A stretch of DNA of 64,000 nt, from IMG/VR virus record IMGVR_UViG_3300042520_002918; one strand, 5' to 3'. Both the position numbers and the translations under genes were made by a program. This document shows, piece after piece, positions 1 to 64,000 of this stretch (position 1 is the first letter of the stretch; the number at the start of each line of letters is the position of its first letter). Source of the stretch: an uncultured virus (IMG/VR IMGVR_UViG_3300042520_002918) (taxonomy: Duplodnaviria; Heunggongvirae; Uroviricota; Caudoviricetes). Below the pieces are notes generated by a model, which saw only the letters and a program-made list of their open reading frames with translations, searched no databases and was not told where the DNA came from.

Positions 1-60
1 AAGTACATCATGGACAATTCGTCCGGTGGCCTGGCAAACTGGAATGTATGGAAAAACTAA
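1..60 (+). CDS. 3' end of a truncated gene, possibly lysozyme/lytic transglycosylase-like
   Basis: Frame 1 reads KYIMDNSSGGLANWNVWKN*. The GGLxxW ending resembles C-termini of SLT-like domains, but only 19 aa are visible. Confidence 0.35.
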   Translation, partial: KYIMDNSSGGLANWNVWKN

Positions 61-305
61 AAAGCAAAAGCCCGTATATTTTTATCGCCATGGCATCCAT
101 CTCATTCATCGCGTTTTACTTCACCAAAAAGATTCGACGCCTGATGATGTCTGAAAGCAAAAAGGTAAAGATGATTCAGGAAGCGATTGAAGAAGTTCGT
201 CGCGAGCAAGAGAAAAAGCAAAGTGATGAGATTTTGAATATCATCAAGTCTGAGCGAGATAAGCAGACAATGGCTTTTAGTAAGTACGGTCACAGGCACA
301 GATAG
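48..305 (+). CDS. Hypothetical protein with N-terminal hydrophobic segment
   Basis: 85-aa ORF; hydrophobic stretch YIFIAMASISFIAFYF followed by a charged helix. Confidence 0.55.
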   Translation: MEKLKSKSPYIFIAMASISFIAFYFTKKIRRLMMSESKKVKMIQEAIEEVRREQEKKQSDEILNIIKSERDKQTMAFSKYGHRHR

Positions 306-325
306 GGCGTGGCAGACTATGTGTC

Positions 326-988
326 ATGCCAGAACTAAACGCCAACATCCCATCGATTGAGTGCTTTGTTCGCGGCAATTTTTTGCGCGACCAACAAGAC
401 AGTCACGACAAAGTATTCCCCTGTTATATCTTTGGCGTTGCCTCAATCCCGGACCGAGTCCCGATGTTTCACTTCCTGATGGAAGATGGCGGTATCTGGT
501 GGCGCATGCCGATTCATGCATTTTGTTGGAAGCCAGATGCAGAACCAATGGACCTACACGACCAGGTCCTTTGGAATTCATTCTCTCCGTACATAACTGT
601 CACAACTTTTCATAGTCTGCGCGGAATGCGCATGGAATATTCAGACCGCCATAAGCGCAAGCATCAAGGAATATATATGATGACCTTTGATTGGCACTGG
701 CCAGAATCAAATGCGACAAATGTTGGATGGTCAGAAAATCCTGGTCAACACAAGTGCGGGCATCTCATCAAACTTGATAATGGGAATTTCGCCATCCAGC
801 CCAACAATAGGGTGATTCTTAAAGACCCGTCATTCACCACAAAACTCGGAAGCCCAGTTATTGAAAGAATCCTCAATCATCAGCACTTTGGCGTAGAGGA
901 TGCCGACAGGTGGGTAACGGAAGATTCCGAAAACTATTTCTATTCGATTTCGTCAAACCAGAATGACCGCAATGAAAAGGCTGACTAG
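326..988 (+). CDS. Conserved phage hypothetical protein
   Basis: 220 aa; motifs LNANIP, FGVASIP, WRMPIHAF and GNFAIQPNNR recalled from aquatic phage proteins; candidate -10 (CAGACT, 313-318) 7 nt upstream of the ATG. Confidence 0.75.
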   Translation: MPELNANIPSIECFVRGNFLRDQQDSHDKVFPCYIFGVASIPDRVPMFHFLMEDGGIWWRMPIHAFCWKPDAEPMDLHDQVLWNSFSPYITVTTFHSLRGMRMEYSDRHKRKHQGIYMMTFDWHWPESNATNVGWSENPGQHKCGHLIKLDNGNFAIQPNNRVILKDPSFTTKLGSPVIERILNHQHFGVEDADRWVTEDSENYFYSISSNQNDRNEKAD

Positions 989-1172
989 AAACCTGCTTCT
1001 CGCCACTCTGAGCGTTTTTGCCCTCTCTGCGTGTGGCTATCAAGGAAGTTATCGTTACTCCTGCCAAGACCCTGAGAACTGGGAGAAGGAAGAATGCAAT
1101 CCACCGATGTGCACAGTCAACGGGGATTGCTGGAAAGACTTGGTTGGTTACGAAGAGGAGACAGACGAATGA
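972..1172 (+). CDS. Small lipoprotein with Cys-rich mature part
   Basis: MKRLTR basic N-terminus, hydrophobic core and lipobox LSAC; three further Cys. Confidence 0.75.
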   Translation: MKRLTRNLLLATLSVFALSACGYQGSYRYSCQDPENWEKEECNPPMCTVNGDCWKDLVGYEEETDE

Positions 1173-1447
1173 AACAGCGATACACGGCAGAAGAACTTGA
1201 TGCCCGGCTGAAGTTTGTTGTTGGCTGCATCCTCGGGCTTGTCCTAACCATCACCACAATCGGCGTTCTCTACGCCCTTGTTTTTGTTGCCCAGCCAATT
1301 GGGGCCCAGGCCGAAAACGACAAAATGTTCTTCGGCGTGTTGTCTTCCGTTGCTACATTTATTACCGGAACTCTTGCCGGGCTCATGATTTCCACAGGTC
1401 GCAATAAAGAACAAGCACCCTCTGAGGAAACGGAGACACAAGAATGA
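1169..1447 (+). CDS. Two-TM membrane protein
   Basis: ATGA overlap with upstream stop; two hydrophobic helices. Confidence 0.75.
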   Translation: MKQRYTAEELDARLKFVVGCILGLVLTITTIGVLYALVFVAQPIGAQAENDKMFFGVLSSVATFITGTLAGLMISTGRNKEQAPSEETETQE

Positions 1448-1560
1448 TTGCAACGCTTCTCACGCTCTTGGTTGGGGCGCTGGCCGGATTTGTGGCCTGC
1501 AAACGATTTGGACATTGCGCATGTTGTGACTGCGACTGCGAAAAGTGTGAAAGGGATTAA
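1444..1560 (+). CDS. 38-aa membrane-anchored Cys-rich microprotein (not in ORF track)
   Basis: ATGA overlap at 1444-1447; translates MIATLLTLLVGALAGFVACKRFGHCACCDCDCEKCERD*; fills the gap between neighbouring genes. Confidence 0.65.
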   Translation: MIATLLTLLVGALAGFVACKRFGHCACCDCDCEKCERD

Positions 1561-1563
1561 GAC

Positions 1564-1842
1564 ATGGACATCTCATCCTGGTTTGACGCACTCGGCGAAT
1601 CACTAAAAACAAACCAGGTCACCCTGGTTGTCCTTGCTGGATTGGCATTTGCCGGATACAGATGGGTGAGCAAGATTGACCAAATCAACCGCGAAGACCA
1701 TGCCGCACTGGGCGAAAAGGTTGATGAGGTCAAAGATGCGGTTGCAAAGGGCTTTCAGGACCATTTGGCTCATTGGCATAATCCGCCCACCGAGGCAGTA
1801 AAACGAGCCCCGCGTGCAAAGAAGGCTGCGAAAAAGAAGTAG
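1564..1842 (+). CDS. Single-TM membrane protein
   Basis: 92 aa; TM segment followed by short coiled coil and basic tail. Confidence 0.7.
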   Translation: MDISSWFDALGESLKTNQVTLVVLAGLAFAGYRWVSKIDQINREDHAALGEKVDEVKDAVAKGFQDHLAHWHNPPTEAVKRAPRAKKAAKKK

Positions 1843-1863
1843 TCTTCCAATTGACGAAATTTG

Positions 1864-1890
1864 TTAACGTAGGTGCATAACCTACGTTAA
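1864..1890. promoter_or_regulatory. Perfect 10-bp inverted repeat upstream of the sugar operon
   Basis: TTAACGTAGG-tgcataa-CCTACGTTAA; TTGACG at 1851-1856 nearby. Confidence 0.5.
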
Positions 1891-1922
1891 ATAATTCTTT
1901 ACCCACAAGAAAGGAAATTCTC

Positions 1923-2633
1923 GTGATAGTGGTAGCCACGACTCTCCATGCTTATGTAATGGATAATCCAGACCATTGGGGTTCATGGATGAAAAATGCA
2001 GAAAAGGTAAAAGAAGAGTACGCAAGGTTTGGAGACTGGGCAAAAATTCAATATTTTGCAGCGATACAGGTTGATTCTCGTGGACTAGAACCATTTAAAC
2101 CCTTTTTGGACAGACTTGCAGAAATCGATGGCGGGTTCTGGACGTACTCACTTGATGATGGAAGAACTCAGGTAACAACAAAAAATAGGCTCAGGCATAT
2201 TGTCGTTGGGCAAAACCTATGTAACGATTTTGCCATGTCTACGCATGGGTGCACCCACATGCTTTTTATGGCTGCAGATTGCATGCCCCCCGACGATGTC
2301 ATGCCGAGAATGCTGGAGATGAATCATCCGCTTTGCGCCCCATATATTCGCACTTACAATCTGCGCGGAAAAAAGATTGACAAATATCCATTCCCGGTTG
2401 AAGAAGCAATGGCATCAGCGGCAGCAATATTTATGGATAGGCGCGTGTTTTCCTCAATCAGGTGGCGCTGGGACCTTGACAACAACATGTCAGATGACCC
2501 CTGCTACCACCATGATGCCCTTCACTATCTTGGTGTGCCGACGTATGTGCGTCATGATTGCATCGCCAAGCATTTCCCAGAATCAGTTGGGGCAATTGAA
2601 ACACGAGGCCACGATATGACGGTGTATAGATGA
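1923..2633 (+). CDS. Putative glycosyltransferase, GT-A/GT2-like
   Basis: THMLFMAADC (DxD-like position), aromatic-rich core, SDDPCYHHD and C-terminal H motif typical of phage GT-A proteins. Confidence 0.6.
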   Translation: MIVVATTLHAYVMDNPDHWGSWMKNAEKVKEEYARFGDWAKIQYFAAIQVDSRGLEPFKPFLDRLAEIDGGFWTYSLDDGRTQVTTKNRLRHIVVGQNLCNDFAMSTHGCTHMLFMAADCMPPDDVMPRMLEMNHPLCAPYIRTYNLRGKKIDKYPFPVEEAMASAAAIFMDRRVFSSIRWRWDLDNNMSDDPCYHHDALHYLGVPTYVRHDCIAKHFPESVGAIETRGHDMTVYR

Positions 2634-3190
2634 TTAAGCAATTGCGTCAATTTCACGACAGTGAAACATTGGCAAAGATTTATGCAAAACCGCACGACCA
2701 CAGAATTTATGGTCGTGGACATCACGTAAGAGTTGAAGTCACAAAAAATATTGTTCGCGATGCAGTTGCGATGACAAGAGCCAAAAGCATTGCAGACTTG
2801 AGTTGTGGCAATGCGGACATAGTTAAGTCCATGGGAATGCAAAATGTCTTTCTTGGGGATTATGCGCCAACATACGATTTAGTTGGACCGATTGATAAGA
2901 CAATCATGGATATTCCAAAAGTCGATGTTTATGTATGTTCAGAATCCCTTGAGCACGTAGAAGAGCCATTGAAGATTTTGAAACTTATTCGAGAAAAGTC
3001 AGAATATCTAGTTCTTTCTACCCCAATAGAAAATTGGGAAGATACCAACAACGAGCACTACTGGTCTTGGGATAGGCAAGGTGTTGAAGAATTGCTAAGC
3101 GAGTCTGATTGGACACCAAATATATTTTTGTATTTGGACACAACAGTGTTTGGCGAACCTTACAAATATGGCATTTGGGGATGTAAGTGA
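2630..3190 (+). CDS. Class I SAM-dependent methyltransferase
   Basis: IADLSCGNA (motif I), DVYVCSESLEHVEEP, LVLSTP. Confidence 0.8.
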   Translation: MIKQLRQFHDSETLAKIYAKPHDHRIYGRGHHVRVEVTKNIVRDAVAMTRAKSIADLSCGNADIVKSMGMQNVFLGDYAPTYDLVGPIDKTIMDIPKVDVYVCSESLEHVEEPLKILKLIREKSEYLVLSTPIENWEDTNNEHYWSWDRQGVEELLSESDWTPNIFLYLDTTVFGEPYKYGIWGCK

Positions 3191-4062
3191 AAATTTTAAT
3201 TACCGGAGACGCAGGTTTCGTGGGCGGATATTTTAGGAAAGCCCTAAGTGACCACGAGGTTTTCGGTGTCGATATTAAAAATGGTCTTGACGCTAGAAAA
3301 TTTTTCGCACAAGATGATACGTATTTTGACCTTGTTATTCATCTTGCTGCAATAGTTGGAGGAAGAGCAACAATTGAAGGGGCACCCCTTTCTGTTGCCG
3401 TGGACCTTGCAATTGATTCAGAATTGTTTCAATGGGCGCTTAGAACACGACCAAAAAGAATTATTTACTACTCGTCGTCTGCCGCATACCCAATTGAGTA
3501 TCAAAAACTCGATGACAAAATTCGCCTATCTGAAGAGCATATTGATTTGTCCAAAATCAAATCTCCCGACTACACATACGGTTGGGCAAAACTTACCGGA
3601 GAGATGCTGGCTGGTTATGCAGAAAAAGAAGGCCTGCGCGTCCATGTTTTTAGGCCTTTTTCCGGATACGGAGAAGACCAATCTTTGGACTACCCATTTC
3701 CATCATTTATTAAACGCGGTGTAGAAAAAGCAAATCCATTTATTATTTGGGGAACTGGAAATCAGACTCGTGATTTCATCCACATGGAAGATGTAGTTGC
3801 AGCAACGCTGGAAGCAGTAAAACAAGACATCCCCGGGCCGGTAAATCTTGGGGCTGGAAGGGCAACGTCATTCAATCAACTCGCAGAAATGGTTGCGAAA
3901 CAATGTGGGTATTCCCCATCCTTTGAGCGCAAAATTGGAGCCCCAGAAGGGGTTGAGTACAGGGTTTGCAACCCATCCAAAATGCTCTCTTTCTATAAGC
4001 CAAAAATCAGCCTAGAAGAAGGCATCTCCAGGGCAATTAAATACATGCAAGGTCTTCAATAA
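3187..4062 (+). CDS. NAD-dependent NDP-sugar epimerase/dehydratase (extended SDR)
   Basis: ILITGDAGFVG, HLAA, YSSS, YGWAK (YxxxK), GTGNQTRDFIH. Confidence 0.93.
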   Translation: MKILITGDAGFVGGYFRKALSDHEVFGVDIKNGLDARKFFAQDDTYFDLVIHLAAIVGGRATIEGAPLSVAVDLAIDSELFQWALRTRPKRIIYYSSSAAYPIEYQKLDDKIRLSEEHIDLSKIKSPDYTYGWAKLTGEMLAGYAEKEGLRVHVFRPFSGYGEDQSLDYPFPSFIKRGVEKANPFIIWGTGNQTRDFIHMEDVVAATLEAVKQDIPGPVNLGAGRATSFNQLAEMVAKQCGYSPSFERKIGAPEGVEYRVCNPSKMLSFYKPKISLEEGISRAIKYMQGLQ

Positions 4063-4094
4063 TTAAACTAATTTAAGCAACATAATTTATGGTT

Positions 4095-4123
4095 GCGATA
4101 AAAATTTACAGCCCATAAACTGG
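4095..4123 (+). promoter_or_regulatory. Sigma70-type promoter upstream of the subtilase gene
   Basis: TTGCGA-17 nt-TAAACT; SD-like GAAAGGAA before ATG 4150; coordinates approximate to within 1-2 nt. Confidence 0.5.
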
Positions 4124-4149
4124 AATCAACCCAACGAAAGGAATTCAAA

Positions 4150-5307
4150 ATGTTCAAATTTTTACTATCAATTTTCATTACGGCAAGTTCCCTTGTTTCT
4201 CAACCACTACAAAATGACAACGGTTGGCGCCCAGCATGGGGACTTGACCGCATTGACCAGCGCGAGGCCGCGCTCAATGACAGGTATAACTATTCATACG
4301 ACGGGACCGGAGTTACCGCTTATGTGTTCGACTCCGGAATCAACTCAGCACATGAAGAGTTCGTCGGTCGCGTAGAACTCGGGTACACGGCAATCGCTGA
4401 CGGATACGGAGCAGAAGACTGTGCTGGACATGGTTCCCACACTGCAAGTCTTATCGGTGGCAAAACATACGGCGTAGCGAAAAACGTACGGCTTGTTTCA
4501 GTCCGTGTTTTGAACTGCAGTAATTCAAACCCATCAAGCGCAAGTCTGTACCCGGCGATTGACTGGATGGTTGAGCATCATCAATCAGGGGTTCCCGCAG
4601 TCGTGAATATGAGCGTGGGGATGTCAAAGTCCACTGCATTCAATGACGCCGTTCGCAAACTTATTGCTGACGGAATGATTGTTGTTGTTGCCGCCGGCAA
4701 TCAAAATCGCGATGCGTGTTTGTACTCTCCAGCATCTGAAACAAGTGCAATTTCAGTTGGGGCAACAGACAAGACGGAACTGCGCGCATCGTATTCAAAT
4801 TTCGGCACATGCGTTGACATTTTTGCTCCTGGCTCTGACCTTGTTGGCGCATGGGTCGGGCCTTCAAATACGTATAGGTCCAGCAGCGGAACATCCAATG
4901 CCGCGCCGATTGTGTCTGGAATTGTCGCAACAATGCTGCAGAAAAATCCCAACCTCACGCAGCAAGAAGTTCAGCAAATGCTGACAGCAACAGCAACAAG
5001 CGGGGCACTGTTCAATATCGGAACAGGAAGCCCAAATCTTTTGGCGTACTCAGTTCTTGATGGTGCTCCAGTTCAGACAACAACTACCACCGTTGCTCCA
5101 ACGACGACAGTGGTAACTACAACTACTGTTCCAGTCCCAACTAGCACAGTTGCTCCAACAACTACTGTTGCTCCTCCGCAAATGACTGACCTTCAGTGCT
5201 TTAATCCAGCAGAACGCACACGCATTTATGGCGTGCCATACGTGTGCGTCAATACCGGAAACAGTCTGATGTGGGTTCCCAAGCGTTATTCGCCAGGGCG
5301 CCCATAA
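4150..5307 (+). CDS. Secreted subtilisin-like S8 serine protease (aqualysin/proteinase K subfamily) with Thr/Pro-rich tail
   Basis: Signal peptide; WGLDRIDQR; triad VFDSG / HGSH / GTSNAAP; oxyanion AAGN; VDIFAPG. Confidence 0.93.
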   Translation: MFKFLLSIFITASSLVSQPLQNDNGWRPAWGLDRIDQREAALNDRYNYSYDGTGVTAYVFDSGINSAHEEFVGRVELGYTAIADGYGAEDCAGHGSHTASLIGGKTYGVAKNVRLVSVRVLNCSNSNPSSASLYPAIDWMVEHHQSGVPAVVNMSVGMSKSTAFNDAVRKLIADGMIVVVAAGNQNRDACLYSPASETSAISVGATDKTELRASYSNFGTCVDIFAPGSDLVGAWVGPSNTYRSSSGTSNAAPIVSGIVATMLQKNPNLTQQEVQQMLTATATSGALFNIGTGSPNLLAYSVLDGAPVQTTTTTVAPTTTVVTTTTVPVPTSTVAPTTTVAPPQMTDLQCFNPAERTRIYGVPYVCVNTGNSLMWVPKRYSPGRP

Positions 5308-7233
5308 CTACTTGATTGGGCAAGCCCCAGTCGCGCAGTTGTCAAGGTCCAGTTCTCCGTCAAACGAGCGTTGCTGGAGTGGCACTGAGAAATCAATGCT
5401 CGCCAACATCTTCTCGTAGTCCTCTTTCGAGCACGCCTCGTACGGAGGAAGCGGGAAGTTGTGGTCGCTGTGAAGCAAGAACGACACTGACTTGACGCCA
5501 TCGTCGTAGTTCTTTTCCAGCCATTCTTTGATTTGCGGCAGTTCCTCTTTGCGGTAGTACACCGTTACAGAAACGGCATTGTCCGCCCAGATGGTCTGCA
5601 TTGTCTTGACCCACTCCAACTGCTGAACGGCAGTCATATCAGTGGCAAGGACCGAGCCTTCTGGGGACATGCACGGGAAGTCCACCACGTAGCGGGTGTG
5701 GTCTTCTCGACCGTCAAGGCCGATGTCCCACTGCACCTTGTAGCCACGCTTGCGACATGCGTCCACAAGCGGGTCTGCCGAGCCAAAGCGAACGCGGCGG
5801 ATGTAGTACTGCGCGTAGGCGGGATGGATGCCAGGAGTGACGCCAGGAAGCAATGAAAGGGTTCCTGAAGGCTGAACGGTGGTCAAACGTACCGAGGTCG
5901 GCCAGCCCTTTTCCTTTGAATACTTCTTGTCAAAGGCAGCGAGGTTCTTGTAAGCCTCATCTAGCCACTCAATCTTTTCCGCAGAAACCTGCAGAATCCC
6001 GGTCACATTCTGGCCAAGGCGTGCGTTCTTCTTGACGATATTCGTGGTCTTTTCGTATGGGTACGCAAGACGTGTGATTTGCTTTTGCACCTTGTAAAGA
6101 AGGATTGAGATTTCCTTCAACTGCTCAAGCGATTCCACGTTCGGTAGATAGATGGTTGCAAGGTTGCAACTCTCCCCGTCGGCAAGGGCAATCTCTGCAC
6201 ACGGATTGAAGCCCTCAATTGATGGGTCTGGATTCTTCTCGCCAAGACGACCAACCGTACGGGCAAGTTTGCGGTTCAGCAATCCGTATGGCTCACCAGA
6301 GCCGTCGTAGCCCTTCCACAGTTCGGACATGATTTCTTCGTAGGAGTCTGCATAGATGCTGTTGTTTGAATTTGCACGCCATGCCGGAACCGTGCCGGTA
6401 GACCAGTTCTTTGCGCGCAAGAACAACACATCGTCTGGGTCGCCCATGGCAATCTGCGCTGAGCGTCGGGACGAACCGGACACGACAATTCGGCCGATGA
6501 TGTTGCAGATGTCAAGCACGTCAATGGAGCGAAGTTTCTTCCCTACTCGTCCATCAAGAACCTTGCAGATGTCCGCCATTCCGTCGATGAGAGCGCCAGG
6601 ACCAGAAGCGGTGCCGCCAAATGTCTTTAGCGGTGCGCCGTACTCGCGAATGAGAATTGTTGAATAACTAAACGACTTACCAGTCTCGAAGTACGACTTC
6701 AGCACAGCATGGAGCAGACGCTTCCAGCCATGACGCGAGTCTGGGACGATAATGTCGGCGTCGTTTGAGCGCTCATGCGTGATGCTTACTCCGGACTTAA
6801 CCTTCGGCAAGTCGTGAATCTTTGCACGCTCTACGGAGAATCCAACTCCACCACCGAGCATGAGGTACTCAAAAAGAAGTTCAAAATCCTCAATCTTTTC
6901 AATGTTTGTGAAGTAGCAGTTGTTTAGCGACGCCCCATTGAATTTCTGTACGAGCGGAGTTCCAAGTTGCCAAAGTGCTCTGCCGGCGAATGAGCAGCGC
7001 AGATTGAACATGTGGTCGAAGAGTTTCTCCGCCTCTTCTTTGGTGTACTCAACACCGATTTCGTGCGCGCCATTAACCACGCGCTGAAGAGTTTCAGTCC
7101 ATGTCTCATTGTTGCCATCGTCCTTCTTGCGACTATAGGTGCGCAAGAAGACAATTTCTCCCATGCCGTTGAAGCCCCACGGCGCTTGTTTTTGGGAATA
7201 GGAGTCCACAAAAGATTGGTCTAGCGTTGTCAT
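5308..7233 (-). CDS. nrdJ: Class II adenosylcobalamin-dependent ribonucleotide reductase (monomeric RTPR type)
   Basis: LNNC, GGGVG, RRSAQIA, NPCAEI, SCNL, TTVQPSGTLS, C-terminal CATGACPIK. Confidence 0.95.
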   Translation of the reverse strand: MTTLDQSFVDSYSQKQAPWGFNGMGEIVFLRTYSRKKDDGNNETWTETLQRVVNGAHEIGVEYTKEEAEKLFDHMFNLRCSFAGRALWQLGTPLVQKFNGASLNNCYFTNIEKIEDFELLFEYLMLGGGVGFSVERAKIHDLPKVKSGVSITHERSNDADIIVPDSRHGWKRLLHAVLKSYFETGKSFSYSTILIREYGAPLKTFGGTASGPGALIDGMADICKVLDGRVGKKLRSIDVLDICNIIGRIVVSGSSRRSAQIAMGDPDDVLFLRAKNWSTGTVPAWRANSNNSIYADSYEEIMSELWKGYDGSGEPYGLLNRKLARTVGRLGEKNPDPSIEGFNPCAEIALADGESCNLATIYLPNVESLEQLKEISILLYKVQKQITRLAYPYEKTTNIVKKNARLGQNVTGILQVSAEKIEWLDEAYKNLAAFDKKYSKEKGWPTSVRLTTVQPSGTLSLLPGVTPGIHPAYAQYYIRRVRFGSADPLVDACRKRGYKVQWDIGLDGREDHTRYVVDFPCMSPEGSVLATDMTAVQQLEWVKTMQTIWADNAVSVTVYYRKEELPQIKEWLEKNYDDGVKSVSFLLHSDHNFPLPPYEACSKEDYEKMLASIDFSVPLQQRSFDGELDLDNCATGACPIK

Positions 7234-7327
7234 AAAGTAACCTTCCGTATGAGTTTGAACTGAGTAGGTTAGTGGAGGCTACGAGGCAAAAGCGTCTAAG
7301 AAGGGTTTCTGCGACTATGCTTTCTGT

Positions 7328-7687
7328 ATGGACATAAAAAACTACGACGAAAGCGCATTTATGGATTTTTCTCAATATCAGTTCAGGACAGGGCTCACCG
7401 CAAGATATCCACAGGACAGAGCAATTGAGTATTTAATTCTTGGCTTGGCATCAGAGGCTGGCGAGGTTGCTGGCAAATATAAGAAAATAATTCGAGACAA
7501 TGGCGGGGAGTTTTCCGAGGAGTCAAAGAACGCACTCCTTGATGAAATCGGCGACGTTTTGTGGTATTGCTCTGAACTCGCCACATCTCTTCAGACAAAC
7601 CTCGCTGCGGTTGCTGCGCGCAATGCCGCAAAACTTGAATCACGCGCCGAGCGTGGAAAGATTGCAGGAAGCGGAGATAACCGCTAG
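7328..7687 (+). CDS. MazG-like nucleotide pyrophosphohydrolase
   Basis: LGLASEAGEVAGKYKK...DEIGDVLWY...GSGDNR. Confidence 0.92.
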   Translation: MDIKNYDESAFMDFSQYQFRTGLTARYPQDRAIEYLILGLASEAGEVAGKYKKIIRDNGGEFSEESKNALLDEIGDVLWYCSELATSLQTNLAAVAARNAAKLESRAERGKIAGSGDNR

Positions 7688-7702
7688 GCTGTTCACAACC
7701 AC

Positions 7703-8005
7703 ATGGAGAATCCAAAAGACATGATTCAAACACTTGAACTTCTTACGTCTCTTATGAGGACCGTAGAGAATGACAAGGAAGTTGAAGTAGTTGTGAAACG
7801 AGACCTGCTTGAGCGAGCAACCGAAATGATTGCTTTGTTGGTGCAAAGGGAAGAAATGTGGAAATCAATAGCAGATGACTTTGCTCAATCGGTCACCGTC
7901 ACCCAAGGCAACGGCAAGCCTCGCTTCAATGTTGACCTTGAGAAATTTATGTCAGCCCAATATCAATACCAAAACACAACAAATGACCTACAACAAACAC
8001 TTTGA
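7703..8005 (+). CDS. Hypothetical protein
   Basis: 100-aa ORF in a tightly packed operon. Confidence 0.7.
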   Translation: MENPKDMIQTLELLTSLMRTVENDKEVEVVVKRDLLERATEMIALLVQREEMWKSIADDFAQSVTVTQGNGKPRFNVDLEKFMSAQYQYQNTTNDLQQTL

Positions 8006-8441
8006 CATCCCCGAAAAATCCTTCAATTTCACTGAAGATTTGGCCTTTGGCCACATGGGGGAGGGCTTTGTAAAAACCTTCTACGAGTCTGTAATTCAAG
8101 GCTCAGCAGAGGTAAAGACAGACAGATATCGCAACGGAAGAATGGTTGTTGAGACAAATCAAAACCCACGGCGCGAAACTGATGTGTTCGGATATCCAGT
8201 TTGGAAAACAAGCGGAATCAACGTAACAACGGCAACATGGTGGATTTACATTTATTCCCTCAATTCGTCTTTAGTGGTTGTTTCTGTTGCGCGACTAAAG
8301 AACTATCTGCGCGCCAACAGGGAATTGTTCAACGAAAACACCAAGCGGTTATTTGCTGAGGGTAGCGATAACCCGGCAAAAGGATTTCTCCTGGAACCGG
8401 AGAATGTAATGGAAATGCTGTATAGTAAGAAGTACGACTGA
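7983..8441 (+). CDS. Hypothetical protein, possible PD-(D/E)XK nuclease fold
   Basis: DL.FG..GE, AEVKTD, VVE, SGINVTTATWW; start moved to ATG 7983. Confidence 0.6.
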   Translation: MTYNKHFDIPEKSFNFTEDLAFGHMGEGFVKTFYESVIQGSAEVKTDRYRNGRMVVETNQNPRRETDVFGYPVWKTSGINVTTATWWIYIYSLNSSLVVVSVARLKNYLRANRELFNENTKRLFAEGSDNPAKGFLLEPENVMEMLYSKKYD

Positions 8442-8452
8442 TTGGAGCACTT

Positions 8453-8791
8453 GTGTCTAAGATTTCTGGCTTTGGCCACCTCGGAAACCCAAATGAAGCA
8501 TTCACAATTCATGGTCACAGCCTTGGAGGGCGTGATTCGGCGGTTTCAATTCAAAGGCCTTCTGCAAACGTAAAGCGTGAATCGATTGGTGCACTGGCAA
8601 AATACCTATCGCAGAACATCAAGTCGATTCGCGACAGCATCACGCAACTTGAAGTTCTTGCAGAAATGATGGAAATTGACAAAGACACGGACTCGGTTCT
8701 TTTGGATAAAAACTTTGTTGATGACTTCAAGGATTGCGTCAAGCAAATCAAAGACAAGTACGAAGACACGGTCAAGGCGGCTAATCAGTAG
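8453..8791 (+). CDS. Hypothetical protein
   Basis: GTG start with GGAG upstream; coiled-coil-like C-terminal half. Confidence 0.65.
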   Translation: MSKISGFGHLGNPNEAFTIHGHSLGGRDSAVSIQRPSANVKRESIGALAKYLSQNIKSIRDSITQLEVLAEMMEIDKDTDSVLLDKNFVDDFKDCVKQIKDKYEDTVKAANQ

Positions 8792-9051
8792 TGGCAAAAG
8801 CCAAACAATCAAAACAAAAATCAACATCAAAAAGCAAGGCTGAATCAAGGGCAGAAATTGACCTTATCGGCGGAAGTTATGACGGAAAGAAATTCGGCGT
8901 TGTTTTTCCTACTCCGAAATACATAGTTCTCGGTTTTGGCACGGAGTTGTACGAACGCCAAGACCTTGATATAGTGATAGACGCAACATACAGGTACACG
9001 GACAATTGGCCCGCCTACAAAAAGTGGGTCAAAGAACAGGCACTCATATAA
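8791..9051 (+). CDS. Hypothetical protein
   Basis: Stop/start overlap; LIGGSYDG motif. Confidence 0.65.
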   Translation: MAKAKQSKQKSTSKSKAESRAEIDLIGGSYDGKKFGVVFPTPKYIVLGFGTELYERQDLDIVIDATYRYTDNWPAYKKWVKEQALI

Positions 9052-9054
9052 CCA

Positions 9055-9828
9055 ATGACTAATCCAAAAATCCAAACACTTCAGGTCAATGGCTACCGCT
9101 ATTACAAGCATCCAAATATTGCTTCAGTAAAGGCGCCGTCAGTTACATCAATCATCGACATGCTTCCAGCGCCGTTCCTGCGGACATGGAATAGCAAGGT
9201 CACGGCAAACGCAGCAGTTGACAACATCGAATACGTCAACGAACTTATCTTGGCTAATCAGCAAGAGAAGGCTCGTCTTTGGCTAAAGGCAGCACCAGAG
9301 CGTGAACTAAAGACTGCAGCAGATGTCGGAGACAGGGTTCATAAAGCGATTGAAGAACGAATCGCAAATCCTCTTGCTCCATACGACGAAGACCTTGAGC
9401 CATTCATTCGCAACTTTGACCTTTTCTGCGTTGAGTTTGAGCCCGAGTGGTTACATGTAGAAAAGTCGGTGTTTTCTATTACCCACATGTACGCTGGCTC
9501 TTTTGACGCGATTGCAAAGATTCGGGACAAGACAACGCTCATCGACTTCAAGACAACGCGCTCTGGCATCAGTTCAAAAGTCGCTCTGCAGTTGGCGGCC
9601 TATTCAAGAGCAGACGTTATGTTTGATGGGGACATTGAGATTCCAATGCCAAAGGTTGATGCTGCTGCGGCACTGTGGCTAAGGCCAGACCAGTGGGGTG
9701 TGTTCCCACTCCGAATAGATGATGACATATTTGAGACGTTTTTGGCTTTGCGCAGGACGTTTGAGTGGGAAGCCAGGCAGTCAAAAACTGCTATGTTGTC
9801 ACCTACAAGTTACAAGGCAGGAAGATAA
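9055..9828 (+). CDS. PD-(D/E)XK exonuclease (Cas4/RecB-like phage exonuclease)
   Basis: PSVTSII, GDRVHKAIE, YAGSFD, LIDFKT, ALQLAAY. Confidence 0.88.
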   Translation: MTNPKIQTLQVNGYRYYKHPNIASVKAPSVTSIIDMLPAPFLRTWNSKVTANAAVDNIEYVNELILANQQEKARLWLKAAPERELKTAADVGDRVHKAIEERIANPLAPYDEDLEPFIRNFDLFCVEFEPEWLHVEKSVFSITHMYAGSFDAIAKIRDKTTLIDFKTTRSGISSKVALQLAAYSRADVMFDGDIEIPMPKVDAAAALWLRPDQWGVFPLRIDDDIFETFLALRRTFEWEARQSKTAMLSPTSYKAGR

Positions 9829-9830
9829 TT

Positions 9831-10355
9831 ATGGAAACAGATATCAAGCCAGAACACTGGAATTCAGCGGCAGGCATTGTCCTTCGCCACATAGTCAACA
9901 AAGCACAACATCCATCATTTGCAAGCATTGGCAATTTGCAGACAAAAATCCAAGTTGAGTTTGATGCAATTGTTGATGGAGTATTTCACTCCAATCCCCC
10001 AATGAACGAGAACGCAATGCAGGGATTGTTTGAAGACATCTGCGCGGCCGCCCTGAATGGCTACGCCGCAGAGTTAAAGGTTTCCGCTGAAGAGGCGGGA
10101 ATACAGGTGCTGCAAACCGTAATTGGTAAGCAGCGCATGTACGGACATGGGAACATCGCGCGTTTTGAGATTCCCGGCATAACAATTCGTCTTAATGACA
10201 AATTGGAACGCCTCAAGAATCTCCAAAAGCATGATGGGCCAGTTCTGTTTGAACCAATTAACGACACATGGCTGGACATTTGCGGGTATTCCGTGATTGC
10301 CCTCATGTGGATTAATAAGTGGTTCATGCTGGAACTTGCACCCGAATCCAAGTAA
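9831..10355 (+). CDS. DUF1599 / nucleotide-modification-associated domain 1 (Nmad1)-like protein
   Basis: KQRMYG..NI, IRLNDKLERLKNL, EPINDTWLDICGYSVI. Confidence 0.75.
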   Translation: METDIKPEHWNSAAGIVLRHIVNKAQHPSFASIGNLQTKIQVEFDAIVDGVFHSNPPMNENAMQGLFEDICAAALNGYAAELKVSAEEAGIQVLQTVIGKQRMYGHGNIARFEIPGITIRLNDKLERLKNLQKHDGPVLFEPINDTWLDICGYSVIALMWINKWFMLELAPESK

Positions 10356-10379
10356 ACATCAGGTACACAGGAGATAAAC

Positions 10380-10802
10380 ATGACAGCACAGGTAACAATC
10401 GTCGGGAATCTGACTTCAGACCCCGAACTGAAATCAACAAAGACGGGAAGCAGTGTCCTCAAAGTGGGCGTTGCGGTCAACCGTCGTTGGAAGAACAAGC
10501 AGGATGAGTGGGAAGAGACAGTCTCTTACTTCGACGTCAATGCTTGGGGAGAACTGGCAGACAACGTAGCCGCCAGCCTGTCAAAGGGCTCGCGAGTGAT
10601 TGTCTCTGGTCGCCTTGAGCAGCAGTCCTGGGAAAACAAAGAGGGCCAAAAGCAGTCCAAGGTTGTCTTGGTCGCTGATGACTTCGGTGTTTCCTTGCGA
10701 AAAGCCCAAGTTAGCGGCATCAATAAGACGGGACAGCAGCAGCAACAGCAGCGCCAGTCTTCGGGTAAGTCAAGCGACTGGACCGCAGAAGACCCGTTCT
10801 AG
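10380..10802 (+). CDS. ssb: Single-stranded DNA-binding protein
   Basis: VTIVGNLTSDPELK, KGSRVIVSGRLEQQSWE, acidic C-terminus EDPF; actinobacterial-type sequence. Confidence 0.95.
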   Translation: MTAQVTIVGNLTSDPELKSTKTGSSVLKVGVAVNRRWKNKQDEWEETVSYFDVNAWGELADNVAASLSKGSRVIVSGRLEQQSWENKEGQKQSKVVLVADDFGVSLRKAQVSGINKTGQQQQQQRQSSGKSSDWTAEDPF

Positions 10803-10813
10803 TCGGGACTAAC

Positions 10814-10872
10814 ACACCAATGGTGGTGTTTACACCTTTACAGGCGTGAGCACTACCATTGGTGTAGTTTTA
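10814..10872 (+). terminator. Long hairpin after ssb (terminator or RNA processing site)
   Basis: 24-bp stem 10814-10837/10842-10865 with three G-U pairs and one mismatch, followed by AGTTTT. Confidence 0.6.
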
Positions 10873-10916
10873 TAAATATGGCCGATTTGTCATCGTTAGC
10901 GCGGTAAAGGAAAAAT

Positions 10917-11144
10917 ATGGTTGTGGGCGCAATAGTTACTGTTGTTTCAGCAGCAGTCGTATATTTTGTTACAAAGTATTTGGGTTTTATCCAGCGTGAG
11001 CGGATTTCTTCGGCAGCACTTGTCGGTGCAACTGCCTGTTTTGCCACCGCCGGCTTTTTGGTTGACGAAGCGCTGGGATTTGCTGCGCTTGCAGCATGCT
11101 TGGCAGCACTAGGTCTTTTGCTTGGCTACGAGGCGGGTGAATAA
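10917..11144 (+). CDS. Small multi-TM membrane protein upstream of portal
   Basis: Three hydrophobic segments; such genes often precede actinophage portals. Confidence 0.7.
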   Translation: MVVGAIVTVVSAAVVYFVTKYLGFIQRERISSAALVGATACFATAGFLVDEALGFAALAACLAALGLLLGYEAGE

Positions 11145-11146
11145 CA

Positions 11147-13309
11147 GTGGCATTTTTAAAGTCGTTTACTCGTGCCGGAGCCGATGGGTTTCTCGGGATG
11201 ACAGAAAAGAAGCGATACACAACCTCTGGATACAGCAGGCCCGGCGAGCCATACAAAGATGGCTGGGATGTAGAAAGAGGCATCAACCAAGCGCTTGACA
11301 GAGTTGTTTGGGTCTATAAAGCGGTATACGCAATTGCGTCAAACTCCGCCTCTCTCCCTATCGGACAAAGAAAAGGTGACTGGCGAATCGGCGAAATGAC
11401 ATGGGATGACCCATTGCTTGAACTGCTGAACCGCCGACCAAATAAGACGATGGACGCATTCACGTTCCGTTTCATGCTCTCTTCTCAGGTGCTTCTTTCC
11501 AAGAAGGGCGCATATGTAGAAATCACACGAAACCGCCTTGGCGATGTTTCCTCGTTGTTCTTGCACCAGCCTCAATACGTATTCCCAATTCCAGACCCAA
11601 CAAATTTTGTTGCTGGATATTCGGTTGAGTACCCCAACACGCCAAAGAAAATTGTTGAGCCAGAAAACATGATGTGGATTCGCGTTCCACATCCAATCGA
11701 CCCATACAAAGGCCAAACTCCACTGGAGTCTGCAGGACTCGCAGTTGAATTTGACTACTACTCACGCGTTTACAATCGCAACTTTGTAATCAACGACGGT
11801 CGCCCAGGTGGAATTCTTGTAGTTAAGGGAGACATGGAAGAGGAACAGAGCGAAGAAATTGCTCGTCGTTTCCGTGGCACAACAGGTTCAAACATCGGTG
11901 GCGCTGGCCGAACCACCGTTATCTCTGCAGAAGATGCAAGTTTTATTGACACATCAATCAATCAGCGCGATGCTCAATACACAGAAGCGCGCTCGCAGAA
12001 TAAAGAAGAAATCCTCCTTGCTTTCGGAGTGCCGGAGTCGGTGATTGGAAATGCATCAGGGCGTACATTTGCAAATGCAGACGTGGAACTTGAAGTCTTC
12101 TGGCGCGAGACAATGGTCCCGCACCTTACCCTTCTTGAGCGCGCGTTTGACATTCTCGATACCGACAATACGACATACTTCTCATACGACCTTTCTGCTG
12201 TTGCAATCCTGAGCAGGGATGACAGAGAGAGGGCCACATTCCATCTTGAGGAACTCAAGCAGGGCGCAATCAGTATTGATGAATATCGCGAACTCACTGG
12301 TCGCGAAGGCGTTGGAATGGATGCCCTGCTCGTCCCGACAAATCTCTCCCCAGTTGTCATGTCAACTGATGGCGGCGGCCTAGAGGACGGCGAAAGAGTC
12401 AACCCAAATCAGCGCCCTGGCCGCAGGCCAAATGACCAGCCAGACGAGGCTGTTCCTGGTGCCGGTTCACCATCTCCAACTTCGCCGCGACTCACCACGG
12501 ACAATACGGAGAATCCATCCCCGCGCGCAATCTATGAGCCAACCCTTGCTCCACTTTCCCACCCCATGGGAGATGCTGTAAAAGATGTTTCAGTTGTGCA
12601 GCGTCGAACCCGCCAACTTGACCGTCTTGAGGCCAGCGTTACCCTCCAAATCGCCTCCTTCTTTAAGAGGCAGCAGCGAGTCGTCATGGAGAAGGCATCT
12701 TCAAAGAAGATGAAGGAACGCTGGGATTCTGGTGAAAAGATTTCCGTAGATGACTTCTTTGATATTGAGGTATGGAACGAGCAACTTGAGATGGACGGCA
12801 AGACTTGGATATCTGCCGTCTTCCTTGACGGGGCAATTGACGTTTCAAGTGATGGCTTTGACAAACTCGATATGCAAGGCAAGCAGGTCCAGGAACTGAT
12901 TCAAGACCGAATCAGTAATCTCCTCCTCGTCAATACGACCACTCGAATCAACATGGAAAAGATGTTGAATTCCTACGCTGGAAGACCGCATTCATCGTTT
13001 ACGAACGAACTTGCCTCATGGATGGCCGAATCATTCACTAAGCGAATCAAGACAATTGTGCGAACAGAGGTCTCTGGTGCTTTTAATGCCGGACTTCTGT
13101 GGGCAGCCCGCCAACTTGGGTTTACGCAAAAAACATGGATTCACGCCACAAATGAAGATGGCAGAGCAGAACATCACCATGTTGCCGACACAACGGTTGG
13201 GATTGATGATGGCTTTCAGATTGAAGGCAAGTCCGTAATGTTCCCAGGAGACTTTGTCAATGACGGGGCATCAGTCATCAACTGCCGATGCACACTGTCG
13301 TTTGCTTAA
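11147..13309 (+). CDS. HK97-family portal protein fused to a C-terminal MuF/SPP1 gp7-like head morphogenesis domain
   Basis: WVYKAVYAIA, PN..MD.FTF, G.TPLE, NDGRPGGIL, AFGVPESVIG, SIDEYRE; Pro-rich linker; IVRTEV..AFN, KTW, FPGD, VINCRCTL. Confidence 0.92.
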   Translation: MAFLKSFTRAGADGFLGMTEKKRYTTSGYSRPGEPYKDGWDVERGINQALDRVVWVYKAVYAIASNSASLPIGQRKGDWRIGEMTWDDPLLELLNRRPNKTMDAFTFRFMLSSQVLLSKKGAYVEITRNRLGDVSSLFLHQPQYVFPIPDPTNFVAGYSVEYPNTPKKIVEPENMMWIRVPHPIDPYKGQTPLESAGLAVEFDYYSRVYNRNFVINDGRPGGILVVKGDMEEEQSEEIARRFRGTTGSNIGGAGRTTVISAEDASFIDTSINQRDAQYTEARSQNKEEILLAFGVPESVIGNASGRTFANADVELEVFWRETMVPHLTLLERAFDILDTDNTTYFSYDLSAVAILSRDDRERATFHLEELKQGAISIDEYRELTGREGVGMDALLVPTNLSPVVMSTDGGGLEDGERVNPNQRPGRRPNDQPDEAVPGAGSPSPTSPRLTTDNTENPSPRAIYEPTLAPLSHPMGDAVKDVSVVQRRTRQLDRLEASVTLQIASFFKRQQRVVMEKASSKKMKERWDSGEKISVDDFFDIEVWNEQLEMDGKTWISAVFLDGAIDVSSDGFDKLDMQGKQVQELIQDRISNLLLVNTTTRINMEKMLNSYAGRPHSSFTNELASWMAESFTKRIKTIVRTEVSGAFNAGLLWAARQLGFTQKTWIHATNEDGRAEHHHVADTTVGIDDGFQIEGKSVMFPGDFVNDGASVINCRCTLSFA

Positions 13310-13347
13310 CCTATACGGCAAGTTAAGTTAGTCTTTCCGTTTACGCG

Positions 13348-13356
13348 TGTGTATAA
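13348..13356 (+). promoter_or_regulatory. Extended -10 promoter before the protease gene
   Basis: TGTG-TATAAT followed by SD GGAGG before ATG 13375. Confidence 0.6.
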
Positions 13357-13374
13357 TCGCATGCAGGAGGCCAG

Positions 13375-15633
13375 ATGGACCGCAAAAATGTTCCGGTTTC
13401 ATCAGTTCGCGGACTGAGCGATGCTGATGGGATTGTCGAGGCAATAGTCTCGGTCACGAATATTGTTGACTCAGTCAACGACGTAATTGAGCCGGGTGCT
13501 TACAGGAACACTTTGCGCAAGAGGAATCCAAAAGGCGTTTGGTCGCACGACACCAATATTCCAGTCGCAAAAACACTCAAGGTCGAAGAACTCATGCCTG
13601 GAGACGAACGTCTTCCGGAAGATTTGCGCTCACAGGGCGCTGGCGCGCTCATGGTAAAAATGCAGTTCAATTTGAACACAAGCCGTGGGCGAGATGCCTT
13701 CCACGACGTGCAGTTTTTTGCTGAAGAGCAAGAATGGTCAATTGGATATTCGGTGCCAGAAGGCAAGTCAACAACTGATGAAAAGACTGGCGTTCGCTTT
13801 ATCAAACAGTTGGAACTCTACGAGTACTCGCCCGTCATTTTCGGCGCTGCCCCAAACACGCGCACTCTGAGCGTCAAAGATGACCTGGTCGGCATTGAGG
13901 AAGATGATGATGACATCGATTGGGATGAGTCAAAAGCCGGAGATTACTCAGACCTAAATTTCAGAATCCCTGATGGTGCAAAGAAGCAAGCAGAAACCGG
14001 ACTCCGCTGGTCACGCGAATATAATCGCGGCGGAACATCAGTTGGCAAGAACACCGCCAACTATCTGATTAACAACACGACTGCAGCACCGCGTAAAGTT
14101 CGCCATATCGCCAAGTATTTCCCTCGCCACGAAGTGGACCTTCGCACGCCGGCAAACAGCAGGCCAGGCGCAGATGGGTATCCAGGTGCTGGCCTCATTG
14201 CGTGGAAACTGTGGGGCGGAGACGCTGGTAGGACATGGGCAACAAAACTCGTTGAGGCGATGAATCGCCGAGATGAGGAGAAGTCACTGGACATCAAAGC
14301 CGAACCAGGAGATTTGCGTGTTGGCGATTTTGTAAGTTGGAATTCTTCTGGCGGAACTGCTCGCGGAAAAATTACTCGCATCCTGCGTCGTGGACGCATG
14401 AATGTTCCTGACAGCAGTTTTACCATCACTGCAACTCCAGAAGACCCCGCAGCAATGATTCGCGTTTACCGCAATACTGGCGATGGTTGGGAGCCAACTG
14501 ACACGATGGTCGGTCATAGGTTTTCTACCTTGCGCAAGATTGAAGCGCTCAAGGATATTTATACCGATATGCCAGAAGGAAATCCTGGTTCATTCGGCAC
14601 ACCGCAACGACCAGGCGTTGTTGGTCGCCCGCGCCCACGTCGCCGTCGTCGAACAGACGAAGGTAAGCCATACCGCATTTCGCGAAACATGCAAGGATGC
14701 AGCGGGTACGCAGTAATCAAGGAAGGCGAAAGTACGCCAGTCCCTGGCGGCTGTCACGAGACCCTTGCTGACGCGCGTCGTCACATGGCTGCTCTCTACG
14801 CAGCAGAAACGCCAAAAGATGGTCTTTCCGACATTGAAGAAAAAGACTCTTATGGAAGATTCCACCCAAGCCTGACTGCAGATGAACAAGCACTCCATGA
14901 TGCGCTAGTGCGCATTGCTGACGAATATGGCAAGTTTGACGAAGACGGTTCTGGAATCTGGGCAGGCTATGAATCGCCAGCCGAAAACGACGAAAAGTCA
15001 ATCGGAGTTAAGTGCGCAAACTGCACCCTGTATATGGGTGAAGGAAAGTGCGCCATCATTAAGCAAGAAGTTCAGGAAAACGGCAAGTGTCGATTTGCCG
15101 TGATTCCAGATGGAGTTGTTCAGTGGAATGACATGAAGAGCGAAGAGTTGTCCTTTGAAATGAAGGACGAAGAGTGGGATGCCATTGAGGCAAAGGCAAA
15201 TGGCGGTCCAATTCGCAGCCACTCAACAGCGGTTCGTGATGATGAGACGCTGAACCGTAATGCGATTCTCAGTACTCGCTCACCGGAAGACCCGGCGTAC
15301 TATCGAAAGATTTTTGCCTATCACATTCCAGGAACAGACGGGACACGCAAGACCCACTACACATTTATTCACCATCACGTTTCACAAGACGGACGCCCTG
15401 GTGCTGCCGCAATGTCGGAGTTGAGAGTGCAAATGGCGATTCTTAACGGGGCACGCGGTGGAACGAAGTTGCGCGGCGCAGACCGAAAGGCGGTGTACAA
15501 CCACATCGCTCGTCACTACCGTGACGGGGGAGAGACACCACCTTCATTGAAGTCTGACCAAGAAGTGGATAATCTAATGATTAAGCGTGGTTATATTTCT
15601 GAGCCACTGACGAAAGAAGATACTGATGTCTGA
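13375..15633 (+). CDS. HK97-type prohead protease with about five appended C-terminal domains
   Basis: VDSVNDVIEPGAY, WSHD, EWSIGY, LYEYSPVIFGA in the first ~170 aa; then modules including SH3/Tudor-like GDFVSWNSSGG and CANC..C..C. Confidence 0.9.
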   Translation: MDRKNVPVSSVRGLSDADGIVEAIVSVTNIVDSVNDVIEPGAYRNTLRKRNPKGVWSHDTNIPVAKTLKVEELMPGDERLPEDLRSQGAGALMVKMQFNLNTSRGRDAFHDVQFFAEEQEWSIGYSVPEGKSTTDEKTGVRFIKQLELYEYSPVIFGAAPNTRTLSVKDDLVGIEEDDDDIDWDESKAGDYSDLNFRIPDGAKKQAETGLRWSREYNRGGTSVGKNTANYLINNTTAAPRKVRHIAKYFPRHEVDLRTPANSRPGADGYPGAGLIAWKLWGGDAGRTWATKLVEAMNRRDEEKSLDIKAEPGDLRVGDFVSWNSSGGTARGKITRILRRGRMNVPDSSFTITATPEDPAAMIRVYRNTGDGWEPTDTMVGHRFSTLRKIEALKDIYTDMPEGNPGSFGTPQRPGVVGRPRPRRRRRTDEGKPYRISRNMQGCSGYAVIKEGESTPVPGGCHETLADARRHMAALYAAETPKDGLSDIEEKDSYGRFHPSLTADEQALHDALVRIADEYGKFDEDGSGIWAGYESPAENDEKSIGVKCANCTLYMGEGKCAIIKQEVQENGKCRFAVIPDGVVQWNDMKSEELSFEMKDEEWDAIEAKANGGPIRSHSTAVRDDETLNRNAILSTRSPEDPAYYRKIFAYHIPGTDGTRKTHYTFIHHHVSQDGRPGAAAMSELRVQMAILNGARGGTKLRGADRKAVYNHIARHYRDGGETPPSLKSDQEVDNLMIKRGYISEPLTKEDTDV

Positions 15634-17092
15634 GAATAACGAAGTTGAGATTAAAGATGCTGGCCCAAACGGCCGCGTCATTCCATCGCACTCAACATCG
15701 GTTGACCGGACATCTGCTTGGGACAGGACAGTACAGTTCCGCAAGATGCGCTCACCTGCAACACCGTCTTACTACGACGACATTTTTGCGTTTCAACTCC
15801 CAAACACAAAGGGAACACGCAAGACTCACTACTCCTTCGTCCATCACTTTGTTGGCGAAGGTGGCCGAGCAGGAGCCGCCTCTGGCCGAGCACTTTCCAA
15901 CTCCGTGGCAGTTCTCAATGGTGGACGACAGGGAACAGTTTTGCGAGGAGCGGCACGTCAGGGCGTTTACCGCCACATCGCCGCGCACTATGCTGATGCG
16001 GATATGCAAGCACCCGAACTCAAGTCAGATGAGGATGTTGATGCAATCATGATGTTTAAGGGCCTAATTGATGCCCCATTGGCTGAGTCGCTTGACTTGA
16101 CCGTCAAGGGATTGCAAGATTTGGATAACATCATCGACGTCGAGAGCGATGTCGCCTGGATTGAGGGTAAAACCGAGATGAAAGGCATCGTTGTCGAGGC
16201 CGATGATGATTCCGCACTTGTTGAGCAAGTGGACGAAAAAGGCGAACGTACCGGCGAGTTCTTTGAACTTGACTATGCAGAAATGAAACTCCGCACATTT
16301 GTTGTCATGGAGAAGGTTGACGGCATGGCAGAAGCAGGAGCCATCGTTTCTTGGGAGACCACCCAAGGGACTTTCTATGGGGATGTGGTCTCGGTCGAGA
16401 CAGACGGCAAGGTCCGTGGAGAGCCCCAAGGCCTAGAACTTGAGGGGACTGAAGAAAACCCCGCTTACCTCATCAGGGTATGGATGCAGGAGGCCGCGGA
16501 GGAAGAGGATGAGGCCGAGGATGACGAGGATATGCCCGAAGAAGAGGCTTCGCTGAAGTCAGCAGGGGAATGGCACCCAACCAACGTAACAGTCGTGGCG
16601 AGGGGGGATGCCCTCAAGGTAGAGGAAGCCTTGCCCACAGGAGACCCCGAAGAAGGCTATTCTGAAGGGGAGGATGAAGAGGAGAGTGCAATGAAAAAGA
16701 TGGACACCGAGTTCATGGCGCTGGTTGAGCGGGCCATGAAACAGAACGCGGAGATTCTTGAGCGTTTGGCACAGTACGACAGCGGTGATGTGACCGAAGA
16801 AGTCGCTCCAGTTGCAGAAGAAGCAAAGTCCGACGAAGTTGCAACAGAAGTCGCAGCGGAAACAGCAGAGATTGTTGAGGAAAAAGCAGCGGAAGAAATT
16901 CCCGCAGTTGAGACAACCGAGACTGTTGAAGAAGTGAAGTCAGAAGAAGCAGCAGCAGAACAAACAGAGACCACTGAAGCCACAACAGAAGTTGTTGAGG
17001 AAAAGGCCGCCGACGACCAAAAGCAAACTGCGGCCATTTCGTTTGATGACCTGAAGGAATTCCATCTCCTTTTGAAGGAAATGTCGAAGTAA
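15626..17092 (+). CDS. Acidic head-associated/scaffold-like protein sharing two domains with the protease
   Basis: N-terminal domain (IPSHST...GTRKTHYSFVHH...VLNGGR) duplicates the protease C-terminal domain; AGAIVSW...PAYLIRVW duplicates its Tudor-like module; Glu/Ala/Thr-rich tail. Confidence 0.75.
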   Translation: MSENNEVEIKDAGPNGRVIPSHSTSVDRTSAWDRTVQFRKMRSPATPSYYDDIFAFQLPNTKGTRKTHYSFVHHFVGEGGRAGAASGRALSNSVAVLNGGRQGTVLRGAARQGVYRHIAAHYADADMQAPELKSDEDVDAIMMFKGLIDAPLAESLDLTVKGLQDLDNIIDVESDVAWIEGKTEMKGIVVEADDDSALVEQVDEKGERTGEFFELDYAEMKLRTFVVMEKVDGMAEAGAIVSWETTQGTFYGDVVSVETDGKVRGEPQGLELEGTEENPAYLIRVWMQEAAEEEDEAEDDEDMPEEEASLKSAGEWHPTNVTVVARGDALKVEEALPTGDPEEGYSEGEDEEESAMKKMDTEFMALVERAMKQNAEILERLAQYDSGDVTEEVAPVAEEAKSDEVATEVAAETAEIVEEKAAEEIPAVETTETVEEVKSEEAAAEQTETTEATTEVVEEKAADDQKQTAAISFDDLKEFHLLLKEMSK

Positions 17093-17169
17093 TCTTCGTC
17101 CACTAAATCCCCAATCGGGGACCAATCATGTGCTAATCTTTGTTTGGGCGGAACCAAACAAGGAGACTC

Positions 17170-17430
17170 ATGGATATCTACGAAGAATGCAAGCAGGAAG
17201 CAATCAAGTCCTCAACCAATAAAGTTGAGGTGCTTCTTGAGACGTTAAACAAAAAAGATGCAGAAAGCCTAAAGAAGGCTCTGCTGGACCCAGCAATTTC
17301 CACTCGCACAATTGCGCGAGTGCTTGAAAGCAACAAAATTGAATGTGGCGTATGGGCAATTAATAAGTGGCGCAGGCAAAAGGGTATTGCGCTTTCATCA
17401 ACACACACACTCATTAAGGAGAACAAATAA
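17170..17430 (+). CDS. Hypothetical protein, possible HTH
   Basis: AGGAGA SD before ATG 17170; helix pattern ISTRTIARVLE...AINKWRR. Confidence 0.65.
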   Translation: MDIYEECKQEAIKSSTNKVEVLLETLNKKDAESLKKALLDPAISTRTIARVLESNKIECGVWAINKWRRQKGIALSSTHTLIKENK

Positions 17431-17432
17431 CA

Positions 17433-18617
17433 ATGCCTTTGTCTGACGATTTTTCCAAGGTGACAGAACAAGCACACATAGAAGCAGTTGCAAAACTGCT
17501 GAAAGAGCACAACATTAAGCCAGAAGAAGTCGGCTCAATCAAGTCGATGAAGGTTGGCAAATGGCAAACAGTTACGAAAGACGAAGCGGGCGAAGCGCAA
17601 ATACATGACCTCAAGGGCGCCAGCATTGTTCTTAGTCCAAAGTGGGATATGGGTCCGGAGTGGCCGGTAATAACACAAGGCCCTAAGTACAGCGTTCCGA
17701 AAGGAAAAGCAAAGTCTCGCAAGCCAAAGCAGTGGGAAACCGCTGTGATTCTTCCGGACATGCAGATGGGCTATTACAAAAAGTCACTTGAACTGAACGC
17801 AGAGTTGGAGCCAATTCACGACGAGTCTGCAATTTCGATAGCAATCAAACTTATCGAAGACATCAAGCCTGACCAAATCGTAATGCTCGGAGACAATCTT
17901 GACTTTGCTGAGTTTGGCAAATATCTGACTGCTCCAACATTCAAGCAGTTGACGCAAGCAACAATTGACCGAGCAACATTGCTATGTGCTCAATTGCGCA
18001 ATGCGGCACCAAATGCAAAAATCACTTGGATTGCTGGGAATCACGAAGCGCGTCTTGCTAGATACATTCAGACAAATGCGGAAGCAGCATTTGGATTGAC
18101 ACGCGGAAAACTGATGGACGAACTGCGCGAAAACTGGCCAGTTCTGTCGGTCCCTAATCTCTGCAGAATGGATGACTTTGGTGTCGACTACTTGTCGGGA
18201 TATCCAGAGTCGTTCTTGGCGTTGAATGAAAATCTCATCATTCGTCACGGTGACAGGGTTACATCAAATGGTTCAACTACAACAAAGTATTTGAACGATG
18301 CACATAAATCTGTCATCTACGGACACATTCACAGAGTTGAGGTTGCGTATCGCACACGAGTTTCTGAGGCTGGTCCGCGAACAGTCATGGCAGCAAGCCC
18401 AGGATGCTTGTGCAGAATTGACGGTGCTGTTCCGTCAACAAAGTCTGGCGCAGATGAATTTGGCCGACCACTTATGCAGGGTGCAGAAAACTGGCAGCAA
18501 GGCTTGGCAGTTGTTCAGTACCAGCCAAAGGGTGTTGGCGAAGAATGGTTCAACTATGAGCAGATGTGGATTTACAGCGGCCGCGGCATCTTTAGAGGCG
18601 TGGAGTATGTCGCTTAG
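17433..18617 (+). CDS. Calcineurin-like metallophosphoesterase
   Basis: ILPDMQ, LGDNLD, AGNHE, RHGD, GHIHR. Confidence 0.88.
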   Translation: MPLSDDFSKVTEQAHIEAVAKLLKEHNIKPEEVGSIKSMKVGKWQTVTKDEAGEAQIHDLKGASIVLSPKWDMGPEWPVITQGPKYSVPKGKAKSRKPKQWETAVILPDMQMGYYKKSLELNAELEPIHDESAISIAIKLIEDIKPDQIVMLGDNLDFAEFGKYLTAPTFKQLTQATIDRATLLCAQLRNAAPNAKITWIAGNHEARLARYIQTNAEAAFGLTRGKLMDELRENWPVLSVPNLCRMDDFGVDYLSGYPESFLALNENLIIRHGDRVTSNGSTTTKYLNDAHKSVIYGHIHRVEVAYRTRVSEAGPRTVMAASPGCLCRIDGAVPSTKSGADEFGRPLMQGAENWQQGLAVVQYQPKGVGEEWFNYEQMWIYSGRGIFRGVEYVA

Positions 18618-18813
18618 TGATGACGAAAGAGACGAGTTCAATCGTCAGTTTGATTTGATGATTGAGAACGGACTCATTGAAGTCATCGGCATAAACGAGC
18701 GCGGAGAATGGCTGTATCAGGCAACTGAAAAAGGCAAAAATCTCTATCAGGCGGTCATGGATGCTGGACTATTGGACCAGTTTGATTGGTTTGCGGATGG
18801 AGGGGAAGAGTAA
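18607..18813 (+). CDS. Small hypothetical protein (winged-helix-like)
   Basis: GGAG SD before ATG 18607; MIENGLIE...YQATEKG. Confidence 0.6.
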   Translation: MSLSDDERDEFNRQFDLMIENGLIEVIGINERGEWLYQATEKGKNLYQAVMDAGLLDQFDWFADGGEE

Positions 18814-19119
18814 ATGTCAGCCAGCACACCAAACAATTTTGAGGATGACGGAGACCTAAAGTTTTCGGTAATTACGATTTCGGTCTCTCAAGACGACCTG
18901 AATGAGCCAATCCACGTAGACCTTGGGTCAATCCCCCCATTTGTGGCTTCATCGGTGCTCGAAAAGGTGGTTTCAATACTCAAAATGGCTGTTCCAGCCC
19001 CGAAAGTCACCTTTAAGGGCATGGTTATAGCAGAGCCATTTATCCCTACGGTTATCGACTTTGACTCCTTCGTTGAAGACCTGTTCAACGAAGACGGAGA
19101 CGACGAAGAAGAAAAGTAG
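18814..19119 (+). CDS. Acidic hypothetical protein
   Basis: 101-aa ORF directly following the upstream stop. Confidence 0.65.
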   Translation: MSASTPNNFEDDGDLKFSVITISVSQDDLNEPIHVDLGSIPPFVASSVLEKVVSILKMAVPAPKVTFKGMVIAEPFIPTVIDFDSFVEDLFNEDGDDEEEK

Positions 19120-19127
19120 TTGCCTGC

Positions 19128-19158
19128 TTGACAGGATGACAATGCTCTAGCATACTAT
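19128..19158 (+). promoter_or_regulatory. Sigma70-type promoter for the major capsid gene
   Basis: TTGACA (19128-33)-17 nt-CATACT, overlapping TACTAT; SD AAAAGGAG before ATG 19221. Confidence 0.65.
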
Positions 19159-19220
19159 GTCATAACGAGGTGCTTACCTTGTGTCCTATAAGTACAAACA
19201 CTCTAAAAGGAGTACCTACT

Positions 19221-20492
19221 ATGGCTTACGATAGCCGTCTTAAGGAACTTAAGGGTGCACTCAAGGATGTCCTCGCGCAGAACGACGCAATCGTCGACCA
19301 TGTCGAGGCCAATCGCGAAGAGGGCGGCCCAGAAGTTCAAGTTGAAGCAAAGCATGTCGAGGCGTTCCGTTCGGGACTTGCCAAGGCTCGCGAAATCCGT
19401 TCAGAAATTGAAGCCCTTGAGGGCCTTCAGGAAGTCAAGGCTTGGGCTGCTGGTTCGCAGCCTGCAGTCGCGGCAGCCCCGAAGACTCTCTACGTCCCTG
19501 GTGACGAGCGCAAGTCGCTCGGCCAGCGCTTCGTTGATTCTGACGAGTTCAAGAGCATGGGCAATGGCCGCAATGGTTTCACCATGCATGCTCCGTACCA
19601 GGTGAAGGACATCTTCACTGCACTGCCGTCGGGAACCCCCGGTGACTTCGGCAACCCGCAGCGAGATGGCATCGTTGAGCGCGCCAAGCGCGTGATGCGA
19701 GTCCGTGACCTGTTCCCGGTACAGCAGACAAACACGAACATGATTGAGTTCTTCCGCGTCAGCGGTTTCACGAACAATGCGTCGACAGTCGCAGAGCGCT
19801 CGGGTTCGCCCGCAGTGTTTGCAACCAAGCCGCAGTCTTCGATGACCGTTGTTGGCGTGCAGGCTCCGGTTCGCACGATTGCCCACTACGAGGTTGCCCA
19901 CCGCAACGTTCTTGATGACGAGCCCACACTCCGTGGCATCATCGACAACGAATTGCTCTACGGCCTCCGCCTCGTCGAGGACGACCAGATTTTGAACGGT
20001 GACGGAACAGGCTCGAACCTGACCGGTATCCGTGAGACATCGGGCATCCAGACTCATGCGTGGAGCGCAGGCGCCACTGGTGACACACGAATCGATGCGA
20101 TTCGCCGTGGTATCACCAAGGCCTTGCTCGCCTACTACGAGCCAACGGGCATCATCGTTCACCCGAACGACATGGAAGACCTCGAACTGACCAAGGATGG
20201 CGAGAGCCGTCACCTGATGGTCATGTCGGTGTCGATGGGTGCTGAAGCCCGCCTGTGGCGTCTGCCAATGGTTGCCACTCCGGCCATCACCGAGGGCTAC
20301 GCTCTCGTCGGTGCGTTCGGTATCGGCGCCACGCTGTACGACCGCATGGAAGGCAACATCCGCGTTGCTGAGCAGCACAGCGACTTCTTCATCCGGAACG
20401 CCGTGGCGATTCTGGCCGAAGAGCGCCTTGCCCTCGCGGTGAAGCGCCCAGAGTCGTTTGTCGAAGTTGAATTCGACGGCGCACCTGAGTGA
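19221..20492 (+). CDS. Major capsid protein, HK97 fold
   Basis: N-terminal coiled-coil delta domain; VRDLF, VRTIAH, EDDQILNGDGTG.NLTGI, RLWRLPMV, FIRNAVAILAEERLALAVKRPESF; strongly biased codon usage. Confidence 0.96.
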   Translation: MAYDSRLKELKGALKDVLAQNDAIVDHVEANREEGGPEVQVEAKHVEAFRSGLAKAREIRSEIEALEGLQEVKAWAAGSQPAVAAAPKTLYVPGDERKSLGQRFVDSDEFKSMGNGRNGFTMHAPYQVKDIFTALPSGTPGDFGNPQRDGIVERAKRVMRVRDLFPVQQTNTNMIEFFRVSGFTNNASTVAERSGSPAVFATKPQSSMTVVGVQAPVRTIAHYEVAHRNVLDDEPTLRGIIDNELLYGLRLVEDDQILNGDGTGSNLTGIRETSGIQTHAWSAGATGDTRIDAIRRGITKALLAYYEPTGIIVHPNDMEDLELTKDGESRHLMVMSVSMGAEARLWRLPMVATPAITEGYALVGAFGIGATLYDRMEGNIRVAEQHSDFFIRNAVAILAEERLALAVKRPESFVEVEFDGAPE

Positions 20493-20514
20493 TTAGCCTA
20501 ACGGCTTAGTCGTT

Positions 20515-20563
20515 GCCCCCGCCCGAGTCCAGCAATGGACAAAGGCGGGGGCTTCGGCTTTTA
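20515..20563 (+). terminator. Intrinsic terminator after the capsid gene
   Basis: GCCCCCGCC...GGCGGGGGC stem with inner GTCCA-GCAA-TGGAC, followed by TTCGGCTTTT. Confidence 0.75.
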
Positions 20564-20570
20564 TGGACAT

Positions 20571-21101
20571 ATGGCATTAGATAAAGATTTCAATTTTAGA
20601 TTTGTTGGATATCACGACACGTCTTCAATAGCAAACACAGTCAATTCACTCTCTCCATCATCGTGGGAAGCATTTACCTATAGGCAGGACAACATCATTG
20701 GCCATCGTGACACATTGACGATTCCAATCTTGTTCAATGAACTTCCACAAGCAAGAAAAATAGCCCCGCGGTTCTATGACTCATTTGCAAATCATCTAAA
20801 AGAAATAGAAAATTATTTATCTAGCATTGGACAGCACAGCAATATTCGCAGAGCAAATCTTGTGCTTCTAAAAGCGGGCAAATCAATCGGCAGACATAAG
20901 GATGCAACAGAATTATTGCAAGTAACAAGACGATTTCACCTCCCGGTAACGACAGACCAAAAGTGCACGTTCGAAGTAGATGGCGAAGAGATGCATATCC
21001 CCATGGGCGAGATTTGGGAAATAAACAACACTGGGAAACTTCACAGCGTGCAAAATGGCTCAAAAATAGACCGTGTGCATTTGATTATTGATGCCTGCTA
21101 G
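20571..21101 (+). CDS. Aspartyl/asparaginyl beta-hydroxylase-family Fe(II)/2OG dioxygenase
   Basis: IGRHKD (HxD), RFHLPV, GEIWEINN...LHSVQN....RVHLIID. Confidence 0.85.
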   Translation: MALDKDFNFRFVGYHDTSSIANTVNSLSPSSWEAFTYRQDNIIGHRDTLTIPILFNELPQARKIAPRFYDSFANHLKEIENYLSSIGQHSNIRRANLVLLKAGKSIGRHKDATELLQVTRRFHLPVTTDQKCTFEVDGEEMHIPMGEIWEINNTGKLHSVQNGSKIDRVHLIIDAC

Positions 21102-21110
21102 AGTGTTGGC

Positions 21111-21269
21111 ATGACACACGTAATTTCCCCACGCGATATCTTCGAGACACGCAACGGCGTTGCCGTCCGAGTCCACAGTAAAGGCGACAGGCTTACGATT
21201 GATGAGGCCAAGAAGTACAAAGTGCTTCCAATCGCTGTTTCTTCTTTCGCAAATATCGAAACAAAGTAA
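21111..21269 (+). CDS. 52-aa hypothetical protein (not in ORF track)
   Basis: MTHVISPRDIFETRNGVAVRVHSKGDRLTIDEAKKYKVLPIAVSSFANIETK*; leaderless promoter TGcTAGAGT-6 nt-ATG. Confidence 0.7.
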   Translation: MTHVISPRDIFETRNGVAVRVHSKGDRLTIDEAKKYKVLPIAVSSFANIETK

Positions 21270-21273
21270 CGCC

Positions 21274-21672
21274 GTGCAAGAGCCGGACGACGAAGAGTCG
21301 CTGGACCTGGACTTCTCTGGGGCGTGGTCGCACCCACACGCCTATGCCCTCATCAAGGCGGCAATCTTCAAGATTTTCATGGAGAGGGATGACTTCAACC
21401 CGGAGAACCCTTACGAAAGCCTGATTGGTCGCGTTGCCACTACTGGGATGATTCGTAGCGCCTACGACCTAGATAAGCGCATTGAAGTTCGGTACGGCTG
21501 GGAACTGCTTGACGATAACAACATCATCATGCACTCATGTTTTGGGTATGTCGACAAGGTGGATGTGCGCATTAACGCAGAGGATATGGGCTTCATGCTG
21601 GACCTCGGAGATGGCGATTACGGGGTATTCGCATACAAGAACATATTCTGGGTATGCGAAGCAGAAGAGTAG
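21274..21672 (+). CDS. Hypothetical protein
   Basis: GTG 21274 is in frame with track ORF 21160-21672 and avoids overlap with the 52-aa gene. Confidence 0.65.
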   Translation: MQEPDDEESLDLDFSGAWSHPHAYALIKAAIFKIFMERDDFNPENPYESLIGRVATTGMIRSAYDLDKRIEVRYGWELLDDNNIIMHSCFGYVDKVDVRINAEDMGFMLDLGDGDYGVFAYKNIFWVCEAEE

Positions 21673-21713
21673 CCAAATAAAATAATTTTGACGTCTGGTG
21701 TATTATCGGCTTT

Positions 21714-22274
21714 ATGGCCATTCTCACCTATGACGACCTCGAAATATTCATGGGGAAGACATTCACGGCAGCCCAACAAGACGCCGCCATGTCGATTCTT
21801 GCATCTCTTGAGGCTGAACTTGAATACTTTTTGAACCGCCCTCTCGGCGCCAGGCTCTATTCAGAAGAAGAGCACAAGTTGGTCCCCGGACAGCGCCAGA
21901 TATTCCTGCGCCATGCTCCAGTCCAGAGTGTCACATCTTTTTATGTTGGAATGCCAGGAGAAGAAGAAGAGCAAAATATTGCCGACTTTGACATTTTCCC
22001 TTGGGGTATTGACAACATCCGAATTGCTGGAACAGGCAATCAAGCACTTGTCACCTACACCGCAGGAATGACCTCTAGCGACACTGTCGCACTTGAGCGC
22101 GTGCTCTACACAGCAGCAACACGCGAAATGAGTAAGTTCCTCATCGACGCTCAGGGTCTTGCAAGGCTCAATGTTGAGGGAACTGATTACATTTTTCCCG
22201 ACGGTGGGGAAGGCGGATTTACCGAGCGTGAACTTAACTCCGTAAAGAGATTTAAGCGAAGGGTGATTGTGTGA
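21714..22274 (+). CDS. Head-tail connector (adaptor) protein
   Basis: Position after capsid; LEYFLNRPL, LRHAPVQSV, VTYTAG. Confidence 0.8.
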   Translation: MAILTYDDLEIFMGKTFTAAQQDAAMSILASLEAELEYFLNRPLGARLYSEEEHKLVPGQRQIFLRHAPVQSVTSFYVGMPGEEEEQNIADFDIFPWGIDNIRIAGTGNQALVTYTAGMTSSDTVALERVLYTAATREMSKFLIDAQGLARLNVEGTDYIFPDGGEGGFTERELNSVKRFKRRVIV

Positions 22275-22275
22275 T

Positions 22276-22608
22276 ATGCGAGGTGCCTACACGCCGATAG
22301 TAATCCGAAACATGATTGCTGGTTATGCAAATGAATCAGAAGGAATCTGGAGCAATACAGGTTCCGATACAACAGTTTACGGTTCAATCCATCAAAAAGC
22401 ATCCGAGGAAGTGATGGAGAACACTGTTGGTCAAATAAGTGAAGAGCGCAACATTGTTTGCCGACTTCCACTTAGCGCAAGCGTGACCTATGGTGACCAA
22501 GTTGTTATTAATAATTTTCATCAAGTTGTGAATGGCGTTTACGAAATAGATTCTTTGCTGTTTACGAAAACACACATTCGCGCAGAATGCAGAAGGACAA
22601 TGCGATAA
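22276..22608 (+). CDS. Head closure/stopper-like protein
   Basis: Size, position and beta-rich pattern (GDQVVI...YEI). Confidence 0.65.
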   Translation: MRGAYTPIVIRNMIAGYANESEGIWSNTGSDTTVYGSIHQKASEEVMENTVGQISEERNIVCRLPLSASVTYGDQVVINNFHQVVNGVYEIDSLLFTKTHIRAECRRTMR

Positions 22609-23120
22609 TGGCTTCCAAATTGACACCAACGCAAAAACTTTACAAAATCCTGGATTCATTAGAGCCACAAGTCAAGAGCATTATTTTGGCCGGCGTATAT
22701 CAGATGCGTAAAGCAGCAGAAGATTTGTCTGTAATTGGCTTTAACGAGACAACCCGCTTTATTCTCCAAAAAGGTAGTTACAGACCGTATTTTAAGAACG
22801 GAAAGAAAAGAATGTCTTCTGCTCCAGGTGAACCACCGGCAGCAATGCGCGGTGAAACGCTTGAGCCAAGTATCTACAACAAGGTGGTTAGTGGGCCAAA
22901 TCAAAATCCGGCAATTGCAGAGTTTGGCAGCAATGCATCATTTGCAAAAGATTTGGAATTCGGCACAACAACGACACAGCCACGACCATTCATTAGGCCA
23001 GCAAAAGATAAAGTAGCGGCTGTTGCCGCGTCAAATGTTGCCCGCCACCTAAAGATTGCTTATTCCCGCAAGACCCGCTCCCTTAAGGGTTCGGTGTTCA
23101 CCCTTGATTTGGAGATGTGA
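22608..23120 (+). CDS. HK97 gp10-like neck/tail completion protein
   Basis: SAPGEPPA...L..SI...A..LEFGT...PRPFIRPA. Confidence 0.85.
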   Translation: MASKLTPTQKLYKILDSLEPQVKSIILAGVYQMRKAAEDLSVIGFNETTRFILQKGSYRPYFKNGKKRMSSAPGEPPAAMRGETLEPSIYNKVVSGPNQNPAIAEFGSNASFAKDLEFGTTTTQPRPFIRPAKDKVAAVAASNVARHLKIAYSRKTRSLKGSVFTLDLEM

Positions 23121-23509
23121 TGGCTTCCATCGGCGGCGCTATCCGGACCGTGCTGGTCAATGATTCGATAACAAGCGTTGGTTCGCGTATTTATAGAGAT
23201 ATCGCTCCACCGGAAACTGCATATCCATATATCACAATCTTTGACGAACTTGGGAATACCCCGGCACTGATTGGAGACCAGGTTGTACTGGCAAGGACAC
23301 GGCTCGTTCAGGTCAGCCTGTGGCAGTTGCGCCAATCAGAAAACACAGCAATTATTGACGAGGTTGTTGCTGCGCTAGACAATGCAAATTTGAGCGCAAA
23401 CAAGTTTGTTTACAGGGTTCGTGTCGCAGACATACAAAGAGCCTTCGACTCCGAGGATGATACTATTTTACACGCAGTAACCCTCAACGTCATACAAAAG
23501 GCGCAGTAA
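23120..23509 (+). CDS. Tail terminator (DUF3168-like)
   Basis: VGSRIY...AP....YPYI...VQVSLW. Confidence 0.8.
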   Translation: MASIGGAIRTVLVNDSITSVGSRIYRDIAPPETAYPYITIFDELGNTPALIGDQVVLARTRLVQVSLWQLRQSENTAIIDEVVAALDNANLSANKFVYRVRVADIQRAFDSEDDTILHAVTLNVIQKAQ

Positions 23510-24186
23510 TGGCATTTACACCAATCACCGTTACGGGAACGTATGTTGAGACAGGAACTGGCAACCCGCAGTCCGGTCGCGTCACGTTCCTCCTTACTGC
23601 ACCAATGCGTCAACCTCAATTCAATCTCACAGTTGCTCCATCTTTGGTTACCGCGACACTCAGTGCATCTGGCTCTTTTTCGGTTGTCTTGTACGCGACC
23701 AACGACACCGCAACAGAACCCCTTGGCGTTACCTATGAAGTGACAGAGCGAATTTCTGGATGCGCACTAAATAAATACTTTATCGAGATTGACAAGGACG
23801 CGATTCTTGGTGCTGTTGACTTGGCGGACCTTGCCCCAAATATTGCTCCAGTCGTGCAGGAGAACTATGCGACTGTTGAGTATGTCAATGACGCTTTTTC
23901 GGATGCTGGTTCAGCAGAGAACATCATTTTTGTTCCGACATCAGAAATCACCTCTGTCAATGTTCAGGACGCAATAGAGGAATTAAGAACCCGTTCTAGG
24001 TATGTACACGACCAACCAACTGCATCGAATACATGGAATATCACGCACAATATGAAGTTTTACCCAAATGTCAGCATTGTTGATAGCGCCCTCAGCAAAG
24101 TTGTGGGGGAGGTCACGTATGTGTCGGAAAATGCCCTAACGGTGACCTTCTCACACTCTTTCGCTGGAAAGGCGTATCTTTCATAG
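23509..24186 (+). CDS. Virion structural/fibre-associated protein
   Basis: N-terminal beta domain; NVQDAIEEL; C-terminal H.Q..AS.TW.ITHN...YPNVSIVD...FAGKAYLS module. Confidence 0.7.
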   Translation: MAFTPITVTGTYVETGTGNPQSGRVTFLLTAPMRQPQFNLTVAPSLVTATLSASGSFSVVLYATNDTATEPLGVTYEVTERISGCALNKYFIEIDKDAILGAVDLADLAPNIAPVVQENYATVEYVNDAFSDAGSAENIIFVPTSEITSVNVQDAIEELRTRSRYVHDQPTASNTWNITHNMKFYPNVSIVDSALSKVVGEVTYVSENALTVTFSHSFAGKAYLS

Positions 24187-24209
24187 GAGAACTCTGGAGG
24201 TAGACCCAC

Positions 24210-25670
24210 ATGAAATTCGTAACAAACTTAAATCTTAATCAGAACGAACTCCAGAACGGAAAGTTCCAGGTCGTTGCTTCTGACCCGAGCACTGGGAACT
24301 TTGAGGGTCGCCTCATTTACAACTCGACCGAGAAGACGGTCAAATATTTTGATGGTACAAGTTGGAAGAAAGCGATTATCGCTGTTCAAACAGCCGGCAG
24401 CGCTTCTGCAGCACTCACAATCAACGAGTCCAATGGAACAATTTCTATTGAGCCGAATCTTGCCACAACATCTAACCCTGGCGTCATGTCCACATCGGAC
24501 AAGTCATTGCTTGATAATGCAAGTTCATCTGATGGCGTAAATACTCTTGTCAAGCGCAATGGTGATGGTAGGTTCCAAGTTGCCGAACCAGTCAACGCAC
24601 TGGATGCTGCCAACAAGGCGTATGTTGATGCAGCACGCAGTGGTCTTGACGTTAAGGAATCAGTACATGTTGCAACGACTGGCCCGGTCAATCTTGCGAG
24701 CGACCTCAATACCGGCGACACAATTGATAGCCACGTACTTGAAACTGGCGACCGAGTTCTCGTCAAGGACCAGGTAACTGCTTCTGAAAACGGCATTTAT
24801 GTTGTGTCCGCATCTGGAACCGCTCAGCGCGCAACCGATGCTGATACAAGTGCTGAAGTTACCTCTGGCATGTTCACGTTCGTCACGAACGGAACTACAT
24901 ACGGTGACACTGGTTGGGTTCTTACTACAAACAACCCGATTACTCTTGGCACAACCCCGCTCACATTTGCTCAGTTCTCGGGAACTGGTCAGATTACCGC
25001 TGGTGAAGCCCTTGAGAAAGTCGGCTCAACACTCAACGTTCTTGTCGACGGTGTTGGCATCCATATCGTCAACGATGAACTCAGCATTGCTGATGGCGCT
25101 GCTGGCGCAGGTCTTTCCGCTTCCGCTGGTGTTCTCAGCGTAGCCCTGCATGGCACTGGCGGCCTTGAGATTGATGGGGATGAAGTCCAAATCAAACTTG
25201 ATGGTGCGGTAAATGGTCTTACTACAACAGGTGATGGACTTGCCCTTAACTCGAACATCGCAGGAACTGGCATTACATTCACGGCCGGAACACTGTCTGT
25301 CGATGCAGTTAGCCTTTCTTCCGCATCTGGTGGTGGCGTAACTGGTGTCCTACCGATTGCAAATGGCGGTACTAACGCCAGCGACGAGGCAACAGCCCGC
25401 CAGAACCTTGCTTACACAAGCCCGACTGGCGCAAATACCAGCACGCCGGTCTTGGCCCGAGTTGCTAACAAGGTTGTCGGCGACGGTGCAAATACATCGT
25501 TTGCCGTAACTCACAACTTCGGCACACGTGCAGTTGTTGTGCAGGTTTATGATTCCTCCAGTTATGACACCGTCATTGCAGACGTAGTGCGGACGACCAC
25601 GGACACCGTTACGGTTTCCTTCTCGGTCGCCCCTTCTTCGAACGCATATACAGTCGTCGTCACTGGTTAG
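24210..25670 (+). CDS. Fibre-like structural protein
   Basis: DAANKAYVD, GLDVKESV..AT, GDRVLVKDQ....NGIY, GTTPLTFAQFSG, GxGL repeats, VTGVLPIANGGT. Confidence 0.8.
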   Translation: MKFVTNLNLNQNELQNGKFQVVASDPSTGNFEGRLIYNSTEKTVKYFDGTSWKKAIIAVQTAGSASAALTINESNGTISIEPNLATTSNPGVMSTSDKSLLDNASSSDGVNTLVKRNGDGRFQVAEPVNALDAANKAYVDAARSGLDVKESVHVATTGPVNLASDLNTGDTIDSHVLETGDRVLVKDQVTASENGIYVVSASGTAQRATDADTSAEVTSGMFTFVTNGTTYGDTGWVLTTNNPITLGTTPLTFAQFSGTGQITAGEALEKVGSTLNVLVDGVGIHIVNDELSIADGAAGAGLSASAGVLSVALHGTGGLEIDGDEVQIKLDGAVNGLTTTGDGLALNSNIAGTGITFTAGTLSVDAVSLSSASGGGVTGVLPIANGGTNASDEATARQNLAYTSPTGANTSTPVLARVANKVVGDGANTSFAVTHNFGTRAVVVQVYDSSSYDTVIADVVRTTTDTVTVSFSVAPSSNAYTVVVTG

Positions 25671-25730
25671 TAATACCCATAGTGCCTTGCGGGGCACACA
25701 CAACCAGAAGGCAGTCGAGGCTGTATTCAT

Positions 25731-26186
25731 ATGACACGATTTGTTGGAACGCCCCTACGCGGCATTGAGTTTTCTAGTCCAAGCGACGAATCATTCTCTA
25801 CGCGCGTAAATCTTGATGCACATGCAAGAATTCGCATTGATGCTGGCGGTCGCCTTACGTGGTCTTCTGGTTCAGCGGCTGGAGATACCAACCTCTACCG
25901 CACAAGTGCAAACACCCTCTATACGGATGACGTATTTCAGGCCGCCCTTGGGCTCGTGACACTGACGACAAATGGGACGCCTACTTCGGAACTTCCTAAC
26001 GGAGCCATCGCAGTAGATACAACAAATAACAAGTTCTTTTTCCGCTCTAACTCAACATGGACTGAAGTAAGCGGCGGAGCAGGTTTGTTATCTGGAGACG
26101 TAGATGGTGGTATTATTTCTCCAGAAATATATGAAGCGGAAGTTACAAATTATGTAATCGTTGGCTTTGACGGAGGTGCGGTGTAA
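25731..26186 (+). CDS. Fibre-associated structural protein
   Basis: DTNLYR, NGAIAVDTTNNKFFFR; located between fibre genes. Confidence 0.65.
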   Translation: MTRFVGTPLRGIEFSSPSDESFSTRVNLDAHARIRIDAGGRLTWSSGSAAGDTNLYRTSANTLYTDDVFQAALGLVTLTTNGTPTSELPNGAIAVDTTNNKFFFRSNSTWTEVSGGAGLLSGDVDGGIISPEIYEAEVTNYVIVGFDGGAV

Positions 26187-29100
26187 TGGCTGGAGCAAGG
26201 ATTCAGGTCAAGCGCGGTACAGCCTCATCTTGGACAAGCAATAACCCTGTTCTTTACGCGGGTGAAATCGGTTTTGAAACCGACACGAAAAAAGTCAAAA
26301 TTGGCGACGGCACTACAGCATGGAATTCGCTTTCGTATACGGTTATCCCGATTTCCCTTAGTTCACTGAATGACCTTAGTGATGTAACCATCACCAGCGT
26401 CAGCGGTGGGGATTTTTTGCGTTACGACAGTTCCGCTTCCGTCTGGATTAACGACGCCGTAAACCTTTCAACCGACACCGTCGGCAACTACATGGTCGAT
26501 GTGGCTGGCGGCACTGGTGTCACCGTCACTCACACCCCAGGCGAAGGTTCAACTGCCTCTATTGCAATCGGGCAAGATGTGGGCACTTCCGCATCAGTTT
26601 CGTTTGGTCAACTTACGGTAAATGGTCAAACAAATATTGCCGGTCATGTAATTCCAAGCACAACAGAAGCATACGACCTTGGCTCTGCTTCGGCGCGATT
26701 CAGGGATATCTATTTGTCTGGCACAAGCATCAATCTTGGTGGGGCAGAAATCACGAGTGATGGAACATCAATCACTTTCTCTGGTGGCTTGACGGTTGAC
26801 TCGCTATCAGATATCGATTCCGTTCAGTTTGATACAACAGCGAGTGTGGCACCTGCTGCTGGAATGCTTACATGGGATTCTGTTGAGGGAACACTCAATC
26901 TTGGCTTGACAGCAGATAAACACATACATCTTGGAGAGGAATCGGTATTCCGTGTTCGCAACACAACTGGTTCGCAAATTCAAAAAGGCACTGCGCTTTA
27001 CGCTTCCGGGGTAGAGGAAGACGGAAAAGTTGAAGTATTTCCATATACTGCAGATGGAACTATCCGTGAAGAAAGTTTTATTGGACTTGCAACTGAATCA
27101 ATAACCAATGGCGGCAGTGGATTTGTTCAAACTTTTGGTTTTGTAAGAGGACTTGACACAAGAGGAAATTCTTCAACAGCAATCAGCGTTGGCGATGAAA
27201 CATGGGCTGTTGGAGACCTTCTCTATGTTCACCCAACAGTCGCTGGCAAACTGACAAACGTTGCTCCGCGTCATTCGGTTCTTGTTGCAACTCTAGTTGT
27301 CAGGAATGCATCAACTGGCGTTTTGCTTGTAAGGCCATCTGTAGGTGAGCACATTCAAGATTTGCATGATGTTCTTTTGACATCTCCAACAGACGGTCAA
27401 TTCCTGCGCTATAACAGCGCCTCAACCGTATGGGTAAACGACACAATCAACCTCGGGACTGACACCGTAGGAAACTATGTTTCAGATGTTGTCGCTGGCA
27501 CTGGTGTAACCGTTACACACACGCCGGCAGAGGGCTCAAGCCCAACAATCGCAATCGGTCAGTCTGTAGCAACTAGCGCATCGGTTACTTTCGCAAAACT
27601 TGACACAACTGGCGACATCACTGTTGGCGGAAACCTGACAGTAAACGGAACCACAACCACCCTAAACACAGAGACACTGGCGATTGAGGACAACATTGTT
27701 GTTCTGAATAGCAATGTCACTGGCTCACCAACAGAAAATGCTGGAATTGAAGTTGAGCGCGGAACTTCAGCAAATGTTCTAATTCGCTGGAACGAAACAA
27801 ACGACCAATGGGAGTTCACGAACGACGGCACCACATACGGTGACATCGCTGCACTTGGGGCTATTGAACTCGGAACAGACACGACTGGCAACTATGTCAA
27901 TGATTTGACCGCTGGAACGGGCGTTACTGTAACGCACACTCCTGGCGAAGGTTCTTCTCCAACGGTAGCAATCGGACAGGATGTCGGAACATCGTCATCT
28001 GTGACATTCGCGCACGTCTCTGCGCCAGTAACGGGGAACGTAACGGGTAATGTCACCGGAAATCTGACTGGAAATGCTGACACAGCAACCTCGCTGCAGA
28101 CTTCGCGCGCAATTTCTCTCTCGGGCGATTTGTCTGGCTCTGCATCCTTCAACGGAACTGCTGATGTCACGATTACCGCAACGGTTCAGCCAAACTCTGT
28201 AGCCCTCGGTACCGATACAACCGGCAATTACGTCAACGACATTGTTGCTGGCTCTGCTATCACGGTTACCCATACACCCGGTGAGGGCTCTAGCGCATCG
28301 GTTGCCCTGAATGCATCATTGAACGACCTCAACGATGTGGTTGTTGGGACACCAGAAGAATTCCAGGCCCTTGCCTACGACGGTTCTGGCTGGGTTCCGA
28401 CATACACACCGGTTGTCTCGTATGTCCGCAATGCGGAAGCAACGACACTTGCATCAGGCACAGTTGTATACCTCTTTGGTGGAAACGGCGACCATGCTTC
28501 GGTCAAGCGCGCCGATAATGCGCTGGAGACAACGTCTTCCAAGACTGTCGGCGTTATGGGTACGGCAGTTGCGTCGAACCAAAACGGTCCAGTCATCACA
28601 CGCGGATATGTCGATGGAATTAACCTTTCTGCCTACAGCGTCGGCGACATCCTGTGGCTTGGAACAAATGGTGGTGTCACCACCACTAAGCCTTCTGCTC
28701 CGCTGAACACAGTGTTCATCGGCGTTGTCGTTCGTGCAACAAACAACGGAATCATCTATGTTGCAGTTCAGAACGGATATGAACTGAATGAACTGCATGA
28801 TGTCAAGACCAACGGCAAGGTTGACAAAGATGTCTTGATGTGGAACAGCGCATCATCTGTCTGGATTAACGACCAAATTAACCTCGGCACCGACACCGTC
28901 GGCAACTACATGGTTGATGTGACCGCTGGAACAGGAATCACAATCAGCCACACTCCAAGCGAAGGCTCAACGGCGACAATATCCATTCCTCAAAGTGTTG
29001 CAACATCAGCATCGCCAACATTCGCTGTCCTTACACTCACTGGTCAGCCGACTGAAACAACCCACGCAGTTACAAAGTCGTACGCCGACTCAATAGCAGC

Positions 29101-31624
29101 GGGAATCAACTGGCACGATTCCGTGGAACTCGCGACAGCGGCGGTTCTGCCGAACTCACCAACTTACGACAATGGAACAAGTGGTGTTGGTGCGACCCTT
29201 ACCGCTAGCGCAAGTGCGCGACTCATTATTGACGGAGTAAATGCGACAACCGGCGACAGAGTCTTGGTGCAGAATCAGGCAAATAGTGTTCATAACGGAA
29301 TTTATGATGTAACAAATCAGGGCTCGGTTTCTGCAGCATGGATTCTTACTCGCTCATCTGACCATGATGGAAACCTTGATGAAGTTGTACGCGGAGATGC
29401 TGTTTATGTTGCAAACGGCGCAACGCATATCAACCAAGGTTTTATTATCAATTCAGAGGGAACAGGAACAGGTGGTGCTCACATCATCGGTACTGACGCA
29501 ATAACCTTTACGCAGTTTACTGGTGCTGCAAACATTGTTGCCGGTACAGGAATTACGAAGACGGGAAACACACTGTCTATCGGTCAAGATGTGGCGACAA
29601 GCGCATCGGTTACATTCAATACTGTAAGCGCAAATCTTGTTGGTAATGCATCAACAGCCACAACGTTGCAAAACGCAAGGACGATAAGCCTTTCTGGCGA
29701 TGTAACTGGTTCGGTTTCTTTTGATGGCTCTACAAATGCTTCAATCACTGCGACTATTGCAGCGAACTCAGTTGCGCTCGGAACAGATACGACCGGAAAC
29801 TACATGTCTGACCTCACTGCTGGTACGGGTGTTGCAATTACACATACTCCGGCAGAAGGCTCAAACGCAACAATTGCAATTGGCCAAGATGTTGGGACTT
29901 CATCGTCTGTCACATTTGCACATGTTTCTGCGCCGGTAACAGGCAACATAACAGGCGATGTGACAGGAAATTCTGGAACGGCGACCGCTCTTCAGAATGC
30001 TCGAACAATCTCTCTTGGTGGAGACCTCAGCGGTTCGGTGTCGTTTAACGGAACATCGGATGTAACAATCACTGCGGCAGTTGAGCCGAACAGCGTTGCT
30101 CTTGGCACCGACACAACAGGAAACTATGTTTCTGATGTAACCGCAGGCACTGGTGTCACCGTCACACATACTCCTGGCGAAGGCTCAAGCCCGACGATTG
30201 CCATTGGTCAGGCTGTTGGCACTTCATCATCGGTGACATTTGCGGCAGTCACGGCTCCACTTATCGGCAATGCGTCTACCGCAACGGCCCTTGCCACATC
30301 TCGCACAATCTCTCTGGGCGGTGACCTGAGTGGTTCTGCTTCATTTAATGGTTCCTCTAATGTAACCATAAACGCAACAATCGCGGCTAACTCAGTTGCC
30401 CTAGGGACAGACACAACAGGAAATTATGTTTCTGATGTAACCGCAGGAACTGGTGTAACCGTTAGCCACACCCCAGGAGAGGGTTCAAGCCCCACAGTTG
30501 CAATCGGTCAGGCTGTTGGCACTTCCGCTTCGGTTCAATTTGCTCAAATCACCACAACTGGAAACGTCACTGTTGGCGGAGATTTAACAATCAATGGAAC
30601 GACAACGACTGTCAATACGGAGACAATCAATCTCGCTGACAACATCATTGTTCTCAATAGCAATGAGACAAGCGCGCCATCACAGAATGCTGGTATTGAA
30701 GTTGAACGTGGAACGTCGGCAAACGTTGCCGTCCGCTGGAATGAAACAAGCGATAAGTGGGAAATCACTGAAGATGGCTCTACGTATTACGACATTGCTA
30801 CAACATTTTATGTTGATGGGCAAACGGTTGCTTCACTCGATGACATCGGTGACGTATCAATTACATCTGCATCTGCCGGTCAAGTTCTAAAATGGAATGG
30901 AACTGCATGGGTAAATGACGCAGCAGGCGGCACAACCATCAATTCCCTCGATGACATCGCTGACGTAACAATTACGAGCGCTACATCTGGCCAATTCCTG
31001 AAATGGAATGGAACTGCATGGGTCAATGACGCAATTGACCTAGGGACAGATACAACTGGTAACTATATGTCGAACGTTGCTGCTGGCAACCTAATTACGG
31101 TTACGCACACGCCAGGAGAGGGTTCTAGTGCCTCAATTGCAGTATCTAGCGGAACTGCTGGACAAATCATTGTTGCCAACGCATCTGGTGTACCGACATG
31201 GGTAACGGAAACCGGCGATATAACAATTGACTCATCTGGCGTTACGGCGATTTCTTCCGGCGTGATTGTTAATGCTGATGTAAGCGCGACTGCGGCAATT
31301 GAACTTGGCAAATTGGCAGACATCTCAACAAACGCTCAAACAGCCAGTTATACACTTGTCCTTGCGGATAAGAACAAGATTGTAGAAATGAACGTTGCCT
31401 CTGCAAACAACTTGACCGTTCCACTGAACTCATCCGTTGCCTTCCCTGTGGGCTCACAAATCAACATTTTGCAGACAGGTGCTGGCCAGACAACAATTGT
31501 TGCAACTGGTGGGGTAACAATTAACGCAGCACCAGGCTTGAAGATGCGAGCACAGTGGTCCTATGCTACGCTTATCAAGCGAGCAGAAAATACGTGGGTT
31601 CTCGTAGGAGATATTTCGGCATAA
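26186..31624 (+). CDS. 1812-aa modular fibre protein with Mtd-N/hyaluronidase-like N-terminus
   Basis: RIQVKRGT..W...NPVL..GEIGFETDT.K.KIGDG..AWNSL; many internal repeats; C-terminal YTLVLAD...FPVGSQI...WVLVGD domain. Confidence 0.88.
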   Translation: MAGARIQVKRGTASSWTSNNPVLYAGEIGFETDTKKVKIGDGTTAWNSLSYTVIPISLSSLNDLSDVTITSVSGGDFLRYDSSASVWINDAVNLSTDTVGNYMVDVAGGTGVTVTHTPGEGSTASIAIGQDVGTSASVSFGQLTVNGQTNIAGHVIPSTTEAYDLGSASARFRDIYLSGTSINLGGAEITSDGTSITFSGGLTVDSLSDIDSVQFDTTASVAPAAGMLTWDSVEGTLNLGLTADKHIHLGEESVFRVRNTTGSQIQKGTALYASGVEEDGKVEVFPYTADGTIREESFIGLATESITNGGSGFVQTFGFVRGLDTRGNSSTAISVGDETWAVGDLLYVHPTVAGKLTNVAPRHSVLVATLVVRNASTGVLLVRPSVGEHIQDLHDVLLTSPTDGQFLRYNSASTVWVNDTINLGTDTVGNYVSDVVAGTGVTVTHTPAEGSSPTIAIGQSVATSASVTFAKLDTTGDITVGGNLTVNGTTTTLNTETLAIEDNIVVLNSNVTGSPTENAGIEVERGTSANVLIRWNETNDQWEFTNDGTTYGDIAALGAIELGTDTTGNYVNDLTAGTGVTVTHTPGEGSSPTVAIGQDVGTSSSVTFAHVSAPVTGNVTGNVTGNLTGNADTATSLQTSRAISLSGDLSGSASFNGTADVTITATVQPNSVALGTDTTGNYVNDIVAGSAITVTHTPGEGSSASVALNASLNDLNDVVVGTPEEFQALAYDGSGWVPTYTPVVSYVRNAEATTLASGTVVYLFGGNGDHASVKRADNALETTSSKTVGVMGTAVASNQNGPVITRGYVDGINLSAYSVGDILWLGTNGGVTTTKPSAPLNTVFIGVVVRATNNGIIYVAVQNGYELNELHDVKTNGKVDKDVLMWNSASSVWINDQINLGTDTVGNYMVDVTAGTGITISHTPSEGSTATISIPQSVATSASPTFAVLTLTGQPTETTHAVTKSYADSIAAGINWHDSVELATAAVLPNSPTYDNGTSGVGATLTASASARLIIDGVNATTGDRVLVQNQANSVHNGIYDVTNQGSVSAAWILTRSSDHDGNLDEVVRGDAVYVANGATHINQGFIINSEGTGTGGAHIIGTDAITFTQFTGAANIVAGTGITKTGNTLSIGQDVATSASVTFNTVSANLVGNASTATTLQNARTISLSGDVTGSVSFDGSTNASITATIAANSVALGTDTTGNYMSDLTAGTGVAITHTPAEGSNATIAIGQDVGTSSSVTFAHVSAPVTGNITGDVTGNSGTATALQNARTISLGGDLSGSVSFNGTSDVTITAAVEPNSVALGTDTTGNYVSDVTAGTGVTVTHTPGEGSSPTIAIGQAVGTSSSVTFAAVTAPLIGNASTATALATSRTISLGGDLSGSASFNGSSNVTINATIAANSVALGTDTTGNYVSDVTAGTGVTVSHTPGEGSSPTVAIGQAVGTSASVQFAQITTTGNVTVGGDLTINGTTTTVNTETINLADNIIVLNSNETSAPSQNAGIEVERGTSANVAVRWNETSDKWEITEDGSTYYDIATTFYVDGQTVASLDDIGDVSITSASAGQVLKWNGTAWVNDAAGGTTINSLDDIADVTITSATSGQFLKWNGTAWVNDAIDLGTDTTGNYMSNVAAGNLITVTHTPGEGSSASIAVSSGTAGQIIVANASGVPTWVTETGDITIDSSGVTAISSGVIVNADVSATAAIELGKLADISTNAQTASYTLVLADKNKIVEMNVASANNLTVPLNSSVAFPVGSQINILQTGAGQTTIVATGGVTINAAPGLKMRAQWSYATLIKRAENTWVLVGDISA
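26460..31160 (+). repeat. Nine dispersed ~40-45-aa repeats (L[G/S]TDT[T/V]GNY..D..AG..[V/I]T.THTP.EGS) in the fibre protein
   Basis: Counted in the translation; coordinates approximate. Confidence 0.85.
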
Positions 31625-31627
31625 TTT

Positions 31628-32119
31628 ATGGCAAGGGCACCAAAGGACAGTGGCGGCAAAAAGCCAACGACACCGTCGTCCCCAACAGGGACGGTCGTTC
31701 CCGTTGTCAATAACACAAACCCGAACAACGCACAGCAGGTAAGCGTTGCTTTCACACCGTCTTCTTACATTGGCAAGGGAACAGTTACATATACGGCGAC
31801 CTCAAGCCCTGGCGGTTTGACTGCGACTGGCTCATCTTCACCGATAACCGTATCTGGCTTAACTTCTGGAACTTCTTACACATTTACGGTTGTCGCAAAT
31901 ACAAATTATGGCGTTCCATCAGATGTTTCAGCGGCATCACCATCGGTAACTCCTCCGTATTTTCCGCCTTTTTTCCCTCCGTTTTTCCCACCGTTCTTCC
32001 CGCCCTTTTTCCCCCCATACTTCCCGCCGTTCTTCCCACCTTTCTTCCCGCCATTCTTCCCACCTTTCTTCCCGCCATATTTCCCACCCTGCTTTAATCC
32101 AAAATTGGGCCCGTGCTGA
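31628..32119 (+). CDS. Fibronectin type III domain protein with C-terminal (PP[F/Y/C]F)12 repeat
   Basis: VSVAFTP...YTATSSPGG.TATGSSSPITVSGLTSGTSYTFTVVA (FN3); ends PPCFNPKLGPC. Confidence 0.9.
   Translation: MARAPKDSGGKKPTTPSSPTGTVVPVVNNTNPNNAQQVSVAFTPSSYIGKGTVTYTATSSPGGLTATGSSSPITVSGLTSGTSYTFTVVANTNYGVPSDVSAASPSVTPPYFPPFFPPFFPPFFPPFFPPYFPPFFPPFFPPFFPPFFPPYFPPCFNPKLGPC
31952..32095 (+). repeat. 12 x 12-bp coding tandem repeat encoding PPYF(PPFF)4PPYF(PPFF)4PPYF PPCF
   Basis: Read directly from DNA; synonymous Pro/Phe codons vary between units. Confidence 0.95.
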
Positions 32120-32165
32120 TTAGTTAAATCCAGAACTCCAATGCAGTGGCTGTTAGGGTTATGAC

Positions 32166-32804
32166 ATGAGCACGGACGTTACAGCAGAAAGCCCATGGAA
32201 AATCAAGCCGGGACATTTCGGAAACAGTTCATCAAATATTGTTGTCATTGACAATTTTATTGAATTGGAAGATTTGAAACTTATTCAGGAGTTTTGCCCA
32301 ACCATTAATCAGTGGAACAATTCTGCTGAAAGCGTGTACGCCGAAGATGGAACTTGTTTATATAACGCAGATTATTGGAACGACAGACAGTGCAGTAGCG
32401 AGATATTAGAACGGCTCAACAAACAGGTATGGATACTTGTTGACAAATATATTGACAAAATGCAGAAAACGATTGAAGACTTTTACAAAGTGAAAGTCAG
32501 CAAACGCCCTCCCGTAATAATGAAATGGCGTCCTGGAATTGAGCAAAAACCTCACGCGGACAAACAATTGAATGACGGAAGACCAAATGCATTTGTTGAC
32601 TATGACCTCAACTCTCTGTTTTATTACAACGACGATTTTGAAGGCGGAGATTTGTTTTATCCACAACACGACCTCACGGTAAGGCCAAAGCCAGGCTTGG
32701 CCGTCATGCACCCCGGTGATGTCAATTATCTGCATGGGGTAACAATGATTACAAAAGGATTTAGGTATACGACTCCATCGTTCTATACGGTCGTTGGCTC
32801 ATAA
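32166..32804 (+). CDS. Prolyl 4-hydroxylase-like Fe(II)/2OG dioxygenase
   Basis: KPHADK (HxD), YYNDDFEGGDLFY, YLHGV....G.RYT. Confidence 0.88.
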   Translation: MSTDVTAESPWKIKPGHFGNSSSNIVVIDNFIELEDLKLIQEFCPTINQWNNSAESVYAEDGTCLYNADYWNDRQCSSEILERLNKQVWILVDKYIDKMQKTIEDFYKVKVSKRPPVIMKWRPGIEQKPHADKQLNDGRPNAFVDYDLNSLFYYNDDFEGGDLFYPQHDLTVRPKPGLAVMHPGDVNYLHGVTMITKGFRYTTPSFYTVVGS

Positions 32805-33324
32805 TCCTATTTTCCTTTTTTGCCTTTTCTTTACAGTAGATGATTGTCCAAATATCATCAGTAAACAGAGACCCAATAAATTGAGCATGCTCGCCATGCA
32901 GGAGCATCAAGCGAGTCAACCCATCTTTATCAAAAGAACTGTTGAGCGGGTATCCATGGATTGCTCCGTCAACGTAATCATACTTACCTTGCGCCACAGT
33001 CTCATAAAAAGAATGCTCTGATGACTCTCCCCACAATGAATTGAAGTCAACAAGAATTTTGTCAAAGCCCACATGTATCAAACGTTCTGCGGTTTCTGGC
33101 CCGCTATTGCCAAACCCAACAGACATAATTACATCAGAACGGTCTGAAAGTTCTTTGATTGTCCCAACATCAATGGCGCCCACAGAGCGAGCCCTGTCAA
33201 TTGTTTTTTGTGAACGACCATGGGAGGCCCATATAACCGAATGCCCAGACGAAAGCAATGATGACGCAAGCGATGACCCCATTACTCCAAGAGAAACAAG
33301 GCCGACGACACGGTTTATTCCCAT
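32761..33324 (-). CDS. NAD(P)-binding protein of the 6-phosphogluconate/3-hydroxyisobutyrate dehydrogenase family (N-terminal domain only)
   Basis: VGLVSLGVMGSSLA, SDVIMSV, VDFNS, YVDGAI.G.P; own leaderless -10 (TATCAT). Confidence 0.75.
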   Translation of the reverse strand: MGINRVVGLVSLGVMGSSLASSLLSSGHSVIWASHGRSQKTIDRARSVGAIDVGTIKELSDRSDVIMSVGFGNSGPETAERLIHVGFDKILVDFNSLWGESSEHSFYETVAQGKYDYVDGAIHGYPLNSSFDKDGLTRLMLLHGEHAQFIGSLFTDDIWTIIYCKEKAKKENRIMSQRPYRTMESYT

Positions 33325-33349
33325 ATAGTTATGATAGTCTGAATTTGTG
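33322..33349. promoter_or_regulatory. Overlapping divergent leaderless promoters
   Basis: + strand TGaTAGTCT-6 nt-GTG(33347); - strand TATCAT-6 nt-ATG(33324). Confidence 0.6.
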
Positions 33350-34366
33350 AGTGTAAATAAACCAAAAGATTTTGATACATCAACTGCGTGGCACGACTAC
33401 ACAGTTACCGAAATTATTGCTAGACACTTCTGGGTTGGGGAAACAACTGGATATCAAGCCGTAGCCAATGCATGGGCACAAATAGCAGAAGGAAAAATAG
33501 ACGAACTTGGTTTGGATGTGGGTTTTGTTGAGTCCGTTGGCTTCCTTCATGCTTTAAATACTTTTGGGAAAAACATTCATATCAACGGATATGGGCATAA
33601 AACAAATGGCGGACGTAAATCATATATTGACTATCGATTACTTGAGCAGTACACCTCTAGCGAAAATCATGGTGATTTTGTAGATAAGGGTTATTCCGTT
33701 TGTTTAGGCGGAGCACCAAAAGATGCGATTAGCGACTACAAATCAAAATATGCAAAAGAAATGCTTTTAAAGACGGGCACCAAAAAAAAGTCTTATTTGT
33801 TTTCAACAAAAGAATATCTTGTATCGGAGTCAATTGTCTCTATTCTGTGCAACGACTTCATGGAGTCATTGGCAGATTCAATGAACACGGCATATGGACT
33901 TAGATTTGTTCATGCTTTTACATGGTCGTCGCAGCACCATTGGAAGATGGAGGCGCCATGGTGCAATGAGCCAATCACTTCGCCGGGCACAGTTATAGAA
34001 ATGGTTGCCATAGAAGACCATCATCCAATTTCTGGAGTATTACAAATAGCGGCAGGTTCGCATGCGCTGGACCTTGACCAAAACATCATTGGGGACCTAA
34101 CCTCCAATGAAAAATACAACGAATATATTCACTACTGTCACAGGTTGGCAAATGCAGATGTTGGGAAAATATATCAACACATGCCCATGGAAGGCGACGC
34201 AATCGCATGGCAAGGGAAGTCATTGTATTGCGATGCGATACCAAACAACGAAAAATCACTAACGAGAAACGCGCTGTTTGGCATATTTGAAAAAGTCAAT
34301 ATTGAGGACAATAAAGACTCTTTGCTACCCATCCCAAATAGGAATAAGTTGTTTCTGATTAAGTGA
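33347..34366 (+). CDS. PhyH-like dioxygenase-fold protein, apparently lacking canonical metal ligands
   Basis: GVLQIAAGSH and EGDAIAWQGK..Y resemble PhyH motifs, but no clear HxD or distal His. Confidence 0.5.
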   Translation: MSVNKPKDFDTSTAWHDYTVTEIIARHFWVGETTGYQAVANAWAQIAEGKIDELGLDVGFVESVGFLHALNTFGKNIHINGYGHKTNGGRKSYIDYRLLEQYTSSENHGDFVDKGYSVCLGGAPKDAISDYKSKYAKEMLLKTGTKKKSYLFSTKEYLVSESIVSILCNDFMESLADSMNTAYGLRFVHAFTWSSQHHWKMEAPWCNEPITSPGTVIEMVAIEDHHPISGVLQIAAGSHALDLDQNIIGDLTSNEKYNEYIHYCHRLANADVGKIYQHMPMEGDAIAWQGKSLYCDAIPNNEKSLTRNALFGIFEKVNIEDNKDSLLPIPNRNKLFLIK

Positions 34367-35230
34367 TTACATCCCGAGCATGTAATCGATATCGTTTTTG
34401 ATTATTCTCAGGGATTCGTTAATTCCCTTTTGTTGCAACTTTGTTGGATACGGGGCGTTTGTCCACTCAAAAAATTCTTTTTCTCCCAATTCTTGTTTGA
34501 GTTTTTCCAAACCCTCACCCTGCCACCAAGGGAATGGCTCGCCATGCGGTGTTCGTTCACCGAGAAGAAATCCATTGTGATAGCGCAAATATTGCGTTCC
34601 TGTCCTATCAATCAAAAACTTTGTAAAATTACCAGTCAAATTGGACATTCCCCTTTTGTCATCTGGCTTTGACGCCTTTACTTTTGCCCAAGGAATAAAT
34701 TCGTCAGTATAGGGGGTTCCGTTTTCTTGAAAATCTGCCGAATGACAACCAGTCAAATAAAACCACAATTCATGAATGTCCTGAATCTTTTGAGCATTTG
34801 GAACATAGTCTTCGCTGTACGAGTGCTTGTCGTATCTACCGTTTGTCAACTCAGTGAATTCGTATGTTGAGCCGAAATGGGTCTTGGCATAATCCTGTGC
34901 TATTTGACCTGGGGTCATGCTCAGCGCATTTTTTTCAGCATAAGAAGCGAGTCCGCCCTGGAACTGTTCGTATCCGTGACACACAAAGTCGTCAACAACC
35001 ACAGCCAAAATTTTAAAATCTGGGTTTCCCTTATACATTTGATGAAGTTGCTCAATTACGCCGTGTTGAGGAATATTCCCGCAGCCTGCGGCGACATTGA
35101 AAAGCAGGGTTACCTTACCCCTTGCGTCACCCAAAACGTCACTGTTTTTCCCGTCGGCTGACTTGATTTTTATGTCGTAAATAGACAATGGCAGGGTTTC
35201 GATTGCCCCCGAAATAGGCGCTATACTCAT
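34367..35230 (-). CDS. Glutathione peroxidase-like thioredoxin-fold protein (Cys type)
   Basis: SIYDIKI, RGKVTLLFNVAAGCG, GNFTKFLIDRTG; promoter TTGACC-16 nt-TAGAAT-6 nt-ATG on the - strand. Confidence 0.8.
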   Translation of the reverse strand: MSIAPISGAIETLPLSIYDIKIKSADGKNSDVLGDARGKVTLLFNVAAGCGNIPQHGVIEQLHQMYKGNPDFKILAVVVDDFVCHGYEQFQGGLASYAEKNALSMTPGQIAQDYAKTHFGSTYEFTELTNGRYDKHSYSEDYVPNAQKIQDIHELWFYLTGCHSADFQENGTPYTDEFIPWAKVKASKPDDKRGMSNLTGNFTKFLIDRTGTQYLRYHNGFLLGERTPHGEPFPWWQGEGLEKLKQELGEKEFFEWTNAPYPTKLQQKGINESLRIIKNDIDYMLGM

Positions 35231-35279
35231 AAGAACATTCTACTATCACGACATCCCAGGTCAAGAAAGGTCCAATACA

Positions 35280-35969
35280 ATGAACTCAGCCATAAATGTT
35301 TCGTGCGAATATCTTGGAGACCCTCGCTTCGCGATTATGGTCTACAGAAATATGCTCCCCAAAGAACTGCGTTTGATAGAGCGCTTGGAGGAGACGATAG
35401 GGACGAGCACAACACCCCCGTACATGTGGATGGAGGCCCTTGTCGGACACCAGGAAAAGATGCCCGACTACAGGGACTGTTTTGACTGCAAAATTAGCGA
35501 ACAACTTGCGAACCAGGCGCCAGGCGAGTTCTTGGAAATAAAGGCCATTTGGTCAGACACAATCGAAAGACTCACGCCGTGCTTGCGTCATTATGAGTCA
35601 ATGTACAACGTAAAAATGGAATGGATGGAAGCAATTAATTACGTCAAGTACGGACCAAAACAACACTTTCAAACTCACACCGACCACGGATTTTCTTACA
35701 CATGCACGATATCGTCCATCATGTATCTAAACGATGATTATGAAGGTGGAGAACTGTTCTTCCCATATTTTGACTTGAAGTTCAAGCCAGAAGCAGGAGA
35801 CATTGTTTTCTTCCCATCGACATACATTTTCGCTCACGCAGCACTTCCAGTTCAGAGCGGAGTGAAATATTCTGCCGTCACAATGTTTGACTACAACGAC
35901 AAGAACCACAAGCAGGTTCAGTCTTATTCTCCAGTTGCGGCAACACGTGGGGTGAGCACATCACAGTGA
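35280..35969 (+). CDS. Prolyl 4-hydroxylase-like Fe(II)/2OG dioxygenase (Lys-type 2OG ligand)
   Basis: THTD, YLNDDYEGGELFF, AHAALPVQSGVKY. Confidence 0.9.
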   Translation: MNSAINVSCEYLGDPRFAIMVYRNMLPKELRLIERLEETIGTSTTPPYMWMEALVGHQEKMPDYRDCFDCKISEQLANQAPGEFLEIKAIWSDTIERLTPCLRHYESMYNVKMEWMEAINYVKYGPKQHFQTHTDHGFSYTCTISSIMYLNDDYEGGELFFPYFDLKFKPEAGDIVFFPSTYIFAHAALPVQSGVKYSAVTMFDYNDKNHKQVQSYSPVAATRGVSTSQ

Positions 35970-36673
35970 CAAATGTTCAGTTTGTAAAAACGACACAAAA
36001 CCCGCCAGAAATTAGACAGTCGCGAATCAAGCGAGACTGGATGGATGAGACCTACAAAAAGCATGCTTATCAATGCATGCCAATGTCTGTCGCGAATGTT
36101 TTAGGTTGGGAACTGGTGCTGAGTGAGGATGTTGTTGTCCAGTGGGATGGCGGCAACTCAGTCCCCAAAATATTGTCTGGCGAAAAAACATCAAGCGGTT
36201 TTACACAAGTCCACTGCTCAATAATTGGAATGGTTTCTTTTGCAATGGGCTGGGTCGTGAGAACAGAAAAAAATTACAGTACTTGGTTTTCTGGTTCGCC
36301 AAACTATTTGAGAAGTGACGCACAGGCACTTTCAGCAACTGTTCCTACATTTTGGTGGCCAGACGAGGTTCAAATGAACTGGAAAATTAATGTCATTGGC
36401 GCGCCTGTCACATTCAAGGCCGGTGAGCCAATTTGCTTCTTTAACATATACGACAACAGGGTTATGACGGATGCGACCGTTTCGGTATCAAATTTATGGG
36501 ATGACAAAGAACTTATGGAACAAAGAATGAAATATGGACAACTAAAGAGCGACAACAATAATGAACGTCCATGGACATGGACAAAAGGCATAAAGACAGG
36601 TCTTGACGCTGATGGCAATACTATTGGGCCAACATTCACAGGACTTCCTGTAATTTCTGTTCCAAATCAATAA
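35966..36673 (+). CDS. DUF6065-like protein
   Basis: RDWMD.T..KHAYQCMP...AN..GW, SGSPNY, WWP...MNWKI, F.AGEPICF. Confidence 0.75.
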   Translation: MTNVQFVKTTQNPPEIRQSRIKRDWMDETYKKHAYQCMPMSVANVLGWELVLSEDVVVQWDGGNSVPKILSGEKTSSGFTQVHCSIIGMVSFAMGWVVRTEKNYSTWFSGSPNYLRSDAQALSATVPTFWWPDEVQMNWKINVIGAPVTFKAGEPICFFNIYDNRVMTDATVSVSNLWDDKELMEQRMKYGQLKSDNNNERPWTWTKGIKTGLDADGNTIGPTFTGLPVISVPNQ

Positions 36674-36689
36674 TGTTATAATTTGCCTT

Positions 36690-37721
36690 ATGGACGATAG
36701 ATACTTTGGTTATTATCCAACAATTGATGACCAAGCAGTCAAGGAAATCATGGCTATGGACATGGTCAAACTTGGTGGCGGTGTAATCGCATTTCCAAAT
36801 GCCTTCAAGGTAAATCAAGAACAATTACTTCCATGGATTGACAAAGAAGGGAAGCATGCGCATGAGCAAAGATGGAAATTTGACTACGACCTAGAAGGAA
36901 ATAAATATGCCGTAAACGAAGACGGCAATAAATTCTCCATAGAGCAGATGAACGAAGTGCCGGTGAGAGTGCTTCAGGTTGTCAACGAGAACACCGAACA
37001 AAATATGATTGATTTCTTTCGATATCTGGAAGATTCAATTTATAAATGTGTACTGAAATACATACACGAATTTCCAATGGTTTTGCCAACTCTTTGGTGG
37101 AGGACTAGAGGGCATGCTTTGAGATACTCCAAGGGCAACTACTTGGGAGTTCACAATGACAACGACACAAATTTTAGAGCCGAAAAAGGTAAGAAGTACA
37201 TACCGAAGGGACAATTGGGTGCACGTCAGACAATTGCAATCATGGCTTATTTCAACGATTGCGTCGATGAGGGAACGGTTGGCGAGAACCAGTATTCAGG
37301 CGGCGAATTATTCTTTCCTTATTTGGGGGTTGAGTATCAGGCCAAAGCAGGAGACATAGTTGTGTTTCCATGTAATTTCATTGCGACTCATGGCGTTCGC
37401 ACTGTCACCGAAGGAAATCGGTACGGATATTTAACTTTTTACGCTCAAGGAAGCAGTGACCCCAATGTGCTCGTGGAAGTATTCGACGTTGATACGGTAA
37501 AGGCGTGGTGCGAGCCGCATTGGTTAGAGCCATTATACGAAGATTATAAAAAGTACTGTGGCATTGAGGAGTTTGGTAAATCCGAGGAGGAGTTAAGCGG
37601 TAAGCCAAATCCCCTTTTCCAAAATAGGTCGCTAGAAGGGGAGGATGGCCTGAAGCAGGCGTACAGGCACTCAGACGTATTTGATGCCAACAATAAACGA
37701 GGCAAGGTTCAGTCGCTATAG
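36690..37721 (+). CDS. P4H-like Fe(II)/2OG dioxygenase
   Basis: GVHNDND, YSGGELFF, FPCN...THGVRTV..G.RY; leaderless TGtTATAAT-7 nt-ATG. Confidence 0.87.
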   Translation: MDDRYFGYYPTIDDQAVKEIMAMDMVKLGGGVIAFPNAFKVNQEQLLPWIDKEGKHAHEQRWKFDYDLEGNKYAVNEDGNKFSIEQMNEVPVRVLQVVNENTEQNMIDFFRYLEDSIYKCVLKYIHEFPMVLPTLWWRTRGHALRYSKGNYLGVHNDNDTNFRAEKGKKYIPKGQLGARQTIAIMAYFNDCVDEGTVGENQYSGGELFFPYLGVEYQAKAGDIVVFPCNFIATHGVRTVTEGNRYGYLTFYAQGSSDPNVLVEVFDVDTVKAWCEPHWLEPLYEDYKKYCGIEEFGKSEEELSGKPNPLFQNRSLEGEDGLKQAYRHSDVFDANNKRGKVQSL

Positions 37722-37802
37722 GCGTCGCCACCTTTGCCTTTTTTTGAGTAGCAGTGCTATTATTGAATCAACAACGGTCAAGACGCGGCTAAAAGGAGAC
37801 CA

Positions 37803-38051
37803 ATGAAACTCAACACAAATATTGACGTAGCGACACAAAAGCGCCTTGTGGAAGAGGCAATTGCAGCGCAGGAAACAGAAGTATTTGGCGTACTGCTTCG
37901 CTACGGGGTAGACGTTGACACCTTTGACGAAGCCACTTTTTCTGAGTCTTTCGCCGAGAACCAGACAGATGTTCAGCAATGGAAACTGGACGTAAAGAAA
38001 AAACTTGAAACGATTGCGTCCCTCAAATCACGTCTAGAAAAACTTGGGTAA
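37803..38051 (+). CDS. Small acidic protein ('GVD' paralogue 1)
   Basis: SD AAAGGAGA; promoter TTGCCT-18 nt-TATTAT (37734-37763). Confidence 0.75.
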   Translation: MKLNTNIDVATQKRLVEEAIAAQETEVFGVLLRYGVDVDTFDEATFSESFAENQTDVQQWKLDVKKKLETIASLKSRLEKLG

Positions 38052-38054
38052 TCA

Positions 38055-38270
38055 ATGAACCTCTCAGAAGCGCAACTTGCCAAGGCAAAACAAGAAGCAA
38101 AAAAACTTCTTGAGCACTCAATCGGCGTCTTGTGCATGTCGCTTGGCGTCGACGTATCGACAATTGATGATTCATACGACCACGATTTGCCAGAGGGGCA
38201 TTCGGAATATGCTGCTCATGAATCGCTGAAGCGTCAAGTAGCCAATTACGTTTTGATTTCTGACTCTTAG
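38055..38270 (+). CDS. Small protein ('GVD' paralogue 2)
   Basis: GVLCMSLGVDVSTID resembles GVLLRYGVDVDTFD in the previous gene. Confidence 0.7.
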   Translation: MNLSEAQLAKAKQEAKKLLEHSIGVLCMSLGVDVSTIDDSYDHDLPEGHSEYAAHESLKRQVANYVLISDS

Positions 38271-38272
38271 AC

Positions 38273-38461
38273 ATGATTCCAAAGCCAGTTGTTCCACTTC
38301 ACCTAGATGAGGCAAAGGAAGAAAAGCCGCGCATGCTGAGGTATAAGGATTATGAGAACAATGTTGCTCAATGGAACCCAGACACAAGGCAGTGGGAATT
38401 TAAAAACGGTCAAATGATGAATTGCGATATCACTGACCGATTTTTAGCGAAAGAGCAGTAA
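38273..38461 (+). CDS. Small hypothetical protein
   Basis: 62-aa ORF in tight operon spacing. Confidence 0.6.
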   Translation: MIPKPVVPLHLDEAKEEKPRMLRYKDYENNVAQWNPDTRQWEFKNGQMMNCDITDRFLAKEQ

Positions 38462-38465
38462 AGAT

Positions 38466-38768
38466 ATGCCAAGGTCGTGTGCTGCCAATTCAGCAGAAAA
38501 ACTTTTTGACGCAGATAAGCATATTGTGGATTTGTGGCAAGACATCGCTGAAATTCTTTTTGTTACCGGTCTCGACCCTGCCAACTTTGAAAGTTACGAA
38601 ATTGGTCAAATTATCACTGCCCTAAGAGAAACTTTTTCCACAAAAGATTCTGGATTTGGAAGAGACCCAGCGTATCCATTTATTTATCGCAATTACAGTT
38701 TCTTTATACCGAAACTTAGAAATGCTTTTTTCTATTTGCAAGTATCTAAATACGGGAAAGAACTATGA
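38466..38768 (+). CDS. Small protein (possible 'GLD' paralogue 3)
   Basis: EILFVTGLDPANFE; ATGA overlap with the next gene. Confidence 0.65.
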   Translation: MPRSCAANSAEKLFDADKHIVDLWQDIAEILFVTGLDPANFESYEIGQIITALRETFSTKDSGFGRDPAYPFIYRNYSFFIPKLRNAFFYLQVSKYGKEL

Positions 38769-39511
38769 AACCAGAAGTCCTTTTCGCCGGAATGGTAAGT
38801 ACACAACTTTCTTCGTCTGGCACGTCGCTGGTCTCCAATGAATTTAAAACAAACATGGAAGACTGGTCAACCAAGTGCTGGAACACGATGGCCGAGGCAA
38901 GTGTTGACTTGAGCCATAACGCTGTGGGTTTGTCCACCGTGTCAATGCAGTGGCGAGTTTCAAAAGACATGACTGATGAATTTTGGGTTGGCGCGATAAT
39001 TCCCCAAATGGCAATAGAGGATTTTTTAATTCGCACCAAGCAACCAACATCAATACTGTTTGTTGGGGGACTTAGCAGTTCGGTGTCTCGTTTTCTTTTG
39101 GCGCCAGAAAATGTTTTTGACGGTTTCAAAAATGCAAATATAAATTTTGTGAACGATGTCGGCCTTTTCATGTATGAGAAAAATCTAAAAAACGTTTACG
39201 AGCACACCTCCTTTGGGTACTCGGTGTACGACAAGTCAGAACTTATTTCTGGAATCGATGAACAATTTGAAATGATTGCAGTTCAATCCTGGGATGTGGC
39301 GTTTGATATGGAGTATCTCGATTCGTTGGTCAACGCTTTGGCTCCGGGCGGGACGCTTGTTATTTCCGCAACAAACGATGCATCAAATATGTACTCGTCC
39401 TCATACACTTGGCACCCGTATTACCAGTTCCATGAAAATCTCAAAGGCTTGTCGGGAACCTCGTATCATTTTCCGCAATTTTACGGGGTTACGGTTTTTG
39501 TAAAGAATTAG
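38765..39511 (+). CDS. Divergent class I methyltransferase-fold protein
   Basis: PTSILFVGG, EQFEMIAV, NALAPGGTLVI. Confidence 0.55.
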   Translation: MKPEVLFAGMVSTQLSSSGTSLVSNEFKTNMEDWSTKCWNTMAEASVDLSHNAVGLSTVSMQWRVSKDMTDEFWVGAIIPQMAIEDFLIRTKQPTSILFVGGLSSSVSRFLLAPENVFDGFKNANINFVNDVGLFMYEKNLKNVYEHTSFGYSVYDKSELISGIDEQFEMIAVQSWDVAFDMEYLDSLVNALAPGGTLVISATNDASNMYSSSYTWHPYYQFHENLKGLSGTSYHFPQFYGVTVFVKN

Positions 39512-39550
39512 ATTCTTGCTTGTGGGTTTGTGCCCATATAGTATTTGTGT

Positions 39551-40462
39551 ATGGAAACTTCAATAAATTACGGCATGGGCATTGTCTGTTTCCCAAATTC
39601 TATAGAAGTTGACCAAGACCTGGTTATTCCATATTTTTCATCGCTCAAAGAGAAGGCAATTAAAGACGATTACACCATTGTTCATGAGGATGGACAAGAG
39701 CCTTATGCGATAAACAGAAGCGGCCACAGATACGAAATTGAAGACATAAAAAAGAGCGCAAGTCACATCATGGACTTCATCAACGAAGATAGTCCGAAAG
39801 AGTTGGTTGAATTTTTTAATGAATGTGAAAAAACCATCTATGAACATCTTTTGATGTACATAGAAATGTACCCGCATGTTCTCCCAAATATATGGTGGAC
39901 GGAAACTGGCCATGTGGCCGCTTATGGCGCAGGCAGCAGCATGGGGACTCACAACGACAACGAAGTGAATTATCAAGTTGGTTTTGAGCCGGATTTACAA
40001 CTTGCTACAAGGCATGTATTGAGTGTGTTGCTGTATTTAAATTCGTCCGTTGGGAGTCAAAAAGAACTAGGCAAATATGAATACAGCGGTGGAGAAATTG
40101 AATTCGTATATGCCAATTCTGTACATCAACCAAAATCTGGCGATTTGCTCATATTCCCATCAAACTACCTTGGCACACATGAAGTGAGGCCATGCCTGAG
40201 TGGGGAGAGATACGTTTACATTTCTTATTTTTCGCATGGCTCAGCCCATATCGAACGAGGCATACAGCCAGGACCAAGTGTCCCGGTTGGCAAGCAAAGC
40301 CAGGTTTGGCTGCCAACTATTGTTGACGATTATGTTTCGTACATTAGTGAAAAGCATTCATCAAGTAAACTAAAGCCATTGATGACTGGGGTTCCAACAA
40401 GAACTCATAGTTCAAGCACTAAAAAATATTTACCGCAAAGCAGGAACATTGTAAATGAATAG
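39551..40462 (+). CDS. P4H-like Fe(II)/2OG dioxygenase
   Basis: GTHNDNE, YSGGEI.F, FPSNYLGTHEVRP...G.RY; promoter TTGCTT-17 nt-TAGTAT-6 nt-ATG. Confidence 0.87.
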   Translation: METSINYGMGIVCFPNSIEVDQDLVIPYFSSLKEKAIKDDYTIVHEDGQEPYAINRSGHRYEIEDIKKSASHIMDFINEDSPKELVEFFNECEKTIYEHLLMYIEMYPHVLPNIWWTETGHVAAYGAGSSMGTHNDNEVNYQVGFEPDLQLATRHVLSVLLYLNSSVGSQKELGKYEYSGGEIEFVYANSVHQPKSGDLLIFPSNYLGTHEVRPCLSGERYVYISYFSHGSAHIERGIQPGPSVPVGKQSQVWLPTIVDDYVSYISEKHSSSKLKPLMTGVPTRTHSSSTKKYLPQSRNIVNE

Positions 40463-41330
40463 CAATTGCTTGATAGAGAACTTGGGCGGTGGCGTAGTTT
40501 TGTTCAAGAACGCAATCTCCCTGGATTGGGACTCGGTATTTGATATTGCCGAGGAACTGGTAGACCTTGATTCGCCATCAATGTACAAGCCGGCAATAGA
40601 CCCAGAAACTGGCGAAAAGATTCTTTCAAACAAAAGCGACTATATCTATTCCGAAGACGCAGCAGGCGACATGCCCCGCAGATGCTCGGTGGCGCACCAA
40701 TCAAATGATGCCGATGTTGTCAACTTGCTTAACGCGCTTGAATCAACAAGAGATGAATGCCTGCTTCATTATTTTTGGGAATATCCGTTGGCCTACAAGG
40801 TTGTGTGGTGGAAAGTTAAGGGGCATTTCGTTTCTTATTCGCCAACAAAGGGCGGACTTTACTTGGGGATTCATAGCGATACGAGTGCCGACTATGCATA
40901 TGGTTTTGACCACCCAAAGCAACAGTTGGCCACAAGAAACAGTGTTTCATGTTTGATTTATCTCAACGATTGCGTTGATACAGAAGAAGAATTAGACGGA
41001 AAAAACTTTACTGGCGGCCACCATCACTTTAATTATTTGAACATAACATACAAGCCACAAAAGGGTGACGTGCTGATGTTTCCTTCCAACTATGTTGCAG
41101 GACACGAAGTGAGAACCGTCACTGGAGGGCACAGGTACTCGTACTTGGGCTGGTATGCGCACGGAACGCCAAATCAGGCAGTTGGAGAATATGTAGTGGA
41201 CCCTTCGGTTAACTCATCGGCCACTAATGTGTACATGCCTTCACTCCGTGAGGATGTTTTGGCTTTTGCCAACAAAAAAGACCCATCTGGCAGTTCTCAC
41301 CTACACACACTCGTATCAAGGATTTGGTAA
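40455..41330 (+). CDS. P4H-like Fe(II)/2OG dioxygenase
   Basis: GIHSD, YLNDC, FPSNYVAGHEVRTV.GG.RY. Confidence 0.87.
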   Translation: MNSNCLIENLGGGVVLFKNAISLDWDSVFDIAEELVDLDSPSMYKPAIDPETGEKILSNKSDYIYSEDAAGDMPRRCSVAHQSNDADVVNLLNALESTRDECLLHYFWEYPLAYKVVWWKVKGHFVSYSPTKGGLYLGIHSDTSADYAYGFDHPKQQLATRNSVSCLIYLNDCVDTEEELDGKNFTGGHHHFNYLNITYKPQKGDVLMFPSNYVAGHEVRTVTGGHRYSYLGWYAHGTPNQAVGEYVVDPSVNSSATNVYMPSLREDVLAFANKKDPSGSSHLHTLVSRIW

Positions 41331-42193
41331 TGAACATCCATCATCACGGCTCAGGAATTGTCCAATTTGGAAACTTGTCTTTGATAAATCAAGATTTATT
41401 TAAAGAGGTAATGAGTGGTATTGAAAAAAATACACTGCCTCAAGGGTACACGGAATCGCCAATATCGAAAGATGTAAAACTAAACAACGGTTTATACGAA
41501 TATTCAGATGAAGACATCCAATCTGCTCCAATAAGGTACAACAATTATCTTTATCAGGACATGCCGAAAGAGCATGTTGATTTCATTCTTTCGTTGGAAA
41601 ATGCCCTTTATCAAAGCATGGTTCAGTATGCTGCGCTATTCCCGGTAGTGATTAATTCAATTCGATGGAGAACAAGAGGTTATTTCATCAGATATGAAGA
41701 GGGTCAAGGAATAGGACCTCACTCGGACTGCGATTTGCCATACGGTGAAGACAACGCAACTCCGCTTTCGTCCTTCCCTATCTGTAATACTGTCACCGCA
41801 GCGGTCATCCTCAATGATGATTATGTTGGAGGAGAGGTCTCTTATGCACCTTGGGGTATTGAATTCAAGCCAAAGGTGGGAGACATTCTCATGTACCCAT
41901 CTTCTTATGCTGGCTGCCACAGCATAAAGCCAGTTATCCAAGGTGTTCGTTATGCGTATCTGTCTTGGTTTGCCCAAGGCAGGAACGAATCAACACCATC
42001 CCCAAGTCAAAAAACATCGGAACTCGATTCAATCAAGTGGGTAAAAAATCTCAGGGAAGATGCATCCAAACTTACGCATGGCAACCTTGAGAATCGACAT
42101 ATTCCAGTCGGTAACGTGTTTGCTTCGCCAGTAAATGTGCCGGACCATTTAGGTGGTGGACATTACTTTGTCATTGGTTTAGATACAAAATAG
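41330..42193 (+). CDS. P4H-like Fe(II)/2OG dioxygenase
   Basis: GPHSD, LNDDYVGGEV, YPSSYAGCHSIKPV..G.RY. Confidence 0.87.
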   Translation: MNIHHHGSGIVQFGNLSLINQDLFKEVMSGIEKNTLPQGYTESPISKDVKLNNGLYEYSDEDIQSAPIRYNNYLYQDMPKEHVDFILSLENALYQSMVQYAALFPVVINSIRWRTRGYFIRYEEGQGIGPHSDCDLPYGEDNATPLSSFPICNTVTAAVILNDDYVGGEVSYAPWGIEFKPKVGDILMYPSSYAGCHSIKPVIQGVRYAYLSWFAQGRNESTPSPSQKTSELDSIKWVKNLREDASKLTHGNLENRHIPVGNVFASPVNVPDHLGGGHYFVIGLDTK

Positions 42194-42200
42194 TTACATT

Positions 42201-43310
42201 GTGAATGTGTCTAAGTTTTCTGTCGGGTTTGCTTCTCAGGACTGGTCCAAAGTTGGAGAACTGCTAATCCCAAATGGATGCACTTGGTATAGGTGTGTGC
42301 TCCCGCTAAAAGAACTTCAAAAGTTTGGACATGGTGCTGTTGTCGGAACTGTTGCATCATCTTCTAGCGGAGAAATAGGCATAGGTATACGAAAGCCACT
42401 TTATTCACAAGAAGGAACGGCAAGTGGACTCAACATAATCGTGTTCAAACTTGCCATGCACATATCCAACTTGACCGCAATTGAAAAAGCAGAGTCAAGC
42501 GGGCAAAAGATTGTTGTAGATATCGATGACTGGTTTGACGGCTTGCCGGAATCAAATAGGGCATTTGAAACTACAAATCCAGAAACAAATAAAGAGAACA
42601 ACAGAGATATCTACTTTTCAGTAATTAATAGAGCCCACGCCCTCATTTGTTCAACTCCATTTCTATATGAGCAATACAAACTCAAATACCCATCGAAGCC
42701 GATATTTATGGTTAGAAATGGAATTGACCTGGGTAGATGGAAGAAGAAAAAGCACTTTTACAAAAAACCGGTTATTGGATGGGTCGGGGCAACTCCATGG
42801 AGGGGCAATGACCTGGAGCAACTAAGTGGCTTTTTTGGAGATTATCTCTTGCGAAATAAGTTGACCTTTCACCATTCGGGCCACATAGACGGCGCGCAAA
42901 AAGCATCTGAACTTATTGGGGCTCCAAGTGATAAGTCAACGACACAAGGAATGATTCCAATACTCAACTTGCCAGAACTTTTTAAGAAAATAGATATCGG
43001 CATTGTTCCCCTGAACAATATTCCGTTCAATCATGCCAAGTCCTACCTGAAGGGCCTTGAGTATGCGGCGGCAGGAATACCTTTTGTTGCTTCTTATTCG
43101 CCGGAATACGAAGTCCTTGCCCAAAGCGGTATTGGGAGAGTAGCCTATTCAGAGTCGGATTGGCTTTACCATTTTGATGAGTTACTGAATCACAATATGC
43201 GAAATGATGAAGCAGAAGTTTCTCAAGAAATACTTAAAGAACAATTCTCTATGGACGTCATTGCAAAAGAATGGGAAAACGTATTCATGAATATTATGGA
43301 CATCAAGTAA
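42201..43310 (+). CDS. GT-B fold glycosyltransferase (GT4-like)
   Basis: GCTWYR, VVDIDD, ICSTPFL, VIGWVG, DIGIVPL...FN.AKS.LKGLEYAAAGIPFVAS. Confidence 0.9.
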   Translation: MNVSKFSVGFASQDWSKVGELLIPNGCTWYRCVLPLKELQKFGHGAVVGTVASSSSGEIGIGIRKPLYSQEGTASGLNIIVFKLAMHISNLTAIEKAESSGQKIVVDIDDWFDGLPESNRAFETTNPETNKENNRDIYFSVINRAHALICSTPFLYEQYKLKYPSKPIFMVRNGIDLGRWKKKKHFYKKPVIGWVGATPWRGNDLEQLSGFFGDYLLRNKLTFHHSGHIDGAQKASELIGAPSDKSTTQGMIPILNLPELFKKIDIGIVPLNNIPFNHAKSYLKGLEYAAAGIPFVASYSPEYEVLAQSGIGRVAYSESDWLYHFDELLNHNMRNDEAEVSQEILKEQFSMDVIAKEWENVFMNIMDIK

Positions 43311-44405
43311 ATGAACAAATTATCCAAAATGAATGTTGGATTTGCATCTCTTGACTGGTCAGTCGTTGACGGCCAGCATGTTCCAAATGGGTGCACTTGG
43401 TATCGGTCCATACTTCCGTCGCAGCAGTTAAATCTTGCTGGCGCTGCATCTGCTTTTGGATTTTTGTCAGTAAAACCAAATGGAGAGTTTGCAATCAAAA
43501 GATTGAATAAAAGTTTTTCTAACAACAACAATATTATTGTGTTGAAAGTTATTATGTCAAAGGAAGTTCTTGAGCGAATTCCAAAGGCACAGTCACGTGG
43601 TCAAAAGATAGTTGTTGACATAGATGACCTTTATGACGAACTGCATTCAACCAATTTGGCATATCAATCCAGTTCGCCAAATTCCAACAAAGATAACAAT
43701 AGAGAAATATACGCAGAGATAATCAAAGTCTCTGATGCGCTAATTTGCTCAACCCCATTTATACGCGATTACTTTTCAAAGAAGTATCCGTCAAAGCCAA
43801 TATTTATGGTTCGCAACGCCATACAGAACAATTCATTTAAGCGCTTAAAAGCGGTTAACAGAGCGCCAGTAATCGGCTGGCTTGGCGCTACACCGTGGCG
43901 GTCAATGGACCTTGAGGTAATGCAACCTTTCTTGGATTCGTACTTGGAAAAAAATAAAATAAAATTTCATCACGCAGGCCACCTGATATGGGCTCCAGCG
44001 GCATACTTGAGGCTTGGCATAAATCCCAAGAACTGCACAGTTAGCGGAATGGTTCCACTGTTTGAAATGCAGGACGCCCACGCAAAATTTGACATCGGTG
44101 TAGTACCGCTAAATGATATTCCGTTTAATAGGGCAAAATCCTTTATCAAAGGCGTTGAGTATGCCGCCTCTGGAATACCTTTTGTTGCTTCTGCTTTGCC
44201 GGAATATGAGTATCTCTCATCGATGGGAGTTGGAAGAATTGCAAAATGCGATGCCGATTGGATAGGTCATTTTGATGAACTTATGAAGTTCAAGGTACGC
44301 GAAGAAGAGTCAAAAAAGATAAACAAGATTATTGAAAAAGAATTTACTATGTCAAAGACTGGACCGGAATGGGTGTCTGTGTTTAAGGAAATAAGTAGTT
44401 TGTAG
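43311..44405 (+). CDS. GT-B fold glycosyltransferase (GT4-like), tandem paralogue
   Basis: Same motif series as the preceding gene (NGCTWYR, VVDIDD, KSFIKGVEYAASGIPFVAS). Confidence 0.9.
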   Translation: MNKLSKMNVGFASLDWSVVDGQHVPNGCTWYRSILPSQQLNLAGAASAFGFLSVKPNGEFAIKRLNKSFSNNNNIIVLKVIMSKEVLERIPKAQSRGQKIVVDIDDLYDELHSTNLAYQSSSPNSNKDNNREIYAEIIKVSDALICSTPFIRDYFSKKYPSKPIFMVRNAIQNNSFKRLKAVNRAPVIGWLGATPWRSMDLEVMQPFLDSYLEKNKIKFHHAGHLIWAPAAYLRLGINPKNCTVSGMVPLFEMQDAHAKFDIGVVPLNDIPFNRAKSFIKGVEYAASGIPFVASALPEYEYLSSMGVGRIAKCDADWIGHFDELMKFKVREEESKKINKIIEKEFTMSKTGPEWVSVFKEISSL

Positions 44406-44445
44406 TTTGCCTATACAGGTACTGGGTCTTATGAAGACTATTTGT

Positions 44446-44471
44446 TTTTGCAACATAACTTTGTTGCAAAA
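44446..44471. promoter_or_regulatory. Perfect 10-bp inverted repeat abutting a start codon
   Basis: TTTTGCAACA-taactt-TGTTGCAAAA; the last A is the A of ATG 44471. Confidence 0.5.
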
Positions 44472-47164
44472 TGTCTACGCTGAACCGCCACCGAAAAGCA
44501 CTTGCCCGCATTCTTGGCCCGGTGTCCCTTCTTATTGCGCTGATAGGCGTGTATCCGGCCGTAGCAGATTCAACTGGAATACCATCACAATCGATACAAG
44601 GTGCTGGATTTGAGGCTGGCAACCTAACTGGGTGGGACAAAGGCTCACAGACTGGGACTCTTGGTGCATCCATTAACGGAAATGGAACAGGTGTTTCTGT
44701 TTTTAACGGTTCCAGAACATTTACGCATGGCCCCCACGGCGCGATGGGCAGTCCAACGGTAAACGGTCAGCCAAATAAGTATTATGCGCCTGCTGTTGCA
44801 GCAGGAAGTTGGACATTTTCTCCAAACAACAATTCATACGCTGCTTTACTGCAGCCAAAGAATAACGAGGCAACCTTTTCGGCCGCAATGTCAGCACTCG
44901 GCTTGTCCGGCTCACCGCAAACAGCAATACAAAATGAATTGATAGCAGATGCACAGGCATCCGGCAACGGAAGCCCAAATCCAACCAATGCTGCTTGGAT
45001 TACCAAAGAAGTCGAGTTGACGGCAGATGTTACATACACGATGTCCTGGAACTATGTCGGTACTGACTATGTTCCATTTAACGACGGCTCGATAACTTCC
45101 CTTGTTCCGGTGACGGTTGGGTCAACTCCAGTAATAAAAGTTAACAACTACACAGCACAGTATGCACTTTTGGGATTTACAAATCCAGGAACTGGCGACT
45201 ACTCGGTTAATTCATACGGTTCAACTGGCTGGCAAACCTCCACTTATGAAGTTTCCGTAACCGGAACATACAAACTTGGATTTGCATCTTTCAACCTTGG
45301 CGACACCGCATTGTCTCCAGTGTTAATGATTGATGATACGGCTGGCGTAACAAATCGTTGCGCCACAGATGGAAGCAATTGCACAACATTTGGTGGCGTG
45401 CAGCCAAATAATGAAACTGCCCCTGCAATTGAAACGACTACAACTACGACTACTTCCACAACTACTACTGTTCCGCCGACTACAACAACGACGGTTGCGC
45501 CATATTACAACGCAGTCACAAATCTCACTGCTGTAGCAAACGCAGATGGAAGCATAGACCTTGACTGGGATGCTCCAGCATCAAGCAACTTAAATGTCTA
45601 CGGCTACTCAGTTAGTTTTTACGACCTTGATGAAATTGGCGGAACAACGTCAGGTGGCTGGGGTGTGTGGACTAACCAAGGCACCAACTACTCGCTAAGT
45701 ACTGGAATGTTTTCTGGAAGCAACCCCGTAACTACTGGATTTGGACCTGTGCGCTTTGGCATTAAAGCGGGAAATCAAAGTTGCTTCTCTGGCGAAGGCG
45801 TAGGTCCGTGTGTATACGGACCCGAAGTAACTGTTGATGCAACTGTTATTGACCCGAATTCAACTACAACTACTACAACCACAACTACGACAACTACGAC
45901 TGTTTATGTCGCCCCTCAGACCACGACGACTGTTCCTCCCGTGGAGACAACGCCTCCCCCGACAACCACTGTTCCTGAGCCAGAAGAGACCGAGCCTGGA
46001 ACGACTGTGCCTGATGAGACTGATACGACTCTTCCCGATGAAGACGAAGAGCCTTCAGTAACGACACCCACGACTTTACCGCCTCAAGAAGAAGACGAAA
46101 CAGCAACGACTACTCCGATTGAGACTCAGCCTGATGAGGAGCAAACTCTTCCACTTGATGAAGAAGCAGGACAGCAAGAAGAGCCACAGACGACAGAACC
46201 AGAAAACCAAGAAAGCCAAACAGAATCAGAATCCCCACAAGATGAAACTGTAACAGAAATAGTTGAGGAACTAGATGCAGTTCTTAATGATGATGCTTCG
46301 GCGGAAGAAATCATTGAGGCTGTTGGGGAAGTTCTAGAATCAATCACTGACGAAGAGGAATTGGTCGCCGTCGTAGGGGCCATTCTTGACTCAATTTCAG
46401 AAGACAAGCCAGTTGAAGAACTCACAGAGGAAGAAAAGGAGAAGATTGTCGCTGTGGTTGAGGCGGTCTTAAGCGCTGGTGTTGATTCCTCGGTGGCTGC
46501 AGAGTTGGCCTCTAGCGCAGCCGTACTTGAGTCCATAGATTCCTCCCAAGCAGAGGCGGTCTTTGAGCAGGTATCCGCAGAAAGCCTTAGCGATGAGCAG
46601 GCAGAGGCAGTCGTAGAGGCCGTCCAGAGCGCTCCAGAAGCCATTAGAGGGGTGTTTGAAGAGGTTGTGGACCTATTCCAGGGTGCATTTGATAATTACA
46701 CGATGCTGGGCCAAACCATCGATGTTGGACAGCGTCGTACCGTCGTTGCCGCAAGCCTGCTCACGGCATCCGCAGCCGCGCTGAGCGCCAGTGGTCCAAT
46801 CGGGCCAAGTTCCGGTGGTTCCGGTGGCCCTAGCGGTTCTTCTCCGACTACAAAGCAAGACACAGCCACTAGACGGAATGAAGAGGAAGAATCTGAGGCT
46901 GCTGGCGAAATTGCCGGCGACGGTCTGGATTGGATTAAGAGTATAAGTATTTACAGATATGTAAATGGGGTGAAGGTTATGAACTGGAAAGCATTTATCA
47001 AGAAGTTCGTCTACGGCTTGCTCAACATGGGCTTTACGATTGCTGGCTCACTTGTTGTGTATTTAACTTTGTCTGGGCCTATTCAGAGAATTGCTGGAGT
47101 ATCAACAGTTCTGGCAATCGCCGCCGCCATGTATTTGCACATGAAAGAGCCTGAAGAAGGCTGA
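44471..47164 (+). CDS. Large exported, membrane-anchored protein with FN3-like domain and Thr/Pro/Glu-rich stalk
   Basis: Signal peptide; beta-rich domain; poly-Thr tracts; VTNLTA...IDLDWDAP (FN3-like); acidic helical region; two C-terminal TM helices. Confidence 0.8.
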   Translation: MSTLNRHRKALARILGPVSLLIALIGVYPAVADSTGIPSQSIQGAGFEAGNLTGWDKGSQTGTLGASINGNGTGVSVFNGSRTFTHGPHGAMGSPTVNGQPNKYYAPAVAAGSWTFSPNNNSYAALLQPKNNEATFSAAMSALGLSGSPQTAIQNELIADAQASGNGSPNPTNAAWITKEVELTADVTYTMSWNYVGTDYVPFNDGSITSLVPVTVGSTPVIKVNNYTAQYALLGFTNPGTGDYSVNSYGSTGWQTSTYEVSVTGTYKLGFASFNLGDTALSPVLMIDDTAGVTNRCATDGSNCTTFGGVQPNNETAPAIETTTTTTTSTTTTVPPTTTTTVAPYYNAVTNLTAVANADGSIDLDWDAPASSNLNVYGYSVSFYDLDEIGGTTSGGWGVWTNQGTNYSLSTGMFSGSNPVTTGFGPVRFGIKAGNQSCFSGEGVGPCVYGPEVTVDATVIDPNSTTTTTTTTTTTTTVYVAPQTTTTVPPVETTPPPTTTVPEPEETEPGTTVPDETDTTLPDEDEEPSVTTPTTLPPQEEDETATTTPIETQPDEEQTLPLDEEAGQQEEPQTTEPENQESQTESESPQDETVTEIVEELDAVLNDDASAEEIIEAVGEVLESITDEEELVAVVGAILDSISEDKPVEELTEEEKEKIVAVVEAVLSAGVDSSVAAELASSAAVLESIDSSQAEAVFEQVSAESLSDEQAEAVVEAVQSAPEAIRGVFEEVVDLFQGAFDNYTMLGQTIDVGQRRTVVAASLLTASAAALSASGPIGPSSGGSGGPSGSSPTTKQDTATRRNEEEESEAAGEIAGDGLDWIKSISIYRYVNGVKVMNWKAFIKKFVYGLLNMGFTIAGSLVVYLTLSGPIQRIAGVSTVLAIAAAMYLHMKEPEEG

Positions 47165-47213
47165 TTGACGCTAGACTAAGCGCACCGAATACCCCCAACC
47201 CAAAGAGGTGCAA

Positions 47214-47675
47214 ATGCAACCAGAACTAGATGTTCTCGATATGGCCAAGCGCGAGTGCAAAGGCTTGGCAACAGACCATGAAATTGAATGGCTTCACGCC
47301 GAAGAAAATCGGCTGGCATGGTGCCATGCGCTAATTACAGCCTTGTCAGATAGCGAGTCTCAGGTTGTGTTCCACAAGAGCCGGATTGACATGATGGCAA
47401 AAGATGTGGAACTCGGCATCAAAGACGCAAATGACTACTACGAAGAAAAGCAAAAGTTTGACGAGTGGGTCCGCAAATCCCAGCGGTACCGGAACGGGAT
47501 TAGTAAGCGCCTCTCCGAAGTAAAAACGATACTTGCCGACACAACTTCGCTAGACCTCGTGGAAGAAAACGCCAAACTTTACAAGGCGATTATTGAACAC
47601 AAGCGCGCGTCGTTTGAGGGCGAGTACACAGCAGAACCGCACGACATCAGGCTATGGTCGACAGTCCAGGCATAA
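47214..47675 (+). CDS. Hypothetical coiled-coil protein
   Basis: GAGGTG SD before ATG 47214 (alternative GTG 47208). Confidence 0.7.
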   Translation: MQPELDVLDMAKRECKGLATDHEIEWLHAEENRLAWCHALITALSDSESQVVFHKSRIDMMAKDVELGIKDANDYYEEKQKFDEWVRKSQRYRNGISKRLSEVKTILADTTSLDLVEENAKLYKAIIEHKRASFEGEYTAEPHDIRLWSTVQA

Positions 47676-49846
47676 CAAATGCCTACGATGTAAAGCCACT
47701 AGCAACGGCATTTAGAAAAATTGCAGGTCTGTGCGATGGCGCAGAGCAGCAGGATGGTGTTGGTTTCAGTAAGGCAGATTCTCGTTTCGGGGCGCTCGCT
47801 TCGTTGCTTCCGGACACAAAGTGGTCGCCAGCAATTTCGTACATAGCCTGGACGGTTCTTGGACGTTATGTTGGCCAACTCAAAAGTCATGGAATTGACT
47901 ATGACCAAATAGTTCCGCCCCCAAGACCCAAGAATTATTTAGGTGCAGATGCAACATCAATAATGTCAGAACTTCGCCAAAAGGGAGTCAATAGGGTCTC
48001 AACAAATGGCGAAGTGTTTGCTATTGAGTGCGAGTACGATGAGCAACTGATAGGCGAACTACAAAAAATACCTGGCGCCCTATGGAACCAAGAAGCAAGC
48101 ATGTGGCTGGCTCCGCTCTCAAGCAAAGAGCAGGTAGCGTCTTTGATAAAGCAGTACAAGTTCAACACAACGAAAGAATTCGATGATATGAAAATAGTTG
48201 CAGAAGAACAAACCGTAGATACGACCAGAACAATAACGGTCTCAAAGAGCGGCCGTCTTGTCTTTGAGTTTCCCTACGACCAAGATATTGTTGCTGAAAT
48301 CAAGCAACTTCAAGGTCGCTTGTGGGATGTAAAGAAGCGGGTATGGACAGCCCCGCCCTCGCTGAGCGCAGTTGAGATTGCAGACAAATACGGGTTTTCG
48401 ATTTCCAAGTCCCTGCGCGACACGCTGCTAAAGGCAGCAAAGCGCGAAACTGAATTGCTTGAGGCGTCCACATCTACCGATGCAGATGTGGTAATCCCCA
48501 CTCTTTCTGGAACTCTTATGCCTTATCAAAAGGCCGGAGTTGCATATGCATCAACAGTTGGAAGGTGTCTTATCGCTGACCAGATGGGTCTTGGCAAGAC
48601 GGTTGAGGCGATTGCAACGCTGGAATCAAAGGATGCATTCCCGGCAATCATCGTGTGCCCTGCATCCCTGAAGGAAAACTGGCGCAGAGAGTTTGCAAAA
48701 TGGCTGCCCCACAGAACGGTCAATGTTGTATCTGGGAAAACTGATATTGTTTCATGTGATGTGAACGTGGTGAACTACGACATTCTGTATAAGTTTGTTG
48801 AGCCAATCAAGCACCTAGAACCAAATGGACTGATACTTGATGAGTCGCACTATGTAAAAAATGCGACATCAAAACGTGCCAAGGCAGCAAAAGATATTGC
48901 CGCTTCGGTAAGCAGGTCTGGCGCAGTTCTTCTTTTGTCCGGAACTCCAGTTATGAACCGACCAGCAGAACTTGTATCTCAGTTGGAGATTATGGGAATG
49001 CTGAGTCGCTTTGGTGGTAAGTGGTCATTCCTGAAACGGTATGCAAATGCTCATCACAATGGATTTGGCTGGGATACCGGTGGTGCCAGCAACCTTGTTG
49101 AACTGAATACAAAACTCCGTCAGAACTGCTACATCCGCAGAACAAAAGACGAGGTGCTACAAGAACTTCCAGACAAGGTGCGAAATGTCGTTCACCTTGA
49201 TGTATCCGGTGCTGGATTCAAGGACTACAGAAATGCAGAAAATGACCTTGTCTCATTCCTAAGCGCAAACGGCTACAAAGCAAAAGACTCATCTGAACAT
49301 CTGGCAAGAACGCAGGTTCTAAAAAAACTTGCGGCGTGGGCAAAGATGGACGCGGTAGAAGAGTGGATTGATTCTTTCTTGGAGTCATGCGACCGCAAAC
49401 TTGTTGTGTTCGCCCACAACGTTGATGTAGTTGACCACCTTTCAAACAAATACGGAGGCTTTAGGGTTTCTGGTCGCGACACGCTCGAAGAGCGACAGCG
49501 CGCAGTTGACGCTTTTCAAAATGACAAGGAAGCACGAGTGATTGTTCTCAACTTGCAGGCTGGTGGAGTTGGTATCACACTTACTGCTGGTTCAGATGTT
49601 GTATTTGTTCAAATGGGCTGGACGCCAGGCGAGCATGACCAAGCAGAAGACCGCTGTCACCGAATCGGTCAAAAGAACAATGTGCAAGCGTGGTATCTAC
49701 TTGCCGCAGACACGATTGACGAAGATATCTATGACCTCGTTGATGCAAAGAGAAAAATCGTTGATGCAGTTACAGAAGGTGATGAAGTTGAGCAGCAATC
49801 TGTTGTCAAAGATTTGATGAAGAGGCTTTTGGCTAAAGCAGAATAA
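47654..49846 (+). CDS. SNF2-family ATPase with two HARP-like domains (SMARCAL1-like)
   Basis: ADQMGLGKT, VCPASL..NW, LDESHY.KN, LSGTP..NRP, QAEDRCHRIGQ; two YD..L..EL..L.G..W.....W.AP repeats. Confidence 0.92.
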   Translation: MVDSPGITNAYDVKPLATAFRKIAGLCDGAEQQDGVGFSKADSRFGALASLLPDTKWSPAISYIAWTVLGRYVGQLKSHGIDYDQIVPPPRPKNYLGADATSIMSELRQKGVNRVSTNGEVFAIECEYDEQLIGELQKIPGALWNQEASMWLAPLSSKEQVASLIKQYKFNTTKEFDDMKIVAEEQTVDTTRTITVSKSGRLVFEFPYDQDIVAEIKQLQGRLWDVKKRVWTAPPSLSAVEIADKYGFSISKSLRDTLLKAAKRETELLEASTSTDADVVIPTLSGTLMPYQKAGVAYASTVGRCLIADQMGLGKTVEAIATLESKDAFPAIIVCPASLKENWRREFAKWLPHRTVNVVSGKTDIVSCDVNVVNYDILYKFVEPIKHLEPNGLILDESHYVKNATSKRAKAAKDIAASVSRSGAVLLLSGTPVMNRPAELVSQLEIMGMLSRFGGKWSFLKRYANAHHNGFGWDTGGASNLVELNTKLRQNCYIRRTKDEVLQELPDKVRNVVHLDVSGAGFKDYRNAENDLVSFLSANGYKAKDSSEHLARTQVLKKLAAWAKMDAVEEWIDSFLESCDRKLVVFAHNVDVVDHLSNKYGGFRVSGRDTLEERQRAVDAFQNDKEARVIVLNLQAGGVGITLTAGSDVVFVQMGWTPGEHDQAEDRCHRIGQKNNVQAWYLLAADTIDEDIYDLVDAKRKIVDAVTEGDEVEQQSVVKDLMKRLLAKAE

Positions 49847-49921
49847 ATCGGACCATAGTCCGGCTATACGACTCCTTAGTTGAGACTGTTAGTGGCGTTA
49901 TGCCCTAACAAAGGAGTCATC

Positions 49922-50131
49922 ATGGACAAGAAGAACCAGACAATCGACCAAGTCGTTAAGGGTGGCGCACTCGGCGTCGTTGTTTACCTTTGCGACAAGT
50001 ACAACGTCGACCCAACACTCACGGCTCTTTTGATGCCGCTTGCTGCCGCCGTTTTTGCATGGGCGAGCACAAAGGTCGGCGACCCGTCGGTTGCCTCGTT
50101 CCTTGCGAAAAAGGAGGAAGCCAAGAAATAG
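49922..50131 (+). CDS. Small two-TM protein, holin-like
   Basis: SD AAGGAG; hydrophobic segments and charged C-terminus; upstream of endolysin. Confidence 0.6.
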   Translation: MDKKNQTIDQVVKGGALGVVVYLCDKYNVDPTLTALLMPLAAAVFAWASTKVGDPSVASFLAKKEEAKK

Positions 50132-50147
50132 GTATCGCTACCTCGGT

Positions 50148-50186
50148 GTGTGCGCTCAGTGCGTAAACACTCCGCTGGGCGCACAC
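50148..50186 (+). promoter_or_regulatory. Hairpin between the two holin-like genes
   Basis: GTGTGCGCTCAG...CTGGGCGCACAC, 12-bp stem with one G-U pair; no U-tract. Confidence 0.45.
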
Positions 50187-50201
50187 TCTGGCTGAATAAT
50201 T

Positions 50202-50450
50202 ATGGAACTCATCAAAAATGTAATTCTGCGAATCTTCGCAACTTTCGTTGTGACCGGTCTCGGAGTCATTGGCGCAGGCACCATTGCTGGCGTATCAATG
50301 GAGAAGGCCGTATTTATGGCAGGAATCGGCGGCGTGGCGAATGTTCTTGAAGGCTTGGCTCGTGCTTTCCTTACTGACGGAAAACTGTCTGAAGATGAAG
50401 TGAACCAGGTGTTTGCAAAAGTTGAACAAGAAAATCCAGCACACCAATAG
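50202..50450 (+). CDS. Holin-like membrane protein
   Basis: Two TM segments, DGKLSEDEVN tail; immediately before endolysin. Confidence 0.65.
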   Translation: MELIKNVILRIFATFVVTGLGVIGAGTIAGVSMEKAVFMAGIGGVANVLEGLARAFLTDGKLSEDEVNQVFAKVEQENPAHQ

Positions 50451-50460
50451 GAGATAGAAG

Positions 50461-51327
50461 ATGTCCGAACTGTACATTGACAAACTGACACCACCAAAGG
50501 ATGTTGCCGGACACAAGCCAGGAAGATTGCCAGATGGACTTCTTTCCAAAGTCGATGGTGGACGCCTGCACTGGCTCGCCGCAAATGCTTGGAAGGCACT
50601 CAAAGCCGCTGCTGCTGCGGAAGGCGTTGAACTTAAGCCAACATCTGCCGGCGACCTGTATCGTTCGTACGATGCACAACTCAAGGTGTTTCTTGAGCGC
50701 TATACAAAAGAGCCGAACGGCAATAGCACACGCACATTTGAAGGCGTGAAGTGGTACAAGAAGTCTGAAAAACTTGCCAGCCTTGCGGCCCCAGGCACAT
50801 CTCAGCACAATAGCGGTTTGGCTGTTGACGTTCATACGGCAAGTGGTGAGCGCCTCAAGTGGATGATTGCAAACTGTCGCAAGTTTGGCTGGAGTTGGGA
50901 AGTGGTGCCAGAAGAGCCATGGCATATTCGTTATACCAAAGGCGATGATGTTCCAGAAGCCGTAAAGGCATGGATGGACGCAAATCCTGCCGAAGTGTGC
51001 AAGCCAGGTGAAGTTGCAGCACCAGCAGCAGAACCTGCTGCAGCCCCTCGCCCCATCACAACACCAGCCGTTGCTCCGCAGAGCGGTGGAGAGGCTGTCA
51101 AGAGGGGAAAAGCAAACGCGGCGTCAAATCCGATTTTGCAGGTCGGCTCAAGCGGCGCCGCAGTAAGAACTCTTCAGCAACTCCTGAACAAAGCAGGAGT
51201 GAAGTGCGCAACAGACGGCGACTTCGGTCCAAAGACTGAACAGGCCGTGAAGGAGTTCCAGAAGAAAGTTGGTCTGGAAGAAACGGGCATTGTCAATCAC
51301 AAGACTTGGGCGAAAGTAAATCCGTAG
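50461..51327 (+). CDS. Endolysin: M15 (VanY-like) Zn peptidase plus peptidoglycan-binding domain
   Basis: YRSYDAQ, PGTSQHNSGLAVDV (SxH..D), EPWH; C-terminal GS.G.AV..LQ..L...DGDFGPKTEQAVKEFQ. Confidence 0.92.
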   Translation: MSELYIDKLTPPKDVAGHKPGRLPDGLLSKVDGGRLHWLAANAWKALKAAAAAEGVELKPTSAGDLYRSYDAQLKVFLERYTKEPNGNSTRTFEGVKWYKKSEKLASLAAPGTSQHNSGLAVDVHTASGERLKWMIANCRKFGWSWEVVPEEPWHIRYTKGDDVPEAVKAWMDANPAEVCKPGEVAAPAAEPAAAPRPITTPAVAPQSGGEAVKRGKANAASNPILQVGSSGAAVRTLQQLLNKAGVKCATDGDFGPKTEQAVKEFQKKVGLEETGIVNHKTWAKVNP

Positions 51328-51412
51328 AGAATACTTCATCTATACATATAAACCTGTGAGACTTTACCCGTTCACGAAAGTGAATAACTAGCAGAACAAA
51401 GGAGTCATAACA

Positions 51413-51970
51413 ATGGCTGCATCCACATCAACAATTTCATTTGACGTTCATGACTGCAAGGTCTACCCCGTCGCATCAGATGCCACTGGTGGCATCACCT
51501 ACGGCGCTGCCGTTGACGTTCCTGGTATCCAGGAAGTCTCGGTTGAGCCAAACTTCATCTCGGTTGAGTTGAAGGGTGACGGAAAGGTTCTTGCCAAGAA
51601 GGGTAAGGTCGACCGTCTCAACTTCTCCGCAACATACAGCGAATTGAGCCTCGATGTTCTCGCAACCATCTTCGGTGGTTCGACAACGACATCGGGCAGC
51701 GGTTCGGCTGAAGCAGCGGCTTACGAGTTCGATGGCGACACCCTTCCGTACTTCAAGATTGAAGTCTTGGTCAACGACCTTGAGTCCGACCTTGCAGAAA
51801 TGGTCTTCACGCTGAACAAGTGCCAGATTACTGGTGGCACGATTATGTCCGGCTCGACAGACAACTTCTCGACACCGTCGTTCGACGCCGAAGCAATCCT
51901 CCCGATTGCAACAGGTATCGGCTTCGGAACAGTCACGCTCCGCGAGGCTGCATCGGGTCTTTCCGCTTAA
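51413..51970 (+). CDS. Major tail (tube) protein
   Basis: Strong SD and codon bias; YGAAVDVPGI, ELKGD, LPYFKIE; precedes chaperone and tape measure. Confidence 0.88.
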   Translation: MAASTSTISFDVHDCKVYPVASDATGGITYGAAVDVPGIQEVSVEPNFISVELKGDGKVLAKKGKVDRLNFSATYSELSLDVLATIFGGSTTTSGSGSAEAAAYEFDGDTLPYFKIEVLVNDLESDLAEMVFTLNKCQITGGTIMSGSTDNFSTPSFDAEAILPIATGIGFGTVTLREAASGLSA

Positions 51971-51995
51971 TAACTGAATAGTTCTGCTGGCGTTC

Positions 51996-52045
51996 ACGCC
52001 AGTCTTGGGGATTTGTGTGGCCCCAAGACTGGCGTTTGCGCGTTT
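51996..52045 (+). terminator. Intrinsic terminator after the major tail gene
   Basis: 15-bp perfect stem ACGCCAGTCTTGGGG / CCCCAAGACTGGCGT followed by TTGCGCGTTT. Confidence 0.75.
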
Positions 52046-52070
52046 ATGACTATGTATGTATGCTGTGTGC

Positions 52071-52601
52071 ATGGACTATACACCGCTAGTACTCAAGAAC
52101 AAAGGCGTCCCTTGCCTTTTTGTAAAAACAACAAAAACCGGACCTTCCGAAGAAGATTGGGGTCGCCTGACGACAGAAGAAGGTGAGCCAATCACCGAAA
52201 CGATTCACGTCAGATTCACAAACAATTCAATTTCTGACATTGAAGAATTTTTCGGCAATCTTGAAAAATGGCAAGAAACACTTGAGCAAAAGCCATACAC
52301 AACACTCAGGCAGACACTTGCATTCGTTCTGAAGCGCTCAATTTACGATGTTGGCGAAGCAATGCTTGATGGAGAAATTGTCGGCTACTCAAACGTGATT
52401 GGAACGGCGTGGTCAATTGCCAATGGCGTGGACCCTATCGTGGCGAGTCGAATGCTCACTCAGACAATCGCACTCGCCGAAGAAAACAAAAAGCGTCTGG
52501 CAGAAAGTCTGGCCCAAGCACTACCGGATTTGCAGACTGGAAACAGTGGCTCGGACTCTGGGCCCAAACGGGCCAGCCGCTCGAAGAATTCTGGGAACTA
52601 A
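52071..52601 (+). CDS. Tail assembly chaperone (gpG-like)
   Basis: Position between major tail and tape measure genes; Ser-rich tail; leaderless TATGCT-6 nt-ATG. Confidence 0.8.
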   Translation: MDYTPLVLKNKGVPCLFVKTTKTGPSEEDWGRLTTEEGEPITETIHVRFTNNSISDIEEFFGNLEKWQETLEQKPYTTLRQTLAFVLKRSIYDVGEAMLDGEIVGYSNVIGTAWSIANGVDPIVASRMLTQTIALAEENKKRLAESLAQALPDLQTGNSGSDSGPKRASRSKNSGN

Positions 52602-52714
52602 GTCCGGCCCAGTTGGGCGTAGTTTTTGAAGCGCGTGGCTGGATGAAGCAGCGAGCAGGACAAGAACAACTTATGTCCTTTGCTGCTCAGATGGGGCTAA
52701 AGATAGAAAAGTAA
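52526..52714 (+). CDS. Tail assembly chaperone extension (gpT-like) in the -1 frame
   Basis: Overlapping -1 frame reads ...FADWKQWLGLWAQTGQPLEEFWELSPAQLG...; the 5' boundary depends on the shift site. Confidence 0.7.
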   Translation, partial: GFADWKQWLGLWAQTGQPLEEFWELSPAQLGVVFEARGWMKQRAGQEQLMSFAAQMGLKIEK

Positions 52715-52728
52715 GGCTTTTCGCAAAT

Positions 52729-52762
52729 TTGACATTTCCACAGCCTGTGCGAAAATATTTAT
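52729..52762 (+). promoter_or_regulatory. Candidate leaderless promoter for the tape measure gene, flanked by an 8-bp inverted repeat
   Basis: TTGACA-16 nt-GAAAAT (preceded by TGc)-6 nt-ATG; TTTTCGCA (52718-25)...TGCGAAAA (52748-55). Confidence 0.45.
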
Positions 52763-55700
52763 ATGGCCGCGGCAGGAACTGGTGGGGTAAGCCCACTTAA
52801 CGTACAGGTGCGCATCACCACCACTGGTGTAAATGCTGCTGCGCGCGGAATGAGCGCCGTCACGCGCGCTGGCGGCTCAATGAGCAAGTCGCTTGCTGCC
52901 AGTTCAATATCCACCAGAACTCTTGGCGATGCAATGCGAATGACAGCGACCCTGATGAAGTACACGGTTGTTGGTGCATTTATGAATGCCGGCAAACAGG
53001 CAATTCAAATGCAGAGACAGTTTGAGTTGGCATTTTCCCGCATTAGGGGCTTGGTCGTCGTTGGTGGTGACAGCATTGACACGATGCGAGAAAAGGTTCT
53101 TTCTCTTGCCGGAGAAACAACCAGAGCACCATTGGAACTCGCTGACGCTCTTTACTACATCACTTCTGCCGGTATTAAAGAGGCAAGCACTGCGCTTGAA
53201 GTACTTGAGGCTTCAGCAAAGGCGGCCGCTGCTGGTCTGGGAACAACTAACACTGTTGCCGACGCCGTCACTTCTACATTGAATGCATACGGACAAGAAA
53301 ATTACTCAGCGGCAAAAGCCACTGACATTCTTGTTGCAACTGTACGTGAAGGTAAGGCGGAAGCAGATACGTTTGCTCCGGCACTCGGTAAGGTTTTGCC
53401 AGTTGCCGCGGCATACGGCGCATCATTTGAAGACGTATCTGCTGCAATCGCCGCTCTTTCGCGAGGTGGTTTGTCCGCTGGAACTGCTGCTATTTATGTT
53501 CGTCAAACATTGTCTCAGTTGCTAAAGCCATCAAAGCAAGCGCAAGAAGTTCTTGCTGGTGTTGGAACTAACGCAGACGAAATTCGCAAGAATATCCAAG
53601 AAAAAGGTTTATTTCCGGCCCTGATTGAATTGCGAGACCAACTTGGCGGCATTGAAAACGCTGCGGACTTTACAAAAGTATTCGGAAACGTACGAGCCCT
53701 TACGGCAGTGCTTTCTTTGGTTGGTCCTGCCGCAGAAGAAAATGCACAAATCTTCGAGCGCATGCAATCTGCCACTGGAGACTTGGATTATGCATTTTCT
53801 GCTTACGCGAATACAACAGATGCGCAATTTAATAAGGCGATGGCGGAACAACAGACAATGTTAATTAAACTTGGCGAAGGCTTAAAGCCAGTCATAACAT
53901 CGTTGTTAAAACTTGGAACCGCGATAACCAAAACTTTTGGCGCATTTTTGGGAACTGGATTTGGTAGGGGATTTGCTCGTGTTGCCGCTGGTGCGGTAAT
54001 CGCTGTTGCTGCACTTGCAACAGTTATGAAAACAATGTCGGCACTCATTCGCTTGGGCTCAAACTTAAATATTACATTGTTCGGAACTCAATTTAGATAC
54101 AACGCAACAACTGGCGCGATTACAAAATACACAACAGCAACAATGACTGCTAGTACGGCTACAGGAACAGTAACAAAGTCAATCGGTGCATGGACTGCGG
54201 CAAACGGATTTTTGGCAGGCTCAATCAGAATGGTTGCCCTCTCCATGAATTTCTTGACTAAATCAATGGCTTATATCATCCCAGTTCTAACAATTGGCTT
54301 GTTGTTGTTTGAGGGTTTCAAGTTTATTGCTGGAATGTTCAATAGTGGTAAGGAAGGCGCTGACTCTCTTGCGGGAAGTGTTGGAAAACTAAACACGTTG
54401 CTAGACGAAGCCGTTAAATACGGAAGGTCAAATCTTGTATTTGACGTAACAATTAATACGGATAACGCCGATGCAATGGCGGCTGTTAAGCGAATGAGGG
54501 AAGAAATTGAAGAACAGTCGCCAGACCTCATTCCTGATTTTAAGAGCATGGTCACAAAGCAGGGCGCACAAGCAGGAGCGCTATATATCCAGTCAATGCT
54601 TGATACCGCATTTGCCGGAAATACAAAAGAATTTAAAGACACTTTTGTTGCCCTGATGCTTTCGGTGCGACCAGATGTTGCAAAAGCCTTTAGAGAACTT
54701 GGCGCAAGTGTTGACTACAACGAAGCATTTGGTGACCCACTTACCAATGCGGAGACATTTCAGGCTCTTGCATCTGCTGTGGCAAGTGGGGCAGATGTAA
54801 TTTCCAGCGAATCAATTAAGGCTGGCGATGGACTCGAAACATTTATTAAAAAAGTTACCGACACAGAAATGGAAGAACATGCGTACCGAAGCAAAGAAGC
54901 GCTTGGTGCGTACGGTCAAGCATTTACTGACACAATTCAAAATACTGGACAACTCAACCCGCTTGTTGCAAATATTAGAAAGTGGCAAGCATATTTTGAA
55001 TCTGCTGGAACATCCTCAAATACTCAAGCAGAAGTTATTTCTCAAATCGTTGGTCCAGCACTTAAGGGTCTGACTGGAGATTTTGAACTTGTTGGCGAAT
55101 CGGCCGGAAACTTTAGGGATGTTTTTCTAAAGACTGCAAATGAAACTGCTGCCATTAAGTTTATTGAAAATACATTTGGTGTTGAGGGACAGCGCGCACT
55201 TGAAATATTAGAGGTTCTTCGAGACCGAATGAGGGCTATCCCATCTGGCGCAAAAGGTGCTGCCGCATCGGCAAAAGTTTTAGTTGATGCCCTTGGGGAA
55301 ATGAGCGTTAAATCAGAGGAGGTTGTGCGCAGCGTTTACAGCCTTGATACTGCGGTAACTGCTCTTGGCGACCGTTTCTCTGAAGGCTTGCATCCTGAAA
55401 TACAGGGTCTGGTTGATGATTTTGATGCAGCGCAAGCAGCACTTAAGAATTTCCAACGAGGCCAAGAAGCCCTTATGGGTGTCACGAGAGGAATGACAGA
55501 AGCACAAATTGACTTCCGTGATTCTATGCGTAACTTCAGGGAGGATGCATCGAAAGCCGGTGGCGACCTGTTCTCCGGAAGTGTTAACGCCGACAAGGCC
55601 CAAGAAGGCCTTCTTGATGCAATGGACAGTGTTCTTGAGGTCGTAAATCAATTTGCACTTGCTGGAGACGAGGCTGGAGCAACACGTGCGCTAGGCGAAG

Positions 55701-57679
55701 GAATTGCTCGAATCGTTGGGGACGGAATGGCAGCCGGATTGAGCGAAGTGGACATTACTAAGTTCTTGGAAATGCATCAATTTGGTACGAGCAGTGATGG
55801 AATCATGCCGGACATAATTAAAACTCTTTTTGGCGCAAAAGATGCACAAGGCAAGGAAATGCAACAAGTCGGCAATGACCTCATGGCTGGATTTGCCATG
55901 GGTATTGAAAATGGTCGACCATATGTTTCGCAAGCGATTGACGCTGTTGGCGATGATGTAATTGCTCGTCTGAAGCGCCGCCTCGGCATCAAGAGCCCGT
56001 CAACGGTAATGGCAAAAGAAGTTGGTACACCGTCCGCAGAAGGTGTCGCTGTTGGATTCCAGGCAGAAATGGCTGGTCGTTCTGGTCGTGTAATTGAGAA
56101 GTCAATGCAAAATGCCATTATGAACGCATACAAGAAGGGTGGCTATAGGGGTGCTGGCGCTTTCTTCAAAAAGTTCCTTGAGCAAAAAGACAATGTCGAA
56201 ACACCCGCCACAGATTACGTAAAAGCAGTAATGGGTCGAATGAAGGACATTATTGGCTCACTTTCTGGTTATATCAAGTCGCAGTTAAACTTCCGCAAGG
56301 CTCAAGCCGACTTGGCAAAACTCATCAACATGCAGCGAGCGCTTGATGACCGCAGAAAACGAGCCGCTCGTGAACAGCAGTATGCGGAAACGCGCTTTGG
56401 CGTTGGTGGAGGCGCACAAGTAACAGGGTACGAACAAGCACAACTTGATGAATTGCAATTGGAATTTGAACGTGTCTCACGCGACTATGCAATGGGGCGC
56501 GCATCATATGTCCAACTTGTAGATGCAGAAATCGCCCTATTTGAAGCGCGTGCAGCAGCATCCGAGGTAAACGACACAGTTATTGATTCGCAAAACAAGT
56601 TCATCGATGCATCTGTTGATGTTGAAAACAAACAACTTAATCTTGCTGATGCAACGGTAAACGTCCTTTCCGCTTACCAAGGAGTACAAGAAGCAGCAGC
56701 AGAACTTTACGCAAATCATAAAGAACTTGAGACTGTTTATAACAATTTGGCAACAGCGACTGGAATTGCTAGTGGCAAGTTGCAAGTTGGCACAACCAAC
56801 CTAACCACCCTTGGAACCCAAGTTGGCACATACGGTGGCTATGTGTCAACTGTTGGCGGTTATGTTTCTACTCTTGGTAACAATATTGAAGTAACTGGTC
56901 AAGCATTCAACACAACTCTTGACGGTCCAGACGGAGTATTTGCAAAGATTGTAAAGGCTGGTGGAAATCTCAATACACTGACCGCCGGCATTGGGGCTGA
57001 ATTTAAAAATCTTGCTGCCGGGCTCCTCAATAAAGACAGTCAAATGTGGAAGGACCTTAACTCATTGGGTCCAGCAATTTTTAAGGCAATCCAGTTTTCG
57101 GCGAACGAATCATTTGCCAAGTCGCCACTTGTTTTGCGAATTCCAGTTACTGCAATCGTTGATGGCGGCGGCGGTGGCGGGATAAACCCAGACTCATCAC
57201 AAAGCGGACTTGGCACAAAGCCGATGACATATTCGCAATGGCTGAGTGCAAATAAGAAGTCGGTCGAGAACGCCACATTGGCAAGTTTTGGCGGCCAGTA
57301 TGCAGGAGGCGGCCAAGAGTTCCGGAACCAGTTGGTTGCCTCTGGGGCGTTCGATACTCGATACAAGAGCATTTTGAATAGTGAATGGAATAAGTATCTT
57401 GCGGGCTTTAGGGCTGTTGGTGGGCCTGTTTCCGGTGAAATGCCATATGTTGTTGGGGAGCGTGGCCCGGAAATGTTTATTCCAAAGGTTTCCGGAACAA
57501 TCGTCACGAATTCCGCTCTTGAGCGATACACCAGAAACACACAACGTCAAACAGCGACACCACAGACGTCGTCTGGCCAGCCTATTATTGTCACGGTCAA
57601 TAACCCAGTACCTGCAGCAGCGGAAGATTCAATCACCCGCCGCATGAAGGTTCTGGCAAACAGTGGATTGTTCGGGTGA
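52763..57679 (+). CDS. Tail tape measure protein
   Basis: 1638 aa, Ala/Gly-rich helical; TP901-type core (ELADALYYITSAG); LGIKSPS; GGPV...PYVVGERGPEMFIP. Confidence 0.95.
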   Translation: MAAAGTGGVSPLNVQVRITTTGVNAAARGMSAVTRAGGSMSKSLAASSISTRTLGDAMRMTATLMKYTVVGAFMNAGKQAIQMQRQFELAFSRIRGLVVVGGDSIDTMREKVLSLAGETTRAPLELADALYYITSAGIKEASTALEVLEASAKAAAAGLGTTNTVADAVTSTLNAYGQENYSAAKATDILVATVREGKAEADTFAPALGKVLPVAAAYGASFEDVSAAIAALSRGGLSAGTAAIYVRQTLSQLLKPSKQAQEVLAGVGTNADEIRKNIQEKGLFPALIELRDQLGGIENAADFTKVFGNVRALTAVLSLVGPAAEENAQIFERMQSATGDLDYAFSAYANTTDAQFNKAMAEQQTMLIKLGEGLKPVITSLLKLGTAITKTFGAFLGTGFGRGFARVAAGAVIAVAALATVMKTMSALIRLGSNLNITLFGTQFRYNATTGAITKYTTATMTASTATGTVTKSIGAWTAANGFLAGSIRMVALSMNFLTKSMAYIIPVLTIGLLLFEGFKFIAGMFNSGKEGADSLAGSVGKLNTLLDEAVKYGRSNLVFDVTINTDNADAMAAVKRMREEIEEQSPDLIPDFKSMVTKQGAQAGALYIQSMLDTAFAGNTKEFKDTFVALMLSVRPDVAKAFRELGASVDYNEAFGDPLTNAETFQALASAVASGADVISSESIKAGDGLETFIKKVTDTEMEEHAYRSKEALGAYGQAFTDTIQNTGQLNPLVANIRKWQAYFESAGTSSNTQAEVISQIVGPALKGLTGDFELVGESAGNFRDVFLKTANETAAIKFIENTFGVEGQRALEILEVLRDRMRAIPSGAKGAAASAKVLVDALGEMSVKSEEVVRSVYSLDTAVTALGDRFSEGLHPEIQGLVDDFDAAQAALKNFQRGQEALMGVTRGMTEAQIDFRDSMRNFREDASKAGGDLFSGSVNADKAQEGLLDAMDSVLEVVNQFALAGDEAGATRALGEGIARIVGDGMAAGLSEVDITKFLEMHQFGTSSDGIMPDIIKTLFGAKDAQGKEMQQVGNDLMAGFAMGIENGRPYVSQAIDAVGDDVIARLKRRLGIKSPSTVMAKEVGTPSAEGVAVGFQAEMAGRSGRVIEKSMQNAIMNAYKKGGYRGAGAFFKKFLEQKDNVETPATDYVKAVMGRMKDIIGSLSGYIKSQLNFRKAQADLAKLINMQRALDDRRKRAAREQQYAETRFGVGGGAQVTGYEQAQLDELQLEFERVSRDYAMGRASYVQLVDAEIALFEARAAASEVNDTVIDSQNKFIDASVDVENKQLNLADATVNVLSAYQGVQEAAAELYANHKELETVYNNLATATGIASGKLQVGTTNLTTLGTQVGTYGGYVSTVGGYVSTLGNNIEVTGQAFNTTLDGPDGVFAKIVKAGGNLNTLTAGIGAEFKNLAAGLLNKDSQMWKDLNSLGPAIFKAIQFSANESFAKSPLVLRIPVTAIVDGGGGGGINPDSSQSGLGTKPMTYSQWLSANKKSVENATLASFGGQYAGGGQEFRNQLVASGAFDTRYKSILNSEWNKYLAGFRAVGGPVSGEMPYVVGERGPEMFIPKVSGTIVTNSALERYTRNTQRQTATPQTSSGQPIIVTVNNPVPAAAEDSITRRMKVLANSGLFG

Positions 57680-57684
57680 TATAG

Positions 57685-58557
57685 GTGTCTACAGCGCTTC
57701 CAAATGTTCTTGAGTGGTACGACGTCAATGGGGTAGAACTTGCCACTCACGGCTACATGCTTTCAAGTGTTGAGCGCGGCATTCCCGCTAAAAAGGGAGA
57801 AAATGTTGGCTCGGCCATTATTCACGGAACACAATGGCGTGAAAAACGGCTTGACACACGTACAGAAACATGGACCATTTGGGTTAGTGACAATGACCCA
57901 GTAAGCGGCTCGGTCGCAGCGACTGAGGCTGGACGACGCTCACAGTTCAACGAAAACTACGACACGGTTTTTAATCTGCTTAACGAAATGCCTGAACTTC
58001 TTACGGTCACCCATGTTCGCATCAATCCAGACAACCCTTTGAATTATTCTTCGCGAGTTGCTTACGGTGAAGTTGTTGGCGCAGTAACTGTTTCGGACCA
58101 TCGTGACTTGAACGTAACTGAATTTACAGTTGATGTTCAGTTTCCTGACCCAAGATGGTTTGCCCTTACAAGCACTTCAGCATCTGCAAACTTCTCCACC
58201 ACTCCGGTTGCGGTTCCGATGTCCGCGAGCGCAGTAGGCACTGCGCCGATTACCTATATGACAATTACTTTTACTTCCACTAACAATCTGACCAATCCTC
58301 GCCTTGTTAACGAAACCTACGCTTCGAGTCAAACAGCAATTGGTTACAACGGCACAATACCAACTGGACAATCTGTTGTTATTGATACTGACGCTTTGAC
58401 GCTAAAGAAAAATAACGTTAATGATATTGCCAATTTGTATCGTGCTGGCGCTCGTCAATCATGGTTTGAGATATTCCCATTAAGCAACACGATTTCATGT
58501 AGCCGCACATCCGGGTCCGGAACAGTGACAATTTCCTATCGGAAGGCCTATTACTAA
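57685..58557 (+). CDS. Distal tail protein (Dit-like)
   Basis: Directly after tape measure; F.V.VQFPDPRWF, VGTAP, NPRLVN, VTISYRKAYY. Confidence 0.82.
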   Translation: MSTALPNVLEWYDVNGVELATHGYMLSSVERGIPAKKGENVGSAIIHGTQWREKRLDTRTETWTIWVSDNDPVSGSVAATEAGRRSQFNENYDTVFNLLNEMPELLTVTHVRINPDNPLNYSSRVAYGEVVGAVTVSDHRDLNVTEFTVDVQFPDPRWFALTSTSASANFSTTPVAVPMSASAVGTAPITYMTITFTSTNNLTNPRLVNETYASSQTAIGYNGTIPTGQSVVIDTDALTLKKNNVNDIANLYRAGARQSWFEIFPLSNTISCSRTSGSGTVTISYRKAYY

Positions 58558-61500
58558 TGGCTAAAACAACCTGGGATGTTTGGGTTGTTCTAGCAAACGA
58601 CCCAAACCAAACAATTGCGTATTTGCCGCGCTGGAAGTCAATTCAGTTATCCGACCAATTAAACGACGTTGGCTCAGCAACTTTGGAGCACGATTTTTCA
58701 GACCCATTCTTTGATGCTTTTCAAGCAGAGCGTGGAGATTCTTTGCTTGACGGTCCATACGCTCTGCAAGTTCGCAGAGATGGAGACCCGGTATTTACGT
58801 TTTTTATTGAGGATGTGCAAGTTGACCGCGCCGGAGTAAGTCAGCCGCTTGTTATTGGTGGGCGCGGCATTGCTTCTGCTCTTGGGTGGGGAATTGTCCT
58901 TCCAGAGGATTTCAGCAATCAGGCACGAGCAACTGCAGGCACAACACAGCGACCGAAGTTTTTTGACCGACTGTTCCCCGGTTACGCATATAACGTAAGA
59001 GTTGCAACGACTGGCAATCTCTCTGCCACCTATGAATCTGGTCCACAGACAGATGTGGCTGGTGCTGGAGCACGCCTTACAGCAACTGCCAATGGTTCTA
59101 TAAACAACTCCGGAATTGATGGCGTTACAGACCTGGTCGTCGGCGACACCATCCTTGTAAAAAACCAAACAACACAAGCCCATAACGGTGTCTATTGGAT
59201 TGTTTCTATTGGTGGCTCTTCAAATCCTTGGGTTATTCAGCGCACTGCAAGGGCAGACGGAAGTCCAATCTCAGACCTTGAAGTCGGCAACGCAGCCTTC
59301 GTAAATGAAGGAACAACTAATGGGTATAAATCTTTTGCTATTACATCAAATGGTGGTCTGACATCATCAAATCAAGTTGGCTCAGTAAGCATTGTCTGGA
59401 CCGAAGTTTCGCTTGGTGCGTTCACTGGAATATCTGCCTTTTACATCCTCTTTACAGAAGCAGATACTGGCTATGAGTATTCGACAAAGAAGGAAGACTT
59501 TGGCGCAATCAAAACTCTTAACGGCCGTGGAGGAATCGGATACGCGGTTGACTGGCCACTTTCTCTTGATGCAACCCTCACATCATCTTTGGGTAAAACA
59601 GACTCGAAAGGGCGAGTCGTTCGAGATGGAGGAAACTTCAACATTGCAGTTGGCCGAACTCTTCTTGATGTAATAAACGAAGTTTCCGCAAATACTGGCG
59701 TGGATTGGCATGTCTCGCCAAGCGGCGTTATCAGTGTTGCAGTAAGGCCGTTTACCACTGACACAATTGTGTTTGACGAACCATTTGGCGATGACATGAC
59801 CAGTGGTTCTGCAGCACTCATTTTTAGTCTTCCAATGCTGGAGACCGTAGAAACACGAACGTCAGTTTCTGAACTACGAACAGTTGTTTATGGCTCGGAC
59901 GGGTTCAATCTGGATAGGCAAATCTCTGACCGCACAGGAACTTACGGTTTCCGTGAAATGTTTATTGAGAATACGTCGGAAGATGCTCCGGCCGTTGCAA
60001 ATATCACTGCCTCTGCGGTTCGCCAGGTTCGCGATGGCAAGTTGCAAATAACCACATCATTTGCTGAGCGAGACGGCATGACCGCGTGGGAAGACTTTGA
60101 CATTGGCGACAAAGTACTCGTGGAAATTGATACAGGAGTATTCAGCGAACGAATTATCAGTGCGATAAGTGCTTCTATCGACGAAAACGGCAACGAAACA
60201 ATTGAAGTCACTTTCGGAGACATCTTTCAGGATATTGCAAGCAACCTAAAGTACGCAGCAAACTACGGGCGTCTCGGTGCTGCTGAAATACCAACATTTA
60301 CGCTTCGCGGCACATCATCAAAGCCGTTGGCGCCAACAGGAACTTCTGTTGGCGCTGAAGTTGTTGGGATGAGCAACAGAGTTGTTGCCTCTTGGGAATC
60401 CCCAGACAACACAAGCGCTACTCATTACGAAGCGATTGTTTACCGAGAAGAGCAAAACAGTGTTGGAATAGCAATTAGTTATCCAATTGTCGACATCTAC
60501 CGTGACGGAAATATTGCTTATGCAGAAGTCGATGACCAGCATGGCTTTAATGTTGGCGACTTAATCAATATCACTGGCACTACAGACGGATACTTTGACA
60601 GAACTCTTGTGTTTTTGACAAGTGCGTCAGCAACTTTTTTTACATTTGACGACGTAGGCCCAGACATCCCAACAGGAACAGCATCTGTCGGAGACGTAAC
60701 TCGAATTGTTGAGCGTCACTCGGCCACGGTTGCCGCAGACAAAAACTCTGCAGTGTTTGAGAATCTTGCTGCTCCTGGGCGAGAATACCAATTTACAATT
60801 CTTCCATATACGACAAACGGTCAGTCCGGCGTGCCATCTCCTCCGTTTTCCTTCACCGCTTCGGCAAGCGCTCAGGTCTTGTTCAACGGAGCAATCCGCT
60901 CAAACAACTATGTTGCAGACACAAGCGGATGGACAATTGAAGCATCTGGAGATGCAGAACTCAACTCAGTAACAGTACGAAATGGCACATGGGTTCAAGG
61001 AACACTTACCGCACCAACGCTCCAAACATCTACATCTAATCCTCGAATTATCATAGATTCTTCAGGACTCCGAGCATTCAATAACGCCGGAGATTTGGTA
61101 ACTCAAATTAGTTCCGTGACTGGTGACCTTTACACAGTTGACGGATATTTTGCTGGTCAAATTATTGGTTCAACAATTGATATTGGTGGTTTTGACGCCA
61201 CATCTTTCCACGTTGGTGCAAATGGAGACATGTGGTCCGGTTCCGCCAGCATAAGCAATGCTCCATTTTCGGTAACAAATGCTGGTTACATGACTGCAGC
61301 AACAGGAAAAATCGGAGACCTGGAAATACAACCTGGATATCTACAACTTGGCGGCACATTCTTGGGGAATATGTTTATTGGAAACCTTGATTCTGCTGAA
61401 GGATGGGCGGACAGTCAAGGGTATGACGCGGCAGGAATGAAATTGAATGGTCCAGAAAGCATTGACTCATTTGGTTCAAAATCAATTTTGACATGGGAAA

Positions 61501-62117
61501 AACTTGAGTTGTGGGCATCTGATGGCAACCCGGCAACAACAGAAAAACTTGCAGTATGGAAAGAAGGAATTCAATATCAAGCAAATGATTACACGGACAG
61601 AATCGGATTCTTTTGGGACGCAGATACCCTTACGTTATTTGCCCGCATTGTTCATGATGACAACACGGAAACAATTTATTGTCTTGAAGAGTGCGCTGGT
61701 TCGCCAAGCCCAGTTGACCCAGTATCCCCGGTCGACCCAGTTGGTCCAGTTGCCCCGGTTGACCCAGTATCTCCAGTGGAACCTTCCTATGAGGGTCAAC
61801 TATGCACGACGTTCCTTTACATTAACGAAATTTGTGGTTATGAAAATCAATGCCTTGCGCCATTCCAGAACGCGCCGAATGACTGTAACGGCATCTACAC
61901 TCCCCCGGTAACGCCGCCGGTAACTCCGCCGGTCACGCCGCCTGTTACTCCGCCGGTCACGCCGCCTGTTACTCCGCCGGTCACGCCGCCAGTTACTCCG
62001 CCAGTTACTCCGCCGGTGACACCTCCTGTTACTCCGCCAGTAAGCCCTCCTCCTGTCTGTGACCCGCCATGCGAACCAGGATTTACGTGTGTAGCGACCA
62101 ATACCTGCATAGGATAA
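58557..62117 (+). CDS. Tail-tip hub/central fibre protein with FN3-like domains and Pro/Cys-rich C-terminus
   Basis: LNDVGSATL, DFDIGDKV, IEVTFGD hub motifs; SNNYVA..SGW.I..G.AE; C-terminal (PVx)8, Cys cluster, (TPPV)12. Confidence 0.87.
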   Translation: MAKTTWDVWVVLANDPNQTIAYLPRWKSIQLSDQLNDVGSATLEHDFSDPFFDAFQAERGDSLLDGPYALQVRRDGDPVFTFFIEDVQVDRAGVSQPLVIGGRGIASALGWGIVLPEDFSNQARATAGTTQRPKFFDRLFPGYAYNVRVATTGNLSATYESGPQTDVAGAGARLTATANGSINNSGIDGVTDLVVGDTILVKNQTTQAHNGVYWIVSIGGSSNPWVIQRTARADGSPISDLEVGNAAFVNEGTTNGYKSFAITSNGGLTSSNQVGSVSIVWTEVSLGAFTGISAFYILFTEADTGYEYSTKKEDFGAIKTLNGRGGIGYAVDWPLSLDATLTSSLGKTDSKGRVVRDGGNFNIAVGRTLLDVINEVSANTGVDWHVSPSGVISVAVRPFTTDTIVFDEPFGDDMTSGSAALIFSLPMLETVETRTSVSELRTVVYGSDGFNLDRQISDRTGTYGFREMFIENTSEDAPAVANITASAVRQVRDGKLQITTSFAERDGMTAWEDFDIGDKVLVEIDTGVFSERIISAISASIDENGNETIEVTFGDIFQDIASNLKYAANYGRLGAAEIPTFTLRGTSSKPLAPTGTSVGAEVVGMSNRVVASWESPDNTSATHYEAIVYREEQNSVGIAISYPIVDIYRDGNIAYAEVDDQHGFNVGDLINITGTTDGYFDRTLVFLTSASATFFTFDDVGPDIPTGTASVGDVTRIVERHSATVAADKNSAVFENLAAPGREYQFTILPYTTNGQSGVPSPPFSFTASASAQVLFNGAIRSNNYVADTSGWTIEASGDAELNSVTVRNGTWVQGTLTAPTLQTSTSNPRIIIDSSGLRAFNNAGDLVTQISSVTGDLYTVDGYFAGQIIGSTIDIGGFDATSFHVGANGDMWSGSASISNAPFSVTNAGYMTAATGKIGDLEIQPGYLQLGGTFLGNMFIGNLDSAEGWADSQGYDAAGMKLNGPESIDSFGSKSILTWEKLELWASDGNPATTEKLAVWKEGIQYQANDYTDRIGFFWDADTLTLFARIVHDDNTETIYCLEECAGSPSPVDPVSPVDPVGPVAPVDPVSPVEPSYEGQLCTTFLYINEICGYENQCLAPFQNAPNDCNGIYTPPVTPPVTPPVTPPVTPPVTPPVTPPVTPPVTPPVTPPVTPPVTPPVSPPPVCDPPCEPGFTCVATNTCIG
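61710..61781 (+). repeat. 8 x 9-bp coding repeat (PV[D/S/G/A/E])
   Basis: PVD PVS PVD PVG PVA PVD PVS PVE read from the sequence. Confidence 0.9.
61899..62042 (+). repeat. 12 x 12-bp coding tandem repeat (TPPV)12
   Basis: Read directly from DNA; synonymous variation between units. Confidence 0.95.
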
Positions 62118-62129
62118 GATTTAACAACT

Positions 62130-62330
62130 ATGGCACGCCGTCGTTTCGTATTTATCGCTCAAGGCGATGTATTTATGCAACTTGTAATGCAGGATGATTA
62201 TGATTCAAAAGCGCCTATGTGGGCCGCTGGACTTTCTAGTAATCCAACAGTTGTCGAAGTTACTGATTCACCAGAGGTTTTGCCTGGGTGGACATACGAT
62301 GGGACTTCTTTTCACGCTCCAGAAGAATAA
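62130..62330 (+). CDS. Small fibre-associated protein
   Basis: Ends GWTYDGTSFHAP, a motif common in small genes following fibres. Confidence 0.7.
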   Translation: MARRRFVFIAQGDVFMQLVMQDDYDSKAPMWAAGLSSNPTVVEVTDSPEVLPGWTYDGTSFHAPEE

Positions 62331-62359
62331 GCATTTACTAACGAAATTGTGAGGATGAA

Positions 62360-62770
62360 ATGATTACAGAAACATCTGGGCTTTTTTACGATGGGGTCGA
62401 GTGTGGGTATAGGTGGATTCCCTCCGAGCAACGCGGCTTGGAAAAGGGCTCTTCTTTGGGTGTCGCAGTTGCGGTGATAATGGGCAATCAGGTAGTGGCA
62501 ACATTCCCAACCTACCCGCCAATTTGGGAAGCCCTAAACGGTGGCAACATTGTTGACGTAACTGAATCTGGCAATCACAATGTTCAAGAAGGACACGCAG
62601 TAATAGAAATTCAAAAAGAAGGCAATACTCAATACGTATTACATATCTCAAGTGAACTTCTTGCTGCCGCGCTAACAAGTGGGGCTACACTTGCAAGGAT
62701 AGAGGCTGACAACTACGCGGTTATGGCTGGATGGGGATACTCAAATGGAAACTTCACAGAACCAACCTGA
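62360..62770 (+). CDS. Fibre-associated protein, paralogous C-terminus to the previous gene
   Basis: AAALTS...GWGYSNGNFTEP versus AAGLSS...GWTYDGTSFHAP. Confidence 0.7.
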   Translation: MITETSGLFYDGVECGYRWIPSEQRGLEKGSSLGVAVAVIMGNQVVATFPTYPPIWEALNGGNIVDVTESGNHNVQEGHAVIEIQKEGNTQYVLHISSELLAAALTSGATLARIEADNYAVMAGWGYSNGNFTEPT

Positions 62771-63002
62771 AACAAACTGGGATAAGTTTAAGAAAAAACT
62801 TGCTGCTCAAGGTCAGGCGCGGCCATGGCATCTATTGAATCCTGGAATGCACGTCCCAGACGATGTAGTTGCTGCAAGGCTTGAAATTTGCAAGGGTTGC
62901 GATTCATTTATTAGCAAAACAAGCCAATGTCGCGAGTGTGGATGCATAATGCCGCTTAAGGCAAGGCTTGGCCATGCTGTTTGTCCACTCAATAAGTGGT
63001 GA
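62745..63002 (+). CDS. Small Cys-rich protein (DUF6171-like)
   Basis: RLEICKGC...QCRECGC.M.LK..L....CPLNKW. Confidence 0.75.
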   Translation: METSQNQPETNWDKFKKKLAAQGQARPWHLLNPGMHVPDDVVAARLEICKGCDSFISKTSQCRECGCIMPLKARLGHAVCPLNKW

Positions 63003-63005
63003 TTT

Positions 63006-64000
63006 ATGCCAAGGCGTGACGGCGTAATTAAGTTTGATTTGCCAACGCCGCTGGTTGATGAGCCACAATTAATCAATAATTTTCTGCCAGAAGAATTATT
63101 TAAAAGAGTAAAAAAATCTGTAGATGATTTAAAACTTGGCCCAAGTGGCAACAAGCAATATCACACGATGATAGGTAGATGGGAATCGTCAATATCCCTA
63201 GACCCAGACATTGAGGAATACTGTCTAAAAATGGCAAGAGAAATCTTTAATGACGACACATTAGAGAAGGCATATTTCTTTGTTTCTAGATATCAAATTC
63301 AAAATGGCTGCACACCATCTCTTTGGGAACACTATGACCAGAATGGCACCCAGACAACAATAGATTTAACAATTGAAAACACTGCTAATTGGGACCTTCG
63401 TGTTGAGAGGGTTGACTACAAGCAAGAAGCGAACAGCGCAATCATTTTCGCTGGTCAACAGCACATGCACGCACGGCCACCGTATCCAACCACGGATGAC
63501 TCATTGAGCACTGTTGTTTTGTTCATGCATTTCACTCAGCCAAGCCACTGGATTCAAACTGAAAAAAACGGCGTGCAAAAATATGGAAGAGATGGAGACA
63601 TTCGATATTTTAATAAAAACAGATACATACCACTTCCAGATTGTCCAGTTGAACAGCCAGTTTGCCCGTGCCACGACTACTCAAATGTTTTGGGAACATA
63701 CACGGAAATGTTTAGCAAGTTTACTGATGACGAGGTGGAGATAACCGAATTGCCAATATTGTCAAAAAAGGTTCTTGCTCCAGGAATTGTCGAGTACATG
63801 GTTCCACGAGAAGCATCGCTCACTCTTGACGGACTCACTAGAAATGTTTGTTTTAGATTTTGGAAGCGCGCTGAGGTTTTGAGTCCGGACAGGAAACCGA
63901 CTGTCGACTATAACGCAAGGCGCTGCTATGTAAATTTCTTAAACAGTTCTGCGGAAGAGTGCCATCCTCACGACCCGGCAAACCGCTTATATTCAAGCCT
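63006..64000 (+). CDS. Fe(II)/2OG dioxygenase, runs off the window and possibly has two domains (not in ORF track)
   Basis: Open from ATG 63006 to the end: INNFLPEE...RYQ...LWEHYD (HxD)...W.L.VE...NSAIIFAGQQHMHAR; then LAPGIVEY...W..AEV...R.C, resembling the start of a second P4H-like domain. Confidence 0.8.
   Translation, partial: MPRRDGVIKFDLPTPLVDEPQLINNFLPEELFKRVKKSVDDLKLGPSGNKQYHTMIGRWESSISLDPDIEEYCLKMAREIFNDDTLEKAYFFVSRYQIQNGCTPSLWEHYDQNGTQTTIDLTIENTANWDLRVERVDYKQEANSAIIFAGQQHMHARPPYPTTDDSLSTVVLFMHFTQPSHWIQTEKNGVQKYGRDGDIRYFNKNRYIPLPDCPVEQPVCPCHDYSNVLGTYTEMFSKFTDDEVEITELPILSKKVLAPGIVEYMVPREASLTLDGLTRNVCFRFWKRAEVLSPDRKPTVDYNARRCYVNFLNSSAEECHPHDPANRLYSS

Follow-up and report, generated by a model that had tools for sequence, protein, structure and literature searches.

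A 64,000-nucleotide stretch of an uncultured virus (IMG/VR IMGVR_UViG_3300042520_002918; hereafter the window) encodes an FN3 protein with a Pro/aromatic tail and, right behind it, an island of six Fe(II)/2-oxoglutarate (2OG) oxygenases, and related phages keep repeat and oxygenases together (Table 1). We give an even chance to the reading that the island tailors the phage's own fibre-associated appendage proteins, with the tail being hydroxylated and then probably O-methylated.

Table 1 Features of the fibre locus, the oxygenase island and the second module, in window coordinates.
Feature	Position	Strand	Details
Fibre/minor tail protein, 1812 aa, conserved C-terminal knob domain	26186..31624	+	Mtd_N; minor-tail/fibre PHROGs; alignment A6
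FN3-(PP[Y/F]F)11-PPCF protein, candidate substrate	31628..32119	+	163 aa; repeat and FN3 domain
Fe/2OG oxygenase, subfamily O0	32166..32804	+	Gln at His-3; Tyr at P4H Arg position
NAD-binding dehydrogenase-like gene	32761..33324	-	PF03446 (NAD_binding_2), E 3.5e-7
PhyH-like pseudo-enzyme	33347..34366	+	Lacks both His iron ligands, also in close relatives
Glutathione-peroxidase-like gene	34367..35230	-	PF00255 (GSHPx), E 6e-6
Fe/2OG oxygenase, subfamily O2	35280..35969	+	Lys as 2OG ligand; Phe at His-3
DUF6065 gene	35966..36673	+	E 3e-43; dUTPase-like fold; invariant Cys37; related to Syn9 gp43
Fe/2OG oxygenase, subfamily O1	36690..37721	+	Leu at His-3; Arg shifted by one residue from P4H register
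Four small ORFs (82, 71, 62, 100 aa)	37803..38768	+	Missed by the initial annotation
O-methyltransferase-fold gene	38765..39511	+	No Pfam match; O-methyltransferase-like model, TM about 0.6, low pLDDT
Three further oxygenases	39545..42193	+	39545 and 40455, subfamily O1; 41324, subfamily O3
Two tandem GT4-type glycosyltransferases (GT-B)	42201..44405	+	Match GT4-type models weakly, phrog_7162 strongly
Tail hub/tip protein, second candidate substrate	58557..62117	+	13 PPxx units (12 PPVT, then PPVS); Cys-rich tip
136-aa ORF, DUF6171, 5' part of 451-aa oxygenase	62360..64000	+	Oxygenase complete in L373

A Pro/aromatic tail next to the fibre gene

The genome is siphovirus-like, and the FN3 gene sits right after the fibre gene; in most relatives, too, a knob-bearing gene is its immediate upstream neighbour. 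This gene order makes the FN3 protein a probable add-on to the fibre. Its relatives are encoded on 389 viral stretches, and, for the comparison with T-even gp38-like add-ons, some carry the repeat in fusion with Peptidase_S74 (E 4e-12) or with a weak Hint-like domain. The FN3 domain itself matches PF00041 marginally below the cut-off (E 4.5e-5). The initial annotation had counted 12 C-terminal Pro-Pro-aromatic-Phe units; there are indeed 12 units, but the third residue is aromatic in 11 and the twelfth reads PPCF. All four Pro codons are used in the repeat (9/7/5/3), which points to constraint at the protein level and not to simple DNA slippage. The repeat contains neither Ser nor Thr, and the protein has no Thr stalk and, PPCF aside, a single Cys beyond the repeat. 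Extensins and HRGPs are built on a Ser-Pro3-5 repeat, a feature not seen in this PP[Y/F]F tail. FN3 genes with an SPPP tail are found in relatives L186, L189 and L194. Searches for the repeat (PPFFPPFF, FPPFFPP) returned no literature, with thin coverage of subscription journals.

Oxygenases travel with the repeat

Oxygenases lie within 5 kb of Pro-tailed FN3 genes at 37/37 loci and of non-Pro FN3 genes at 3/23 (24/24 vs 2/22 after 90% de-duplication), and an independent Pfam check found one oxygenase in the 108 ORFs behind 21 non-Pro FN3 anchors. Searching from the closest 80 of 555 DUF6065 relatives, we found a Pro-rich gene upstream at all 42 loci with at least 6 kb of upstream sequence (PPFF in 38, Pro-rich FN3 in 4). 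The expected synteny of (PPxx)n genes with oxygenases and GT4 genes thus holds for the oxygenases in both search directions and fails for GT4 (see below). Pooling gave 119 distinct PP[F/Y]F tails, of which 102 lie no more than 5 kb from an oxygenase and 17 have none that near; subfamily O0 (32166 type) follows 93 of these tails and O2 (35280 type) 91. Because the oxygenases travel with the repeat in related phages, PPFF is a candidate target of theirs. A tree-based test was underpowered: starred branches hold only two independent pairs (p 0.5 in a sign test), so the pairing may also be due to shared descent. In comparisons with close relatives, pN is far lower than pS for every island gene, with dN/dS of 0.02-0.34 where computable.

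Farther from this set, the association loosens. Islands without a Pro-rich gene, absent from the close DUF6065 loci, do exist: distant O0 homologues in 3/3 marine phage records, and the array of phage Syn9, stand behind fibre-type genes without a Pro repeat. Among the closest 80 of 481 O1 relatives, O1 (36690 type) lies behind Cys-tipped FN3 genes in 23/23 cases, Pro-rich in 12/23; the claim that all six enzymes serve the PPFF tail is not supported, as this subfamily also follows Cys-tipped, proline-poor FN3 genes. Such observations, along with the TauD, AspH, radical SAM, sulfotransferase and GT32 genes added in relatives' islands, the underpowered tree test and the missing P4H residues described below, would suit an island whose targets lie elsewhere in the appendage (Cys-rich tips, Thr stalks, attached glycans or a small cofactor) and which simply passes down together with the fibre locus, PPFF being an unmodified hydrophobic rod or adhesin. 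We consider this unlikely: the close O0/O2/DUF6065 set comes with a Pro-rich gene at 42/42 loci, repeat type and enzyme type correspond across scaffolds, and the window's own PPFF protein has neither a Cys-rich tip, with its one post-repeat Cys, nor a Thr stalk.

A prolyl-hydroxylase-like fold without the canonical residues

All six island enzymes match PF13640 (32166 under the curated cut-off) and keep HxD...H, which bears out their earlier description as intact oxygenases. The HxD...H iron triad with a basic 2OG-binding residue is the prolyl 4-hydroxylase (P4H) motif (PMC9676403), and it is present in 6/6, the basic residue being Arg in five and Lys in 35280. The six fall into four subfamilies at a 38% identity cut, and for the sixth ORF the start codon is at 41324 (TTG) or 41330. 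According to a structural paper (PMC4396695), all P4Hs share a Tyr at the third position ahead of the first His (Tyr140 in CrP4H, Tyr310 in PHD2) and an Arg at the active-site opening (Arg161, Arg322). With the register verified against B. anthracis P4H and Arg scored by linear motif, the Tyr occurs in 0/6 enzymes of the window (Gln, Phe, Leu, Met, Leu and Ile stand there) and 0/432 island oxygenase domains, the in-register Arg in 0/6 and 2/432, and the pair in 0/432; membership of these enzymes in the P4H family, as first proposed, is therefore not supported. The window's three O1 enzymes carry an Arg one residue earlier than the P4H Arg, and O1 domains as a whole have Leu at His-3 in 102/114 and the displaced Arg in 103/114; in prolyl 3-hydroxylases (OGFOD1/Tpa1 type), Leu replaces Tyr and Arg is kept. 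Since the canonical residues are absent, the oxygenases may perform new peptide chemistry.

The resemblance to prolyl hydroxylases stands at the level of the DSBH fold. In the AF2 model made for one of the six enzymes (32166, pLDDT 93.5), the top five VIA matches are peptidyl-prolyl hydroxylases (Z 16.1-16.6), led by PBCV-1 vCPH (PDB 5c5t; Z 16.6, rmsd 3.2, 163 aligned). PiuC (Z 15.6, tied within 1 of these) and the nucleoside-pathway enzyme PolD (Z 14.8) come near the top, and Tet and AlkB folds further down (Z at most 12.9). PBCV-1 P4H hydroxylates Pro-Ala-Pro-Lys repeats (review, PMC3634087), a viral enzyme on a viral-type four-residue Pro repeat; however, that is one enzyme of a eukaryotic virus, whereas this bacteriophage has six divergent subfamily members, an aromatic repeat and no P4H Tyr/Arg pair.

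By sequence profile, PiuC/YbiX (PDB 9qn0, 3dkq) is the best match for O0 and O2 together (E 7e-15) and the sole PDB match for O1; 36690 has PDB matches of PiuC type only, and the top PDB sequence match of 35280 is B. anthracis P4H. PiuC/YbiX is a single cellular PKHD-type hydroxylase gene tied to iron uptake, beside which we know of no repeat gene or array; it too has no Tyr at His-3, and like O1 it carries the Arg shifted by one residue. Host-directed auxiliary metabolism, whether PiuC-like iron uptake or redox or the secondary-metabolite synthesis proposed for cyanophage arrays, would agree with PiuC as top PDB profile match, with the peroxidase and dehydrogenase genes of the island and with a 2026 survey in which most marine viral 2OG oxygenases match PiuC (PMC13184970). 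We nevertheless think it rather improbable, as it leaves unexplained both the position right behind the repeat gene and the contrast between Pro-tailed and non-Pro FN3 genes.

The precedent for such metabolism is Syn9 gp41-gp54, a tandem dioxygenase array in a Synechococcus phage for which Iyer et al. (2010, PMC2938197) proposed small-molecule products through organohalogen synthesis; for some bacterial oxygenase/sulfotransferase operons, the same work predicted substrates of tail-collar and collagen-like type. The Syn9 array stands directly behind fibre genes, as here, and likewise joins tandem 2OG dioxygenases of several families (here four) to a dUTPase-fold, conserved-Cys protein, gp43, which aligns weakly to DUF6065 (E 0.046) and matches a sister-family profile. 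It differs in that its upstream genes are Gly-rich without a Pro repeat, 0 of its oxygenases match the O0-O11 profiles, and the array includes two Trp halogenases plus a JmjC enzyme; island ORFs gave no Pfam or NCBIfam match to tryptophan halogenase or JmjC (MINA) enzymes, nor any match to a halogenase or peptide synthetase. A literature search, sparse for subscription journals, found no bacteriophage hydroxylation and tailoring pathway of the kind considered here.

Methyltransferase, DUF6065 and glycosyltransferase genes

The accessory genes (DUF6065-like, methyltransferase fold, two redox genes, two GT-B) are present as initially listed, and the PhyH-like gene is degenerate as described. Three of the four small ORFs loosely align with one another, and they recur ahead of the methyltransferase in relatives. 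Among 46 islands from the closest 80 of 555 DUF6065 relatives, 44 contain the O-methyltransferase-like gene, the most conserved non-oxygenase tailoring partner 3' of DUF6065.

In those 46 islands, a GT4 gene follows in 4 and is absent in 42; conversely, an oxygenase stands in the 5 kb upstream of GT4 at 9 of 37 loci. GT4 usually sits beside other sugar genes and a membrane protein resembling 44471 (27/80 loci), and in close relatives L082/L083 the pair is replaced by other genes. That the two GT4 enzymes glycosylate the repeat is not borne out by these counts, and the pair is probably, on gene neighbourhood, part of a separate glycan module. PF11397, described as the family of the Skp1-hydroxyproline GlcNAc transferase (GT60), is missing from the window's island and present in 7 of the 46; in a noisy extraction it tracks Thr-rich stalks (p 0.037) and not Pro-rich ones (p 0.55), with 5/14 cases behind nearly Thr-free Pro stalks. 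The hydroxylase plus GlcNAc transferase logic of Skp1 PhyA-Gnt1 may have a counterpart in some related islands, whereas the GTs here are GT-B/GT4. Phage glycosyltransferases as such are known from mycobacteriophages, where they glycosylate virion proteins (capsid and tail-tube C-termini; Freeman et al. 2023 via PMC12619734, PMC11256854), and the passages available from these sources mention neither an oxygenase step nor a Pro-aromatic repeat. The full initial model, canonical prolyl 4-hydroxylation followed by Hyp O-glycosylation by both GT4 enzymes to give an extensin-like tip, could draw on the prolyl-hydroxylase fold, on the purifying selection and position of the GT4 pair adjoining the island and on the relatives with PF11397; against the GT4 and PF11397 distributions and the missing Tyr/Arg pair, we hold it to be very unlikely.

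DUF6065 raises the question of nucleotides, with Foldseek matches to dUTPases (E 8e-5 at best, TM 0.4/0.65), and some clusters near the methyltransferase in the Atlas bear the name tRNA 5-hydroxyuridine methyltransferase. Modification of nucleotides or DNA bases by the dUTPase-fold protein, the oxygenases and a 5-hydroxyuridine-type O-methyltransferase would also accommodate the Tet-like and AlkB folds lower in the match lists. We give it very little credence: dUTPase motifs were not seen in alignment A3, Tet and AlkB score well below the prolyl hydroxylases, DUF6065-like genes in L050 and L053 lie behind non-Pro fibre genes with no oxygenases, and the island is in the fibre region, not near replication genes.

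A second repeat-oxygenase module

The initial annotation overlooked a second module at 58557-64000. Its 451-aa oxygenase type lies behind a Pro-Val repeat in 9/9 loci, on a hub or an FN3 protein and in differing gene orders, and behind 0/119 PPFF tails. Unlike the window's six island enzymes, it has the P4H active-site-opening Arg in register. Repeat type is thus matched to enzyme type across scaffolds, PPFF and Pro-Val each with oxygenases of their own.

Proposed mechanism and implications

In the preferred reading, the Pro/aromatic tail would form an extended rod on the virion, and 32166/O0 and 35280/O2, the subfamilies most faithful to the repeat, would hydroxylate it using Fe(II), 2-oxoglutarate and O2, on Pro and/or Phe/Tyr; the product need not be canonical trans-4-hydroxyproline. 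The O-methyltransferase-fold protein would then probably cap the fresh hydroxyls, with sulfotransferases added in many relatives, and the peroxidase and dehydrogenase may aid turnover. The O1/O3 enzymes probably act on the same appendage or on another one with a Cys tip, in this genome the hub tail. Six enzymes exceed the need of one reaction on a four-residue repeat, which speaks against this reading. The modified tail may serve in adhesion or shielding.

A wider form, possible though distinctly more doubtful, is a modular substrate-enzyme code in aquatic phages, in which interchangeable PP[Y/F]F and PPV[T/V] tails are exchanged among fibre and hub proteins, each accompanied by its own oxygenase subfamilies, and new peptide chemistry gives an adhesive or shielding tip; that chemistry could be C3- or di-hydroxylation of Pro, or Phe/Tyr hydroxylation, followed by O-methylation or sulfation.

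Aquatic phages often carry 2OG-Fe(II) oxygenases as auxiliary genes, and the roles proposed for these range over iron uptake, nitrogen metabolism and DNA repair, among others (PMC13184970). The cassette supplies a concrete, synthesizable candidate substrate, and the same genome holds an in-built specificity control, PPFF vs PPVT, each with its own enzymes. If hydroxylation of the repeat is true, many such genes would shift from host metabolism to virion maturation, and the enzymes may be new peptide hydroxylases for Pro/aromatic sequences. If the modular code is true as well, a large class of phage 2OG oxygenases that today count as metabolic would gain an assigned substrate.

A proline-repeat gene followed by oxygenases

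The phage is siphovirus-like, with portal, protease, major head, neck, tail tube, tape measure and Dit genes, and a 76.6-kb viral contig (L001) contains a stretch identical to the window. Three bases separate its 1812-aa fibre gene from the downstream FN3 gene, behind which lies the island (32–44 kb), with a G+C content of 0.41–0.44 against 0.48–0.51 in the preceding fibre region. The initial annotation had described an FN3 protein ending in 12 Pro-Pro-aromatic-Phe units; the repeat end is there, as 11 PP[Y/F]F units (the “PPFF tail”) and a last unit that reads PPCF. Its observation that an oxygenase island follows this gene also stands, since six oxygenases match PF13640 and keep the iron-binding HxD...H motif plus Arg or Lys. 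These represent four subfamilies, namely O0 (gene 32166, named by its start), O2 (35280), O1 (36690, 39545, 40455) and O3 (41324). The FN3-repeat gene uses all four Pro codons, which makes DNA slippage an unlikely source of the repeat, and has a dN/dS of 0.07 against the relative L082; the repeat contains no trypsin cleavage site. The knob, the conserved C-terminal domain of the preceding fibre protein, had no convincing relative in the PDB, promoter-like sites were at chance level (23 vs 26.6), and a scan for a WhiB motif gave no hit.

Features of the window and of a related stretch
Feature	Coordinates	Remark
FN3 domain, 11 PP[Y/F]F units and PPCF	31628-32119	
PhyH-like gene	33347-34366	both iron-binding His absent
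Small ORFs, loosely related family	37803-38768	no Pfam, PHROG or NCBIfam match
897-aa protein	44471-47164	probable signal peptide, Thr/Pro-rich and acidic stretches, C-terminal hydrophobic segments
Hub protein	58557-62117	C-terminal 13 PPxx units (PPVT) and Cys-rich tip
Complete copy of hub/136-aa ORF/DUF6171/451-aa oxygenase module (window 58557-64000)	L373:1552-7353	

Locus counts come from HMM searches, and all synteny counts rest on flanks of up to 10 kb. The search for FN3 relatives found 389 viral stretches, of which 80 were kept; of the 79 non-self loci, 60 combined a mapped FN3 domain with 3 kb or more of downstream sequence. All 37 Pro-tailed FN3 anchors were followed by an oxygenase within 5 kb, vs 3 of the 23 others (24/24 vs 2/22 after de-duplication at 90%, 16/16 vs 1/16 at 70%). 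Since the oxygenase profiles had been built from the same loci, we added a Pfam scan of ORFs behind non-Pro anchors, covering 111 of the 114 listed (three of them in stretch L005); the 108 ORFs behind 21 such anchors yielded one oxygenase, at L049. The oxygenase trait changes six times on the FN3 tree, and only 2 independent pairs fell on starred branches (p 0.5, an underpowered test), so that shared descent remains compatible with the forward contrast.

In the reverse direction, an alignment search with DUF6065 was limited to the best 80 of 555 relatives. Of its non-self loci, 42 extended 6 kb or more upstream, and each of these had there either a PPFF gene (38) or a Pro-rich FN3 gene (4); 95% de-duplication left 21/21. 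Pooling the loci of several searches (among them FN3, DUF6065 and repeat DNA-pattern matches) gave 119 distinct PP[F/Y]F tails, the window’s own included, and 102 of them had an oxygenase within 5 kb, with O0 at 93, O2 at 91 and DUF6065 at 81; several of the remaining 17 lie within long tail proteins. The DNA pattern of the repeat occurred in at least 121 viral stretches, whereas 185,579 cellular genomes gave 12, spread over 11 contigs, which makes a cellular origin unlikely. Five of the 11 cellular contigs show the phage cassette; these (L241, L244, L245/L251, L247 and L248) belong to metagenome-assembled genomes of unrelated groups and are probably binned phage DNA.

Variants of the arrangement were also seen. 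FN3-PPFF genes stand in tandem in L076 (5996-7541), L078 and L080, capped by a weak Hint-like domain and by a Peptidase_S74 chaperone domain. In L186, L189 and L194 (near 1300, minus strand), DUF6171 and an O2-type oxygenase come after an FN3 protein whose SPPP repeat is extensin-like.

A second repeat–oxygenase pair

Behind the hub gene near the window’s end come a 136-aa ORF, DUF6171 and an oxygenase (451 aa in L373). A Pro-Val repeat lies upstream of this oxygenase in 9/9 loci. Two of these represent the window’s phage, in two more the hub of a relative has PVSPVD units and lacks PPVT, and the other five combine FN3-(PPV[T/V])n with another gene order. An independent find, L005, adds one more example (52% identity). 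The 451-aa oxygenase was behind none of the 119 PPFF tails, and O0 and DUF6065 were behind none of six PPV tails, four of which came from the enzyme query. This matching of repeat and enzyme across scaffolds, drawn from the sequences of few distinct phages, is the best hint at a functional coupling.

Oxygenase islands without proline repeats

Among 48 O1-anchored loci (duplicates kept; from the best 80 of 481), an FN3 gene lay no more than 7 kb upstream in 23; all 23 of these genes had a Cys-rich tip at their end, and a mere 12 were Pro-rich. Some of these O1 islands have a PPFF cassette at their opposite end (L444 and L088 lie on one contig). Two-headed islands are frequent: one end has a PPFF cassette, the other a knob-FN3-stalk-Cys-tip-DUF6171 cassette in inverted orientation (L082:16252-19179 and many loci), with a stalk of poly-Thr, poly-Pro, PAPT or PPFF.

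Islands lacking a Pro-rich gene, named by the initial annotation as evidence against its model, were absent among the close DUF6065 loci (the 42 from the best 80 of 555) but do occur further away. Distant O0 homologues (33–38% identity) in three marine phage records lie behind Gly-rich fibre-type genes with sulfotransferases alongside, and none had a Pro-rich gene nearby among same-strand ORFs; the dioxygenase array of phage Syn9 likewise lies behind Gly-rich fibre genes. Oxygenase islands behind fibre genes are thus general, with the Pro link specific to the close subfamilies. Sulfotransferase and APS-kinase-like genes also lie behind non-Pro fibre genes (L057:11319-12559, L065:1830-3121), which suggests fibre-tailoring cassettes without oxygenases.

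Fold and active-site residues of the oxygenases

The AF2 model of 32166 (pLDDT 93.5) best matched PBCV-1 vCPH, Trichoplax PHD, P3H1, PHD2 and Pseudomonas PPHD (Z 16.1–16.6), followed by PiuC (15.6), OGFOD1 (15.4), PhyA (15.1) and PolD (14.8), with Z at most 12.9 for AlkB/Tet types and free-proline hydroxylase; profile comparison puts PiuC first. One Arg (Arg161 in CrP4H) is described as common to all prolyl 4-hydroxylases (P4Hs) and prolyl 3-hydroxylases (P3Hs), and one Tyr (Tyr140) as common to all P4Hs, with Leu there in P3Hs (PMC4396695). Among 432 distinct island domains matching the motif, the Tyr was found in none and the Arg in two, the latter judged by linear register rather than structure. 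Conserved residues specific to each subfamily occupy these positions (Gln/Tyr in O0, Phe/Cys in O2, Leu with Arg shifted by one in O1), while the 451-aa oxygenase retains the prolyl-hydroxylase Arg, in the same register as B. anthracis P4H. The island enzymes, which the initial annotation had called P4H-like, would on sequence and model behave as members of the prolyl-hydroxylase fold group, yet they fail P4H membership. A prolyl-hydroxylase-type fold without the P4H residues makes another regiochemistry, or a Phe/Tyr target, possible.

Other island genes and the glycosyltransferases

The PhyH-like gene was rightly called degenerate, both His ligands being missing in the window, L082 and L162; with dN/dS near 0.10 it is still under purifying selection in close relatives, and copies in more distant islands retain the His residues. 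The predicted structure of DUF6065 has a dUTPase-like fold. In a phage collection DUF6065 had no match and 32166 only five, all weak. The methyltransferase (38765) resembles O-methyltransferases in an Atlas model of low confidence, and its profile had weak PDB matches only (E 0.12); upstream of it, the small-ORF family recurs in many islands, two to four per set.

The co-occurrence proposed by the initial annotation holds for Pro repeats and oxygenases and not for the tandem glycosyltransferases (GT4). Across 46 islands that reach 8 kb or more beyond DUF6065 (sulfotransferase and PF11397 counted on either side), the methyltransferase occurred in 44, a sulfotransferase in 20, a PF11397 gene in 7 and GT4 in 4. 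In L082/L083 (91% DUF6065 identity), PF11397 and a second knob-FN3 cassette, inverted and Cys-tipped, take the place of the pair. Only 9/37 GT4 loci had an oxygenase within 5 kb upstream, and the genes most often next to GT4 were, as judged by eye from sequence, further sugar or methyl genes. GT4 is therefore no core island member and its proposed glycosylation step is not supported; with the P4H Tyr absent as well, the full scheme of hydroxyproline formation and GT4 glycosylation is unlikely. The membrane protein 44471, Thr/Pro-rich, follows the pair in the window; relatives stand beside GT4 in 27/80 loci, which makes 44471 a candidate GT4 substrate. The GT4 profile had no PDB match. At 1923-4062, well away from the island, lie a methyltransferase-like gene and an NAD-dependent sugar epimerase that may supply the pair with sugar.

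According to the GT60 description, PF11397 covers the Skp1-hydroxyproline enzyme and a polypeptide GlcNAc transferase family. Across 56 distinct Cys-tip cassettes, with noisy stalk extraction, PF11397 leaned to Thr-rich stalks (7/14 vs 8/42, p 0.037) and not to Pro-rich ones (p 0.55), and we downgraded these genes as support for hydroxyproline glycosylation; the same noisy extraction gave five PF11397 cases with nearly Thr-free Pro stalks.

Discussion

Partial precedents exist. The Syn9 array includes a dUTPase-fold protein and organohalogen products were proposed for it, while tail-collar or collagen-like substrates were predicted for some bacterial operons (Iyer 2010, PMC2938197). PBCV-1 P4H is reported active on Pro-Ala-Pro-Lys repeats (review, PMC3634087), and mycobacteriophage virion glycosylation is known (as cited in PMC12619734 and PMC11256854). 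The literature searched contained no description of the PPFF repeat or of a bacteriophage pathway like this. Our best reading, to which we give about an even chance, is that the oxygenases would hydroxylate the phage’s own appendage tails, with O-methylation the likelier next step. The repeat–oxygenase pairing itself is real, conserved and apparently undescribed before, and it makes orphan phage oxygenases testable.

What the first reader, a model, noticed from the sequence alone, without database searches (positions are those of the whole stretch)
61710..64000. The same architecture recurs at the tail tip: (PVx)8-Cys-(TPPV)12-Cys followed by another dioxygenase
Seen: the 1186-aa tail-tip protein ends in 8 PVx triplets, a 4-Cys segment, 12 TPPV units and a Cys cap (CDPPC...TC...TCIG). 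Three small genes follow (one with CxxC/CxxCGC), then an HxD...H dioxygenase missed by the ORF track. Both Pro tracts in the window are 12 four-residue Pro-Pro units (144 bp), C-terminal, Cys-capped and upstream of hydroxylase genes. Inference: a second substrate/enzyme module, so the coupling is unlikely to be accidental. Thr in TPPV is an additional O-glycosylation acceptor.
Basis: partly seen in the sequence, partly recalled or inferred. Interest (0 to 1): 0.78.

Follow-up and report, generated by a model that had tools for sequence, protein, structure and literature searches.

The report
Phage tail-tip proline stalk with dedicated hydroxylases
An uncultured lake phage ends its tail-tip protein in proline-valine repeats capped by small cysteine knobs, and the genes that follow, including a double proline-hydroxylase-like enzyme, travel with such repeats in dozens of other phages, so the phage probably modifies its own tail tip chemically, though no chemistry has been shown.

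Summary
The 1186-aa tail-tip protein (58557-62117) ends in (PVx)8, a 4-Cys segment, (TPPV)12 and a 4-Cys cap. Three small genes and an oxygenase ORF that runs off the window follow.

On the same public contig the oxygenase is 451 aa. The Pfam P4H-like domain lies beyond base 64000.

- **Forward test:** of 46 viral loci with this enzyme, 45 have a DUF6171 motif upstream. All 40 with enough upstream DNA carry a Pro tract plus Cys cap there (35 automatic, 5 on inspection). Carrier proteins are of at least four kinds.
- **Reverse test:** among 48 distinct (TPPV)>=4 carriers, 25 of 25 Cys-capped ones have DUF6171 downstream and 24 of 25 have oxygenases, against 1 of 23 uncapped.
- **Specificity:** DUF6171 follows the Cys cap, the N-type domain follows PV-type tracts, and plain P4H-like genes follow any terminal Pro tract.
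- **Relatives:** some add or fuse hydroxyproline-type glycosyltransferases.

Best reading: a substrate-enzyme cassette for prolyl hydroxylation, inferred and not shown. This scan noted the general theme before on other DNA; this cassette is a new variant.

The parts
58557..62117 (+). Tail-tip protein, 1186 aa, the carrier of the repeats. It follows the tape measure gene (52763-57679) and the Dit gene (57685-58557).
   Evidence: weak Sipho_Gp37 hit (30.5 bits, cut-off 26.2, residues 506-555), PHROG minor tail protein. The neighbour matches SPP1_Dit and PHROG Dit.
61710..61781 (+). (PVx)8 tract, residues 1052-1075
61782..61898 (+). First Cys knob: 39 residues with 4 Cys (C-x9-C-x5-C-x10-C)
   Evidence: Similar 4-Cys caps follow tracts in L023, L034, L013 and L033.
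61899..62042 (+). (TPPV)12 tract, residues 1115-1162. It has 9 distinct DNA units, and all differences are synonymous.
62043..62117 (+). SPPPV plus the second Cys knob (CDPPCEPGFTCVATNTCIG, 4 Cys) and the stop codon
62130..62330 (+). Small accessory protein, short form (66 aa). It is a conserved cassette member placed between carrier and DUF6171.
   Evidence: (phrog_14370, unknown function), 63, 75: 16 homologues in the same position in other loci.
62360..62770 (+). Small accessory protein, long form (136 aa). It is a paralogue of the 66-aa protein over the C-terminal ~47 residues.
   Evidence: hhalign probability 97%, E 6e-11
62745..63002 (+). DUF6171 protein, 85 aa, with six invariant Cys (C49, C52, C62, C65, C67, C80). 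Its stop lies 3 nt before the oxygenase start codon.
   Evidence: AF2 pLDDT 83. No fold match.
63006..64000 (+). Residues 1-331 of a 451-aa double dioxygenase. This covers the N-type DSBH domain (H109, D111, H155, R157) and the linker. The P4H-like C-domain (H371, D373, H424, R434) lies beyond the window.
31628..32119 (+). Context: the window's other tract protein, FN3 plus (PP[F/Y]F)11 plus PPCFNPKLGPC. It is followed by 32166-32804 (no Pfam hit) and then by a battery of PF13640 genes starting at 35280.

Best explanation
The last 135 residues (1052-1186) of the tail-tip protein are two tandem 'proline-valine tract plus four-cysteine knob' units. The four genes behind it form a cassette that modifies such units before or during tail assembly. 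These genes are two paralogous small proteins, the six-Cys DUF6171 protein, and a 451-aa enzyme made of two 2-oxoglutarate/Fe(II) dioxygenase domains.

The most likely chemistry is hydroxylation of the tract's prolines. The C-domain is of the collagen/HIF prolyl-hydroxylase type. The N-domain is a second oxygenase that occurs almost only with PV-type tracts. In some relatives the hydroxyl groups are then glycosylated. DUF6171 tracks the Cys knob, so it probably recognises or helps fold the knob, or recruits the enzyme to it.

The product would be a stiff, polyproline-II-like stalk carrying small knobs at the very tip of the tail. Stalk length is evolutionarily adjustable.

Shown: the anatomy, conservation of the cassette, the two-way association, both folds and triads, and the glycosyltransferase fusions in relatives. 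Inferred: that the tract is the substrate, that the product is hydroxyproline, the role of DUF6171, and the stalk function.
For: **Enzyme**
- Full length is 451 aa on the same contig.
- The C-domain matches PF13640 at E 5e-16. By sequence it matches Bacillus anthracis P4H, PKHD hydroxylases, P3H1, PBCV-1 P4H and PHD2 in the PDB.
- Both HxD...H triads are invariant in 27 of 27 homologues.

**Forward association**
- 46 viral loci encode this enzyme, and 45 of 46 have the DUF6171 motif upstream.
- 40 loci have at least 1500 nt upstream. Of these, 35 pass an automatic tract-plus-cap test.
- The other 5 pass on inspection: L015, L016 and L051 have three internal tract-plus-cap units, and L044/L045 have a 131-aa cap with 14 Cys.
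- Background: 2 of 1235 other stop-to-stop segments pass.
- Carriers differ: Sipho_Gp37-like proteins of 1116-1329 aa, FN3 proteins of about 200-270 aa, proteins of 437-542 aa and 1212 aa without a family, and proteins of 140-178 aa.

**Reverse association**
- Of 48 non-identical (TPPV)>=4 carriers, 25 of 25 Cys-capped ones have DUF6171 downstream and 24 of 25 have oxygenases.
- Among uncapped carriers the figure is 1 of 23, and that one has a long 8-Cys tail.
- Fisher p is about 1e-12.

**Specificity**
- PPFF carriers: DUF6171 in 10 of 12 capped against 7 of 56 uncapped.
- N-type domain: 2 of 68 PPFF carriers against 19 of 27 capped TPPV carriers.
- P4H-like genes: 47 of 68 PPFF carriers, whether capped or not.

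**Glycosyltransferases in relatives**
- In L044 and L045 the oxygenase is fused to an HPAT-like (hydroxyproline O-arabinosyltransferase) domain at 29.6 bits against a cut-off of 23.9. The two assemblies are independent.
- PF11397 GlcNAc transferases are adjacent in L013, L050 and L054.
- GT61 genes are adjacent in L023, L040, L042 and L043.

**Selection on the peptide**
- All 12 TPPV units are identical in protein although they are 9 different DNA strings.
Against: - No chemistry has been shown anywhere in this family.
- The association could partly reflect shared descent of a mobile fibre cassette. Many loci are related, and I removed duplicates only by identical tails or by eye.
- DUF6171 and the oxygenases follow the Cys cap rather than the tract. 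Uncapped TPPV linkers have none (0 of 20), so the knob could be the real target.
- One of 17 N-type sequences weakly hits Asp/Asn beta-hydroxylase (E 0.0055).
- This phage has no glycosyltransferase in the cassette or in the next 10 kb.
- L003/L004 keep the enzymes after losing the TPPV tract, although a PVx tract and a cap remain.
- Eight of 27 capped TPPV loci lack an N-type hit.
Confidence: 0.62

Rival explanations
1. The enzymes act on the Cys-rich knob and not on the prolines. An example would be beta-hydroxylation of Asp/Asn or another knob residue, as in EGF-like domains. The Pro tract would then be only a spacer.
For: DUF6171 and the oxygenases track the Cys cap. With TPPV carriers they are present in 26 of 27 capped and 0 of 20 uncapped, and with PPFF carriers DUF6171 is present in 10 of 12 capped and 7 of 56 uncapped. 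One N-type sequence hits Pfam Asp_Arg_Hydrox at E 0.0055. GT61, adjacent in four relatives, includes an EGF-domain O-GlcNAc transferase; this last point is recalled, not from a call.
Against: The C-domain's sequence relatives in the PDB are prolyl hydroxylases. P4H-like genes accompany uncapped PPFF tracts in 39 of 56 cases, so a Pro tract alone attracts such enzymes. The fused HPAT-like domain and the PF11397 enzymes point to hydroxyproline. Knob sequences are very diverse and show no common Asp/Asn position that I could see.
Confidence: 0.15
2. The genes are linked without any substrate relation. The oxygenase and DUF6171 act on something else, such as a host protein, a metabolite or nucleic acid. 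They merely ride in the variable fibre region next to a common kind of unmodified linker.
For: Phage 2OG oxygenases are often treated as auxiliary metabolic genes. Iyer et al. 2010 ascribed cyanophage dioxygenase arrays to secondary metabolites (PMC2938197, passages). Many loci here are related by descent.
Against: The link persists across at least four unrelated carrier proteins. It holds in both directions with about 1 exception in 48. It is specific to tract type and cap. Hydroxyproline-type transferases are fused or adjacent in relatives. The gene order is tightly packed: 3 nt separate DUF6171 from the oxygenase.
Confidence: 0.13
3. The tract is a collagen-like triple helix stabilised by hydroxyproline and stapled by a cystine knot, as in fibrillar collagens.
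For: The (PVx)8 tract has a triplet period. Cys clusters lie at the C-terminal end of the tracts. A P4H-type enzyme is adjacent.
Against: No Gly occurs at every third position in either tract, and the TPPV tract has a period of four. A collagen triple helix therefore cannot form; the Gly requirement is established knowledge, not a call.
Confidence: 0.03

Closest known systems
Chlorovirus PBCV-1 prolyl 4-hydroxylase (vCPH, PDB 5c5t) and that virus's Pro-rich repeats
   Different: Here the virus is a tailed phage of bacteria. The enzyme is a fusion of two oxygenase domains, or two to three separate genes in relatives. The repeats are xPPV/PVx followed by Cys knobs on tail proteins. A DUF6171 protein and a small protein always accompany them. 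No activity has been measured.
Plant and protist hydroxyproline-rich glycoprotein pathways (P4H, then HPAT arabinosylation of extensins; Skp1 Hyp-GlcNAc transferase)
   Same: The order of steps is implied by gene content in relatives: a P4H-like enzyme plus an HPAT-like domain (L044/L045) or PF11397 GlcNAc transferases (L013, L050, L054). HPATs add arabinose to extensins and peptides (PMC4738400, abstract as listed). The link of PF11397 to Skp1 hydroxyproline is recalled, not from a call.
   Different: HPATs are described as plant-specific (same abstract), whereas here the domain is in phages. This window's own cassette has no glycosyltransferase. The repeats are not Ser-Pro4.
Phage-encoded glycosylation of mycobacteriophage virion proteins (Che8 and relatives)
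   Same: Actinobacterial phages modify their own structural proteins with phage-encoded enzymes (PMC11256854, passages). That paper cites Freeman et al. 2023, which I did not read. This phage carries WhiB, which suggests an actinobacterial host.
   Different: That system is direct glycosylation of capsid proteins and involves no oxygenase. Here the conserved enzymes are dioxygenases and the target is a tail-tip or fibre tract.
Pro/Phe-repeat fibre proteins beside prolyl-hydroxylase batteries, noted earlier by this scan on other genomes
   Same: The general theme is the same, and this window holds such a module too (31628-32119 with PF13640 genes at 35280-42193).
   Different: This cassette is distinct. 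It has PV-type tracts with Cys knobs, DUF6171, an N-type oxygenase domain that is nearly absent from PPFF loci (2 of 68), and a fused double enzyme.

Membership tests
2OG-Fe(II) oxygenase, P4H-like (Pfam PF13640): C-domain of the 451-aa protein | Profile match above the curated cut-off | tested here: met
   59.9 bits against a cut-off of 27, residues 359-441. This part lies beyond the window and was read from L001, the same contig at 100% identity.
2OG-Fe(II) oxygenase, P4H-like (Pfam PF13640): C-domain of the 451-aa protein | HxD...H iron triad and a basic residue for 2-oxoglutarate | tested here: met
   H371, D373, H424 and R434 are invariant in 27 of 27 sequences.
2OG-Fe(II) oxygenase, P4H-like (Pfam PF13640): C-domain of the 451-aa protein | Hydroxylation of peptidyl proline | not testable with these tools
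   Needs an enzyme assay or mass spectrometry.
2OG-Fe(II) oxygenase superfamily: N-domain (the part inside the window) | Double-stranded beta-helix fold | tested here: met
2OG-Fe(II) oxygenase superfamily: N-domain (the part inside the window) | HxD...H triad | tested here: met
   H109, D111 and H155 (plus R157) are invariant in 27 of 27 sequences and in 17 of 17, including stand-alone homologues. I did not check their placement at the metal site of the model residue by residue.
2OG-Fe(II) oxygenase superfamily: N-domain (the part inside the window) | Match to a curated Pfam oxygenase family | tested here: not met
   No oxygenase family at E <= 0.1 for the window part. Of 17 N-type sequences, only one has a weak Asp_Arg_Hydrox hit at E 0.0055.
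DUF6171 (Pfam PF19668) | Profile match above the cut-off, and a conserved Cys pattern | tested here: met
Siphovirus tail-tip protein (Sipho_Gp37-like) | Profile match, and position after the tape measure and Dit genes | tested here: inconclusive
   30.5 bits against a cut-off of 26.2, but only over residues 506-555. The gene order TMP-Dit-this gene is as expected.
Collagen-like triple helix | Gly at every third residue | tested here: not met
   The tracts are PVx and TPPV with no regular Gly.
Hydroxyproline O-glycosylation pathway (P4H plus a Hyp-directed glycosyltransferase) | A Hyp-type glycosyltransferase in the same gene set | tested here: not met
   There is none among the cassette genes or among 12 ORFs in the next 10 kb of this phage. 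The feature is met in relatives: L044/L045 (HPAT-like fusion), and L013, L050 and L054 (PF11397).

The most novel reading that the evidence does not exclude
Tailed phages of freshwater bacteria run an extensin-like pathway on their own tail tips. In this reading a two-headed dioxygenase hydroxylates the prolines of xPPV units. DUF6171 is a new kind of factor that recognises or folds the cysteine knobs and brings the enzyme to them. In many lineages hydroxyproline-specific sugar transferases of otherwise eukaryotic types (HPAT, Skp1-type GlcNAc transferase) then decorate the stalk. The result would be a hydroxyproline glyco-whisker used for host contact.
Probability: 0.35. Interest if true: 0.85.

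Novelty: new variant of a known kind. Interest (0 to 1): 0.78.

Why it matters
- Hydroxyproline has, to my knowledge, not been reported in bacteriophage particles. My literature searches found no report of phage tail proteins modified by prolyl hydroxylases, and nothing at all on DUF6171.
- The many 2OG oxygenases of aquatic phages have had no known substrates.
- This cassette offers a concrete, cheap test: a short peptide substrate, two enzyme domains and one accessory protein. It also offers natural controls, namely relatives with split enzymes, with or without sugar transferases, and a sister phage that lost one tract.
- If confirmed, it would give a function to DUF6171. It would also show that hydroxyproline-directed glycosyltransferase families regarded as plant- or eukaryote-specific occur in phages, and it would add a new way in which phages tune receptor-binding tips.

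Tried and rejected
- **No whole genome held:** none is held for this window. I read beyond base 64000 from L001, the same public contig.
- **Isolated phage records:** no DNA or protein match to the region.
- **Prokaryote genomes:** a scan of 185,579 species genomes with the enzyme profile gave 81 pattern hits but no relative. The scan relies on patterns, so this is weak evidence that the family is restricted to phages.
- **Complex prediction:** a DUF6171 plus oxygenase job was not available, so no binding test was made.
- **Protein atlas:** DUF6171 clusters are viral. There was one structural look-alike inside a viral PF11397 glycosyltransferase cluster (TM 0.59 over 55 residues). I used this only as a lead.
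- **My first automatic tract-plus-cap rule was too strict:** it passed 23 of 40 loci. I replaced it with the rule.
- **Collagen reading:** rejected because there is no regular Gly.
- **GNAT-like genes:** they replace or join the small protein in L012, L039, L048 and L055, but the Pfam hits are weak (E 1e-4 to 8e-3). I did not pursue them.
- **Earlier findings:** look-ups by place and by sequence returned nothing.
Full report
**1. Observation**

The ORF 58557-62117 (+) encodes 1186 residues. It follows a 1638-aa tape measure gene and a Dit gene (Pfam SPP1_Dit, PHROG Dit). It has a weak Sipho_Gp37 hit, so it is the tail-tip protein of a siphovirus.

Its C-terminus reads:
- (PVx)8, at 61710-61781
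- a 39-residue segment with 4 Cys, at 61782-61898
- twelve exact TPPV units, at 61899-62042
- SPPPV plus a 4-Cys end, at 62043-62117

All 10 Cys of the protein lie in the last 145 residues. The twelve units are 9 different DNA strings whose differences are all synonymous. The peptide, not the DNA repeat, is therefore what is kept.

Three small ORFs follow, of 66, 136 and 85 aa. The 85-aa ORF is DUF6171, at 33.4 bits against a cut-off of 27. An ORF from 63006 then runs off the window.

**2. The enzyme**

No whole genome is held for this window. Locus L001 is the same public 76.6-kb viral contig at 100% identity.

- **Length.** On L001 the ORF is 451 aa.
- **C-domain.** Pfam places 2OG-FeII_Oxy_3 at residues 359-441 (E 5e-16), which is beyond base 64000. 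A profile of 27 homologues matches bacterial and viral prolyl 4-hydroxylases, P3H1 and PHD2 in the PDB over the same part.

The protein is therefore a fusion of two dioxygenase domains, both with complete triads. In other phages the two parts are separate genes, in the order DUF6171, C-type, a weak N-type paralogue, N-type.

**3. Is the coupling more than chance? Forward test**

A profile scan of IMG/VR found 46 loci with this enzyme.
- A DUF6171 motif lies upstream on the same strand in 45 of them. The one exception has only 17 nt of upstream DNA.
- An xPPV-type tract was found upstream by a simple pattern in 35 of 46.
- The remaining loci with enough DNA carry variant tracts: PVx in L018/L019, PVDPGF in L039, PVVPVVPP in L044/L045, and PPFF plus APVx or SPV in L048/L049/L055.
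- With a general rule, 35 of the 40 loci with at least 1500 nt upstream pass. The rule requires at least 7 Pro in 21 Cys-free residues, followed by at least 4 Cys within 130 residues, in an ORF ending less than 2.7 kb upstream.
- The other five pass on inspection. L015 has three internal tract-plus-knob units and a final uncapped tract. L016 and L051 show the same segment end. L044 and L045 have a 131-residue cap with 14 Cys.
- Elsewhere in the same loci, 2 of 1235 stop-to-stop segments pass.

The carriers are unrelated (28 loci that I picked as non-duplicates):
- Sipho_Gp37-like tail-tip proteins of 1116-1329 aa
- FN3 proteins of about 200-270 aa
- proteins of 437-542 aa and of 1212 aa without a Pfam family
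- proteins of 140-178 aa

The longest xPPV run varies from 5 to 26 units in 23 loci.

**4. Reverse test**

Of these, 58 had a complete carrier ORF and at least 2 kb downstream, and 48 remained after removing identical tails.

| Carrier type | n | DUF6171 downstream | Oxygenase homologues |
|---|---|---|---|
| Cys-capped | 25 | 25 | 24 |
| Uncapped | 23 | 1 | 1 |

The single uncapped exception is L067, whose 165-residue tail has 8 Cys. Fisher p is 8e-13 for DUF6171 and 3e-11 for oxygenases. Internal TPPV linkers of large proteins have none of these genes. The predictor is therefore tract plus cap.

**5. Specificity**

The same scan for (PPFF)3 gave 125 or more stretches, with 80 fetched. It yielded 68 distinct evaluable carriers. 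With the cap defined as at least 4 Cys in the last 70 residues, the counts are:

| Carrier set | n | DUF6171 | N-type domain | P4H-like (C-type) |
|---|---|---|---|---|
| PPFF, capped | 12 | 10 | 1 | 8 |
| PPFF, uncapped | 56 | 7 | 1 | 39 |
| TPPV, capped | 27 | 26 | 19 | 23 |
| TPPV, uncapped | 20 | 0 | 0 | 0 |

The PPFF difference for DUF6171 has p = 3.5e-6. In sum, P4H-like genes go with any terminal Pro tract, DUF6171 goes with the Cys knob, and the N-type oxygenase goes with PV-type tracts.

**6. Other cassette members**

A small protein lies between carrier and DUF6171 in most loci. It has a short form of 66-80 aa (16 sequences) and a long form of 130-146 aa (10 sequences). The two forms are homologous over about 47 C-terminal residues (hhalign probability 97%, E 6e-11). 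The window has one of each. Some loci have a weak GNAT-like gene there.

DUF6171 has six invariant Cys and a confident model (pLDDT 83). It has no fold match.

**7. Glycosyltransferases in relatives**

I gave Pfam 2 ORFs of L050, 4 ORFs lying between DUF6171 and the oxygenase, and 32 of the 90 downstream ORFs listed, choosing one per distinct arrangement.

- **HPAT-like fusion.** L044 and L045 are two independent assemblies (715 of 720 residues identical). They encode a 720-aa protein in which an HPAT-like (hydroxyproline O-arabinosyltransferase) domain precedes the double oxygenase. The domain scores E 5.7e-7 and 29.6 bits against a cut-off of 23.9.
- **PF11397 GlcNAc transferases.** These lie next to the enzyme in L013 (E 2e-29), L054 (E 1e-27) and L050.
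- **GT61 genes.** These lie between DUF6171 and the enzyme in L040, L042 and L043, and directly after it in L023, the nearest sipho-type relative with a TPPV tract.

HPATs act on hydroxyproline of extensins (PMC4738400, abstract as listed). That PF11397 is the Skp1 hydroxyproline GlcNAc-transferase family, and that GT61 includes the EGF-domain O-GlcNAc transferase, is my recollection and not from a call.

This phage itself has no glycosyltransferase or further oxygenase among 12 ORFs in the next 10 kb. Those ORFs include HIRAN, HTH, ParB, a methyltransferase, WhiB and AdoMet decarboxylase. WhiB suggests an actinobacterial host.

**8. The sister phage**

L003 and L004 come from different samples, and their enzyme is 59% identical over the window part. 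They lack the TPPV tract, the second knob and the 66-aa gene through one clean indel of about 425 nt, estimated from the alignment columns. Their tail-tip protein still ends in (PVx)9 plus a 6-Cys segment, and the 134-aa gene, DUF6171 and the enzyme remain.

**9. Reading**

The best explanation is a dedicated modification cassette whose substrate is the tract-plus-knob end of the carrier, with prolyl hydroxylation as the core step (confidence 0.62).

Rivals:
- The knob, not the prolines, is the target (0.15).
- The genes are linked without a substrate relation (0.13).
- The tract is a collagen-like helix (0.03). This is contradicted by the absence of regular Gly.

No chemistry has been shown, and relatedness among loci inflates the statistics.

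**10. Known and new**

The closest published case is the PBCV-1 prolyl 4-hydroxylase acting on that virus's Pro-rich repeats (PMC3634087, passage).

Iyer et al. 2010 predicted that collagen-like and tail-collar proteins co-encoded with 2OG oxygenases in bacteria are their substrates. They ascribed cyanophage oxygenase arrays to secondary metabolism (PMC2938197, passages).

Glycosylated mycobacteriophage capsids are known (PMC11256854, passages). The primary paper it cites was not read.

My searches found no report of this cassette or of DUF6171. Supplements were not consulted.

This scan has noted the general theme of Pro-repeat fibre proteins beside hydroxylase batteries on other genomes. None of those notes mentions DUF6171, the double enzyme, the dependence on a Cys cap, or the HPAT fusion.

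Noticed in passing
L001:19727-20281 and L001:20190-20579 (same contig, about 10 kb beyond the window end): A WhiB-family transcription factor (E 7e-13) and an S-adenosylmethionine decarboxylase (E 2.5e-14). WhiB points to an actinobacterial host.
   Followed up: partly
window 34367-35230 (-): A glutathione-peroxidase-like protein (weak, 26.3 bits against a cut-off of 27) on the opposite strand inside the oxygenase battery. It may be relevant to redox upkeep of iron enzymes or to the Cys knobs.
   Followed up: no
window 26186-31624 (+): An 1812-aa fibre with an Mtd_N (major tropism determinant N-terminal) domain (E 1e-15) and a 111-bp internal repeat at 30832-31033. Its C-terminal ~60 residues resemble the 199-aa fibre protein that precedes the tract protein in L005-L009.
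   Followed up: partly
window 35280-42193 (+): Five PF13640 oxygenase genes (35280, 36690, 39545, 40455, 41324), a DUF6065 gene (35966) and a weak GT4-like gene (42201), all behind the PPFF protein. This is the battery type that the scan noted on other genomes.
   Followed up: partly
L048:4735-5154 and L055:4707-5240: Single small proteins that carry both a PPFF-type tract and a PV-type tract, each followed by its own Cys-rich segment. They lie upstream of a GNAT-like gene, DUF6171 and the double oxygenase.
   Followed up: partly
L044:8173-8601: A small JmjC/cupin-like protein (E 4e-6) lies just downstream of the HPAT-oxygenase fusion. Extra PF13640 genes lie downstream in L039 and L042.
   Followed up: no
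window 62745-62770: The DUF6171 ORF overlaps the end of the 136-aa gene by 26 nt, and its stop lies 3 nt before the oxygenase ATG. The packing suggests coupled translation of the cassette.
   Followed up: no
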